Positions 1 through 64,000 of a DNA stretch of 64,000 bases are shown here, in pieces. The notes below the pieces were generated by a model. It was not told the DNA's origin, did no database searches, and worked only from the letters and a program-made list of their open reading frames with translations. The position numbers and the translations under genes are program-made. The DNA comes from Octopus sinensis. Lineage: Eukaryota. The DNA lies in the NCBI RefSeq assembly GCF_006345805.1, contig NC_042997.1:21638001-21702000 (forward strand), given 5' to 3'. Within the stretch, counting starts at the first letter, position 1, and every line of letters starts with the position of its first letter.

Positions 1-88
1 ACTACAAGAAAAGACGTTTGCCACAGTAAGTAGGTTGTAGTGTCCACTCCGCTAATATCAAGGCTACAGTGGAGTACTTCTTTTCTTC
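1..88 (-). mobile_element. Tx1-like LINE ORF1 fragment (third divergent copy)
   Basis: Minus-strand translation EEKKYSTVALILAEWTLQPTYCGKRL aligns with NHSTEPIRTHEWVLPMYCGKH (ORF 1017-1421) and EISSMTLKSEDIMLLPTYMGKRT (ORF 7449-7946). Confidence 0.5.
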
Positions 89-817
89 TGTAGCAATAAC
101 CATTTTAGCCATTTTGAAATGTGGCGCGAATTGGCAATATGACGTAATGTCTTTGCCGAAGAATTATCATTTTCGTTTTTTTTCCATTGGTTAATATAAC
201 TGCTCATATAAAGATTCTAGAAGTTTCGAAAAGAATATTGGTCATGGATTTCGATTCTTTTTAAGTCAAGTTGAGCAGTTATAAAAACCCTGGATTTTGG
301 AAAATATTTCAGTGTTCGTTGGTTGTCACATAACTCCACGGCACTCACTCTTTTGAGACATCGGTAAATTTTCATGCCATGTCTAAGTTAATCACAAATC
401 TATTTTGATTTGTTGGTTAATGTATTAGATAGAAAGAAGAAATTAGCTAAGGAATTTATAGTCGTTTTCTTCACGACAAAGTTATCTTTCTTACTGTAAA
501 TAATATAAAATGTTATATTTATATAATAAAAAATAATTAAAAAGAAAATGTTTCTCTTCACGTTTGTTTTTCAACTGAGCATAGATAAATATGCATTTCT
601 GTAATCTTTGATTTATGTTTCTTATAGCGGTTTAAAGGACACGATTAAAATATTCAACATACATGTCATTAATATAGCGTTCCATGCGTATGTGTCTATA
701 TGACGTTATTACTGTAGTTAGGGTTTTTAGGTATAATGATAACACTTTAGTATAAGTGACGTTGAATCATTATATTCTCCCTTACTCAGAGAAAAGCCAA
801 ATAAAATAGTTATAACA
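89..817 (+). mobile_element. Solo LTR of the Gypsy family at 29673-34225
   Basis: Begins TGTAGCAATAAC, ends GTTATAACA, AATAAA near the 3' end; colinear reverse complement of 29673-30377. Flanks (cttc / ccgt) are not a TSD. Confidence 0.8.
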
Positions 818-1700
818 CCGTCAGACTTCAGTGGGCTGCTCTTCGTGCTGTTCTACTTCACTTTCCTGCTGAAGGCACTTTGCTTTCATAAAATATTTTT
901 GCTTACATAGAAAACATGTTGGAGGTCTTCCCCCACACCCACTCTTAGCGTAATGTCTTCTGGTAGAAGAACCTCTTCTACAATTCCATGTAAGTCTTTT
1001 AACCCAACTTGAATTATCATTTCAAGGCCGTAGCCCAACAATTAACTTCCTTTGTTCTGGTTATCTTCAGAATCCTTGCATCTTCCGCCATTTCGTGCAT
1101 GACTGCTGTCACCAGCCATACCTCTTCGATCTCGGTGGGGGAACTTTGCTGACTCTCACTCTGGCAATGTTTGCCACAGTACATCGGCAGCACCCACTCG
1201 TGTGTCCTTATTGGCTCAGTGGAGTGGTTAATAGCGTCCTTGTCACTGGAGAACCTAACCCCCACTGTGCCGTATTTTCTTCCACGCGTATAGTAGGTGG
1301 TTAATCCTCTCACTTCACCTAGACATTCCTCTATTGCCTCTACTGGAGCAATCTCTATTTTCTTGGTAGTGGTTGATAACGTCCTGTAGAGGGCCATCTT
1401 CCTTGCTACATTCTTTATCACTTCTTTTGGTCAGCTTTAATCTGGCCCCTTCCTTTTGTAACAATTTGTTTCCTTTTTCCTATTCCTCTATTTTTATCTC
1501 GCGAACTTCAAGGGTGTTGGTCGTAGTACCTTGTGTAGTTGCGACACGTTCCATTTCACTCTTTTCACACTTCACCCATAATGAGGAAGCAACAATTTTC
1601 AAAAGCAGGCAGAACGCAGCAATGAAAATTCAACAATTCAACAATTTAAACAATTCAACGAATCTTGGTTCTCCCGCGCGGGAAGACCTACCACAAACAT
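818..1700 (-). mobile_element. Degenerate Tx1-like LINE 5' region with ORF1 relic
   Basis: ORF 1017-1421 is homologous to ORF1 at 7449-7946 (RG..Y.TV...F.S, P.Y.GK, W...AV.H, EVN). A broken CFLCKQ..KAKC knuckle follows at about 870-910. No ORF2. Confidence 0.65.
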
Positions 1701-2199
1701 AAAATGAAAGTGTGTAACAGTAACAGTGTGTAACAATTGAACTTACGTCAAAGAAACTACTACCAATACCCTTCCATAGTGAAGTAGATAGTCCACAGTT
1801 CAGTTGGTAAAGACTTCAGTTATCCATCGAGGTTTACAATAACAGGACTCACATGGAGCGTACACACTTTCTACTCAAAAATAGACGTTTCTGCCAGCTC
1901 GCCGCCTTGTCAATATGTATATAATGAGGAATAGTATTGCCCAAATAAATATTTGGATACAGTTATCTGGAATAGCCTTTCGCAGAATTAACATGTTCAC
2001 ACAGAACGTGATCAGTATTTCAGATTGTCTATTCGCACAACCATGATAAGAAATCCAAGTTGAGCAAGATTTTAAAACGCACAAGGGTGTGACGATTGTT
2101 AAAAGAGAAGAATAGTAGTCTTAAAAACGTGTAATGCTATTTTTTCTTAGAAAAGAACTCAAATAGAGGGAATTCTTCCATTGTGAAATTTAGCGTTGC

Positions 2200-2700
2200 A
2201 AATTATGCTTTATCAGACATATTTCAGAAGCTTAAAATGAACATAAAGTTTCTGCAATGGAAGAATGTAAGCAATTTCACTCTGAAGGTAGATCGAAGCA
2301 TTTCTTAACAAAACACTTTTATGGAAACAGTACAAAATGACGATCATAATCGAGTATTCGGTGGTATAGAAAAATATTTCCGCAAATAATTTCTGCCAGA
2401 CATGGTCATTTGCAAATTGGATCGCGACCAAAATTAATTCTTTGTTGTAAAGGAATAGATAAAAAAAATTACTTTGAAGTTTCAAGAATTTACTAAGCTA
2501 TTTATTTGAGTGGAATCTAAATTTTTACAAGAAATGAACTTATTTTTTTCTATGAATGTGGAATCATAATTTCCAATACTAGATGAATTTTCAATGGTAG
2601 CACTTCTTTTCTCTTCCCTGTATCTATGTGAATCTGTATTTTAAGCTTCCACGGTAGAAAGCAAAAACAAAATCCTGTATACCTTTAAGAACGTAGAATT
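2200..2700 (+). mobile_element. Highly degenerate hAT (Charlie/SPIN-like) transposase fragment
   Basis: Broken translations SDIFQKL..FLQWKNVSNFTLK and YLCESVF*ASTVESKNK resemble the hAT motifs SDIF.KLN.LN..LQG and the C-terminal TYLCESGFS..IKSK. Confidence 0.45.
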
Positions 2701-3397
2701 TCCTAATGAACATTACTGACAATTTGTCATCTCTTATGTGCATGAGTTATGTATTGTACTGAAACAATCTTATTTACTCTTAATAAAGTTTTGTCTACTT
2801 TGTTTTTTTTTATATTCCGAGCTTTAGTTTATCATTTATATTTTGTTTAGAAGAACTGCTTATACGTTGTGTTCTATAGTTTCTTATTTATGATAACGAA
2901 AGTATTATTAAATCTCAGAACGAGATGTAAACAGTAATCGCTCGACAATGTAAAGTATGAAAGCCATCTCAATATGGCTAACCACAAAGGGGGGTGTTAC
3001 TGTAGGTTTTTAGCCCCAGGAGATCATCGTCTCCAGCTGGCTTCAGATACACTTTCTGTGCTCTTCAGGTATTTGCAAAGGGAGGCCATCCCTTTCTCGT
3101 AAGATTATTGTCTCTTATCAACGGGCGGTAACCACCAGATCACGATTAATTCTTTATTACGATTATAAAATCAGTACATAGAAGAACAATACAGGACATA
3201 CATACAAAAAACAGTTAAGTGGTTCGTTTAAAAATTTCCAAAATATATGGATTATTCATTATACAAAAAACTGTATTTAAATTGTCCTTTGCATTGACTA
3301 ATATAACATTACATTAGATTGAAATTTTACCGATATATTTTAAACCCCGGCAACCTATAAGGCCCCGCAGCTTCCCTTTCCTCTTCTCCATCCTTTG

Positions 3398-6300
3398 TTA
3401 AACTGGGTTTCTGACACCCACCTTTTTCACCACTTCCTTCCATCTTTTTTCATACACACTTCGTGGTAAGGTCTTCTTTTCCAGCTCCATTTTGCTCTTC
3501 AGATGATATCTGAAGTAAGTGAGCAAGCCGGGGCCTGAGACAAAGGATCCTATTGCGACTCCTTCCATTCTTGTACGCCACATGCATTCTTTTACTACTG
3601 CAACCGTGCAGTGAAAACATGCCTCACCTTCCTTCGAGAGTCCAGTTGGCGGTATCATCTTAATCATAGACTCAGCCGACAGCTGTACTCGTCCCAGATG
3701 CGATAACACGTGTTCTGCGTAACTTATCAAGTCTGACAACTGCCGACAGTGTACAAAAGCGTGCTGGACGGTTTCATCGTCCAACCCGCATCTTGGACAT
3801 GTCGGTGGCACTGAAATTCCGTGCTGCGATAACTTCTCGCGAACAGGTAAAGCATTCCTATAACACTGCCAGGCGAGGGATCTTTGGAAATTATCCAAAT
3901 ACCCCGTCCTGAAAGTCTTTTTAAACAGGTTGGTAAGCTGGTCCTAGGACGTCGTCGTTCTTTGCCTCTACCAGCCTGCTATAAAATACCGAGGTGGTAT
4001 TTCCGCAGCCGGCCTTGCCCGCCTTGTGGATCAGCGTGTGCGCCTGTCGGCACTCCTTTTGCCATAAAGTCAGATTCCGTCTTTTGATGCAACCGGGTTT
4101 AAAATTCACTAAGGAAGCCGGTCTCGGGAAAAATTCCCCTGCCAGCGGACTCCACACCTTATCACCCTCCAGGTGGTGCCAGAGATGCTTCAGTCTCAAC
4201 GCATGTCTGCGCATCATCAACCAAGGCATTCCTAATCCACCCTTTAACGGTTCCTGGCAGCAAACGGAGCGCCTCACAAGTGGCATTCCTCCCTTCCACA
4301 AAAAGCGGAAAAGGATTCGCTCCAACTTGCTAAGCCATGAATCGGGGCAAGGGACAACGGTCAGGCGGTAAGTGATTACAGATGCAATAAACATCTGTAC
4401 CACCTCCGCCCTTCCTTTCAAGGACAGAAACCTTCCGGACCAGGTCCGTACTATGGCCTCCACCTTGCCCGTCACCTCACTCCAATTCCTCTCCGTTTGG
4501 GAGTCTGGCCCAAACCAAACTCCTAGCAACTTAACAGGACCATCTGTCAAGTGTCCCACGGCACTGGACGATATCGACTTGCTTCTCCAGGTGCCGAGGC
4601 GTAAGCCAATCGACTTGTCCTTGTTAACTTTTGCTCCTGCCACCCCCTCGTATCCTCTGATAGCATCTTCTACACAAGGTAGCTGAGCCTCATTGGACAC
4701 GATGATGGTGACGTCATCCGCATAAGCAGAAACCGTCCTCCTGCCTCCGATCTCATCCGGGTTACTTCCCAGCCTCTCCAACTTTCGCAGCAATGGCTCG
4801 AGAGCCAACACGTACAAAATTGGTGACAAGGGGCAACCTTGACGAACTGAACATTCGATCGAAAACGGTTCCGTTAGGTAACCGTTTATCTGGACGGTGG
4901 ACTTGATGCCGCTATACATTGCGGAGATCCACCCGCGAAATTCAGGGCCCAGTCCAGCCGCTTCGAGGACCGTCGCCAGGTACTTATGGTCTACCCTATC
5001 GAACGCTTTACTTTGGTCTAGATGGACCATTACCCCACCCTTGCCGGTTAATTTACCCACCCTATCTAAGGTGTAGCGTATAAGGTGAAGATTGTCCTGG
5101 ATCGACCTACCTGGAATTGCACATGTCTGTGCTTTCTCTACAAGTTTCTCAACGACAGTCGTCAACCTTTTTGCCAACACCTTGGCCAAAATCTTTAACT
5201 CTACATTAAGTAGAGTTATGGGCCTGTAATTACTAATGTTATACCCCTTGCTCGGGTCTTTCTGGATTAGCGTCACCACTCCCCGGCTTACAGAACTGGG
5301 AATTCTCCCGTTCTGCTGCCAGTTCGCGTAGACGCCTGCCAGTATTCCCCCGAACAAGTCCGGCATACTTTGAGAAAACTCGTAGGACAGACCATCCAGC
5401 CTCGGCGACTTCTCCCCGGCGCATCCGGCCAGTACCCCCTCTATCTCCGCGGGAATGATCGCTCCTTCACAGCACTCCACCTCACGCCCCGAGAGCCGCG
5501 GTCCGCCGGCTAGGAAGTCCTTTAAGGCCCTCCCCCGCTCCAGCGACCCCCCCCCCTCCGAACGCACGGGCGAAATGCTGGTGAAGAAACTTTTGCATCT
5601 CCTCCTGTCCATAGATCTTGTGTCCCTCTTCGTCAGTTAAAGACTTGATTGAAGCTTTGTTGCCTCTCTAACTCTCCACTCGACGGGCCCATCCGGCAAC
5701 GTTAATACCTTCTCGTTTCCCTGCGCGTAGCTTAGCTCTAACTCTGCAACGTTCGTTTTTGGAGTTAAGGTGACGGTACAATACCGTCCTTGCCGCCATC
5801 ACTCCGGATGCAGAGCCAGATTCCATTGCCTCGTTTAGATTCTTAACTAAATCGTCCTCTATCCTAGACCTATCTAACCTTAGCTGATTGCTAAATCTAA
5901 TGGACTCTGAACGAATGGCTCTTTTGAGGGAGTGCCACCATCTATTGTTAATGATGGTGCCACATAATGCCCTTAATCCGGGTACGGAAGTCTTCACAAT
6001 TCAAAATAGACTTGTTCAGCTTCCAGTACCCGGGTCCCTGTCTATGACACTTATCTAATTGCACCCTACAAGTCACAAATTTGTGATCCGTGTAAGGCAC
6101 AATGTGAAACTGTGGACAACTAAACGTATCCTTATCTCTTTTCCTAACGAATATCCTATATATATACGATCTGCGTGAGCCGGCGTTGTTACTCCACGTC
6201 CACTGTGGAACGCTCGGCTCATCCAGTCGATAATGGTCTACTAGATTAAAGCTCTCTAGTAGACCCTTGAGGCTAAGGTTCCCCTTCCTATTGGTTGAGC

Positions 6301-6751
6301 CAACACTGTCGACCCGCGCTTCGAGGACAGTGTTAAAGTCTCCTACTAAGACTACCGTTTTCGACGTCACTAAAAAGTGCTCCAGATTCCGAAAAAAACC
6401 CGACTGCCTACACTCATTCGGAGCATAGACAGCTACCAACCTGAAGGACTGTTTACTTACGTGGGTCACATCCAGAACGACCAGCCTGCCTTCTGGGTCC
6501 AGAAAGACAGTACTTACCTGCAAGTCCAAGCTCTTCCTGATAAGGACTGCCACGCCCCTTCCTCCTCCTCGGCTAGGAGAAATAAATTTCTCGAAACCAT
6601 TTAGAAGAGGCGAGAACGCTTGGGCCCCATTCATCTTGGACTCGGTTACAATAGCTACGTCCACTCCGTGTGTCGTGAGGTCGTTCAGGAGACAAATTTG
6701 TTTCCATTTCGACCCCATTCCACGCACATTCACACAACCCAGCTTTGCCAT
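3398..6751 (-). pseudogene. Tx1-like ORF2 (AP endonuclease, reverse transcriptase, zf-RVT), 3 frameshifts
   Basis: 5948-6751: NVRG, TE, YAPN, GDFN, TDH (SRID appears as SYIY). 3921-5612: NYRPITLLN, DQSKAFDRV, VRQGCPLSP, YADD. 3398-3898: CPRC...ETVQHAFVHC. Confidence 0.9.
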
Positions 6752-6780
6752 TGTCGGAGAGAGAAAAAATAAATAAACTC

Positions 6781-8215
6781 ACGGTTGGGACAAGGAGCAT
6801 GACAGTTTAAATCTGCATGCTTCCCCTTCTTCCACCCTTGTGGTCGTAGCTGCAGGGCTCTTAACCGGAGTTGCCATCGGGCTCTGTGTAGGTGTGGTTG
6901 CCGGGGTTATAGTAAGTTTGCCCTCCAGTATTTCGTTAGTTACGTCTCTGATAAGGTTATTTTAAAAATGTTATTGGAGTGTTTTTTCCTTCCACTCGTC
7001 TTCCTTTATTTTTGCAAAACGAGTGGTCGACTTAGTGTCTGCAGACTTACTGAATAATTTCAGTTTCGAAAATTTAAAATACTTGAACACTCTATCGTTT
7101 TTCTCGTCGAATGCTACAATCTTTTCATTTTTTTTAATCAATTTTTTCCAATCTTGTTTTATGGGGAGGGGCTTGGCGAACTGTGTTCCAATGAATACAG
7201 TGCCGTGGGGGATAGGGCTGGGGAATTTGTTTTGTATGTATCTCTGCGGTGTTTGCTGATTTTTTCTTTGTTTGGGGAGGGGAGTCCAGGGTATTTTCTT
7301 TTTTTCTTTTGTGTGTCACCTGTGTAAATTCCATTAGTTCATTTTTATCTTCCGTTTCGATTGCCTTCCTTGTCGCAGTCTTGGGGTCTTTTTCCGCCTT
7401 TCCTTTTTCTGTGTTTGAAGCACTTTGAGGAGGGGCTTCGCTGTTTTTCTATTTTTTTATGCAGTTCGAGCGGACGTGACCCTTTTCACCACATTTGAAA
7501 CACCTAGGTCTGCGCCCCTCCACTGACACTCTCATTGTAATTCCCTCCTCAATAAATACCCTATCGGGTAAGTTTTCTAGCACATTATTTTCTGCTTGAA
7601 CTAGGAGTTCAAGCGCTTGTCCCTTCCAGTTTACCTCCTCTTTCCTTTTCATCTGCAGAATTGAGACTTTCTGCTCTACGTCGTGCAGAACCGCCGCTGC
7701 TACCCACATTATATCATATCCTCTTGGAATGTCTTCCACATATAGTTTCGCAGTTCTTTTTCCCATATAGGTAGGTAGTAACATGATGTCCTCACTTTTT
7801 AAGGTCATCGATGAAATCTCTCTTGCCACATCAGCCGAGTCGAAATGTGCTTCAACGGTAGCGCTGCGGGTACCTCGACCGACGTAGCGAATTTTGCTCC
7901 ACACCGGGGACAAGCACTTCTCTACTATTTCGTTCTTCACGTCCATTATTTTTTCTCTTTGTTACTGTAAACCTTGTATACGACTGTCTTGGCCTTTATT
8001 TCCTGTAATATCGCTTGCGGCGGTACCAGTTTTATTTCGTTGCCTTCCTTTTTTACCAAGTTCCGGTATTCGAACAACTGTTCTATTTTAAATTCTACTT
8101 CCGTTACGGTTCCGCCCACTGCGGCCGAAAAAGACTGTTTTTTAACCTCGATATCCTTCTGTTCGCTTTTTCCCATCACGGGAAAGTCGCTCCTCGACGC
8201 CAAATCGAACTCCAT
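6781..8215 (-). pseudogene. Tx1-like ORF1 (gag-like, zinc knuckle), split by frameshifts
   Basis: ORF pieces 7946-8215, 7449-7946 (CFKCGEKGHVRSNC) and 7134-7334, followed by a Lys-rich and a Thr/Pro-rich tail. Confidence 0.8.
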
Positions 8216-10113
8216 TTCTCAAATTATGAGAACCAATTTTTCAATAATAAAAAAAAAAAAATTACTCCGAAGGTAATAACAATGTTTATACACAGAATTT
8301 TCAGCCCCGTAGGGCGAAAATACTGTCACACAACGAACAACTGTTCAAATTCACGAGCAAACACAAACAACGACGAACAAAAAACGAACTCACTCAACAA
8401 AATAGGCAGCTAACTTCTCAATATGCAGATGAAAGAGGGGTCCCTAGACGAGTCAAAACACCAGATCACGATGAAAGACAAGGCCTGTTTGCAAATATAT
8501 AAGAGTTTTCCTAGTGACGTCTGCCACTGATTTCGAAAAACTGACTGTAAGCATTATTAAATCTCAGAACGAGATGTAAACAGTAATCGCTCGACAATGT
8601 AAAGTATAAAAGCCATCTCAATATGGCTAACCACAAAGGGGGGGTGTTACTGTAGCTTTTTAGCCCCAGGAGATCAGCGTCTCCAGCTGGCTTTAGACAC
8701 ACTTTCTGTGCCCTTCAGGTATTTGCAAAGGGAGACCACCCCTTTCTCGTAAGCCTGAGTGATACGCACCGGACCGGTTATTATACTTTACATTGTCGAG
8801 CGATTACATCTCGTTCTGAGATTTAATAATGCTTACAGTCAGTTTTTCGAAATCAGTGGCAGACGTCACTAGAAAAACTCTTATATATTTGCAAACAGGC
8901 CTTGTCTTTCATCGTGATCTGGTGGTTACCGCCCGTTGATAAGAGACAATAATCTTACGAGGAAGGGATGGCCTCCCTTTGCAAATACCTGAAGGGCACA
9001 GAAAATGTGCCTAAAGCCAGCTGGAGACGATGATCTCCTGGGGCTAAAAAGCTACAGTAACACCCCTCATTTGTGGTTAGCCATATTGAGATGGCTTTTA
9101 TACTTTACGATAACGAAAGTGGGTTCCGAAAAAGTTCATGTGGTAAAAGGACTCACAAAGGAAGATACATTGTCTCACACAATCAAAATTCACGACACCA
9201 AAACTGTTCATTATCCCAGTAAATAACCTATTTCAAATTAGTTTCTCACCTTGACAAACTCTTCAAATTTTTTTCCTAAAGGAATTTGCCCAGTACTAAG
9301 AATACATTCTACGTGTCATTTGTTTTAACACTGAAAACGCTTCTAACGTCCTCAGCGTGAGGGAACCTTGCAGATAACCATCTTTTTCATGTCACAGAAT
9401 TTCTTTTTCCTTTCTCATCGTGCTTCTTTATAATTACGGCATAGCCAGATCTGTCAATAACTTTCTTTCACTAAGGTACACATTCAGTGGCCTCTTGTCC
9501 CTTTTTACTTAAGTCAAGTTAATGTTATTTAACTTGAAAGCAAAGCAAGGAATACCATTCTATGTTTCCCATTTTGTGCATCCTCACGGTGAGAAATGTA
9601 TTACAAGACCGCCCTACTGTAGATTTTCTTTGTCTAATTCTAGTGGTGGTAACATTCAATGATCTTAGATAATTCTACCCACCATATTCTGCCTTATCTT
9701 CATTAAAGTTCGACGATAAAAGTATTTAAGGACTAGGTCGAAGATATTCAACCTGATCGTAGGCCTACTACCCACTAAACGCCTTTGAAATTGGTGTTGC
9801 TTCCTCATTGCACTAGCACCATATAGATAACATTTGAGCTCACTCTATTCTGGGTTAAGTTGAGTTAATTAGCTGTCTTTTTGTAATTGTAAAAGTCACG
9901 TTTCGTTAGAGCCATGGTGTTTGAAAACTAAAAAGGAAATAGAATCTTAATTCAATTGCTGAGACAAGTATAAATCATAAAAAAGTTACGTTTATGTTTC
10001 TAAATAATAACTTGAATTTCCACTGTGAAAATATCGAGAAAAAAAAACCGGCAAAACAACTGCAGTTTTAGGTCACTAGTTGAGCACAATTATTCGTAAA
10101 GGTTGTACCTCAC

Positions 10114-10146
10114 CTTAGCTGATGTCAGTGACTTGCTGCTGCACGC
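10114..10146 (-). other. Candidate 33-nt micro-exon of an unidentified minus-strand transcript
   Basis: Long pyrimidine tract plus TCAG acceptor and AAG|GTGAG donor; one frame is open (ACSSKSLTSAK). No partner exons identified. Confidence 0.25.
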
Positions 10147-10185
10147 CTGACACAAGATACAAAAAAGAAAACACAACACAAAAAA

Positions 10186-10426
10186 CCTTATTCTCAAATA
10201 ACGAAAATCAATTTACGAAGCCAGTTAACTTTGAAATAGAACTATAAATGCTTGATATCACGTTCTCATAATTACTGTCACGTCTTTAGTTATTCATTTT
10301 CTTTGGCATTCATGAAACATTCACAATTGTAAATTTATCAAAATCAAAGTTCAAAGTTTCGCTCTGAAAAAAAAAACACATTTAATGAATACAAGTAATA
10401 TATCATCAAAATGTATGTAAACACAT
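10186..10426 (+). repeat. About 240-bp direct repeat, copy 1
   Basis: Near-identical to 13136-13376. Confidence 0.9.
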
Positions 10427-11857
10427 AGGAGAAAAAGTTTACATATACATATATATGTCGTGTCAAATCACCAAAAATACTGAGAGGAAAAGTTAATCGT
10501 TCTTGTCCTGTGTAGCTTCAAAGGACATCGTATTATCCAGTAGAAATTACACTATGGTTCTTCGGTTTGGACAAATTCGACGCTTTATCGGATTGAAACG
10601 ATTGATTATCACACTATTGCTTATTATGTCTTTATATGGCCTAAGTATTGCCGGTAAGATTTGATTTCCACTTTATAAATCCAACATTATATGGATCATA
10701 CTTACAGCTATTTTGTTCTTTGATCTTTGATCTTGTTTATAAAATTATTTTCTCTATGTTTATTTTAAACAGTGACATTGATTAAGCCTAATGTTGCTTG
10801 ACTAATCATGCGATTCAATTCTGATATTTCATGAAATTAAATATAATAATTTAAAATATTTTTTCAAGAATAACGATTTAACTTTAACATATTAGATGAG
10901 TAACACAAAACAGGAATACCTTATCATCAAATTTTCTTCGTAGCAGGAAAAGAAAACTTAGTTTAAAATGTTGTGTGAGTAGAGGATTATTCATATTCTT
11001 TGTAAAACTCCACTTCAAAATTACTACTGACCAAGCTAATAAATATTGTTGCATTCAATATTATCCGAGATTATAAAATTGTATATTCCGAATATCTTAT
11101 CAACTAAAGTAGATTATGTTGGCAAATAAATTTATTTTGTTAGAATACATAATGCAAAAACATTGAATTGATGAGCTACAAATATTCTTACACTAATATA
11201 AGTAATATTTTTGTTTTGAAAATATCTTTATAATACACGATTACAAATGTTATCAAATTTGAGAATGTTTCTATGCTTTAAATTAACCTTAGCAGTATGT
11301 AACAGTAATTAACATTAGTTAACATAAGCAATACAACACACTAACCTTATGCGACTGTCTTATATAGCTTTTTTGCTGTCTATTCTTTTTCTTATTTCAT
11401 TTATCCTGCTTCACAGTAACTTGACGTTATATTAAATGCACACCTTGCTTTGCATCTGTTTTATAATATCTGACCAATTCAATACATTTGAAAACTATAC
11501 GTATCGATTATTGATAATGTATCCTCTGGTTTTGGCTGAATTGCCCCCTATTATCTACTTGGAATTTATCGCTTGTAAGAAATTTTCTGAACAATAAAAA
11601 ATGGTAGATTTGCTCTATATCTGATAATAGAGGATAATTAAGGACCAAAGAACTGGGATATGTAGAAAGAACTATAAATTGAAGCAATTGCTTTACAGCA
11701 GAGTTAATGATACAATTTTTTAAATGATACATTAGCAATATAGACACACGCCCATGCACCAGACTAATATTAACAGGTTTATATGCATACACGCACAAAT
11801 GCGTTCATGTGTATGTGTGTGTCTGAGAGAGATAGGGAGTGTTTATTTGTGTGTATG

Positions 11858-12092
11858 TAGGCGCATTCTGGTTGGGTAGTTAAATTCGTTTCGCAGCCAC
11901 GAGGTCCTGCGATCGATCCTACTATGTGGATTCTTGGGTAAATGTAGTTTTCTATAGCTTCGTGTCGACTTCTAAATTGTGGTTAGACGGAAACTGTTTA
12001 GATCATCGTCATACAGACTGTATCTGTAACTCAAAATGTACAACCTTGTCACACATTCCGTCACGGTGATTCTGCCTTAGAATTATGTAAAA
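11858..12092 (+). mobile_element. Old degenerate tRNA-derived SINE interrupted by two younger SINEs
   Basis: Decayed head and a TAGACGGAAACTG motif shared with SINE family B; the sequence resumes after 12577. Confidence 0.4.
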
Positions 12093-12321
12093 GGCGGCAA
12101 GCTGGCAGAAACGTTAGCACGCCGGGCGAAATGCTTAGCGGTATTTCGTCTACCGTTACGTTCTGAGTTCAAATTCCGCCGAGGTCGACTTTGCCTTTCA
12201 TCCTGTCGGAGTCGACAAATTAAGTACCAGTACGCACTGGGGTCGATATAATCGACTTAAACCCGTTTCTGTCCTTGTTTGTCCTCTCTGTGTTTAGCCC
12301 CTTGTGGGTAGTAAAGAAATA
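12093..12321 (+). mobile_element. tRNA-derived SINE, family A
   Basis: A-box TGGCAGAAACG, B-box GAGTTCAAATTCC, central GACTTTGCCTTTCATCC..GTCGA..AAGTACCAG block; many copies in the window. Confidence 0.85.
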
Positions 12322-12346
12322 GATTCTGCTTTAGAATTATGTAAAA

Positions 12347-12577
12347 GGCGGCGAGCTGGCAGAGACGTTAGCATGCCGGGCGAAATGCTTTGTGGTATTT
12401 CGTCCGCCGCTGCGTTCTGAGTTCAAATTCCGCCGAGGTTGACTTTTCTTTTCATCCTTTCGGGGTCGATAAATTAAGTATCAGTTACGCACTAGGGTCG
12501 TTGTAATCGACTTAATCCGTTTGTCTGTCCTTGTTTGTCCCCTCTATGTTTAGCCCCTTGTGGGCAATAAATAAATA
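12347..12577 (+). mobile_element. tRNA-derived SINE, family A (tandem second copy)
   Basis: Same motifs as 12093-12321. Confidence 0.85.
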
Positions 12578-13135
12578 AGAATTATGCTAATGGTGTACCT
12601 TTCTTTTAAATGTTCTGCCATTTACACATTAATTCAGGATCAGGTAATTCAGTTGATTGAACATCTAATTCATCATCGTCGAATGACGGAAACCCACCGT
12701 GACCACATGTGTGTGCGCGCGCGCGCGCGCGTGTGTGTGTATTTGTGTGCGGGGGAGCAAATGTTATCTTTCCAATTTCGTTTTCTTTTCCTGTCTAGTT
12801 TCCACTCCTAGACTTCTTGAGTGTTCCTTGTTTTGTTGTACTTGATTGTTTGTTTCAGTCTTTACTTTTATTTGTGTTTGTTTTGACCCAACCTCTCTTC
12901 AAAGTTAACCCTTCCCTTTTTGTTATGTAACCATTTTCATGTCTCACGAACGTACTACATTTTTAGTTTATTCAAATTTTCTTCCAAATTTAAAACCAAA
13001 ACCAGAAACCTAATGATAAATTTTTTGCGATTCTCAAAGAGAAGAGAGAATTTCAGAAAATTAAGAATAAATTTTGTAGTTAATTTTCGTATGTTAAAGA
13101 AACTGACCAGAATTTTCAATAAAATATTTTAAATA

Positions 13136-13376
13136 CCTTATACTCAAATAACGAAGATCAATTTACGAAGCCATTAACTTTGAAATAGAACTATAAATGC
13201 TTGATATCACGTTCTCATAATTACTGTCACGTCTTTAGTTATTCATTTTCTTTGGCATTCATGAAACATTCACAATTGTAAATTTATCAAAATCAAAGTT
13301 CAAAGTTTCGCTCTGAAAAAAAAAACACATTTAATGAATACAAGTAATATATCATCAAAAATGTATGTAAACACAT
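13136..13376 (+). repeat. About 240-bp direct repeat, copy 2
   Basis: Near-identical to 10186-10426. Confidence 0.9.
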
Positions 13377-14169
13377 TTTCACATATTTTGCTAATACTGT
13401 TCTAAGTTCAACAAATCTCGCCATCAATGAGGTGGGGGGTGGGTTTTATATTGAATCCTTCTAGAGTCGATAAAGCAGGTACTAGATAAAGTAATTATCG
13501 ACTTTTTCAACCCTTTAGCGAAAAGAGAGTTTCGTGTGTGTGTGTGTGACAAAACTGCTATATTTCTTAGAACTCGTTATGTATTCAAACTGCTTGTCCC
13601 TAGGGGACACTTTAAAAATTACTCCCAAACCTATTTCCGTTTGTCACCATCTGGTGTCCAGGTCATTTCAGTCTTAGCGTTCCTAGTGGTCGACAAGCAA
13701 AATGTATAGTCCTCCAAACGAAACATATAGCATTAGGATGTTTGCTACGCAGAAGAATTTCTTCATTTATGAATCTGTCTCACCATATTACGTTGGGAAT
13801 TTTCCGTCGGTATCGTTCGTGGAACGGGTCAAGCTTCTTTGTAATCTTTGCTAGCATTTTCCACGTTTTGCTATTATACAAAACTGTTTGCTTCTATAAA
13901 ATACCACACCTTTTCAAATTACAACGTTTGTCTGGCTATAGAGTTTGAGGTAAGATAATAGTTCGTAACAGAGGTATAAGACATCGTTCCCTAGCTCATG
14001 ACTATTACTTTATTTTATTCACCCCGAGATATGAAGGGCAAAGTTAACCCTTAGCAGTATTTTAATTCAGAACGTAAAGCACTGTAAGACAGTTTGTCCG
14101 AAGCATTTTTTATTTTGTCAATAATAAAAGAAAATTCATAACACAAATTAAAGACAAATATGGAACTTA

Positions 14170-14290
14170 TTTCCTTGACCCCCAAAAGGCAGAAAGATAA
14201 AGTCGACCTCGGTGGAATTTGGACTCAGAGCATAAAGCTGGACGAAAGGCATTTTCCCCGGCGTGCTAACGATTCTGCCAGTTCATCATC
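14170..14290 (-). mobile_element. SINE family A, 5' portion
   Basis: Reverse complement of the A-box/B-box head. Confidence 0.6.
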
Positions 14291-14499
14291 TTGAATTTCT
14301 TTTTTTCTGCCCACGCATATTTTTAACTTTGGAATTCACTTCAGTATTCTTTCTCTCTCCGTCATTCTAGTCTTATCAATATAAATGTCTAGACTACAAT
14401 GTTTTTACTAAATTAGTAATTAGTAGCAAAAGATCAGGAAATGTCTAAGCAGTTATTTTCACACATTGCCTCGAAATCTGAAAAATATAAGCGCGGTCA

Positions 14500-15120
14500 C
14501 CGTTTGATAATTATTCCAATAACTTCAAAGAAATTTGGCAGTTGAAAAAGCTTGTAGCAGATAATGTTGTGAACGACTTGGACAACTTGAACGGAAATGT
14601 GGGTAAAACAGGAATGAAAGTGATATGGTCTGTAGCATTGGCAATATTTCAGTAAATACAGCAAATATGGACAACAACACATATTTGCATTGCAGTAGGA
14701 GATCCAATTTTTAGTGCAACAATTCTGCCAGTAGTTCTGTATGACGGGGAAAAGTGGAAAATTGGTCAAGAACCTCGACACATTTCATGAACTATACCTG
14801 CAAAAGATCCGAAAATTATCTGAGGAAACAGAATCACAAATCAAAAGATTCTTCTGTGAATTAAACCCCATCTGCTGCAAACCAACAAGATGCTGTAGCT
14901 GGTTCGTCTAGCTAGTGGATTATATTTTCTGCCTACTTATCTCTCGTCATGCAAAAACTGTAATGAACTGAGTACATTCAGAAAGAAAACAGAAAATGGG
15001 CAGCCCAAAAGCAATTGAGGCCGAAAACTCCAGAAAAATCCCAAACGCATAAGAACCAATTGGACAGGTAGATTGACCACGCTGGTTGATTGCTACTTTA
15101 TGTGTCTCACAGTAAATGTT
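14500..15120 (+). mobile_element. Very degenerate RTE-like RT C-terminal fragment
   Basis: FSATILPVVLYDGEKW resembles the RTE motif F..TVLP.LLYG.ETW; otherwise full of stops. Confidence 0.35.
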
Positions 15121-16425
15121 GACTTTAGGCAAAGACTCTTAAAGATATTAAGAAATAATGATAATTTGTCATTGATGATGCAACATATATTATACGTAAA
15201 TTAGCGGGGTTTACCAGTGGGGTTTACTGACCTCTGCAAAGTTATGCAATAACTCGGTGTGCTGAGTCTTTGCCCTCAGAAAGGAAGATAATTCTAATTT
15301 TCATAAAAAAATACATTTTAAAATAATTAGTAAATTCTGTTACGTTAATTTCTACGCATTTTTAAAGATAAAATGCCCATGACAAATTGCAAAAAGCTTT
15401 AGCCAACAAAAAGAGAGGGGGAGAGAGAAAGAGACAGAGAGAGAAAGAGAGAGAGTATGTATGTGTGTGTACTTATGTGTATGTGTTGCTGTGTGTGTGT
15501 GTGCTTATGTGTGTATGTTGTTCCGTGTATGTGTGTGTGTGTGTGTGTGTCCCCAATCCGATGGATTATTGAACAAGTGGTCGATGATTACATTTTTTAA
15601 TGGTGCTGTATGTGCCCCTGGTTAATAAAGCTTTCAACAGTAGGCTGCACGTATCTCTTATATATACCGTAATTTATATAATTTACTGGTGCAAACAACG
15701 GTGGTGGTAAAGAATGACAAGTGAATCGCTGACTTGCAATGCCGGTGTCATTCCTGCCACAGGAATAAAATTACTTGTGATAGAGCAATGTTTTATGCAG
15801 ATAAATGTGTCTGCAATCAGCTTAAAGCGACAGGAACTAGAATTAAACACTTATCCAATTTCTTGTAAATCAGAAAGCAATAAAAGCATAATAAGAATGA
15901 TTCTAGAGGTCACTTTACAGTATGAACCAGTTGAAGTAATATATTCTACAACAAACGCTAATATATTCCATAGCCTACATACGTCTCCGGCTCTAGGTTG
16001 ACCTACTAAAATGCAAGTCGAACTCATCATCTGGGTCAGTTTCAACCGTAGGTTAATACTTCCCTTTCCTGGTAAAGCACCACAAATCTCTGAAGGTGGA
16101 TTTTTTTTCTGTGTGTGTGTGTGGAGTTGGTGGGAGATTACGATAATTACATGTAATATAGCTCGGTGGATGTTTAGGAGCGTTAGATTACGGGGTTTCT
16201 CAATGTAAGGCACGTAATTATGATAAAATGTCAAACTCATTCCCCAATAAATGGCATACAGTGGATTAATTTGAAATGAATTCTACAATGATCAGTGATT
16301 TACAAATAACTGGAAATACAAAATACATTTGTCGTAATGTTTTTCTTCAAGACTTTCTATATATTTTGTTTCTCCACTAGACTTTACCTCCTCATTACTA
16401 CTACTGCATTTCCGTTCTTATTATT

Positions 16426-16668
16426 TTGTTTTTGGATTTGGTTTGCAAGATTCTTTATATGAGTTTGTGTGTTGAAGCATATTCTGTTGTGTCTGGGGAG
16501 AGTCATTTTCTTTTTGTGCCTTATAATGTAACACACTCACTATTCAAAAGGTTGCAAGACGCAACGAAAATTTTAGGAAAATAAAAATAAGAAATATGTG
16601 GAAATTTTACCGGTGAGTGTGTTACATTATAAGGCACAAAAAGAAAATGACTCTCCCCAGACACAACA
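16426..16668. mobile_element. Short non-coding element with an internal inverted duplication (family 3)
   Basis: 12-bp direct repeat GTTCTTATTATT at 16414-16425 and 16669-16680; perfect about 57-bp inverted arms at about 16484-16540 and 16613-16669. Confidence 0.75.
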
Positions 16669-16695
16669 GTTCTTATTATTCATTTACTTAAAAAA

Positions 16696-16886
16696 AAGGC
16701 GAACGGGCAGAATCGTTAGCACGCCGGACCAAAGGCTTAGCAGCATTGCTTCCGGCTTTATGTTCTGTGTCCTAATTCCCTTGAGGTCAATTTTCATCCT
16801 TTTGAAGATCGCTGAAATAAGTTCCAGTCAATCGCTGAGGTGATGTAATCGACTAGCTCCTGTCTCACAATACTACAGCACTTTGT
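16696..16886 (+). mobile_element. Degenerate SINE family A
   Basis: SINE A motifs; shares private mutations with 17597-17795. Confidence 0.75.
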
Positions 16887-17596
16887 GCCTATAGTTAGAA
16901 GAATAGATTATCTGTCTATAGAATAGAGTTGTGGATTGGAGTAACGGGTCAGCGTTCGGCCGAAATACCTTGTGCATTTAGTTTTACTTTGCAGATCTGA
17001 CTACTATTGATTTTGCCGTTCATTTCTCTGCAGTTGATATGAATGCCCGATATTGTTGTACATCTTATTTGTGATGGTGGTGGCAGGATCTATAGGTCTT
17101 TCTTCGTCGAACGAACCTATGATGGAAGTCATTGTGGGTATGAGCAACTCGTCCCTTACTTTCAGTATAATTTAATCTCAGAATACATTATTTCGATTGA
17201 GTTCCCAGTTGTTGTTTTTTTTTTGTTTTTTATCAAAGATTTTAAAGATTGATTTGTGAGAGATTTATTTGCTATTTCTAGCTTGTTGAGTAAGCGTATA
17301 GAGGACCTCTAGTCGGCTTCCTTGTGAAGATGCAGACATAAACCATCAGCTCAGATATAAAAACATCATATTCATCACACATGTGTTAACATATCTCTTT
17401 GAAATATATTTAAATTTATGCTCAGTAGTTTAGCTGATAAATCGACACCAGAACTTCTACGAATTTCATTTGTGTGAGAAAAATAGTGATGTAATCAAGA
17501 GACGAAAAATCATCTGTTCTATTGATAACATTACTGAATTCAGAAATTATTGAAGGCTTTATGAGTTTACAATAATATTGAAGGCTTTATGAGTTT

Positions 17597-17795
17597 ACAA
17601 AGTGCTGTAGTATTGTGAGACAGGAGCTAGTCGATTACATCACCCCAGCGATTGACTGGAACTTATTTCATCGATCTACAAAAGGATGAAAATCAAAAAT
17701 TGACCTCGAGGGAATTAGGACACAGAACATAAAGCCGGAAGTAATGCTGTTAAGCCTTTGATCCGGCGTGCTAACGATTCTGCCCGTTCGCCTTT
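17597..17795 (-). mobile_element. Degenerate SINE family A (inverted twin of 16696-16886)
   Basis: Reverse complement nearly identical to 16696-16886. Confidence 0.75.
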
Positions 17796-18000
17796 GGGAA
17801 TAGTTTTTTCAATAATACGTGGTAAACTTTTCCTACTTTATTGTGCACATCTATCTACCTGTCTATCTGCTTGTCTGTCTCCATGTATGTGTGTGTGTGT
17901 TACCTCACACACATATATTCATTGTAAACTCTCTCTCTCTCTCTCTCTCACACTCTTTGTATATATAATATATATATATATGTACATATATATATATATA

Positions 18001-18551
18001 CACATATATTCAGTAAAAGCAATTAAGATTCAAGTGAGTTCTATTGAATTCACTTGAATGCGGTACTTCACTTAGATGCACCAGAAAACTATATGGTATT
18101 AACCATACAATAATGTGGTGTGATTATAAACAAGAAAAAAGCAACAAGAATGGATTAGTTTTTCAGTACAATTGTTTCATACGAAGACAAGCTTTATTAA
18201 AAGCTGCAAATATTGCAGCAAATACAAGTGTCCCGTACTCATCAGCCAAAACACATATGAGTTCTCCAAGCATCTTAGTGGTGAAGCTACACTCATGAAG
18301 TATCGGAGATAGTTCTATAAAAAGCAAATTTAGATTGTAAGTAGACTTCCAGAGTTCTCTAATGATGATGTACAGTCTTATAACAGGCTTTAAAAAAGCT
18401 TGTTAGATTCACAGAAAAGGTGAATCCATCCATAATGTAGGTGCAAATTACCGGAGCTTATTTGCAGCTTTTAATAAAGCTTGTCTTCGTATGAAACAAT
18501 TGTACTGAAAAACTAATCCATTCTTGTTGCTTTTTTCTTGTATATACACAT

Positions 18552-18621
<70 letters not shown>

Positions 18622-18660
18622 TATATATATATGTACATATATATATATATATCTATATAT

Positions 18661-18703
<43 letters not shown>

Positions 18704-19267
18704 CTGAAAAGGCATTATTCTGTTTGTATTGTATCGTTTTCGTACTCTATACGTATTGTTATTGCTTCAGAATATTGTACAGCCGTAAGGCATTTTCTTT
18801 TTCGACCTGCTGCTGACCCAACCAGACACTTTGTATTCCGTCCGTCAAGGACTTTTTCCACTTCTTTGCGCTACCTCACTGCCTTGATAACCGAAAAGGC
18901 CTTTTCTGTTGTTCTGTATCGTTTTAGCACTCTATACGTATAGTTATTGCCTTTGCTTATTGCACAGCTGTAAGGCATTTTCTGTAATGTATAACGTTAT
19001 TTTGTCCTGTCCTCGCATTCATCCGCCACTATTTTCCTGTGGCTCTATGCTCTGGCGCTCCCATTTGATAACAGTGGTCTTGGTTTAAATAGCGCGAAGC
19101 CACTATTTTCCCCTTCTCTGTCTAACTGAATGTATATATATATTGGCCTGCTCGCGTAGCCAACAAGGTGGTGTCATTTGAAGGCTAAAACAATGCGAAG
19201 CGCATTGTGACCAGCGATTTGTAGCCTGGTCGGTCACGGTGATCACGGTGATATATATATATATAAA

Positions 19268-19323
<56 letters not shown>

Positions 19324-19922
19324 TATATATATAGATATATATATATATATACACATATATTCAGTAAAAGCAATTAAGATTCAAGTGAGTTCTATTGAAT
19401 TCACTTGAATGCGGTACTTCACTTAGATGCACCAGAAAACTATATGGTATTAACCATACAATAATGTGGTGTGATTATAAACAAGAAAAAAGCAACAAGA
19501 ATGGATTAGTTTTTCAGTACAATTGTTTCATACGAAGACAAGCTTTATTAAAAGCTGCAAATATTGCAGCAAATACAAGTGTCCCGTACTCATCAGCCAA
19601 AACACATATGAGTTCTCCAAGCATCTTAGTGGGTGAAGCTACACTCATGAAGTATCGGAGATAGTTCTATAAAAAGCAAATTTAGATTGTAAGTAGACTT
19701 CCAGAGTTCTCTAATGATGATGTACAGTCTTATAACAGGCTTTAAAAAAGCTTGTTAGATTCACAGAAAAGGTGAATCCATCCATAATGTAGGTGCAAAT
19801 TACCGGAGCTTATTTGCAGCTTTTAATAAAGCTTGTCTTCGTATGAAACAATTGTACTGAAAAACTAATCCATTCTTGTTGCTTTTTTCTTGTATATACA
19901 CATATACATACATATATATATA

Positions 19923-19971
<49 letters not shown>

Positions 19972-19988
19972 TATATATATTATATATA

Positions 19989-20046
<58 letters not shown>

Positions 20047-20594
20047 CTGAAAAGGCATTATTCTGTTTGTATTGTATCGTTTTCGTACTCTATACGTATT
20101 GTTATTGCTTCAGAATATTGTACAGCCGTAAGGCATTTTCTTTTTCGACCTGCTGCTGACCCAACCAGACACTTTGTATTCCGTCCGTCAAGGACTTTTT
20201 CCACTTCTTTGCGCTACCTCACTGCCTTGATAACCGAAAAGGCCTTTTCTGTTTGTTCTGTATCGTTTTAGCACTCTATACGTATAGTTATTGCCTTTGC
20301 TTATTGCACAGCTGTAAGGCATTTTCTGTAATGTATAACGTTATTTTGTCCTGTCCTCGCATTCATCCGCCACTATTTTCCTGTGGCTCTATGCTCTGGC
20401 GCTCCCATTTGATAACAGTGGTCTTGGTTTAAATAGCGCGAAGCCACTATTTTCCCTTTCTCTGTCTAACTGAATGTATATATATATTGGCCTGCTCGCG
20501 TAGCCAACAAGGTGGTGTCATTTGAAGGCTAAAACAATGCGAAGCGCATTGTGACCAGCGATTTGTAGCCTGGTCGGTCACGGTGATCACGGTG
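18001..20594 (+). repeat. Tandem duplication of an about 1.35-kb unit (18001-19251, 19352-20594) with (TA)n spacers
   Basis: The only differences noticed outside the TA tracts are single-base indels. Each unit holds an 82-bp perfect inverted repeat (18131-18212 / 18459-18540) and a possible CR1/L2-type RT relic ([16 protein letters not shown]). Confidence 0.9.
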
Positions 20595-20615
20595 ATATAT
20601 ATATATATATATATA

Positions 20616-20647
<32 letters not shown>

Positions 20648-20648
<1 letters not shown>

Positions 20649-20806
20649 TGTTGTGTCTGGGGACAATCATTCTCTTTTTGTGCTTTATAATCTACCACAC
20701 TCACCGGTAAAATTTCCACTTATTCCTTTTTTAATGCAAGACGCAACAGAATATGCTTCAACACACGAACTCACATAAATAATCTTGGAAACCAAATACA
20801 AAAACG
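20648..20806. mobile_element. Family 3 short element, second rearranged copy inside (TA)n
   Basis: Same segments as 16426-16668 in a different order and orientation, joined at GTTGYGTCT microhomology. Confidence 0.7.
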
Positions 20807-21459
20807 ATATATATATATATACGTGTGTGTGTGTGTGTGTGTATGTGTGTCTCGCAACGTGCTGTCGCTAACATAATTTCCTTCTGATCATATCACTGTC
20901 AATATCACCAGTTCACTGCAAAAAGTAATGAAGGAAGTTATATGCTTAACTTACGTGTGATAAATTCAAATCTGTCATAAGTGTTGTGACTACATTTGCT
21001 CCAACTATCCTGCAAAAATAGGTCTCGTTCTTTATCTAATCAAATCTAATCAATACCCATTGGATAAAATTGATTTGCTTTGTTAGCTCACTGCGTTGAC
21101 AGTAAATAATCCCATTTAAGCACAATAGAAGCCCACATAGTAGATATCTCTCTCCTTGAAATTATATATTACAATCTTTCTTTGAAGTTTATAACTAATT
21201 CCGAAATATTAAACTGTTGACACTGTTCCATGCAAATGCATAAAATGAAAAAAAATACTAAAGCAACTAACTCTATCTGCAAATTACTTTACAGATGCCA
21301 CATCATTTCATCACGTTTTTTTTTACCTTGGCTGCGTTAAACGGTAATTTAGAAGAATTTTGATGAATTTTGATTAATCGGTTTTGCTGAATATACAGCC
21401 CACGACCAAAGATTGAGATAATTACTTGTTTATAGTGACATTTGTGATATATATATATA

Positions 21460-21740
21460 TCAATAATATTTATAGTAGTAATTCTCCTAGTTGCAATTGT
21501 AGAGTTATGTCCCACTGTCCGTTATTAGGCCGAATTTATAAATGTACAATCTTAACTATAACTGGTAACTTTATATATAGGATGTTTTGTTTATATGGAA
21601 AAAAAAAACGTATTTATAGCCATTTTTCCTCTTTTAGACTCAAACATAAACAAATTCTATGTAATTTTCTCTCTCTATTGTTGAAAATGTTGGTATATAA
21701 ACAAAATTTATCTTTTTGGTTATAATATCTTTCTTGATAA
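21460..21740 (+). mobile_element. Penelope-like element relic (Cys linker plus GIY-YIG endonuclease)
   Basis: CNCRVMSHCPLLG...IYKCTI...FIY and HFSSFRLKHK match the PLE at 35690-37600. Confidence 0.6.
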
Positions 21741-22330
21741 TCCTAAATTTTATCTTTACACAACATAACAATATTGTTGAAAATCAATCACCTATAGTAC
21801 CCCATGATAAAATTTCCTCTGTATTATCATCATTGGTTTTATTAGCGTTGCCCCTTTAACTGGTAATTAACATATTGGTTTGAGATCTTCCCCTACCCAA
21901 CATCTTTATAGTCAGTTACTTTATTCTACTTCAAAATAATCTGGACAAGTTTTATGACCATTCCCACTATGTTCTGTCAACTCTGTCCTGCCCTTTCCTA
22001 ACAAACACAATCCTCTAATCTTAGATTTAGTAATTGATAAACAAGACTAATAAATTAAAACTGAACCAAAATCCGTTACAAGCTATGACCTCAACAAATT
22101 TTTTCCTAATGTCTAGTAAATTCTAAGCTGGAGTCGTGGCAGCATGGTCTTTGTCTGTCTTCTTATTCTATTAGAGCATTTCAAATTATATTAATGTGTC
22201 CGACTGATTAAAAATTCTATTTATTTATTTATCCAGCTGAGGATAGCCCTGCATTTAAATTGATGTAATGATTGCATTGTTCAATTAAATGGTACTGAAT
22301 CACCTCTGGATATCCTGTTGCTTATTTTGA

Positions 22331-22362
<32 letters not shown>

Positions 22363-22738
22363 TGCGTGTGCGTGTGTGTATGTGGGAGTGTGTATGTATA
22401 AGTAAGATTCAGTTGAATTAGGTACTTAAATTGAGGCATATTATACACCTCGGGATAATATACATACACAACAACAATATTATGTAAATATCAAACTTGG
22501 AACATAAAGACCAGCCAGATAATATTACCGCAGTGCATGAAGACAATTAGACCCAGCTGAGATCAATAATAATAATAGTAGTAATCTTAATTTATCCCCT
22601 AATAACAACTTTAATAATCTTAATGATGTAAATATCAAAGATCCTTGGAACCCTTTAAATAATGTAAATTTAGCAACAATAATTTGTCTACGCGTAGAAA
22701 TGAGGGTATTATGAATAGTACACACACACGCACGCACG

Positions 22739-22815
<77 letters not shown>

Positions 22816-22829
22816 CTATATATATATAC

Positions 22830-22980
22830 ATGACAGGATTCTTTCAGTTTCCGTCTACCAAATCCACTCAAGGCTTTGGTCGGCCCGAGGCTATAGTAGA
22901 AGACACCTGCCCAAGGTGCCACACAGTGGAACTGAACCCCGAACCATATGGTGGAGAAGTAAGCTCCTTACCACACAGCT
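22830..22980 (-). mobile_element. SINE family B, 5' portion
   Basis: Matches the 5' half of 40612-41067. Confidence 0.75.
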
Positions 22981-23994
22981 ACGTTATACTTAATATTTAA
23001 TGTCTTATCGTTGCCCTCTTGTAATTGATGCGTATCTTCAAAAAAATCTTTTTACTTTTATCCTATTTATATAAATTTGATACCTCTTCATTTTTATACT
23101 AATATTATTTATATACTCTATATTTCTTACTCCGCTATCCTTCAAAGTCTTCCTCTATTAATATTATGGTAATTATTAACGGTTGGTCAGCTTTCTTTCT
23201 TTCTTTTCTCCTTATCCTCCCGTCTCTGTTCCTCACTTATTACTGGCCTTGGCCTTGTCGATTTTTGGAGATAAAGCTTGTATATTTGGTTCCAACACAA
23301 ATGACCTTGACATAGTAGTAGGGTGACCTGACCTCAAATCATTTTCTTACCACTGACCAGTAGACATTAAACAACTCCTTAACAGATAAACCTAGATTAG
23401 TGGAGCCGAGCCCTCCTCTCTTGTTAGAAATAAAGATAATTGGGTGACTAGTTTACTATTCCTTCCCCCTCCTAAAATCTCTATTAAGCACTAAATTTCT
23501 TTAGTTTGATCAAATTTATTCTATTCCGGTAAATGCATTCCGTCAATTGAAATAGTAGCAGAATCAATCAACATATATTTTTGCTCTGGGGATTTTAACT
23601 ACGTGAAATCATTTGAGTGTCCTTTACTTTGATATTCATGAATTCATCTGATGAAAACGGTTTCTTTACAATGGTGTAATGTTTTCATTAATCAATTAAG
23701 GGAGTCATAAGAAACGGTTGTAATGGATTAACACCCGTACCACTATTGTTACTCATTTATATATACATGTTTATACATACATATACATATATACATACAC
23801 ACACACGCACGCACTCGCGCGCACACACACACACACACACACATACACACCACACACACACACTTTTGCGTTCATCTGCATATATATCAGTATCGATCTA
23901 CTACCATATATGCATGCACCCAAAGAGTATATGAATATACTTAAGTTACCACGTTTGTATATTCATGGATATATGAATTTATGCATTTATGTAC

Positions 23995-24030
<36 letters not shown>

Positions 24031-24034
<4 letters not shown>

Positions 24035-25119
24035 ACGAGTGCAGTGAAGAATTCCGGGTAGAGGTTGGGGTCCACCAAGGTTCAGTCCTCAGCCCCCTCC
24101 TATTTATCATAGTCCTCCAGGCAATAACGGAAGAATTTAAGACAGGATGCCCCTGGGAGCTCCTCTATGCTGATGACCTTGCTCTAATTGCTGAGTCACT
24201 ATCAGAACTGGAGGAGAAGTTTCAGGTGTGGAAACAAGGATTAGAATCGAAGGGCCTTAGAATCAACCTAGCCAAAACCAAAGTCCTAATAAGTAGGAAG
24301 GTGGACCAACCACAAACGACTTCAGGTAGATGGCCCTGCTCGATCTGTAAAAAAGGTGTAGGTAGAAACTCTATAAGGTGCACCAAGTGTAAGCTATGGA
24401 CACATAAGAGGTGCAGCAATGTCAAAGGTAGGCTAACTGGGAAGATAGTTTTCGTATGTGGCAGATGCTCAGGAGAAATAAACACTGGAAATGTGCAGAG
24501 ACCAACTTCTACCACGTTCCAGGGAGACAAACTAGAAGTAGTTGATAGCTTCCGCTACCTAGGAGACCAAGTCAGTAGCTGGGGTGGGTGTGCTGAAAGT
24601 GTAACTGTTAGAGTAAGAATAGCCTGGGCAAAGTTTAGAGAGCTCTTACCCCTGCTGGTGACAAAAGGCCTCTCGCTCAGAGTAAAAGGCAGACTATATG
24701 ATGCATGTGTACGTACAGCCATGCTACATGGTAGTGAAACATGGGCCGTGACTGCTGAGGATATGCGTAAGCTCGCAAGAAATGAAGCCAGTATGCTCCG
24801 ATGGATGTGTAATGTCAGTGTTCATAATCGTCAGAGTGTAAGTACCTTGAGAGAAAAGTTGAACCTAAGAAGCGTCAGTTGTGGTGTGCAAGAGAGACGG
24901 CTGCGCTGGTATGGTCATATGACGAGAATGGCTGAAGATAGTTGTGTGCAAAAGTGCTACACCCTAGCAGTTGAGGGAACCTGTGGAAGAGGTAGACCCA
25001 GGAAAACCTGGGACGAAGTGGTGAAGCACGACCTACGAACTTTAGGTCTCACCAAGGAAATGACTAGAGACCGAGACCTATGGAAGTATGCTGTGCGTGA
25101 GAAGACCCGGCAAGACTAG
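24031..25119 (+). pseudogene. RTE reverse transcriptase C-terminal half with an inserted C4HC3 (PHD-like) finger
   Basis: GVHQGSVLSP, LYADD, FRYLG, LHGSETW, LRWYGH, GRPRKTW. The ORF track start at 23989 is a TA-repeat artefact. Confidence 0.9.
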
Positions 25120-25724
25120 TCAGGCCATATCCCGTGGCCCCTACCTGGGACGTAGTCAGTCCACCTGTGCATACCTTCCTTCTTGTGACACTTGTGAAGA
25201 CCTGTTGAGGCAAGTGAAAATCAAACAAAATCAAAATAGATGAACATCAATGGAATTTGTATCTTTGTGGTACCAGTGCCGGTGGCACACAAGAAAACCA
25301 TCCGAACGTGGCCGTAGCCAGTACCACACCGACTGGCCTCCATGCTGTGGGCACGTAACAATCACCATCCAATCGTGGCCGACCGCCAGCCTAATCTGGC
25401 TCCTGTGTCGGTGGCACATAAAAAACACCATCTGAGCGTGGTCGTCTGCTAGCCTTGTCTGGCACCTGTGTCAGTGGCACATAAAAACACCATCCGAGCG
25501 TGGCCGTTCGCCAGCCTCGTCTGGCACCTGTGTCGGTGGCACATAAAATCACCCACTACACTCTCGGAGTGGTTGGCGTTAGGAAGGGCATCCAGCCATA
25601 GAAACACTGCCAGATCTGACTGGCCTGGTGCAGCCTTCGGGCTCCCCAGACACCAGTTGAACCGTCCAACCCATGCTAGCATGGAAAGCGGACGTTAAAT
25701 GATGATGATGATGATGATGATGAT
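24031..25724 (+). mobile_element. 5'-truncated RTE-clade LINE with 3' UTR and (GAT)n tail, inserted in (TA)n
   Basis: Open RT frame to 25119; the 3' UTR has about 65-70 bp internal repeats; ends GCGGACGTTAAAT(GAT)n; TA arrays on both sides. Confidence 0.92.
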
Positions 25725-25798
25725 ATATATATATACATATATATAAATCCCATTTTCTATATGTATCTGTATGCAAAATTTTTTAATTTTTACACCTA

Positions 25799-25868
<70 letters not shown>

Positions 25869-25871
25869 GTA

Positions 25872-26095
25872 TACTCTTTTACTCTCTTTTACTCTTTTAC
25901 TTGTTTCAGTCATTTGACTGCTGCCATACTGGAGCACCGCCTTTTTTTAGTCGAGCAAATCGATCCCGGGACTTATTTTTGTAAGCCCAGTACGTATTCT
26001 ATCGGTCTCTTTTGCCGAACCGCTAAGTGACGGGGACGTAAACACACCAGCATCGGTTGTCAAGCAATGCTAGGGGGACAAACACAGACACACAA

Positions 26096-26142
<47 letters not shown>

Positions 26143-26308
26143 TACGACAGGCTTCTTTTAGTTTCCGTCTACCAAATCCACTCACAAGGCATTGGTCGGC
26201 CCGGAGCTATAGCAGAAGACACTTGCCCAGGATGCCACGCAGTGGGACTGAACCCGGAACCATGTGGTTGGTTAGCAAGCTACTTACCACACAGCCACTC
26301 CTGCGCCT
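25872..26308 (-). mobile_element. tRNA-derived SINE family B, full length
   Basis: Head GGCGCAGGAGTGGCTGTGTGG, B-box-like GGTTCAGTCCC, internal microsatellite, (GTAAAAGA)n tail. Confidence 0.85.
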
Positions 26309-26339
26309 ATACATACATATATATATATATATATAAATG

Positions 26340-26392
<53 letters not shown>

Positions 26393-26619
26393 ATTAAGAT
26401 TCAGTTGAATTAGGTATTTAAGTTGAAGCACCAAGTCAGTCCAGTATTATCCGCACAGCTCGGAGTAATGTGAATAAAACCAAATAGGTAACAGGATATC
26501 AAGTAGTAATGCAACACGATTTTTTCATACAATGACATAGTTTTTGAAGACATAATGACTCAAATATATATTTTTTAACCTTCTAAAACAAGCCTTGTGT
26601 GGTTTTTTCACTTTTTACT

Positions 26620-26863
<244 letters not shown>

Positions 26864-27018
26864 CATCATCATCATCATCATCATTTAACGTCCGCTTTCC
26901 ATGCTAGCATGGGTTGGACGGTTCAACTGGGGTCTGGGGAGCCCGAAAGCTGCACCAGTCCAGTCAGATCTGGCAGTGTTTCTACAGCTGGATGCCCTTC
27001 CTAACGCCAACCACTCCG
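26864..27018 (-). mobile_element. 3' terminal fragment of the RTE family at 24031-25724
   Basis: Reverse complement matches about 25560-25724, including the (GAT)n tail. Confidence 0.85.
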
Positions 27019-27019
27019 A

Positions 27020-27054
27020 TATGTATATATATATATGTTATATATATGTATATA

Positions 27055-27101
<47 letters not shown>

Positions 27102-27337
27102 ATGTATAGATACATATATATATACACACACACACATATATATACATATATATATATACATATACATATATGTATAGATACATATATATACACGCACACA
27201 CACACACATATATATACATATATATATACATATATATATACATATATATATGTATAGATACATATATATACACACACACACATATATATACATATATATA
27301 TATACATATACATATATATGTATAGGTACATATATAT

Positions 27338-27389
<52 letters not shown>

Positions 27390-27400
27390 TATACATATAC
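27020..27400. repeat. Compound (TA)n/(CA)n/(CATA)n microsatellite
   Basis: Direct inspection. Confidence 0.95.
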
Positions 27401-27644
27401 CATCTTTATCTCTATTTGCTCTTATTACCAGGTTCCTTCACGTCTGTCTGTATTTATATATGTATATATTTATTTATTTATATTACCTCAACATCCAAAC
27501 TTCCTCATTCTACATTGAGAGAAGGACGAGATGGACGCTTCATTTTTATACTGTTGCCGCATTATGTCGTACGCGAATGAGAGGATTTGCATCCCCAACG
27601 TAGAATTTTTGATGCAATACATGTCCTTGAGGTAGTAGTTGTGC

Positions 27645-27722
27645 GCGGCTGAAGAAGGCCATAGACACACATTACGCATTGTTATAAATCTGTTTAATAA
27701 AGGCCCGAAACATATGTACCGC
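27645..27722 (+). ncRNA. Minimal type I hammerhead ribozyme motif
   Basis: Stem I GCGG/CCGC; CUGAAGA; stem II GGCC/GGCC with A.C at the base; GAAA; palindromic helix III ACAUAUGU; GUA cleavage triplet (cut after 27718). Confidence 0.75.
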
Positions 27723-27790
27723 TGAATCCTTGGCATCATGTTTTTATTTTGATTAATTTATATGCATACATATATATACATATACATATA

Positions 27791-29062
27791 CGAGCCTAAA
27801 AAAACAAAACATAGTATAAACTTCTGATGATTTATTTTTCAACATAGTCCCCTTTGATGGCTGAACACTTTTTCCAGCGGTGCTGAAGTGTCACTATCCC
27901 GGCGTAGAGGAACTCTTTTGTCTGAGACTCTAAGAAACTTCCTACAGTGTCTATGGCGTCATTGTCAGTGGCAATATGGCAACCAGCCAGGGCTTTTTTC
28001 ATATTTGGGAATAGATGAAAGTCAGAGCGGGCTAAGTCTGGCGAATAAGGCAGACGGGGAACAAGTTCGTATCCACAATCACGAATTGTTGCCATGGTAA
28101 CCACTGAGGTGTGGGCTGGAGCATTGTCGTGATAAAAAAGGACTCCTCTGGTGAGCATTCCTGGCCTTTTTTCTTTGAATGCTTCCTGGAGGCATTACAG
28201 TAGCTGAGAATAATACAACCCTGTCACGGTGTGACCCTTTTCAAGGTAATCGATCAGCAAGACACATTGAGAATCCAAAAAAGCTGATGCCATAACCTTG
28301 CCAGCTGAAGGAATGACTTGGCCTTCTTTGGGGGAGGAGAAGATGTGTGCTTCCATTGCTTTGATTGTTCTTTGTTTTCAGGCTGGTAGTGATGAACCCA
28401 ACTTTCGTCCATAGTAATAAAACTAGCAAGAAAATTCTCTTCATCGGCTTCAAATAGTCCCAGTTTACTCGTGGACAAAGTGCACTTGATGCGTTTCTGT
28501 TCAGGAGTCAAAAGGTGAGGGACCCACCTTGCAGAAATCTTTGAGAACCCAAGTTATTTTGTCACAATATTGTCTGCTCTTTCATTTGAGATGCCCAGTC
28601 TCTCAGCTATCTGGTTACATGATATTCGATGATCTTGCATTATCCTACCAAGAGCAAGGTCAATGTTGTCCTCGGTGGTTGCAGTTGGAGGCCTCCATGG
28701 TGTGGGATCATCTTCCACATTCTCCCTACCACGCTGCAATTCATTTACCCAGCGTTTGACTGTTGCATATGAAGGAGCATTGTCTGTTAAGGTTCTCACC
28801 ATATCTTCATGGATTTCTGATGGAGTCATGCCTTTCAAATGAAGGTACTTTATGACAGCACGATACTCAGTTTTCTCCAGTTTCCTTGTAACCTCGACAA
28901 TTGTTTATTCAAAAATCTGTAACAAAAAAAAAATCAAAATATCAGAATCATGAAAATGAGCAAGAATACTCCGAAAAGACTGTACTTACCTGAATAAAAT
29001 TGTTTCTGCTACCAAGCAACCCCGTTTCTAGGTTAGGCTCAAAACGTTTTATACACCTCTCG
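27791..29062 (-). mobile_element. Mariner (DD34D) transposon, frameshifted
   Basis: HTH piece 28554-28838, WVPH, MDESW, HDNA, YSPDLARSDFHLF; TA flanks; right end (T)ACGAGAGGTGTATAAAACGTTTTGAGCCTAA; left TIR internally deleted. Confidence 0.9.
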
Positions 29063-29088
29063 TATATACATATACATACATATATATA

Positions 29089-29126
<38 letters not shown>

Positions 29127-29155
29127 TATATATTATATATATATATATATATATA

Positions 29156-29640
29156 TTGGGTTGGCAACTAAGTTCCCGTTGTTTTTTTTTTTAAATTTAA
29201 ATTTTTTAAAGGGTTTAATAAAAAGAATAAAAACTAATTAATCAATAATGTATTCACCCTTGTTGTTTACAATTTCTCCCCAACTTTCAACAAGATTTTC
29301 AATACCTCGTTGGTAGAAATCATCCGATTTCGACTCGAAAAATTGATCCAACCAAGCTCTCAATTCTGCATCAGTATTGAACGAAACTTCGCGCATAGCA
29401 TTTGAAACAGATCAAAAGAGGTGGAAATCCGTTGGTGCCAAATCAGGAGAGTACGGCGGGTGTGGCAGCACTTCCCAGCCATGCGTTTGAATGGCTTCTT
29501 TGGTCATATTGGCGATATGAGGGTGGGCGTTGTCATGCAGCAGAAGAACCCCGTGCTGCCGATCTAGTCTTTTCCCTTGAATAGCTGTCTTGAGTCATTC
29601 CATCTGTTGAACATAGAGTTCCGTGTTGACTGTACGGCGG
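29156..29640 (-). mobile_element. Second mariner, 3' third with one TIR
   Basis: LLLHDNAHPH, HPPYSPDLAPTDFHLF, KGEYIID; TA then TTGGGTTGGCAACTAAGT terminus. Confidence 0.85.
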
Positions 29641-29672
29641 TTTTTCTTTATTCTACCTTAAGCTTTCTCTTA

Positions 29673-30377
29673 GGTTATATTATTTATTTTGGCTTTTCTC
29701 TAAGTAAGGGAGAATATAATGATTCAACGTCACTTATACTCAAGTATTATCATTATACCTAAAACCCTAACTACAGTTATAACGTCATATAGACATATAC
29801 GCATGAAACGCTATATTAATGACATGTATGTTGAATATTTTAATCGTGTCCTTTAAACCGCTATAAGAAAAACATAATCAAGGATTACAGAAATGCATAT
29901 TTATTTATGCTCAGTTGAAAAACAACCGTGAAGAGAAACATTTTCTTTTAATTAGTTTTTATTATATAAATATAACATTTTATATTATTTACAGTAGGAA
30001 AGAACTTTGTCGTGAAGAAGAACGACTATAAATTCATTAACTAATTTCTTCTTTTCTAACTAATAATTTAACCTACAAATCAAAATAGATTTGTGATTAA
30101 CTCTAGACATGGCATGAAAATTACCGATGTCTCAAAAGAGTGTCCAAACAACACTAAAGTTTTTTCCCAAATCCCAGGTTTTTATAACTGCTCAACTTGA
30201 CTTAAAAAGAATCGAAATCCATGACAAATATTCTTTTCGAAACTTATAGAATCTTTATATGAGCAGTTATATTAACCAATGAAAAAAAAACGAAAATGAT
30301 AATTCTTTGGCAAAGACATTACGTCATTTTGCCAATTCGCGCCACATTTCAAAATGACTAACATGGTTATTACTACA
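29673..30377 (-). mobile_element. 3' LTR of the Gypsy element
   Basis: Starts TGTAGTAATAAC on minus, preceded by the PPT-like GGCGAGAGGCTGA; homologous to 89-817. Confidence 0.85.
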
Positions 30378-30642
30378 TCAGCCTCTCGCCAGAAAAATTG
30401 TTAAAATTTTGCGAAAGGAAATTCGTAATACTTATTTTTTTTTATACAACTTTTGAATTAATGGTTACAACATTATATTATATATAATGCATTTATAATT
30501 TATATGTTAAACATATGAAATTAGCCTTTCCAATACGGCTTTATAATTATAATGTTCATATATAGTTCATGTCATTTCACTGGAAAAAAATTTTTTTTTA
30601 TATATATAATCCAGGAATACAAACAAAACTTTTTGAAAATCC

Positions 30643-33525
30643 TCAAACAAACTGAAAAAGTTTTTTTGGAAAATGTACAATTCTGCCACTTCTAGTCTTT
30701 TTCACATCTGTAGGTAATTTCAAAATTGACTTTGTTTTTCCATTAACATTGGATTTGTTTCTTTGAATATCACTTTGTTTCAAGTTATGTTGATATGTAT
30801 TGCTCATATCTTCATTTTCATGACATGAATGTTGGTCGAAATAAGCTTTTTTTACTCTGTCGACACTGACAATTTCTTTTTTACCATTCATCTCCAAAGT
30901 CATAGTTTTGTCTCTAACTGACAAGACTTTAAAAGGTCCGGTGTATTTATTTTTCAGTGAATTATGAGCAGCATCTTTACGTACAAATACATGTGTCCAA
31001 GAATTTCTATCAGAAGGAACAAAACTTTTAACATTTTGCAATTTTCTTGTAAAGGAAGGAATATCCGTAAGAAATCTCCTAAGACGAGTTACATAATCAT
31101 TAACATTTCCATTAAAAGAATTAGTTTCTTCGAACATTTGAGCAGGTAGAGTTAATGTTGTTCCGTACAAAAGTTCAGCAGGAGAATATTGTATATTTTC
31201 TTTAACAGCAGTTCTAATTCCTAACAATACCACTGTTAGAATCAGAATAAGTTCTTAATGATGATTTCAACTGCCTATGGAACCTTTCTATCATTCCGTT
31301 AGATTGTGGGTGATATGAAGTTGTACGAATTCTATTAATCCCCAACAATTTATTGAATTCTGCGAACAGGCTAGACTCAAATTGCCTACCACGATCTGTT
31401 GTCACTGTATTTGGTATGCCAAATTTAGACATCCAATTGGTAAATAAAGTTTTCGCTATAGTTACTGCAGATACGTCCTTTATCGGATAAGCCTCCGGCC
31501 ATCTCGAAAAACGATCTATACACGTCAACAAATATATATTATCCTCACATGGAGTTAAGGGTCAACTATATCGATGTGGATATGTTGGAATCGCGCATCT
31601 GGATTTGCAAATGTACCTAATGGTGCTTTGATATGACGCTGTACTTTGGATTTTTGACACTGCATACATGACTTGACCCAGGAACGAACATCTTTATTCA
31701 TACCAGGCCAAACAAAACGACTTGATATCAACTTCAATGAAGCTTCTATACCTGGATGAGATAAATTATGTAAGCTAGAAAAAACATTTTTTCTATGCTT
31801 TTCAGGCACAAATGGTCTCGAAAAACCTGTAGAAATATCACACCAAATATGTGAATTACACGAATGGATCGGCAACATTTTAAATTTTAAAGAAGTTGAA
31901 TTGGAATTTTTATATAAAGAAAATTCTTTATCTGCAACTTGATCCTTAGACATTTCTTCCAAATTTATAGTGTTTAATGAATTTAATGCATCTACATTCA
32001 TTCTAGAAAGTGCATTTGCTGCTGAATTTTCAACACCCTTGATATAACGTATATCCACAGTAAATTGTGAAATAACATCAAGGTGTCTAATTTCTCTAGG
32101 AGAATATTTCTCCGAAGAACTTTTTAATGCATATGTTAACGGTTTATGGTCAGTGAATAAAGTAAATGACCTACCTTCAAGAAGATGTCTGAAGTGTTTA
32201 ATTGACAAATAAGCTGCCAACATATCTCTGCCGAAAACACTGTATTTAGTTTCTGGTGCTTTGAATTTTTTTGAAAAAAATGCTAATGGTTGGCAGGAAT
32301 TACAACGAAATTGCTGCAGAACGCCACCGATTCCAACATCGGAAGCATCAACTTTTTCTGGTAATGGTCGAATTCCATCTTTATCTATAAGATGACCCAG
32401 AAAAGATATAGTGGGTTCACCAAAAACACACTTCGATGGATTTATCACAATGCCAAAATTCGTCAATCTTTCGAAAATTTTTTTAAAATGTTCTTCATGT
32501 GTTTCTTCTGATGGACTAGCAATGAGAATATCATCTATATAAGCAAATACGAAAGGTAAATTTCTTGTTACTTCGTCCATAAATCTTTGGAAAGTGTTTG
32601 CTGCGTTCCTCAATCCGAAAGGCATGCGAAGAAATTCAAATAAACCAAATGGAGTGGTAATCGCTGTCTTCGGTATATCATTTTCTGCAACAGGAATTTG
32701 ATTGTATGCTCTGACTAAATCAATTTTTGAAAAAATATTACAACCGCTCAAAGAAGTTGCAAAGTCCATAATGTGGGGTATCGGATATTTGTCTGCTTTT
32801 GTTTTTGCATTAAGTTGCCTGAAGTCTCCACAAGGTCGCCAGTCTATAAGATTTTTCTTTACCATAACTAATGGTGTTGACCAGCTACTACTGGAAGGAC
32901 GGATTATACCGAGATCCATCATATGACGAAATTCTGCCTTAGCCACCTTCATTTTTTCAGGAGATAATCTTCTCGGCTTAGAAAAACTTGGTGGTCCTTG
33001 TGTGACGATGTGATGTTCTACCGAATGCACACACTTGGTATTTGGAGCTAACTGTTTCGTGATATTCGGATAATTCTTCAAAATCCTGTGATATCTATTT
33101 TCCGAGGATGCTATGAAATACAATGGACTAACTGTGCTTTTTCTAAATCTCATTCCTTGAATTTTTAATGAAGTTTCTGTGTCTATCAATTTTTGTTTTT
33201 TAACATCTACCATTAAATGATAGTGTGCCAAAAAATTTGCTCCTAATATTGGATATGGTAAATCTGCTACTATGAAGATCCATTTATACTCTCTTTTTAA
33301 ATTTATATCTAGAGTTAAGCTAATCTCTCCAAATATTTGGATTTCAGATTGATTAACTGCTTGAAGAGTCAAATATACAGGTTTGGTTTTTTGTTTTAAA
33401 AGCTTTACAGGCCAAATTGAACAAGCTGCTCCTGTATCAACTAAAAACCTTTCTTTCGAATCTAAGTCATAGATGAAAAATACGCGACTCTTTATGATGT
33501 TATCCACATATTTCGTCGCATTCAA
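30643..33525 (-). pseudogene. Gypsy pol (protease, RT, RNase H, integrase) with frameshifts and an in-frame deletion
   Basis: [38 protein letters not shown]...C..C zinc finger, HIDIV, TDRGRQFES, GMIERFHRQLK. Confidence 0.92.
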
Positions 33526-34224
33526 TCTGCGGTTCAGAAGTTTCCCGAATTTTTCTTTTTTGTGTTTAGGAAATCAAATGCACAAGGTTTAATACATTTG
33601 AATGATTTGTCTCCAAATTTTGCATGGTACCAACATATGGCGTTTCTCTTGAAGCTTGGGCTCCTTGATCTCCTGCGCCATCTTGTATTATTTCGTTGAA
33701 AAGAGGTTTAAACTTTCGAGGTTTAAACTTTCGAGGTTTAAACTTTCTATTTTTTTTTGTTAATAACTCAAATTGTTTTTCGTAACAATTTTTTAACTCC
33801 TGTATTTCATTTGAAATAGATGGAATTGCATTCACAGATTCTTTTGACGATAATTACAGAATACTGTCTGCTAAATCTGCCAACTGTTGAATGAAGGTTC
33901 GGTTTTTAACGGCCGAAAGCAAAGTTTTATATGGCAATTTAGTGAAAAACACTTCTTTGAGATGAGATTCTTCTATCTGCTGTCCTCCCAGAAGTTCATT
34001 CATCCTTCGCAGAAGTTGTGTGATTTTTTTCTCCCAATTCTTCATGGTTAAATAAGTTCGCAAATTCTTTTTGTTTCGAATTTGATGTTCGTTTCAATAT
34101 TTCCTCTTTAATGGAAGAATACGAAACTAGTTCGAGAGGGGTTAGTAGCAAATCTCTAATTTCCTTACTTAGAGGTGGAGGTAAATTGCTAAGCATTATA
34201 TTGTATTTCTGTTCTTCATTTGTA

Positions 34225-35552
34225 AACTTTTCGAAAATTTTTGGGGAAAATTTTCTCCAAAAATTTTTAGGAAATTTTCACCGAATACTTTCAACAAAAA
34301 TTTTTCGAAAATTTTCACCGAAAACTTTCCCCAAAAATTTTTCGAAAATTTTTAACGAAAATTTTACGCAAAAATTTTTCGAAAATTTTCATCGAAAATT
34401 TTCCACGAAAATTTTTTGAAAATTTTCACCGAAAATTTTCCCCAAAAATTTTTCGGAAATTTTTGAAAATTTTGACCTTTCTCCAAAAATTTTTGGAAAA
34501 CTTGCTCCAAAAATTTTTCGAAAATTTTCACCGAAAATTTTCCCCAAAAATTTTTCGAAAATTTTCAACGAAAATTCTCCCCAAAAGTTTTTTGAAAATT
34601 TTCACTGAAAATTTTCCCAAAAATTTTTCCAAAATTTTCATCGAAAATTTTCACTGAAAATTTTACCAAAAAATTTTTTGAAAATTTTCACGGAAAATTT
34701 TCTCCAAAAATTTTTCGAAAATTTTCACCGAAAACTTTCCCCAAAAAGTTTTGGAAAATTTTCACCGAAAATTTTTCCCAAAAAACATTGATTTTTCGAA
34801 AATTTTTGCCATACTTTGTGATTTTGGCACCGCTGGCCTTCCATACTTTGTGATTTTGGCACCGCTGGCCTTCCATACTTTTTACCTAAAAATTTTTACG
34901 AAAATTTTCACCGAAAATTTTCCCTGAAAATTTAACCAAAATATTTTTCGAAAATTTTGGGGGAAAATTTTCTCCAAAAATTTTTAGAAAATTTTCACCG
35001 AAAACTTTTCCCAAAAATTTTTCGAAAAATTTCACCGAAAATTTTACCCAAAAAATTTCGAAAAATCACAAAGTATTTTTCTCCAAAAATTTTTGCCAAA
35101 AAATACTTTGTGATTTTTATAAAATTTTTACGCAAAAAAAGTATGGCCCTCCATACTTTGTGATTTTGGTGCCGCTGGCCTTCCATACTTTTTCCAAAAT
35201 TTTCAACGAAAATTTTCCCCAAAATTTTTGGAAAATTTTCACCGAAAATTTTCCACAAAAATTTTTTAAAAATTTTCACCGAATATTTTCCACAAAAAAT
35301 TTTTCGAAAATTTTCACCGAAAATTTTGTCCAAAAATTTTTAGAAAATTTTCACCGAAAACTTTCCCCAAAATTTTTTTGAAAATTTCAAGGAAAATTTT
35401 CCCCAAAAACTTTTCGCAAAAGATACTTTGTGATTTTCGAAAATTTTTGCCATACTTTGTTATTTTGGCACCGCTGGCTTTCCATACTTTGTGATTTGGC
35501 ACCGCTGGCCTTCCATACTTTGTGATTTTGGCACCGCTGGCCTTCCATACTT
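34225..35552. repeat. Composite minisatellite: about 36-37 bp AAAATTTT-based unit interleaved with a 32-bp unit
   Basis: Unit 1 about AAAATTTTCACCGAAAATTTTCCCCAAAAATTTTTCG. Unit 2 CCATACTTTGTGATTTTGGCACCGCTGGCCTT at about 34809-34880, 35150-35190 and 35450-35550. Confidence 0.9.
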
Positions 35553-35686
35553 TTTTGCCGATAACACTCCCCGGACCCTAAGTAAGGCATGTGTAAAATT
35601 TGAATGAAATTGGTTGTATAGTTCTCAAGTTTTAGGGAAACACACAGACAGACAGACACACATTCTCAGTTTTATATATATAAAGA
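35553..35686 (-). mobile_element. Helitron-like (Lep1-type) non-autonomous 5' end
   Basis: Host A then TCTTTATATATATAAAACTGAGAATGTGTGTCTGTCTG...AACCAATTTCATTCAAATTTTACAC, the TC start plus microsatellite architecture known from Lep1-type Helitrons. No CTRR 3' end seen. Confidence 0.6.
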
Positions 35687-35689
35687 TTA

Positions 35690-36158
35690 GTTTCGAATGT
35701 ACTTAACTGTGCGGGTGATGCTATGCACGCATGATACCCTTAGATCTAATCTATTGTTAATAAGGTTGTTCTTGTCTCTGTACTTAAAAATCTCGTAAAT
35801 TTCCATAGAACAAACTCACACCCACATGTACTATCTCTGTAAGGCTGCGCCCTCTGTATTATAACCCAACTAGTTCCGCTTTCCTTAAGTTCCCAGATCT
35901 TACTAAAGACGTACTATTAGCTTTATGTCTAAGCCTAAACGATGAAAGATGTTTATTAATGCGATTATCTTTTTTCATGTTTATGAAACACCCAATATAG
36001 ATAAAACTACCAGTTTTAGTAACAATTGTACATCTGTAAACTGCGTTTTAGATTAAACAGCGACCCAATAATGGGCAATGGGATTTTACACTACAATTGC
36101 AACCGGGAGCATTACTGCTACTAATACTATTAATATTCATATCATTGTTATTATTATG

Positions 36159-36224
<66 letters not shown>

Positions 36225-36258
36225 CTTATTATTATTACTACTACTACTACTGCTGCTG

Positions 36259-36291
<33 letters not shown>

Positions 36292-37600
36292 TAATTATTA
36301 TTATCGGCATTATTATTACTGTTATCATTACTACTTCCTTCCGCTATAGCATCATTTAAGTTCATTGTAGCACCTCCAGGTACTGCGTGAATAATATCTG
36401 GGCTAGTATAAATATCGGAGTCCCAGTTTATGTTATACATATTAGATATATTAGTCCTATTGTTCCAGATTCCCACATATTCATTATTATTAACATAATT
36501 TCAGTGGTTCAAATCATTATTAACAATACTAGTATTATCATTAATTTCTCTTGCTAATTTTATATTCCTTCTATTAAACCAGGCTATGATGGCACCTATA
36601 TTGGGAACGATAGAATATGAGATTCTGATTGTCTTATGGGAAAATATTTCATTATATCTATGGGATGCAGGGTAGCTTTTATCTAAAATTGCCATAAATT
36701 TATTATATTTGCAGGTAGATATAGTAGATATAGCAAAGTTGAAAGGAGCATTTTACCAGGCTATATTACTCTTTCCAGACTTCTTATGTATATTAGGGCG
36801 GAATCTATCTATTTTTCTTCCGCCCTCTAAAGTCACAATTTGATTATTAGGTATGGTACAATATTGGTATTTATCTTATCATCAGAGGGTGACATAATCT
36901 ACTCAATCGTCCCCCTACAATTATTATATAAACTATTAATCTTACTGACCTTAGAGTCTATTTTCCTATAATTATCTATCTTATTTATTAAATAGGAGTG
37001 CTGGATGCTTTCACAGTAGGTCTACTACCGAGGTGATGGTAGGTGGTCTTCCCCTTTCTGATCTTGTATGGTAGAATCTACTTCGGTCATGGTTGTCTAG
37101 GGAGTTATGGTCATAGGTTAGTTTTAGGAGGAGGCCCAGTTCCTTTGTGTTGACTTCGCGGAAATCTACTTCACTCTCACAGATAATCTCAGTAGATATC
37201 TCCACAGCAAGATGGGCAGTGTGAAACCATATCCATGCGACCTACTACACAACCTGCAAAGTCGTTGGAGTGGTTGGCATGATAGATTATAGTTGCTGGA
37301 GATATTCAGCCCGCAAACTGGTCTGGTAGAGGGCCTTATAACAAGGTCTACATAGAGTTTATGGTCCTTCCATAACCGTGTACAGTATAGGAACGTCGTT
37401 GTTGAATGCTTGGAAATTTTGTGTGGTCTGTTTTTGTGGGTTGGTGTATTCCCATGTGCGTGTTGAGAGGTTCTTCTACTTTTTCAAAGCAAATATATGG
37501 TTATAAATCAGCTGGCTACGATGTGGTTCTGGGAGTAGTGAGTGTGCTTTAGATGTATGCGTTTGTTTATAGTTACCAATATAAAGAAATTATTTTTTGT
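35690..37600 (-). mobile_element. Penelope-like element remnant (RT pieces, linker, GIY-YIG endonuclease)
   Basis: LWKDHK...PSTRPVCG, VVGRMDMVS, VNTKELG, NIAW*NAPF, IFSHKTIRISYS.VPNI, CNCSVKSHCPLLGRC, VYRCTI...FIYIG, AQPY. Central RT motifs B/C are apparently deleted. Confidence 0.78.
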
Positions 37601-37639
37601 AACAATGAGGAATACAGAAAGATCTTAAAATGTACACAT

Positions 37640-38095
37640 TAGCTTAGCAGCCATTTTAGATATCCCCATACAGATTCATCCATGAAAACTAGATCATCAG
37701 CATATAGGATTTACCATGAACTTCCAGTCTTGAACTCTTCTATGATGGCTTGTAGGGCTGTGGTGAACGTGAGAGGACTGAAATATGATGGACTCCTTCC
37801 CTCACGTCAAATTCGCCACTGCAATCGTTGTTGACTCTCACATTATTTACCGCGTCTTTCTACTTGGTTTATATAGCTTTCACTATCCATTTGTCTACAC
37901 TTAGTTTCCTTAGAGACCACCAAATGCCTAAACGTGGTACCTTGTCAAATGTGTTTCCCAGATCAACGAATGCCAGCAAAAGCGGTTTAACCTTAGCCAA
38001 GTATATCTCTTTCAACTGTTTCACAATGAAGATTGCATCCGTGATATTTTTCCGGACACGAAACAAAGCTGCATCTCATCTAGGTCTATTCTGTT
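37640..38095 (-). mobile_element. Degenerate RTE RT fragment
   Basis: TDAIFIVKQL...LAFVDLGNTFDKVPR..IWWSLRKL.VDKW. Confidence 0.8.
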
Positions 38096-39054
38096 ATGAG
38101 CCAATCATAACGAAAATCATATAAAGACACAATCATATCATATAGTACATTAAATGATAGCAAGATATTGCGCCAAGGCAATTATGATAGGGATGATTGT
38201 TCGTTTAGCTGTAATTTGTAACTGTGAGAGCAAAATCCTGTACATTAATTATCCTGTCACACAAATGTAAAACGTGACGATGTTAGTACATGTGCAATTG
38301 ATTAGGTATGTATTAAGATCAAACATACATCTTAAATGCATTAATACATACGTGAAAAGAAAGCATCACCAGTTTTGAAGAAGTAATTGTACATTGCCGG
38401 GAAAGACGCTCTTAGATATCGAATGCAGCCACTGAGAATAAGGGTAAGTAAATGAGAGCCTGGTATTCTCATCAGTACAGCCCTAAGTATTTGTCTGGGA
38501 TATCACAGATATAGTCCCTGTAAGGGATGTTCCCATCTCTGCATGCTTAAATTAAACGTTCAACTAATTCATAGAGTATTCAGCTAGTTTAATTCTAATT
38601 AAGGCTTTAAATACTTTTAGAATACTTCTTATATTTGAAAGCGCAGGCTTCCAAATATTTCTGTAATACATCGAAGGTGTTGAATGATGATACGCGAAGA
38701 AATTCAGTAAAAAGGCAGAAATGTAAAAAAGGTAGAAAGAGAGTGAGAGTAAAATAATATATGTAATTCTACTTTTGTGTAACCTTTCGTTTTATACAAT
38801 ATATATTCATATATTTTATATATTACTGACATAGAATATTTCCCTCAGTATCTTTTTACATACAAAAGCTATAAGATTGCAATGTTATCTAAATTTTAAT
38901 TTAGCGAGACTGGATTAATTTGAAGTAAAATCCTTACCTAACAATATTAAATAGCATCTCGTCTGATGTAATATCCACTTTCTTGATTATTCTATTGTGT
39001 TCAGCAAATTTGAACAATCGATCTAAATTCCAACAATTCTTTATTTATTTTCAG

Positions 39055-39110
39055 GGTTTTTAGGCTACCCGCTCACAGTTTTACAATTGCCCAGCAGATG
39101 GTTACCGAAG
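39055..39110 (+). other. Candidate 56-nt exon, possibly an upstream exon of the sulfotransferase gene
   Basis: T-rich tract plus CAG acceptor and GAAG|GTAATT donor; contains ATG GTT ACC GAA G. Linkage to the gene is unproven. Confidence 0.25.
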
Positions 39111-40134
39111 GTAATTTTTTTTTTTTTCAGTTTTAACTGCATTTCTAATGCATTTACATATTTCTTTACTCTTGTGTTTCAGAAACTACAATGGCCATGA
39201 AGCTTTAAAATATTCAACAATAATAATATTGTAGTGTTTTTTAAATCCCAGATTTGTTTTGAGAGTGCATATCTACGACCGAAGACCAAACCATACATTT
39301 TAAGACGGAAGAATGTAGTTTAAGGGATATTTGGCAAGAATTTCTAATAAAATCGTGCAACTACACTGAGGTCCCGTCATTATCTCGAAATATTTGTTGG
39401 TTGCGGTGGTAGTGAATTTGTGTAATATGAGATCAGCCCTGATCGAGCTCTACGCAGATAGTCAACCGAAGGACAAGTCGCGTCTCACAGATCCCTGTTC
39501 CCAGTTATGTCTTGTTTCCATCAATACTTCGATATGTAATAATAATTGTATAGAGTGTGCAACCTGACCATCTTCCTATATTGCACTCTCTCTGCTGACA
39601 AGCCAATATTTGTATACTCAGATTTTGATGACAGCAACAACGAAGGAGAGCTGGCCATGTAAACCTGGTCAGAATATTCTTATTCAGCTATTGTTGGTGA
39701 GGTGTATCTCAGGATTGCATGAGCAGCCAGTGATGCAATTGACATTATAGTTATACCTGTGTATATGTGGTGTAATGTTTTTCTAAGTGGAAGAGATGGT
39801 GTTTTGACATATAATTGTTCTAATTTTCCAAAAATTATGTACGACCTGGATTTTCGAAGCTAGTTATTCATGTAATGGGGAATAAAATGGAGCTTGAAGT
39901 ATGCTACATTGTTCCTTTTGTGGTCCAGGTGGTTCTTCGTTTTTTGTACTTTTCGTTTTGTAATTGGTTTGTAGATGCTGTCAGTGTACAGCTAACGATG
40001 CGTAGCGCACAATTTTGTGTTCTTTATATTTACTGTGGATTATTGTGAAGATACAATATTGCTTGTCCCTCATTGTCGATTATGTTATGTGAATTTATGA
40101 GTCGTTTTGCTTTCATTATTACGTTTTCTATATA

Positions 40135-40315
40135 AGGCGGCGAGCTGCTAGAATCGTTAGCTCGCCGGACAAAATGCATAACGACATTCCATCCGTCTTT
40201 ACGTTCGAGTTCAAAATTCGCTGTGGTCGACTTTTCCTTTTATCCTTTCATGGTCGACAAAATAAATACCAGTTGGATATGGAGTCGATGTAATTGACTA
40301 ACCCCTTTCCCCTAA
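40135..40315 (+). mobile_element. Degenerate SINE family A
   Basis: A/B-box head and central block. Confidence 0.7.
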
Positions 40316-40611
40316 AACATTATTGTATCTTGTATCAAAACCTGAAGCAATTATGGTTTCTATAAGTGTTGTTGAAGACGTGATGGCTTCTATGTAACTC
40401 TTAACAGTTTTGTTTTCTGAGTGAATGTGAGTGTAATATTTGAGAACCAGGATGGTTGTATTATATTCGATGTAAACTGGCGTTGCTGGTAAGAAAGAAA
40501 ATAGTACATTTGATAGGTACTACATTAAGTCTGTTTTGAGGAACCAAATTTCTATATGATTCGAATATTGTTGGAGTACTCGCGTTGCAGTTTCTAATAA
40601 TAGTTAAATAT

Positions 40612-40774
40612 AGGCGTAGGAATGGCTGTGTGGTAAGTAGCTTGCTTACGAACTACATGGTTCCAGGTCCAGTCCCACTGCGGGGCACATTGGGAAAGTG
40701 TCTTCTACTATAGCCTCGGGCCGACCAAAGCCTTGTGAGTAGATTTCGTAGACGGAAAGTGAAAGAAGCCCGTC

Positions 40775-40842
<68 letters not shown>

Positions 40843-41067
40843 GTGTATATGTTTGTGTATTTGTGTTTGTCCCCTCCCCCCAGCATCGCTTGACAACCGA
40901 TGCTGGTGTGTTTACGTCCCTGTAACTTAGCGGTTCGGCAAAAAGAGACCGATAGAATAAGTACTAGGCTTACAAAGAATAAGTCCTGGGGTCGACTTGC
41001 TCGACTAAAAGCGGTGCTCCGGCATGGCCACTGTCAAATGACTGAAACAAGTAAAAGAGTAAAAGAG
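40612..41067 (+). mobile_element. SINE family B, full length
   Basis: Colinear with 25872-26308 (reverse complement). Confidence 0.85.
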
Positions 41068-41433
41068 AATATGATCGTAATGTTATCTGCCAATAAGGCT
41101 GTCTATGTTAAACAGAGGAATGGAGTGGTTTCTTGAAAGAAGGGTAAGAAAACGTTTGTATGTCATACATATTCAGGAAGTGTTGTTCTTTTCTACAACA
41201 TAAATTTGGCGACCAGCATTTAGTGTTGTTCCTTCAACAGATGCTGAGTATTTTTTATTTAAGCATGCAGCGAAAAATGGAGTCTATGGTTTCTAGAATG
41301 GCATGTATTGGGACTCTTTTATCGTTGATGCCGTCATATATTTTCCACGTTGGGTTTGTATGTAGCATGACGGTTGAGAGTATATATAATTTCAATGATA
41401 AAGGGAGGGCTGCAACATCCCAGATATTTGTGC

Positions 41434-41487
<54 letters not shown>

Positions 41488-41574
41488 ACGCGTGTGTACG
41501 TGTGTGTGTATGTGTGTGTTCGTACGCAAAGAATGCTACAAGTACTTTGGTATTGATGGAAATACATCATACCA

Positions 41575-43300
41575 AGGTACTTTGAATAAACTTAGAGTGT
41601 TCCATGAATATTAAACCAGACTAAGAAACATATGGTAGTCCGAACTCTCCTCTTACAACAAGACAATACCCTGCAATGCCTTTACAGTTCTGATTCCAAA
41701 ATTTGGGATACTTGACTGGTCTGTTGAAGAAATCCACTCCGTAGATATTAAAACCCGCAAGATTCTAACATTAACTGAAAATATCCACAAAAATAGTGAT
41801 ATCAACAGCTTTACATAATAAGTAATAAAGGAGGAAAAGGCTTGAGATCAGCGTGGACAGCCTTCTAATGTTGCATAGTCTGTCTTAGTCAACACTTGTA
41901 AATAACAGCTGCAGTAATTGTAAACAGCAGCAGCTGCAACCGTTCAGGAATTTGGGCCTGGAGATCTCCATTTCCAGCGACTTCGAGGGCCACCACCCAG
42001 CAGTGTCGGGCGTCAACGAAGAGCCCTCGACTACAACAAGACAACCAAAGTTTTTTTTTTTCCAAGGTCTGGGGTCACCCGCCCCTAAAACCCTAGACCA
42101 TCACCTAATCACCATTACCCGTCTTGTTTCTTAACAACAACAACAACACTAGCATCAGCAACAAACGTAAATGCATTAACTTAATGCTGAAAAGTGAAGA
42201 AAACAATATCCTACGTGTTGGAAGTGAGCCACTCAGGAAGTACTCTCTTCCTGATGACCTCCCATACAACCCCAAATCAGCCGGACATGCATACCTCAAA
42301 GAAGATCTGAAAGTGAAACACTCAGCATGCCAAAACAAAAGATCATGCATGGGTATGTTTCTCGCAGACTTGAAGAAGATAGTAACATTGACATGAAGCG
42401 AAGCCTCTCTTGGACTCATGACGCTGTATTACATCACACTTCGAAGGTTATGCATTTGCAATCCAAAAACAGGAGATTGCTACAAAATGCCTAATCAACA
42501 AAAGAGACAGTGAAGCCTTCGTAGTTCCAAGATGCAACCGTCAATGTAGATAATGTCATACTTCTGTTGAAGTCATCACATGGGTGATTAGTAGCTGCCC
42601 AAAAATGTCATCAAGGTACTCCCTCTCTGTGAGACATGACGTTGTCGCAAAAACAATATACAATGCTATTCAGAAAAAAGACTGTCCTACTATAAATATA
42701 AAGAACCCGCTGTTATTGAATACGTACTCAAATGCCAGCACAAGGAATACTGGTAGAACATTCCTATCAAAATATCGGTCAAGTGTAAACATAACAGGCC
42801 GGATGTTGTTTGGGACACAAAAGAAAATGTACGTATCGTCATAGAGGTCAGTTGTCCAGCTGATGTAAATATCTCTATGAAAATCGAAGAGAAAGAAGAT
42901 AATTATGGACAATTACTTCGAAACCTCTAGCTCCTATATCCGGATAACAAATTTACGTTCAGACCAATAATAATTGGAGCACTTGATTTTCTAAGTAAAT
43001 GCCTAACTGACAGTCTGGATAAGCTTCGATTTTCAGAAAAAGAAATCAACCAACTGATTCGCTCGTTACAAATACAATCTGTAAACGGAACAGTAAAACT
43101 ATGCAAGACATTTCCCAATTTTAAAATGTGACATTGTTTTCGTTATCTACATTCCAGAGATGAAGCTTTGTATCTTGGTTAGAAACCAGCTCCTTCTTCA
43201 GAGGAAGAATTTGAAAGATTAAATACAGAAGAGACATGTATACATACATACATACATACATACATACATACATACATACATACATACATACATACATACG
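41575..43300 (+). mobile_element. 5'-truncated R4/Dong-like RLE non-LTR retrotransposon with (CATA)n tail
   Basis: Broken ORF with FGILDW..EI..DIKTRK, GYAFAIQ.QEIATK, C..C...E...VISSC, RHDVVAK, HNRPD, IEVSCP, PIIIGAL; stop at about 43130; unrelated insertion at about 41930-42150. Confidence 0.85.
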
Positions 43301-43304
43301 ATAT

Positions 43305-43860
43305 ATTATCTGCCCTTGAAGCATAATATAGGTGCAAAGACTATTTACAACGCTACCAGCAGAAAAGATTGCCCTGACACATATATCAAAGGCATGTCAG
43401 AATCATCATATATTCACACCATTAAAAACAGAGAATACTGGTAGAACACTCCTATAAAAACAGCAATTCGGTGCAAAATATAACAGATATGATATTGTTT
43501 TATACGGAATTAATGCGAAATTTACATCTTACGTGTCTTGACTATGAATTCTCATTTGTATCTATAATTATAGGCCCATTAGGCTATGTACCGACAAATT
43601 TACACAAAATCTTAGAAATATTAGGTGTTTCGAAGTTGGATCTAAAGAAACTGACGAGGATCTCCAAATTCAGTCTATTAGCGGTTCAGTAATAATTTGT
43701 TCGACATTACAAATATCTTCAATCTGAGATTCTTTAGATGTTTCGATGCATAAACTTGAGTGCGGATCAAATCATCTAAAGAATCCCAGATTGAGAATAT
43801 GTTCAACCAACTACACTACAAATTTACAAACTCCATGAACTTCAACTCAAAAAGTCTTGC
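43305..43860 (+). mobile_element. Second, more degenerate R4/Dong-like 3' fragment
   Basis: EYW.NTPIKT, SIIIGPLGYVP, QIQSISGSV.IC; starts directly after the (CATA)n array. Confidence 0.6.
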
Positions 43861-43941
43861 CGCTTTGTTACCGACCGGTTATCTCTTATGAACAACTTAC
43901 AACTCAAATAAAATGCATATGTGCAAATCCGTATATGAGCA

Positions 43942-43984
<43 letters not shown>

Positions 43985-43988
<4 letters not shown>

Positions 43989-44185
43989 GAGAGAGTTCAC
44001 GAAAAATACAAAAGACGAAGACAGGTCGTGTACAAAACAAACAGATGTATTAGTATAACGCTCAGGAATAGAAAAAGTCTTTTACGTTTCGAGCCTACGC
44101 TCTTCTACAGAAAGGGACACAGAAAAAAACAAGGAGAGAAAAAAATGTGTGTAGTCGCTCCCGAACTATCATTTATATATATATA
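43985..44185 (-). mobile_element. About 200-bp hammerhead-bearing element inside (TA)n
   Basis: Non-TA island flanked by TA arrays and containing the motif at 44079-44114. Confidence 0.6.
44079..44114 (-). ncRNA. Minimal hammerhead-like motif with variant core CUGUAGA
   Basis: CUUU-CUGUAGA-A-GAGC(GUAG)GCUC-GAAA-CGU-A-AAAG; stem I CUUU/AAAG; palindromic ACGU helix III. Confidence 0.6.
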
Positions 44186-44407
44186 TAAATACAGTGTACA
44201 TTTAAACACAATGTACACTGTATTTTTATATGAATAATATATAGTCTATTGACTAGTTTTTTTCTTCTCGCCAGACCACTGGTAGCAAAGAAATTTTCTA
44301 ATTTTTTCTTTGCTACCCTGAAATATATGTATGTGTATGTATGTATGTATGTATGTATGTATGTATGTATGTATGTATGTATGTATGTATGTATGTATAT
44401 ATATATA

Positions 44408-44473
<66 letters not shown>

Positions 44474-44574
44474 GTATGTAAGTATGTATGTATGCATGCA
44501 TGTATGTGCGTATGAATGCATGTACGTATGTATGTATTCTCATGCGTACAGTTACATATCTAGACATGTTCATA

Positions 44575-44724
44575 CATATCTAAATGATAAACTTCTGGAA
44601 AGTGTTACAGATTTTTACAGTTCCAGTGATAAATAGGATCTGTAGTCTTCGAATTAGCTTTCTCCTTTCTGATATTGTAGTATGTATGTATGTATGTATG
44701 TATGTATGTATGTATGTATGTATG

Positions 44725-44755
<31 letters not shown>

Positions 44756-44870
44756 GTTCTCTTCTACTTGTAGTTATTTGATATCTTCCTGTAAGGAAGG
44801 AGTGGTTTCTAACAAAGATGCAAAGCTCTATTCTTGGAATCAAGCACATATTTTGAACTCGAAAACCTTT
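44575..44870 (-). mobile_element. Two R4/Dong-like 3' fragments separated and flanked by (CATA)n
   Basis: About 44755-44870 matches the 3' UTR at 43130-43232; about 44575-44675 encodes LIRRLQILFITGTVKICNTFQKF, homologous to the C-terminus of the 41575-43130 ORF. Confidence 0.7.
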
Positions 44871-46371
44871 TGCATGTATGCATACATACACCCTTCACAC
44901 ACGTTTTCTATTTCCGATTCACTCAGAACGCACTGATCAACGCGAAGCTATGATAGAAAACACTACTCTAAAGTGCTTCGCAGAATGATTGAACTGAGCG
45001 AAAAGCATATCTTGAACACACGGCGTTGCCATCTACTATATACAGAAAGAATAAAGTTCTTTGGCTCACATTTGCAATATATAATTAACTATTTCTTTGT
45101 AGAATGATAAACGAGTGTGTAACAAACATGTTACAGTCATTAATTCGTGTGGCATATATACACAAGGCAACGCTGAATTTGTAAGATGATGGATTATAGA
45201 TTAATCTGCGTTGACATTTTATTAGTATTTATTTTATTGACCACAGAAAGAAAAATAAACATTCGACCATCTGGACAATAACTGAACATAAAGCAGTTGA
45301 AATTAAACCACCAAAATGAATTCTTGCGTGTAATAATTTACTAGGTCGTTTCCGTAGCTACGCCGCTGGTAAAAATATTTGTTAATCATGCACGTACCTT
45401 CATAAATTGTTGAAAGTGAAAGTCTTTTTAAAAATCTGTGTTGCGTTGTCTAAGTATTGAAAGACACAAAAACACACACACACATACATACAAATACGTA
45501 TAAACAGTTAAAGAAATGTGTGGAAGGTGTTTGTGTGTGGTGGGTGTATTCACACATAGCTATTTTTGAAATTTGTGTTGTGTTGATAGACTTGCACTTA
45601 AAATGCCCGCATTTTAAATCAAAACTTGCTTGTTACTAGCTAATTAATTTATTTTTCTCAAAGGAAAATTTAAGAAGGCGAGAAAATGGAATCAGACGGA
45701 TTTCATTTTCTGCACACAGATCGGGTTGTGTGGTCCTCATTCCGACTAATACATGATACGACTGGAATACTGAAATTTATTAATCAAACTCGGTCATTTG
45801 ATTTTATGCATGCAAGCGTTATCAAATGGCAGCAACAACTAGTTTAACGAGCCAGCTGTGGTACATAGTCAAATTTTAAGATTGTATTGAAATTTATCTT
45901 TCTCCAACTCATTGTTAACAAGATAAGTAACCATCATAGTGCCAGGGTTGACATTTAAAAGCGTTTACGAGAATGAGTTCATAAGAGTCATCGTGTCTAT
46001 GGAAATTGCCTGAAATTTAGAATTTCACTGTTTACAAACTAATGAGATCCTGATGTGAATGTTTTATTTTTTCAGTCAGAAAATCCCAGGCTCATTCAGA
46101 TATTCGTGGGTAATATAGATTATTATCTGAACGATTTTCAGTCATAGAATTTTTTGAATTGTTCTAAGCTCAGTTCTTATTTAATATTACTTATTTAATA
46201 ATACGATGTACAACATTATTTTGGACAATGTAAAGTGTAAGGAATATAAGTAACCGTGTAGTGAAATGCAAACGACTGGTTTATATGATATGATCGGCTA
46301 TAACTTCTGATAGTTGCAGTCCAGGGTCGGAAATCAGAAATGAGTTATCAACGGGTCCCAATTTTCATCAA

Positions 46372-46682
46372 GTGGAGGCACATGGCCTAGTGGTTAGAGC
46401 AGTGGACTCGCGGTCGAGAGATCGCGGGTTCGAATATCAGACCGGACGATGTGTGTGTTTATGAGCGAAACACCTAAGCTCCGCGCGGCTCCGGCAGAAG
46501 GTAATGGCGAACTTCTACTGATACTTTCGCCACAACTTTCTCACTCTTTCCTCCTGCATCTTGCAGCTCACCTGCGATGGACCGGCGCCCCGTCCAGGTG
46601 AGGAACCTATACGCCAAAGAAACCGGGAAACCGGCCCTTATGAGCCAGGCATGGCTCGAGAAGGAACAAACAAAAACAACAA
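46372..46682 (+). mobile_element. tRNA-derived SINE (family D) with a V-domain-like core and (AAC)n tail
   Basis: A-box TGGCCTAGTGG, B-box GGTTCGAAT, CTGCGATGGACCGGCGCCCCGTCCAGG block resembling V-SINE cores (from memory). Confidence 0.75.
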
Positions 46683-47185
46683 TTTTCATCAAGGTCTTCA
46701 TTCAAATTTATTGTAATCATAACCATTACGTCTCCAAAATCATCTAATTTCGTAGCTTGTGTTCGATACAAATTATAGAGCGCACTATTGAACATAATAA
46801 TTGTAGTATTTTGATCACATCCACAAACGACATCCGGTTCTTTAAAAAGATGACAGAGTCTGGAAACAATTGTAACGCCTTTGATGATGACAACTATACG
46901 CTATCAGACCTACACCAGAGTCAAACAACAGCAATGACGCTTATCTTATTGTGGATAAGCAAGCTAATCAGTAGTAAACTGGAAAAATAAAATCCTGAGA
47001 ATAGCGATTAGTTTGTTGTCCCAAAACATAAAATAAGAGCACTGAACATGTAATGAAGTACATAGTTGTCCAGAAAGTAAGGGATATTTATGAAGCTAAT
47101 TCTGACTACCCTCTGACTTCACAGATAAGAGATTTCAAAATGTTTGAAACAAACGCTTCACAATGCTTGATAACAAATCGCCCAA

Positions 47186-47252
<67 letters not shown>

Positions 47253-47255
47253 AAC

Positions 47256-47286
<31 letters not shown>

Positions 47287-47612
47287 AGGAAATTTAGATA
47301 TACTGAAATGGAGCATGGTCTGCTAATAAAGGAAGAAGGAAGTGAGTGGGATGATACACATTAAGCGCAGTTCTCTAAACTATATTTTTTCTCTTTATCT
47401 TTTACTTTTATATTCATGTTTTATGGTTATTATTTATTTTGAAATTGCTTAAAGTTTCTTTTAAATTCTCTTTAACCCCAGGAGATATATTAGATAAAGA
47501 CCTTTACAATCTAAAATGTATACTCTCATGATTACCACAAACATTTTTATAGAGAATCAAATAAATTGTATATGTAAGTGTGTCTGTGTGTATTTCCGCT
47601 ATTGTGCTGATA

Positions 47613-48635
47613 ATGTGCTATTTATTTTTCTGTCTATACATTGCAAAAGGATTTACTTTTGTCTCTTCATTCTATCAACAGATCATTCCAGGATCGGCGA
47701 CAATTCCAACAGAGTTTTCTAACACATATCAACTGAAGCTCAGGGAAACAATTAATAGCAAATTGTTTCAAACAAATCCCATCAAGGAGAAACAACAAAC
47801 AAAAGCACCACATTTACTATCAAAAGGTCTTAAATTTTCAAGAAATTTAGCCAAAAAAAGACCAGGGCTATTTTCATTGATCGCAACGAGAGAGCAAAAC
47901 TTTAAACGGAAACAATTACTAAATGGTCAGTGTCAGCGACATGGTGTCAGACGCCCTCCGCTTAATTATCTGATGCTTGTGAACCACCAACATAAAATGG
48001 TATTCTGCTACATCCCTAAAGTTGGCTGCACATTCTTTAAACGCCTTATGTTGATTCTCAATGGGAAATATCAGAATGTTTCTAGTCCGTATGATATAGC
48101 ACCAACCAAAATACACATGTTGCCAATAGATCTCCTTTCGACTCGTCCCAGAGAAAATGCCGCAGTCTTGAGGGCTTACAAGAAAGTAGTTTTTGTTCGG
48201 GATCCTTATACACGCCTTTTTTCAGGTTATCTCGACAAAATTTTCATGCCACGACAAATGTTTAAAACCCTGTGTACTTATATTATTAAAACTTTCAGGA
48301 AAAGTGTGGTTAAAAATTCAAGTATTATATGTCCTCTTGATGTAACTTTTGAAGAATTTTTGCGTTATGTCATCCATTCAAATCTGAAGAATGTAAAAAA
48401 AAATTATCATTTTGGTATGATGCATGATCTGTGTGGTACCTGTAATATCAAGTATGATATCATAGGGAAACTCGATACTTTTGTCCCTGATTTGAATTTA
48501 ATGTTTGAAGAAATTGGTGAAGGTCATAGAATGTCAGCCAAAAATATGGTAACTGAGAGAGTTGGAGATGATCTTACAGTTGTCGTTGACCACGCCTTTC
48601 ATAACAAGAATAATACATGTGTGGATTTCTCGCAA
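47613..48635 (+). CDS. Carbohydrate sulfotransferase (Sulfotransfer_2 family, CHST11/HNK-1ST-like), main exon; 5' boundary uncertain
   Basis: 5'-PSB motif CYIPKVGCTFFKR, 3'-PB motif FVRDPYTRLFSGYLDK, HF..MHDLC..CNIKYDIIGKLDT; phase-0 donor CAA|GTAAGT at 48635/48636. First in-frame ATG is 47613; alternative acceptor near 47683. Confidence 0.88.
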
Positions 48636-49139
48636 GTAAGTGACAAGCCTTGTATGTCTTTATTTGAAAATAGTGACCTACTTAATAATCCGCCACAAAT
48701 TAAGTAATGAATTGGTTTGCTTTCTTTTTTAATTAGCGAGAGTATCATAGGCTAAAGGTAAGCTCACAAAAAGCTGCATCTGTAAGCTGTTTTCATCTTT
48801 GTTTACTGTCACACAAAATCATTAAAAGCATGAAAGACAAGCAGTTTCATTTCGTACTGTGCTCTAAAATCGACACTTTTTGTTATTTAATAAATTCCCA
48901 TTTTACATAGAGAGATGGCCATTATGTCGAGTTGATCACCCTGTAACAATAGTTAAGCTACCGGGAAAACTAGGATGCAACCCAATTTCAACTTAGACCA
49001 CTCTGCTACAAATGATTGTATGAAAATAGGAGTTCTAATGTGTGCTCCTTTTTCTTGTTAGATATAAGCCATTGTGCTTAATAAAAATGTTTAATCGATA
49101 TTGTTGTGAATGTTCGTAGTCTTCGATATACGCACTATT

Positions 49140-49350
49140 AGGGTGGTGAGCTGGTAGAACCTTTAGTACGTCGGGAAAATTGCTATGCGGCATTTTGTCC
49201 GTCTATGTTCAAACTCCGTCAAGGTTGATTTTGCTTTTCATGTTTACGAGGTCGATAAAATAAGCACCAGTTAAGTGTAAGGGGTCTATGTAATCGACTT
49301 AGCCCCTTCCCCGAAATTCCTAGCCTTTTGCCAAAATTTGAAACCAATAT
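49140..49350 (+). mobile_element. Degenerate SINE family A in the sulfotransferase intron
   Basis: Decayed head and central block. Confidence 0.65.
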
Positions 49351-49392
49351 AATATTCTCTATTTATTATACTCATGTTTCTTAAATTTTCAG

Positions 49393-49728
49393 ATTTTGCG
49401 CCGCACATGGCGAAGAGCTCAGATTCGAGGATTCGTCAGTATGGATTTAGATTTCCCTTTTACCAATAACCAGACATTATTTGTAACTAAACAAGAATTT
49501 TTAGATACTATTAAAGATGCCAGTCTGGTTTCAAAAAATGATAAAAGTTTAAAAGTCATCAAAAATGAAGCAATGTCTTACGCTTATAGTACAGTACCAA
49601 TGGATGTTTTAGATCAGTTAGAGGTTCTTCTAAAAGATGACTGTTTACAATTTGGATACGACACAAGGCCAAAACATGTATTCGAAGCCAATCAACGAAC
49701 ATGGAATTTTAATTATTTTAATGTTTGA
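49393..49728 (+). CDS. Carbohydrate sulfotransferase, terminal coding exon
   Basis: TTTTCAG acceptor at 49391-49392 joins in phase 0 (DFSQ|ILRRTWRRAQIRG); open to TGA at 49726-49728. Confidence 0.82.
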   Translation: MLRRTWRRAQIRGFVSMDLDFPFTNNQTLFVTKQEFLDTIKDASLVSKNDKSLKVIKNEAMSYAYSTVPMDVLDQLEVLLKDDCLQFGYDTRPKHVFEANQRTWNFNYFNV

Positions 49729-50160
49729 GATATATACATTTAAAATGAAGCACAATTTATTAATAATTTTGAGGGTATTTATGGTTTTGCTTTTGTGTAT
49801 ATGCTGTTGTTGTTGTTTAGTACTACATCACCTTCATGGAACCCATATCAAAGATATCACCCCAGAGACGATTACATCATTAGTTTTCTAAACCAGGCCC
49901 TACAGTGTCTATCTACTGTTTCATGTTTTAGACGGTTGGATATGATGTGAGAGAGATATAGCTCTTACTTCTAGCAGGCGACCGCATACGTGTTTTAAAG
50001 TATTTTATTTATACTATGCAAGGGTACACGCCATATGCGAACTTGTGATAAACATTTCTCAGCGACATACATCATTGTTTACCGCAGCTTCAGTCTGTTT
50101 GTGTATTCTACCTCTGCAGCATCATGGATACAACTTAGTGAGTTGAAAGATGATGTTCCG

Positions 50161-50197
<37 letters not shown>

Positions 50198-50719
50198 ATA
50201 TATATATGATCTGTGAAAGTTTCTCTTACGTATATTTCTACATGACATACAATCATATAATGCTTAGCATCCATATTGATGTAAAATGTACATATATAAT
50301 ATGGAATGTTGAAATAAATAATACTAGACTGAGAAGACTACGAAACGGCTGTAATCATGGAGACATCATATAGATTTAATAAATCTGTATTCACTTCTTA
50401 TGCATCCTGATTATATGATTATATCGTGATGATGGATTGATCTCATTGAGAAATTTGAACAGTCATAGGTATGATAGATTTATGGAAAATCTGATTAAAT
50501 AATTTCAGGAAAATAGAAGACACTAACCTTATTGCAGTTAATCTTTTTAGACACAGCCTTGAAATTAGATAATATCTGATTAACTTCATATCTTTCCAGC
50601 TTTATAATCTAAGGTCTAAGGGAGATAACTCATTTAAGTTTTTTTACTTTCTACATTTATTTTTTTATTTTTATTTTTTATTTTCCGCTTTTCGTTTTCC
50701 GTTTTTTTTTACCTGACAT

Positions 50720-50720
<1 letters not shown>

Positions 50721-50754
<34 letters not shown>

Positions 50755-51122
50755 GTTATTATTATTAGGTCACTGCGTAGAATCGAACTCGGAATCTTGG
50801 GGTTAGTAGCCCTCGCTCTCAACCACTACGCCATATACCCGTGGGGATAAGAGGGCAAGCTACTAACCCTAAAATTCCGAGTTCGATTCCAAGCAGTGAC
50901 CTGAACAATAATAATAATAATATAATAATAATAATAATAACAACATCGAAAAATTCCTTAGGAATGAGAACCCAGGTTCGAAATCTCCCCCAAGACACCT
51001 GAAGAAGGCTGGAGGGTATATCAGCCGTAACGTGTTAACAACAACAACAACAAAAAAGGACAAATATCCGTCGAATGCAAATAATGTACATAATTCCTCA
51101 TCTCTTAAATATAGAACTGTAT
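50721..51122. mobile_element. Head-to-head element: tRNA-like Pol III head, (AAT)n, hammerhead-like motif
   Basis: Minus copy of the head at 50767-50847 (A-box TGGCGTAGTGG, B-box GAGTTCGATTC); plus copy at 50848-51122 continuing into ACAC-CUGAAGA-A-GGCUG..CAGCC-GUAA-CGU (50995-51035). Confidence 0.75.
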
Positions 51123-51682
51123 TACTCACACGTATACACACATAAACACGGACACATATGCTCGCACGCACACATACATATGTACACAGACACATGTATA
51201 CACACACATGCACAACACACACACACATATAAATACAGACACAAACTCACGCATACAGGTGCGCACACATGCATACACGCGCGCATTCCACTGAATCGGC
51301 CTTGAATGTGACAGGCTACGTATTGTATTTTGTCAATTCTGGAAGGATCAAAGCTGAAGTCACCTTCTAACAGATATTGCATTAAAATATAACACAGTGG
51401 ACTTTAAACATTGCATGCCATTGTCTATGCCAACCTAACATAACAGCCGTTTCTAATACAGGTATGAATATATGGGTGTTGATTTTTATATATTTTAACT
51501 CTAGAAAGTTGATGGACAAAGCAGAAATCCGATGGCATTTGAACATCGAACATAAAGCCTCACAACTCAACAATGTATTTCATTCCGTCTGATAATCTAC
51601 CTATTCTTTTAATTCGACATTCTATTGAAATTGATTGAACATTGTTTGGAATTTATTTTATGTAAGACTATAACCATTTATA

Positions 51683-52016
51683 ATAGTTGTATACTGTCAA
51701 TTTAACGTGACAGTAGGGGATTACACTACCGTTGTTTAGCCCTAGGAAGCATCGAACGCTTCCTGTCGACTTTGACACATTTACTGTGTCCTTATATATA
51801 TTTACGAAGGGGAGACGAATACCCCCAAATACATCCCCTTCGTAATAAGGACACAGTAAATGTGTCGAAGACGACAGGAAGCGTTCGATGCTTCCTAGGG
51901 CTAAACAGCGGTGGTGTAATCCCCTACTGTCACGTTAAATTGACAGTATACAACTATTATATCGCCCCACCACTGTACATATCTCTATGAGATATTTAGA
52001 AATTTAATATTTCTGA
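51683..52016. mobile_element. Short palindromic non-coding element, diverged relative of the 2904-9108 unit
   Basis: 14-bp direct repeat TATAACCATTTATA at 51669-51682 and 52017-52030; about 112-bp inverted arms at about 51680-51794 and 51844-51960. Confidence 0.8.
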
Positions 52017-52534
52017 TATAACCATTTATAGTTGTGGATTGATAAAATTTGAAAAAATATATGGTATATGTGATACCTTTGAATGAAACCCAAAATAAAG
52101 AAATTGTATGTGTTTGTGTGTGTGTGTGTGTGTGTGTGCGTGAGAGAGAGAGAGAGACCGACAGACAGACAGATTATAAATGTTCGTACTTATTTTATGA
52201 ATTATATATATTTGGAGTGTTATATAAAATCTTATTCGAAAATATTATTGAGCAATAAAAATCATTATCTAAAAACTAAACCATAATTATAAATCATATA
52301 TCGTATTAATTTGTATACAGTCGCAAAAATTACTTTTCTATGCAGTCAAAAAATTTGCCGGGAGGTATAGAGAATTTCATCGTCCTAGTTACTCTCCAAC
52401 CAAACGAAGAATAAATATAAATTTGCGTTCGGTCGAATTTCAATTTCAGAACATAAAGGGAAATAACTCCATACTGCAAACCAATAAATCCTGTAACTTA
52501 TCATTTCTGTAAATACACAGCCGTATATTCTCTA

Positions 52535-52942
52535 TTCTCTTACTCTTTTACTTGTTTCAGTCATTTGACTGCGGCCATGCTGGAGCACCGCCTTTAGTCG
52601 AGCAAATCGACCTCAGGACTTATGTTTTGTAAGCCTAGTACTTACTCTATCGGTATCTTTTGCCGAACCGCTAGCTTACGGGGACGTAAACACACCAGCA
52701 TCGGTTGTAAGCGATGTTGGGGTGGGGTGGGGGGGTAAACACAGACATACAAACATATACACACGCATACATATATATATACATACATATATACGATGGG
52801 CTTCTTACAGTTTCCGTCTACCAAATCCACTCACAAGGCTTTGGTCGGCTCGAGGCTATAGTAGAAGACTCTTGCCCAAGGTGCCATGCGGTGGGAGTGA
52901 ACCCAGAACCATGTGGTTGGCAAGCAAGCTAATTACCACACA
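52535..52942 (-). mobile_element. SINE family B
   Basis: Colinear with the other family B copies. Confidence 0.85.
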
Positions 52943-53611
52943 CCCAAATTTCTATTATAGACACAAGCCAAAAATACTAGTTGTGGAAATTGTCTTTGAA
53001 TTTTTCTTTAGTAATTTGCTTGTAATTTATTCTATCAACACACATAGAGTAATTGTTAGATTTTACAGAATGTTAACATTTTTCACCCACCCCGCCGGTG
53101 TATTTCTACCATTTCACGAATGGCCGGGCTCTAAATCAGTGAATTTCAAACGGGGTCCATATAGGATTTTGTCGTTAAAATTTATGAGCAATAAATTGGT
53201 TATACTTCTACAATGCACAAAATATTTTAACTTTATTTTTTATACAATTCCTTATAATATTTAATTATAAAAATATAATAAGAGTTTTTTTTTAAACATC
53301 GAATATCTATGACGGTTCAGTAGAATAAAATATGAATTAAAAGTGTCCATAGGCAAAAGGTGGTTGCGAATCACTGCTCTAAACCTTTGAATTCTCCTCT
53401 TCCCAAAAATCTTAAAACTCTTTCCATTTTGTTAATTTGTACCTAACATCTTTCAATGCACACCATCGGTAATTTCTTTGGATTACTCTTCTCCAAGTGA
53501 AATTTAACCCCTTGTGGGCAATAAAAGAATAAATATCAGAGATGAAATGAATTCTCAAAGCAATGTCATTTTCAGCAATTATATCATCCCAGCAATATAC
53601 TACAACTGTAG

Positions 53612-53820
53612 GAACGGTGAGCTGGCAGAATCGTTAGTACGTCGGGCAAAATGCTTAGTGGCATAACGTCCTGAGTTCAAATTCCACCGAGGTCGATTTT
53701 GCTTTTCGTTCTTTCGAGGTCCATAAAATAATTACCAATTGAGCACTGGGATCGATGTAATTGCCTTATACCCCACCACCGAAATTTCTGGCCTTATGCC
53801 AAAATTTGAAACCAATATTA
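53612..53820 (+). mobile_element. SINE family A
   Basis: A/B boxes and central block. Confidence 0.75.
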
Positions 53821-54378
53821 GAAGTAAAATGGTGTTAATAGTCCCTTTACTGATTAATATGTAGATAAATAATTGTTTCTTAATTAGAGTTGAAAGTACG
53901 ACTAGAGTATTACGTGAAAATATAATGTAACTTTAAAACGACATATGAACTATACATAAAATTATTTCAGAGACTACTAAGATAAAATGATGAACTTCCA
54001 TTCAATGTCAACGATGGACGCTCCATTGCTTGACCATTCCAAAAACTAATGCTTAAGCGGTTGGATATTTCTCGGGCACATGTACTCCTAACGTAGTTCT
54101 CGGACAGAATCAGCTACAGGAGGCTGGTTCTTGGAGATTGGTACATTGTCAATCCACAGATAAATAGAAAAAAAAAGTTGGGAATCGCCTCCATCACCGG
54201 AGTGTATTGAATATATCAACTCCCGAAGAATGAAAGGCAAACAAGATTTCAGTGGAACTTGATCATAAAGTGCAGAAAACCGGAACGAGTGTCATTAGTA
54301 ATTCAAGCAAATGGCTTGAAGTTTCCACCAATTCGTCAGTTTTAAAATAAGATAAACAGCATTTCAAAGGTAACATTA

Positions 54379-56638
54379 CGCTGTACAACAATGATTTTGC
54401 TACAGAGGAGAAATCATAATTTTCTGGAACAGTTTTTACCTAGATATGAAAATGAACTCCGTTTTTCATGAAATGACTCCAGTGTTTCGTAAAATGCGCC
54501 GTCACTAAACGGTATGTTTTTGCTAGAAAATGGGTATTTTTCAGTGAAAATAACATTTTTTTCCTAGAATTAAAACGAGTTTTCTGCAAAATGGGTTGTT
54601 ATTAATAGTAAATACGTTATTTGCGTCTTTTATAAAAGGAAGAACATCTGTTTTTTAGTACAATATTTATGTTTTTTTCTATGTATAGCATCAGGTCTAT
54701 CTCTCTGAAGAAACCAGCAAAAGTCAGCAAGCATGGCGGGACTCCACTTCCCCTCAGATCGAGTTTCCATTTGACTTATGTCTTGGTGGAATGTTTGTTG
54801 CTGATGTCTGCTGCATTCTAAGGAAATAAAGCTAGATGCGAATGCAAATAGCGAACTTTTAACGACATTATGATTTAGCACCCTAATGATTTGTACAAAT
54901 CAATGAGTTTTCCTACAAGTACTTCATTGTTGGCTGCTCTGCGCTTCCCATGTAGACCATAACATACGTTTCTGAAACTTTGCCATGCATCCAATTCCAA
55001 CATATTCAAGGTGTTTTCAAAATTATCGTTTGTCAAAAGTTGCCGAATTTGGGGACTGACAAACACGCCTTCTTTGATTTGCTCATGGCTTAGTTTGGGA
55101 AACTTAGTTTTCAAGTACAAAAATGGTGGCTCTTCCAGATTTAACTTCTTAACAAACTGTTTGATAGGACCTAATTTAATATGCAATGGAGGCAAACTTA
55201 TTTTCTCCTTAAGAACCAGTGGTTCACGTATAACGTTATGTGAACCTATTTCTCATTCATTTCTCAATGGCTATTCACTACGGATATAATGCTCTTACCA
55301 AGCACGGCTGTCCTATTGACACAAAAAGTACATGTACTAAGTAAACCCAGCCTACAAGCCAATTACAATCACTACAATTTTCAAGTTAGCACAAATCAGC
55401 CATTTACACTCATTATATCTTATACAACCTAATGTGAACGATAAATTTTCATACGTTTCCTTTAGTGCAACAGAATGAGCTACAGGAACTGACGGAAGTT
55501 TATTACCTATGTGCGGTAGCACAGCTTTAGTACTATAAAGCGAAGAGTCTAAGAATAGCCACCACTCACTAGGGTCGTAATTTAAGCCAAGATACTCAAA
55601 GAGTCCATTCATTTCAATTTTTTCTATTAAACCATCTGGACAATTTCGAAATTTTGTGATGCTGACATCTTGAGTTTCCAAGTTTCTTTTCTTTAACCTA
55701 GAAGACAGTAAGTCGCTCTGCATTTTCGTTAATCTCAAATCCCGAACAAGATCGTTTAACTCATCCTGTGCAAGGGGTTTCGGTCCGGATTGTTCTGATG
55801 CAGGCACATACACCTCATCTTGTTCACAATTCTCTTCTGATTCACTAATATCGGATAAAACCATGTTCGCAGGTACCGTAGGTATCGGAATGCTGGCCGA
55901 ATGAGGTGCAGTCCGAATGGCGGATTTTACATTCGGATACATCCCGACGGTGCACTCTTCGTTGTTATATCTGTTAAGAAAATAAATTATATTATAGCAT
56001 TTCCTATATTTAATGTAACGAATAAAAATAAATATATTTAGATACATTTATGCTAAGTTTACTGAAAATAAAAAACACACCTTTAACATCTACAAGATAG
56101 AAATAGTAGTCAGAATGGTGGTCTTGTGGTTCATGCCAATTCATTGGAATTCCAAACTGCATACTTCTTAACTTTCCCAAAGACCATTGGTACATGCTGT
56201 GCAACATATATGTGGTGCCCAACTTTGATCTTGGTCTCCTATCATCACTCAAAAATATATAAATAATACTGCTTGTTTTTTTTTTTACCAATGGCGTAAT
56301 AATTCTTGAATACTTCTGGAATGTCACAGCACCACAGCTATAACAATTTGTCTGGGTGATTTCTACACAGACCTCTTGTTATTTTAATGCAATTTTTATT
56401 CTAATTAAAGATTTAATTAAATGTTTATAGGTATTTTATAGCTTTTTTTTCTCTGAAAATCTGAAAAATGAAAAATTGAATTATAAAAATACCCTAATAT
56501 TAAAAAGCAGAATTACCATAAACTAAAGTCATTCTGTGAGAAACGGTTGCCATTTCTGTGATCTACGCATAAAATTATCTTAGAAAACCTTATTCTCATC
56601 TCCGTAGTCGAAATAACGTTCAGTTTTGTTGTACAGTA
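54379..56638 (-). mobile_element. Chapaev3-like (CMC) DNA transposon with a decayed, intron-containing transposase
   Basis: Termini CGCTGTACAACAA / TTGTTGTACAGTA (degenerate CAC..GTG), TTA on the left; motifs FGIPMNWHEP.DHH.DY, FLDSS..S.KAVL.H, LPPLHIKLG, FHQDISQME.R..GKWSP.MLADFCW; probable intron at about 55972-56085. Confidence 0.75.
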
Positions 56639-57115
56639 TTTTCAACGAAAAAAAATGATACAAGGGAGACAACTCTGTATTTTTTCCTCTTGTTCTTACA
56701 CTTCATAGTGAGTAGAGCCAAATGTTTTGTTTATCTCTGTTTTAGATAACACTTCATGTAATGACACTAATTAGCAGAAATAGTAGAACACTATATGTCA
56801 TTAATCAGATGCAGTATTTAGTGACATTACATTCTAGGTTCAAATCCAGGATGCATAGAACAATTTAATTGACAATCCCCTTCAAGAAAATTTCTTTGCA
56901 CACATCCATCAATACTATTATTATAACAAAAGAAATCATCATTATTATAATTAAAATATATTTTTAAGACAGTGGTAGTAGTAGTAGTAAGTCATTCGTC
57001 TATGTCGCATCCAGTGCTTTAATAGGTACCAGTTCACCACTGTAATCGGCATACCTCACCTCTCCCTAAATTTACTAGCTCTTCTCCAAACTTTGAAACC
57101 ATTATTATTATTATT

Positions 57116-57531
57116 GAGTGAGAGAGCAGTTCATGCCATCAAAGTGACACTGGGGTAAAATATACGAAGCCCAATATACCCATCATGACTTCCCGTCTGA
57201 TAAGGGTACACCAGGCACATGCATCACAACCATACGTGCACGACATGGTGATCTCATATCAAGGTAAACAGCGCATGACCTTGCAGGTGGGGCCCAGTTA
57301 GAATTTTCTTCTGGTGGAGTAGCCTATCCCGCTCAAAAGGTCCCTGAATAAGGGTTGTTTAAGGATGTTGAAAGAACCACCCATGTTTCCAGAGGTGAAT
57401 TATTCAAACCCCAAAGAATCCCTCTCAACACATGGCTATGATGCTCCCCCACTACTTCTGCTCGTGATCAGAGATGCACATATCGTCAGCCACTAAGGGA
57501 CATGCTCAACTGGTTAAGGTCGTAATTTTAA
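57116..57531 (-). mobile_element. Family E interspersed repeat with (AAT)n tail, truncated copy
   Basis: Homologous to 58341-58790 and 59456-59987. Confidence 0.85.
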
Positions 57532-58340
57532 CCAATCAATGACGTGTATTCAGCTGAAGAAAATTATTGCTGCTGTTTGCAAACAACAACTTCTGGGTCC
57601 CCTCCGAATTTTCAAAGTGTTTACTTAAAAGAAAAATTAATAAAAAAAATATGCTGGTCAGATTGAAAAGATCCCGTCTTTGTTTATTTGTTGTGGACAA
57701 GATATCTCAAGAAATGCTAAATGGATTCGGATGAAACTTTCAGGGATAATTGGCCTCATGACTGGCACGAACTGATTAGATTTTGGGATCAATCTGGTAT
57801 CAGAGAAGGATTCTAGATTATTTTTTCGGTTTTTTTTTTTGTTGTTTTACCTAATTTTTGAGAGCAGCCGTGTTCATTTTTAGTATTCTCGTTTGTGAGA
57901 GCAGTCGAGTTTATTTCAGATATTCTTATTTTAAAAACCATCTCCGGCTAATCGTTGAGAAGACGTTAGCGTTGCCTTGGCGGAAGTTTGCGCCCTGTGA
58001 GTGCTCTTGTTATTATTATCATCACCATCTTTCAATTCTGTTTCCATTTCTTGCCGAGTGTCTTCCTGGTACCTATGGAAGAGAAACTCACTGTATACAT
58101 TGGCAAGCAATTAAAATAAACACACCAGATTGTTCATTTACAGAGTCACGTGATAGAGAAAAAAGGGCAAATAGACAGAGAGAAAAAGGAAAAAAATTAA
58201 AAAGTAAACAAAGAAAATAGGAGCGTGGAACAAAAATTCCCAAACTCTTCTCAGTACCTGTGACGTACTAGTTTAAACAATCTTCTGCACTTCCTGCATG
58301 TATGGTAAGCCAGAGATCTATTATTATTATTATTATTATT

Positions 58341-58790
58341 GAGTGAGAGAGTAGGGCATGCCACCAAAGTGACACTGGTGTAAAATATATGAAGCCCATT
58401 ATACCCATCATGACTTCCCGTCTTATAAGGGTACACCAGGCACATGTATCACAACCACATGTGTGTGACATGGTGATCTTATATCAAGATAAACAGCGCA
58501 TGACCTCGCAGGTAGGGCCCAGTTAGAATTTTCTTCAGACCGAGTAGCCCATCCCGCGCAAAAGGTCCCTGAGTAAGGGTCGTTTAAGGATGTTTTACTA
58601 GACACCCATGTTTCCAGAGGTGAATTATCCAAACCCAAACAAATTTTCTTCAACACATGGCTATGATGATCAGAGATGCACAATTCATCAGCTACTAAGG
58701 AACATGCTCAACTGGTTAAGGTCAAACAAGTGACAAGTAAATCTGTGGTATTGAGCAGTTAAGATCAGAAACCATGAGAATCACTGTCTT
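58341..58790 (-). mobile_element. Family E repeat, internally deleted copy
   Basis: Same family; ATT-like repeats on both sides. Confidence 0.85.
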
Positions 58791-59411
58791 ATTATTGTTA
58801 TTACTGTTATCGCGTGTAGGGCGGATCCGGTCATCAGCCGAGCCCATCGTGAAGATCGCCCCGCTGCCTTCCTTTCTTTGGCCGGGAAGGAAATGCAATT
58901 TTTCACTGTCTAGTGGCTATGACGAAAGAAGTAGTGTGGTGGACAAGGCTGAAAGGACTGAAGACAGATACTTTCTTCTTCAGCTAAGCCCTCATTGGCT
59001 TTTTCAAGTTCCACTTGAAAAAGAAATTGAAGGTAGAGAGTTAAGTTCTGCCCCACCAGTAAATTTGGTGAAAGACAGCTGCATGTGACGACAATGGCCC
59101 ATGTGAATGGGCCTACACTGAAGCTTCGTTTGTAAACCGGAGGTGTTAAGGAGAGCGGTGCCTGCTGAGGTGCACCTGGCAGTTGGGGTAACCAAGCTGC
59201 GTGGGGTTTTGCGGTTGTCTCTGTAAGGAACTCCCTACTTTGGGGGAATTCTTATAGTTAAATTGTTTTCTTATTTGTTTTTTTAATACTTATTCTATAC
59301 ACGGCATTGTTCAACATCCCACTTGTCCTTTGTATTGCATTGTCCCTATTTGTCGTGCCTGGCCCTTGTGGCCAATAAAAGAAAGTATTATTACTATTAT
59401 TATTGTTATTA

Positions 59412-59455
<44 letters not shown>

Positions 59456-59987
59456 GAGTGAGAGAGTAGGGCATGCCATCAAAGTGACACTGGGGTAAAA
59501 TATACGAAGCCCAGTATGGGTACACTAGGCTCATGCATCACAACCATATGTGCGCAACATGGTGCTATTATATCAAGATAAACAGCACATGACCTTGCAG
59601 GTGGGGCCCAGTTAGAATTTTCTTCTGGTCAAGTAACCCATCCGGCTCAAAAGGTCCCTGAATAAGGGTTGTTTAAGGATGTTGAACGAAACACCCATGT
59701 TTCCAGAGGTGAATTATTCAAACCTCAAAGAATCCCTCTCAACACATGGCTATGATGCTCCCCCACTACATCTGCTTGTGATCAGAGATGCACATATCGT
59801 CAGCCACTAAGGAAGATGCCCAGCTGGTTTAGGTCGAACAACTGACAAGCAAATCTGTGGTATTGAACAGAATATTTGCTGTAGCCCATCTTTTATACCA
59901 AGACAAAACAATGTATATGATAACACTTCCAATCAGTTGAGATCAGAAGCCATGAGAGCCACTGCCTGGTACTGCATTAGGGCATTT
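59456..59987 (-). mobile_element. Family E repeat, most complete copy
   Basis: About 530 bp, non-coding, (AAT)n tail. Confidence 0.85.
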
Positions 59988-59994
59988 ACCTGGT

Positions 59995-60004
59995 ACTGCT
60001 GCTG

Positions 60005-60048
<44 letters not shown>

Positions 60049-60067
60049 CCACCACCACCACCACACC

Positions 60068-60098
<31 letters not shown>

Positions 60099-60106
60099 GC
60101 ACCACC

Positions 60107-60137
<31 letters not shown>

Positions 60138-60187
60138 GCACCACCACCACCACCACCACCATCACTACCATCATCATCATCATTATT
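59995..60187. repeat. Compound (CAT)n/(CAC)n microsatellite
   Basis: Direct inspection. Confidence 0.95.
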
Positions 60188-60188
60188 A

Positions 60189-61006
60189 AGGCGGCGAGCT
60201 GACAGAAACGTTAGCACGCCGGGCAAATGCTTAGCTGTATTTCGTCTGTCATTACGTTGTGAGTTCAAATTCCGCCGAGGTTGACTTTGCCTTTCATCCT
60301 TTCGGTGTCGATAAATTAAGTACCAGTTACGCACTGGGGTCGATGCAATCGACTTAATACCTATGTCTGTCCTTGTTTGTCCCCTCTATGTTTAACACCT
60401 TGTGGGTAATAAAGAAATAGGTATTTCGTTTGCCGTTACGTTCCGAGTTCAAATTCTGCTGAGGTCGACTTTGCCTTTCGTCTTTTCAGGGTCAATTAAA
60501 TAAGTACTAGTTGTGCACTGGGCTCGATATAATCGACTTAATCCGTTTGTCTGTCTTTGTTTGTCCTCTCTGTGTTTAGCCCCTTGTGGGTAGTAAAGAA
60601 ATAGGTATGTTGTCTGTCTTTATGTTCCGAGTTCAAATTCCGCCAAGGTTGACTTTGCCTTTCATCCTTTTGGAGCCGATAAATTAAGTACCAGTTACGC
60701 ACTGGGGTCGATGTAATCGACTTAATCCCTTTATCTGTCCTTGTTTGTCCCCTCTATGTTTAACCCGTTGTGGGCAATAAAGAAATAAGAATCGTTAGCA
60801 CGACAGGAAAATGCTTAGCGGCATTTCGTCCTTCTTTACGTTCCGAGTTCAAATTCCGTCGAGGTCGACTTTGCCTTTCATCCTTTCGGGGTCGATTAAA
60901 TAAGTACCAGTTACGCACTGGGGTTGATGTAATCGACATAATCCGTTTGTCTGTCCTTGTTTGTCCCCTCTATGCTTAGCCCCTTGTGGGCAATAAAGAA
61001 ATAAGA
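60189..61006 (+). mobile_element. Tandem array of four SINE family A units
   Basis: Full copy to about 60420, two headless units (about 60418-60604 and 60605-60788), one nearly full unit from about 60789. Confidence 0.88.
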
Positions 61007-61009
61007 AAC

Positions 61010-61265
61010 TGAAAGACACCTGTCGTATATGTACATGTGTATATATCTATAGGTGTGTGTCCGTGTGTTTGTGTTTGTCCTTCATCACAGCTTGACTACC
61101 GGTGTTGGTTTGTTTATGCACCTGTAACCTTGCGGCTCGGCAAAAAGAAACGTATAAGTACTAAGCTTAAAATATGTACTGGGATCGATTTATTTGACAA
61201 AGCACTTCAAAGCAGTGTTCCATCATGATTGCAGTTGAGTGAATGAAACAAAAAAATGATAAAAA
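61010..61265 (+). mobile_element. Degenerate SINE family B, 3' half
   Basis: Decayed match to 40760-41067. Confidence 0.6.
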
Positions 61266-61539
61266 GATACTCATCAAACTATTTTCATTTTGTTTCCACT
61301 ATTTTCGCATGACTCTCTTCAATTATTTTCTTCTTAGTCACTAGATGTCATATGTTACCGGGGCAAAATATTTAATATTCCATCTGTTTGTTGTATAGAA
61401 TACTTGCTCTGTGAGATCTCTTATTGTTAACTGTCAGTAGCCTTTTATGTGCTGTATAAATTGTAAGTTACTTTATATTATTTGGTGGCAATTGTATAGA
61501 ATATGAGCTATGTGAGGGAAGAGTTATAGTAGCAGGTGT

Positions 61540-62700
61540 CGATTGTACTGAGCGAGTCAGTCTTTTTTTCTTTTGTCTTTGAGGTCATTTATATGAATAT
61601 AGAAAATAGACGCATGACTCATCAAAGAAAAGCTATATTTGAAAACAAATTGGTACAAATAATCTTGAGAATCCGTTCATCACAACCATTCAATGACTCC
61701 ACTGTTAGTATCAATGACTGCTTCAATACGGGGTCGGAAGCATTGACGTACTCAAATCAGATGATCTGAATTTTCTCTCGACTATACGCCATACATAATA
61801 GTCCAGTGGATTGAGGCCTTGTGAGTTAGGAGGCCATGTGTCTGGGAAAACATGATCATGGAGCTTGGAAAGCATCCATGCTTGGGTTATCCTAGCCTTA
61901 TAAGATGGTATAGAATCTTGTTGGAAGACGCATGGTCTCCCGTTGCGTACCCTCTCTATCTAGGGCCTCACAGCTCTCCCCAACACCTCCGTGTAGATAG
62001 TGACATTTAATCTTTCGCCTCGTTGCTGATGACCCCCAGAACCATCACAGTTGCCATGAACTTAGTATATACAACCGTTGGAACCTCATTCGGGTCTCTG
62101 GATAACTACTTAACATTCCTTCGGTTTACCTTTTGGTCCTGATCGAAATTTTTCTCATCGGAAAAAGAAACTCAAAGCATTCCAGCCCCTTTGTGTTTTA
62201 ACTTGTTTAACAAGCACCTTGCATGCATCGAGCAATTATCTCTTGTCACATCCAATATAAACTGACCCCTCATCGTCACATACAACTTGTACCGGATGTT
62301 CTCGTGCACAACTCTTCTGGTGGTGTACTCTGAAATATTGAATTCCTTTGCAATGCCTCTGACTGACTTTCTGGGATTTTTATCGATTATTTCTTGGACG
62401 TTTTGTATAAAGTTATGTGTTATGATGGTATCAAGGCTCAGTGCATGAGTTTTATATTTAGCTGCTGATGTTGGAACCCCGTTAGCAGCTTCCAGCTCCT
62501 TTCGAACATTGACAATGAAGGAACGAGTAACTTTCAGGATCGAGCTATCTCAGAATAACTATACTGTACTTTTAGGGCAACGACTACAGCGCGCCTTTTC
62601 ATTTACTGAGAGAACCTGATGTCTGACGTTATTTTTCTGAAAAGTAAGATAAAAAAGTAAGTTAGAAGAAAGTTAGAGTTCTTGAAAGAGGTACCCTCAA
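61540..62700 (-). mobile_element. maT/DD37D (Tc1/mariner superfamily) transposon relic
   Basis: FFSDEKNFDQDQKVN, VFQQDSIPSYKA, WPPNSQGLNPLDYYVW; TIRs not resolved. Confidence 0.82.
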
Positions 62701-62849
62701 AAAATTGTATTGTATCAATGGGTAGTATTTAAGTAGAGCATGTCCTGCATGAAATGTATAACTTGGTGGTGACTGTGTTGAGTATAAAATAATATAGGAA
62801 GTGGGCAATGCCGAGCAATACTATTTTTTCTATTTGCTGAGTTTGGAAG

Positions 62850-63260
62850 AAGAGGCTGACCTCATGACCCTTGCAGGCCTTCTGACACTGATGAGATTGA
62901 TATTAACGTTCCATTTAAACTGTTGCAGGTCAATATTTGTAGGAAAGACATGAGCAGGGAAGAGGTTCCAGAAAGTTCTGGGAATAGTGGTTAGGTTGGG
63001 TGCTACAAGGGCGATGAATGGTGGAAAGAGATGGGCGGGTGGGGTTATCTTAGTGATCGGTCACATCTGAGGAACAGAGACTATTATAGTAGTGTTAGAA
63101 AAAAAAGACAGTGAGAACGGAAACAAGAGGTTGGAGTGCATCCATTTGTGATGGTATACCAATCAGCCGAGTGACCCTTCTCTGGATGCGGTGAAGGATA
63201 TCAATTTCCGGAGCAGCAGTACCTTCGATTTGTGGTCGCAGCGCTCTAATTATGCATGTC
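62850..63260 (-). mobile_element. CR1/L2-type LINE 3' fragment
   Basis: LHRIQRRVTRLIG, HYYNSLCSSD, RTFWNLFPAHVFP..IDLQQFK. Confidence 0.6.
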
Positions 63261-64000
63261 AGAGGAATTAACGCAATGAGGAAAAGTAAATGGAGAGCGC
63301 ATCGTTGTTGATGTTATTTCTCTACGTGACAAGATGTTTGTTCGTGAGTTCCGAAAGTATAAATTACGGATCTTTTCCTTTTGATGGACGGAATTTCTAG
63401 TTAACTAAACAATTTGAAACGGGAATTAATTAAAAATTAAAGCAAAAAGATAATTAACTCCGCCTATGTTGACATCTTTAACACGTGTTTAGATCAGAGA
63501 AATCTAATACACAGCTTGTGATGACGTCACAACAATCATTTCAATGACGCTCTATTACATGTTTAAAATTATAACCAAATGTGTGTGTGTAGTCACTCTC
63601 GCAATTTTAACTAAGGGGAGGTAAAAATTGTAGGCTTTTTTATGAGTTACTTCCCATTGACCATTAACTTTTTAAAACTTTTTTTTAAAGTCTTTCTTCT
63701 CAAAGAGATTAATAATTTTGTCAGTCATTTTTAGCTAACCCCGAAACTTTGACACCCAGTCAAATGACTAACCAACGCTTACAAGAAATAATTTACATTT
63801 AACCTACGATAGTCAGTACTGATTCTTCTGCTTGTCAGTTTTTGAATTGAATGACACTTCAATTTTTAGATACAGGACAAATCAATGGCTATATTTATTT
63901 TAATATTAACTTTCACTATTTATCAAAAGTTTTGGAGTTCTCTGATAGAAATGATTTACCGTGTTTTCTTATGTATAAGTCGTGCTCATTTATAAGTCAC

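What the first reader, a model, noticed from the sequence alone, without database searches (positions are those of the whole stretch)
8460..8753. Two diverged repeat families conserve the same hairpin series: candidate undescribed structured RNA
Seen: this unit and the element at 51683-52016 share order and anchors (GGGG, TTTAGCCCYAGG, CTTT(A)GACACA, TATTT, CGTAA) while stems change sequence but keep pairing: AGCCAT/ATGGCT vs TACTGTCA/TGACAGTA; GGAGA/TCTCC vs GGAAGC/GCTTCC; GACACA/TGTGCC vs GACACA/TGTGTC; AAAGGGA/TCCCTTT vs AAGGGGA/TCCCCTT; ATCTC/GAGAT vs ATATCTC/GAGATAT. On the opposite strand the first family reads CUGAAG-stem-UAAA-stem-UA, resembling but not matching a hammerhead core. Inference: selection on RNA structure, possibly a ribozyme variant or an RT-recognition scaffold. 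The fourth hairpin in the second family lies at the palindrome centre and could be a by-product.
Basis: partly seen in the sequence, partly recalled or inferred. Interest (0 to 1): 0.8.

Follow-up and report, generated by a model that had tools for sequence, protein, structure and literature searches.

The report
Hairpin-rich ends of Penelope-like retroelements
Two related families of small mobile-DNA copies in what looks like a cephalopod genome share a series of hairpins, which is most likely the RNA handle that a Penelope-type reverse transcriptase binds and starts copying from; it is a transposon feature of a known kind, not a new RNA gene or ribozyme.

Summary
The unit at 8460-8753 and the element at 51683-52016 are homologous: profiles built from one family find the other at E 1e-5 to 3e-8 and find nothing else in the window. 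They keep the same hairpins, with four compensatory double changes. Neither is a free-standing RNA gene. Both are retroelement insertions with perfect target-site duplications of 12 and 14 bp. Once a nested LINE (3147-8459) is removed, family 1 is 1.6 tandem units of 323 nt followed by an inverted unit. Family 2 is a direct copy plus an inverted copy. In both, a 46-55 nt tail sits at one end only, and the tail-less inverted arm stops at the same aligned nucleotide. Partial tandem, adjacent inverted 5'-truncated copy and one-sided tail are the published signature of Penelope-like element (PLE) insertions, whose protein nicks and extends both DNA strands and starts reverse transcription at two internal RNA sites. 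I read the hairpins as the 3' binding and initiation module of a non-autonomous PLE, with helices II and III of a decayed hammerhead. No Rfam ribozyme matches. No RT/GIY-YIG partner and no further copies could be retrieved, so covariation rests on two lineages.

The parts
2892..2903 (.). Left copy of the 12-bp target-site duplication GATAACGAAAGT that flanks the whole family-1 insertion
   Evidence: Identical 12-mer at 9109-9120, directly abutting both element ends
2904..2949 (-). Family-1 'tail': 46-nt 3'-terminal extension holding hairpin 5. Present at this end only.
   Evidence: It lies outside the long inverted repeat of the LINE-free element and is homologous to the family-2 tail
2950..3108 (-). 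Family-1 hairpin module, copy c3 (hairpins 1-4, TTTAGCCCCAGG anchor)
   Evidence: 95% identical to 8599-8753; alignment A1
3109..3146 (-). Linker L and first bases of segment A5' of the 323-nt unit. It ends in the left copy of the LINE's target-site duplication (3133-3146).
3147..8459 (-). Nested LINE, not part of the element. It has ORF1 with a CCHC knuckle, AP-endonuclease, RT and zf-RVT, and is flanked by the 14-bp duplication CACCAGATCACGAT (3133-3146 / 8459-8472).
   Evidence: Pfam hits; junction sequences; removing it restores a continuous 879-nt element
8460..8552 (-). Segment A5' of the family-1 unit, with a TATA-like box at 8496-8503
8553..8598 (-). Second copy of the tail at the junction of the two tandem units. 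Holds hairpin 5 at 8561-8575 and one strand of the long-range helix at 8580-8586.
   Evidence: Direct repeat with 323-nt period in the LINE-free element
8599..8753 (-). Family-1 hairpin module, copy c1, the core of the finding. Hairpin 1 at 8611-8628; long-range helix partner at 8647-8653; anchor at 8659-8670; hairpin 2 at 8669-8684; hairpin 3 at 8696-8712; hairpin 4 at 8727-8745.
8754..8775 (.). 22-nt filler at the head-to-head junction of the direct and inverted copies
   Evidence: It matches neither arm
8776..9108 (+). Inverted full unit of family 1 (module copy c2 at 8954-9108). It lacks the tail and ends 13 nt from the GCCA of hairpin 1.
   Evidence: Inverted repeats I1-I3; alignment A1
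9109..9120 (.). Right copy of the 12-bp target-site duplication
51669..51682 (.). Left copy of the 14-bp target-site duplication TATAACCATTTATA of the family-2 insertion
   Evidence: Identical 14-mer at 52017-52030
51683..51813 (-). Family-2 inverted, tail-less arm (hairpins 1, 2, 3). Its outer end is 13 nt from the GTCA of hairpin 1, the same alignment column as the outer end of the family-1 inverted arm.
51814..51833 (.). 20-nt unique centre of the family-2 palindrome
   Evidence: Spacer of inverted repeat I2
51834..51961 (+). Family-2 direct arm. Hairpin 3 at 51850-51866; hairpin 2 at 51876-51896; anchor at 51894-51905; long-range helix strand at 51905-51916; hairpin 1 at 51925-51948.
51962..52016 (+). 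Family-2 tail, 55 nt, at one end only. Long-range helix partner at 51965-51976; hairpin 5 at 51979-51995; extra terminal hairpin at 51996-52016.
   Evidence: It lies outside the inverted repeat but inside the duplication
52017..52030 (.). Right copy of the 14-bp target-site duplication

Best explanation
Both loci are insertions of two diverged subfamilies of a small, non-coding retroelement mobilised by a Penelope-like element (PLE) reverse transcriptase/endonuclease. That makes them solo-pLTR or retrozyme-like non-autonomous PLEs without a working hammerhead.

That is the window minus strand for 2904-3146 and 8460-8753, and the plus strand for 8776-9108 and 51834-52016.

The shared 3' module of about 200 nt is a set of stem-loops:
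- hairpins 3 and 2 side by side, arranged like helices II and III of a hammerhead whose core has decayed;
- a long-range helix enclosing hairpin 1;
- hairpin 5.

Inferred mechanism:
1. The PLE protein binds this module.
2. It cuts both target strands with a 12-14 bp stagger.
3. It primes cDNA synthesis from both 3' ends on multimeric RNA.
4. It starts either just 3' of hairpin 5 (copies with the tail) or just 3' of hairpin 1 (tail-less copies).
5. The two cDNAs meet head to head, which gives the inverted repeat.

Selection to keep the module foldable explains the compensatory changes.

Shown: homology, hairpins, compensatory changes, target-site duplications, tandem/inverted/tail architecture, and absence of any known ribozyme.
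Inferred: the PLE partner, the sense strand, the function of each hairpin, and the hammerhead ancestry.
For: 1. Retroposition. Each insertion is flanked by a perfect duplication, 12 bp for family 1 and 14 bp for family 2. The lengths differ, as in target-primed reverse transcription.

2. Architecture. With the nested LINE removed, family 1 reads: tail, unit, tail, module, 22-nt filler, then an inverted unit without the tail. The direct period is 323 nt. Family 2 reads: tail-less inverted arm, 20-nt centre, direct arm, 55-nt tail.

3. Shared boundary. The tail-less ends fall in the same alignment column in both families, 13 nt from G(C/T)CA of hairpin 1.

4. Match to published PLE insertions.
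- Partial tandems, an adjacent inverted 5'-truncated copy, and a 30-40 bp tail at one end, stated as not seen with LINEs (PMC8557442).
- A 31-bp tail on one of the inverted pLTRs, an inverted pLTR 37 bp shorter, 8-10 bp duplications, a TATA box in the pLTR, and pLTRs sufficient for mobilisation in trans (PMC3846280).
- The PLE protein nicks and extends both strands and starts RT at two internal sites, and the tail is the stretch between them (PMC11167929).

5. Hammerhead-like arrangement. The family-1 sense strand reads CUGAAG-stem-UAAA-stem-UA. The counterpart of the cleavage site lies 62 nt (family 1) or 54 nt (family 2) upstream of the internal start, counted from the sequence. In the anole PLE the distance is 85-92 nt.

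6. Non-autonomous PLEs and HHR-less PLE clades are known. Naiad-clade remnants are reported in Octopus and other cephalopods.

7. Pairing constraint. G.U pairs at two positions on the proposed sense strand would be A.C mismatches on the other strand.

8. A TATA-like box at 8496-8503 in the non-shared part of the unit.
Against: - No RT + GIY-YIG reading frame is linked to either family. The only GIY-YIG-like traces in the window (about 36.0 kb minus strand, 21.5 kb plus strand) are below the Pfam threshold (E 0.17) and are not adjacent to the module.
- The tails are 46 and 55 nt, longer than the published 30-40 bp.
- There is no canonical hammerhead.
- There is only one insertion per family, so the tandem/inverted/tail pattern is seen twice, not across a population of copies.
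- Family 1 does not fold better than shuffled sequence.
- One mismatch in the family-2 long-range helix (C.A) would be a G.U on the other strand, so strand evidence is about 3 to 1, not clean.
- No further copies could be retrieved from any collection.
Confidence: 0.6

Rival explanations
1. SINE-like elements, or 5'-truncated LINE 3' UTRs, mobilised by an AP-endonuclease LINE. The hairpins would be a 'stringent' 3' recognition structure. The inverted halves would come from twin priming or snap-back synthesis on tandem transcripts.
For: Target-site duplications of 12-14 bp are typical of LINE-type integration, and the nested LINE in the same locus made a 14-bp one. LINEs are abundant in the window. 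Stringent LINE/SINE pairs with conserved 3' stem-loops are established knowledge (for example UnaL2/UnaSINE1; from my own knowledge).
Against: - Twin priming inverts a different, upstream part of the template at variable points. Here the inverted arm repeats the same region and ends at the identical homologous nucleotide in two diverged families.
- A one-sided tail and tandem/inverted complexes are reported as not seen with non-LTR elements (PMC8557442).
- There is no tRNA, 5S or 7SL head.
- There is no similarity to the 3' end of the LINE in the window or to the other LINE-related loci fetched.
Confidence: 0.2
2. A self-standing structured non-coding RNA or a new or variant self-cleaving ribozyme, copied around the genome.
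For: Compensatory changes occur in three hairpins. Family 1 has a hammerhead-like order of core letters and stems. PLE hammerheads are known to be minimal, weak in vitro and protein-assisted.
Against: - No Rfam family matches on either strand at E<=10, even in a 116-nt search.
- Core positions A9 and G12 are missing or changed in family 1. CUGA is absent from family 2, so the core letters are not what is conserved.
- Helix I cannot be drawn.
- Both loci are transposon insertions with duplications, not conserved single-copy genes.
Confidence: 0.07
3. Fold-back DNA transposons (MITEs) whose long terminal inverted repeats carry palindromic protein-binding sites.
For: There are long inverted repeats of 117 nt (family 2) and about 330 nt (family 1). 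The short palindromes could be binding sites for a dimeric protein.
Against: The inverted repeats are not terminal. A 46-55 nt tail lies between one arm and the duplication. Duplication length differs (12 vs 14 bp) and is longer than for known cut-and-paste superfamilies (my own knowledge). Family 1 also contains a direct tandem.
Confidence: 0.03
4. The hairpins are kept by a mutational process rather than by selection for function. The process would be templated correction of quasi-palindromes during replication or reverse transcription. This rival addresses the cause of the compensatory changes and is compatible with any of the element classes above.
For: Only two lineages are available, the helices were picked after seeing both families, and family 1 is not globally more stable than shuffles. 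Intrastrand template switching in quasi-palindromes is an established mutational mechanism (my own knowledge).
Against: Stems are also more conserved in sequence than the spacers (79% vs 50%). A long-range helix spanning about 70 nt is kept with changed letters, which local hairpin correction does not explain well. The two cDNA start points sit at fixed distances from two of the hairpins.
Confidence: 0.1

Closest known systems
Penelope-like element insertions with pseudo-LTRs (Penelope/Poseidon, Neptune, Nematis, Naiad/Chlamys; PMC8557442, PMC3846280, PMC11167929)
   Same: Short variable target-site duplication; partial tandem; adjacent inverted 5'-truncated copy; extension ('tail') at one end only with a discrete tail-less terminus; TATA-like box in the repeat; AT-rich target sites.
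   Different: No RT/GIY-YIG reading frame in or next to the elements. The unit is only 323 nt. Tails are 46-55 nt rather than 30-40. There is no canonical hammerhead (as in Naiad/Chlamys).
Metazoan non-LTR retrozymes, the tandem hammerhead repeats now argued to be non-autonomous PLE derivatives (bioRxiv 10.64898/2026.07.22.740005; PMC4209133)
   Same: Short non-coding unit (published range about 170-400 nt, from my own knowledge) found in tandem. A two-stem arrangement sits where the hammerhead would be.
   Different: The catalytic core is not intact and differs between the two families. There is no helix I and no Rfam hit. Circular RNA is unknown.
Non-autonomous Chlamys elements such as MRC1 of Chlamydomonas (PMC8557442)
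   Same: Non-coding, form pLTRs and head-to-tail multicopy insertions, and lack a hammerhead.
   Different: Different kingdom. No sequence relationship was tested. For those elements, homology to autonomous partners at the 3' end is documented; here the partner is unknown.
Hammerhead ribozyme (Rfam Hammerhead_1, _3, _II, HH9, HH10; PLE 'min-HHR')
   Same: Order CUGA-N-G / stem / -AAA / stem / UA on the sense strand of family 1. The two stems are conserved in both families.
   Different: A9 is absent and G12 is replaced by U. CUGA is lacking in family 2. Helix I is not formable. No covariance-model match at E<=10.
Stringent LINE/SINE 3' recognition stem-loops (e.g. eel UnaL2/UnaSINE1; R2 3' UTR), from my own knowledge
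   Same: A conserved 3'-terminal RNA structure shared by diverged retroelement families and presumably read by the RT.
   Different: Those elements start cDNA synthesis at the RNA 3' end and do not give one-sided tails or systematic head-to-head copies.

Membership tests
Penelope-like element (autonomous) | Single ORF with telomerase-like RT plus GIY-YIG endonuclease | tested here: not met
   No ORF inside either element. ORFs of the window give a LINE, a Gypsy-type pol and a sulfotransferase. There are only sub-threshold GIY-YIG-like traces elsewhere.
PLE-type insertion / non-autonomous PLE derivative | Partial tandem giving pseudo-LTRs | tested here: met
   Family 1: 1.6 direct units with a 323-nt period after removal of the LINE. 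Family 2: not present.
PLE-type insertion / non-autonomous PLE derivative | Adjacent inverted 5'-truncated copy forming an inverted repeat | tested here: met
   Both families
PLE-type insertion / non-autonomous PLE derivative | Short extension ('tail') at one end only, reflecting two discrete RT start sites | tested here: met
   46 nt (2904-2949) and 55 nt (51962-52016). The tail-less ends fall in the same alignment column. The lengths exceed the published 30-40 bp.
PLE-type insertion / non-autonomous PLE derivative | Short target-site duplication of variable length | tested here: met
   12 bp and 14 bp, both perfect
PLE-type insertion / non-autonomous PLE derivative | 3' end homologous to that of an autonomous PLE of the same genome | not testable with these tools
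   The source genome is not in any collection. Pseudo-ORF search gave 0 hits, DNA patterns gave 0 relevant hits, and the loci fetched were negative.
PLE-type insertion / non-autonomous PLE derivative | Hammerhead motif in the pLTR (canonical clades; absent in Naiad/Chlamys) | tested here: not met
Hammerhead ribozyme | Catalytic core C3 U4 G5 A6 N7 G8 A9 ... G12 A13 A14 ... H17 | tested here: not met
   Family 1 reads CUGAAG-stem-UAAA (no A9, U at position 12). Family 2 reads AUAAG-stem-AAA. No strict match by regex; alignment.
Hammerhead ribozyme | Three helices around the core, including helix I | tested here: not met
   Counterparts of helices II and III are present and conserved. The bases flanking CUGA and the UA site cannot pair (read).
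Hammerhead ribozyme | Match to Rfam covariance models | tested here: not met
   No hammerhead family at E<=10 in 1.1 kb, 0.5 kb or 116 nt searches
Hammerhead ribozyme | Self-cleavage | not testable with these tools
   Needs a bench assay
Metazoan non-LTR retrozyme | Tandem units of about 170-400 nt | tested here: met
   323-nt unit in family 1. The full-length unit of family 2 is unknown because both arms are 5'-truncated.
Metazoan non-LTR retrozyme | Type I hammerhead in each unit, and circular RNA | tested here: not met
   Hammerhead absent. Circular RNA is not testable here.
SINE | Pol III head derived from tRNA, 5S or 7SL RNA | tested here: not met
   ARAGORN found 0 genes in the window. 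No tRNA/5S/7SL match in the Rfam E<=10 searches.
SINE | 3' tail shared with a partner LINE | tested here: inconclusive
   No similarity to the LINE at 3147-8459 or to the other loci fetched. The rest of the genome is not available.
MITE / fold-back DNA transposon | Inverted repeats at both termini directly next to a fixed-length duplication | tested here: not met
   A tail lies between one arm and the duplication. The duplications are 12 and 14 bp.

The most novel reading that the evidence does not exclude
The module is a hammerhead-derived three-way junction that has lost the canonical core yet still acts. One possibility is a protein-assisted self-cleaving variant. The other is a new kind of RNA scaffold that positions a Penelope-type reverse transcriptase at two internal start sites, each a fixed short distance 3' of a hairpin. 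That would give the first sequence-level rule for how these enzymes choose where to begin.
Probability: 0.1. Interest if true: 0.7.

Novelty: new member of a known kind. Interest (0 to 1): 0.3.

Why it matters
The value here is mainly that the finding is explained. What looked like a new structured RNA is the terminal module of a retroelement class that annotation pipelines often miss or mislabel, because its insertions are tandem/inverted mosaics.

For transposon specialists there is a modest bonus. Two diverged, hammerhead-less families keep the same hairpins and the same two termini. Each terminus lies about 8-13 nt (21 nt in the longer family-2 tail) downstream of a conserved hairpin. This gives a concrete, mutable candidate for the RNA features that direct the internal initiation of reverse transcription recently shown in vitro for a vertebrate PLE.

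It also suggests that hammerhead helices can persist as structure after the catalytic core has decayed.

Tried and rejected
1. Rfam searches. The whole window at gathering thresholds gave nothing. Three permissive searches (8200-9300, 51600-52100, 8960-9075) gave no ribozyme, tRNA or snRNA. The only hits were microRNA-precursor matches far below threshold, caused by the family-2 palindrome.
3. Getting more copies:
- Stop-free translations of family 1 used as a protein query against 5.8 billion proteins: 0 hits.
- Two different two-anchor DNA patterns against JGI metagenome contigs: 0 hits.
- Viral contigs: 0 hits.
- Prokaryote genomes: 1 hit, which is a chance match inside a bacterial contig.
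- A profile HMM over the window and over loci fetched around LINE relatives (JGI contig, ENA contig, GCA_024449705.1, Argonauta hians): only the known copies.
4. Exact look-up of the window's LINE protein: not on record.
5. Full-text search for the anchor sequences in papers: one irrelevant primer match.
6. The last protein search, used on GIY-YIG-like remnants in the hope of reaching cephalopod PLEs: one short Logan protein only.
7. Readings considered and rejected:
- LINE terminal repeats. The family-1 pieces on both sides of the LINE are one element split by the LINE's insertion, with a 14-bp duplication.
- Site-specific targeting of family 1 by that LINE. Relatives of the LINE are not flanked by the module.
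- A Pol III terminator after hairpin 1. The T-run is absent in family 2.
8. I did not build a covariance model. With two lineages and no further sequence to search, it could not add evidence.
Full report
WHAT IS IN THE SEQUENCE

The window is eukaryotic: dense microsatellites, LINE and Gypsy-type reading frames, and no tRNA or Rfam gene at curated thresholds. The best relatives of its LINE reverse transcriptase are unnamed contigs and proteins named from Argonauta hians and Acanthosepion pharaonis, at 47-62% identity. The source is therefore probably a cephalopod whose genome is not in the collections I could reach.

The unit at 8460-8753 is one piece of a larger repeat. It recurs inverted at 8776-9108 and in direct orientation at 2904-3146. 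The 5.3 kb between the pieces is a LINE on the minus strand. It has ORF1 with a CCHC knuckle, AP endonuclease, RT and zf-RVT. It is bounded by a perfect 14-bp duplication, CACCAGATCACGAT, at 3133-3146 and 8459-8472. The LINE therefore inserted into a pre-existing family-1 element.

Joining the flanks gives an 879-nt element, itself bounded by a perfect 12-bp duplication, GATAACGAAAGT, at 2892-2903 and 9109-9120. Its self-comparison shows, in order:
- a 46-nt tail;
- one full 323-nt unit (hairpin module, linker, segment A5');
- a second tail and module;
- a 22-nt filler;
- one full unit in inverted orientation that lacks the tail.

Family 2 (51683-52016) is bounded by a perfect 14-bp duplication, TATAACCATTTATA. 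It consists of a tail-less inverted arm, a 20-nt centre, a direct arm and a 55-nt tail.

IS THE RESEMBLANCE REAL?

Yes. A profile made only from family 1 finds both family-2 arms (E 1.6e-6 and 1.4e-5). A profile made only from family 2 finds all three family-1 copies (E 3.4e-8 to 4.3e-6), over about 170 profile positions from the tail hairpin to hairpin 3. Nothing else in the window scores.

On a MAFFT alignment that was not fitted to any structure, 23 pairs in four helices are 90% paired, against 23-41% when partners are slid. Four pairs carry changes on both sides that keep the pair: two in hairpin 2, one in hairpin 3 and one in hairpin 1.

Between copy c2 and the family-2 right arm, nine substitutions fall in 19 core stem pairs, as four compensatory doubles and one single. 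Random placement reaches four compensatory doubles with P about 2e-5. Stems are 79% identical, against 50% for the rest.

This is the classic intermediate.

Folding also shows a long-range helix enclosing hairpin 1 in both families: ACAGUAA/UUACUGU in family 1 and ACAGCGGUGGUG/CCCCACCACUGU in family 2. Family 2 has an extra terminal hairpin in its tail.

Caveats:
- There are only two independent lineages.
- The helices were chosen after seeing both families.
- Family 1 as a whole is not more stable than shuffles (z -0.8 to -1.6), whereas family 2 is (z about -5).
- Neither strand is clearly preferred by energy.

WHAT IT IS

The flanking duplications of different length, and the fact that the two families share one intact end while differing in how much lies beyond the module, point to integration by target-primed reverse transcription.

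Three further features are not those of ordinary LINE or SINE insertions:
- a partial tandem (family 1);
- an adjacent inverted, 5'-truncated copy (both families);
- a 46-55 nt extension present at one end only.

The tail-less end of the inverted arm falls on the same aligned nucleotide in the two diverged families, 13 nt from the G(C/T)CA of hairpin 1.

This is the published signature of Penelope-like elements (PLEs):
- Craig et al. describe partial tandems forming pseudo-LTRs, an inverted 5'-truncated copy immediately upstream, and a 30-40 bp tail at one end. They state that these are not seen in TPRT of non-LTR elements (PMC8557442).
- Arkhipova et al. describe, for Adineta vaga, an inverted pLTR 37 bp shorter than the direct ones, a 31-bp tail, 8-10 bp duplications, a TATA box readable both ways, and pLTRs that suffice for mobilisation in trans (PMC3846280).
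- Frangieh et al. show that a purified PLE protein nicks and extends both target strands and starts reverse transcription at two adjacent internal sites of the RNA. The tail is the stretch between those sites (PMC11167929).

Applied here, the plus-strand 3' end at the left duplication primed a cDNA from the distal start (with tail). The minus-strand 3' end at the right duplication primed a second cDNA from the proximal start (without tail). In family 1 both ran on multimeric RNA for 1.6 and 1.05 units. They were joined head to head through a short filler. Family 2 is the same event with both cDNAs stopping within hairpin 4.

THE HAMMERHEAD RESEMBLANCE

PLE pseudo-LTRs normally carry a minimal hammerhead (PMC4209133), located upstream of the RT start sites. 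In the anole element the cleavage site is at +26 and the starts at +111-118.

On the sense strand, family 1 reads CUGAAG - hairpin 3 - UAAA - hairpin 2 - UA. The UA lies 62 nt upstream of the proximal terminus. Family 2 reads AUAAG - hairpin 3 - AAA - hairpin 2 - UA, with the UA 54 nt upstream.

The two stems are conserved and covary, but the core letters are not conserved. A9 is missing and G12 is U in family 1, CUGA is absent in family 2, and no helix I can be drawn. No hammerhead or any other ribozyme model matches, even at E<=10 in a 116-nt search.

I therefore read hairpins 3 and 2 as the surviving helices II and III of a decayed PLE hammerhead. This is inference. Hammerhead-less PLE clades (Naiad, Chlamys) and non-autonomous PLE derivatives are known, and Naiad remnants are reported from Octopus and other cephalopods. 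A 2026 preprint argues that animal retrozymes are non-autonomous PLE derivatives.

HOW IT PROBABLY WORKS

The shared 3' module is the part of the RNA that the mobilising enzyme must recognise. Both alternative termini lie a short distance 3' of a conserved hairpin:
- Proximal terminus: 12 nt (family 1) or 9 nt (family 2) after the hairpin-1 stem.
- Distal terminus: 8 nt after hairpin 5 in family 1, and 21 nt in family 2, where the tail is longer.

The long-range helix brings the two sites together. The hypothesis is that these stem-loops position the RT for internal initiation, as the stem-loop does in the anole PLE. Selection for that fold would then explain the compensatory changes. The non-shared part of the family-1 unit carries a TATA-like box (8496-8503), as PLE pseudo-LTRs do.

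WHAT IS MISSING

- No RT/GIY-YIG partner was found. The only GIY-YIG-like traces in the window are sub-threshold and unconnected to the module.
- No additional copies could be retrieved from any collection. A proper covariation test, the distribution of termini and the identity of the partner all remain to be done in the source genome.
- The main rival is mobilisation by a LINE, with twin priming on tandem RNA. It explains the duplications but not the identical tail-less terminus in two families or the one-sided tail.
- A fold-back DNA transposon is excluded, because the inverted repeats are not terminal.
- A purely mutational origin of the compensatory changes cannot be excluded with two lineages.

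VERDICT

But the object is the terminal module of a non-autonomous Penelope-type retroelement. It is a new member of a known kind, not a new class of RNA.

Noticed in passing
window 3147-8459 (minus strand): A 5.3-kb LINE (ORF1 with CCHC knuckle, AP endonuclease, RT, zf-RVT; L1/Tx1-like domain set) with several frame breaks. It is nested inside the family-1 element with a perfect 14-bp target-site duplication. Its closest relatives are only 58-62% identical in protein (GCA_024449705.1; Argonauta hians).
   Followed up: yes
window ~35920-36145 (minus strand) and 21450-21700 (plus strand): Two 69%-identical remnants encode CxC...HCPLLG...VY.C....YIG...R..H..SFR, a weak GIY-YIG-like pattern (Pfam E 0.17, below threshold). 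They may be decayed Penelope-like endonuclease fragments. Only one short homologue (Logan) exists in the protein collection.
   Followed up: partly
window 47580-48707 (plus strand): An uninterrupted 375-codon frame with a clear Sulfotransferase_2 domain (Pfam E 1e-35). It may be a single-exon host gene or a retrocopy.
   Followed up: no
window 31555-33525 (minus strand): Gypsy-type LTR-retrotransposon pol fragment (RT, RNase H, integrase zinc-binding domain).
   Followed up: no
window 23989-25119 (plus strand) and 25350-25553: A 5'-truncated LINE RT fragment with a cysteine-rich PHD/C1-like stretch after the RT. It starts directly at a (TA)n/(AC)n microsatellite and is followed by a 63-nt tandem repeat (3.2 copies).
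   Followed up: no
window 60237-61007: Tandem array of 184/216-nt units containing GTTCCGAGTTCAAATTCCGCCGAGGTCGAC, which looks like a tRNA B-box region (SINE-derived satellite?). ARAGORN calls no tRNA there.
   Followed up: no
window 34224-35553: A 1.2-kb AT-rich satellite with 13/24/37-nt periods, interleaved with two blocks of a 32-nt repeat (CCATACTTTGTGATTTTGGCACCGCTGGCCTT). It lies immediately downstream of one GIY-YIG-like remnant.
   Followed up: no
window 58804-59455; L001 1420-2088; L003 2682-2962: This stretch is 74-77% identical to the DNA just 3' of the RT reading frames of two LINE relatives from other assemblies. It is probably a solo 3' end of a related LINE family.
   Followed up: no
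window 51679-51682 / 51958-61: The family-2 inverted repeat extends 4 nt (TATA) into the left target-site duplication. This microhomology between target and element at the tail-less junction is compatible with annealing-assisted priming or joining.
   Followed up: no
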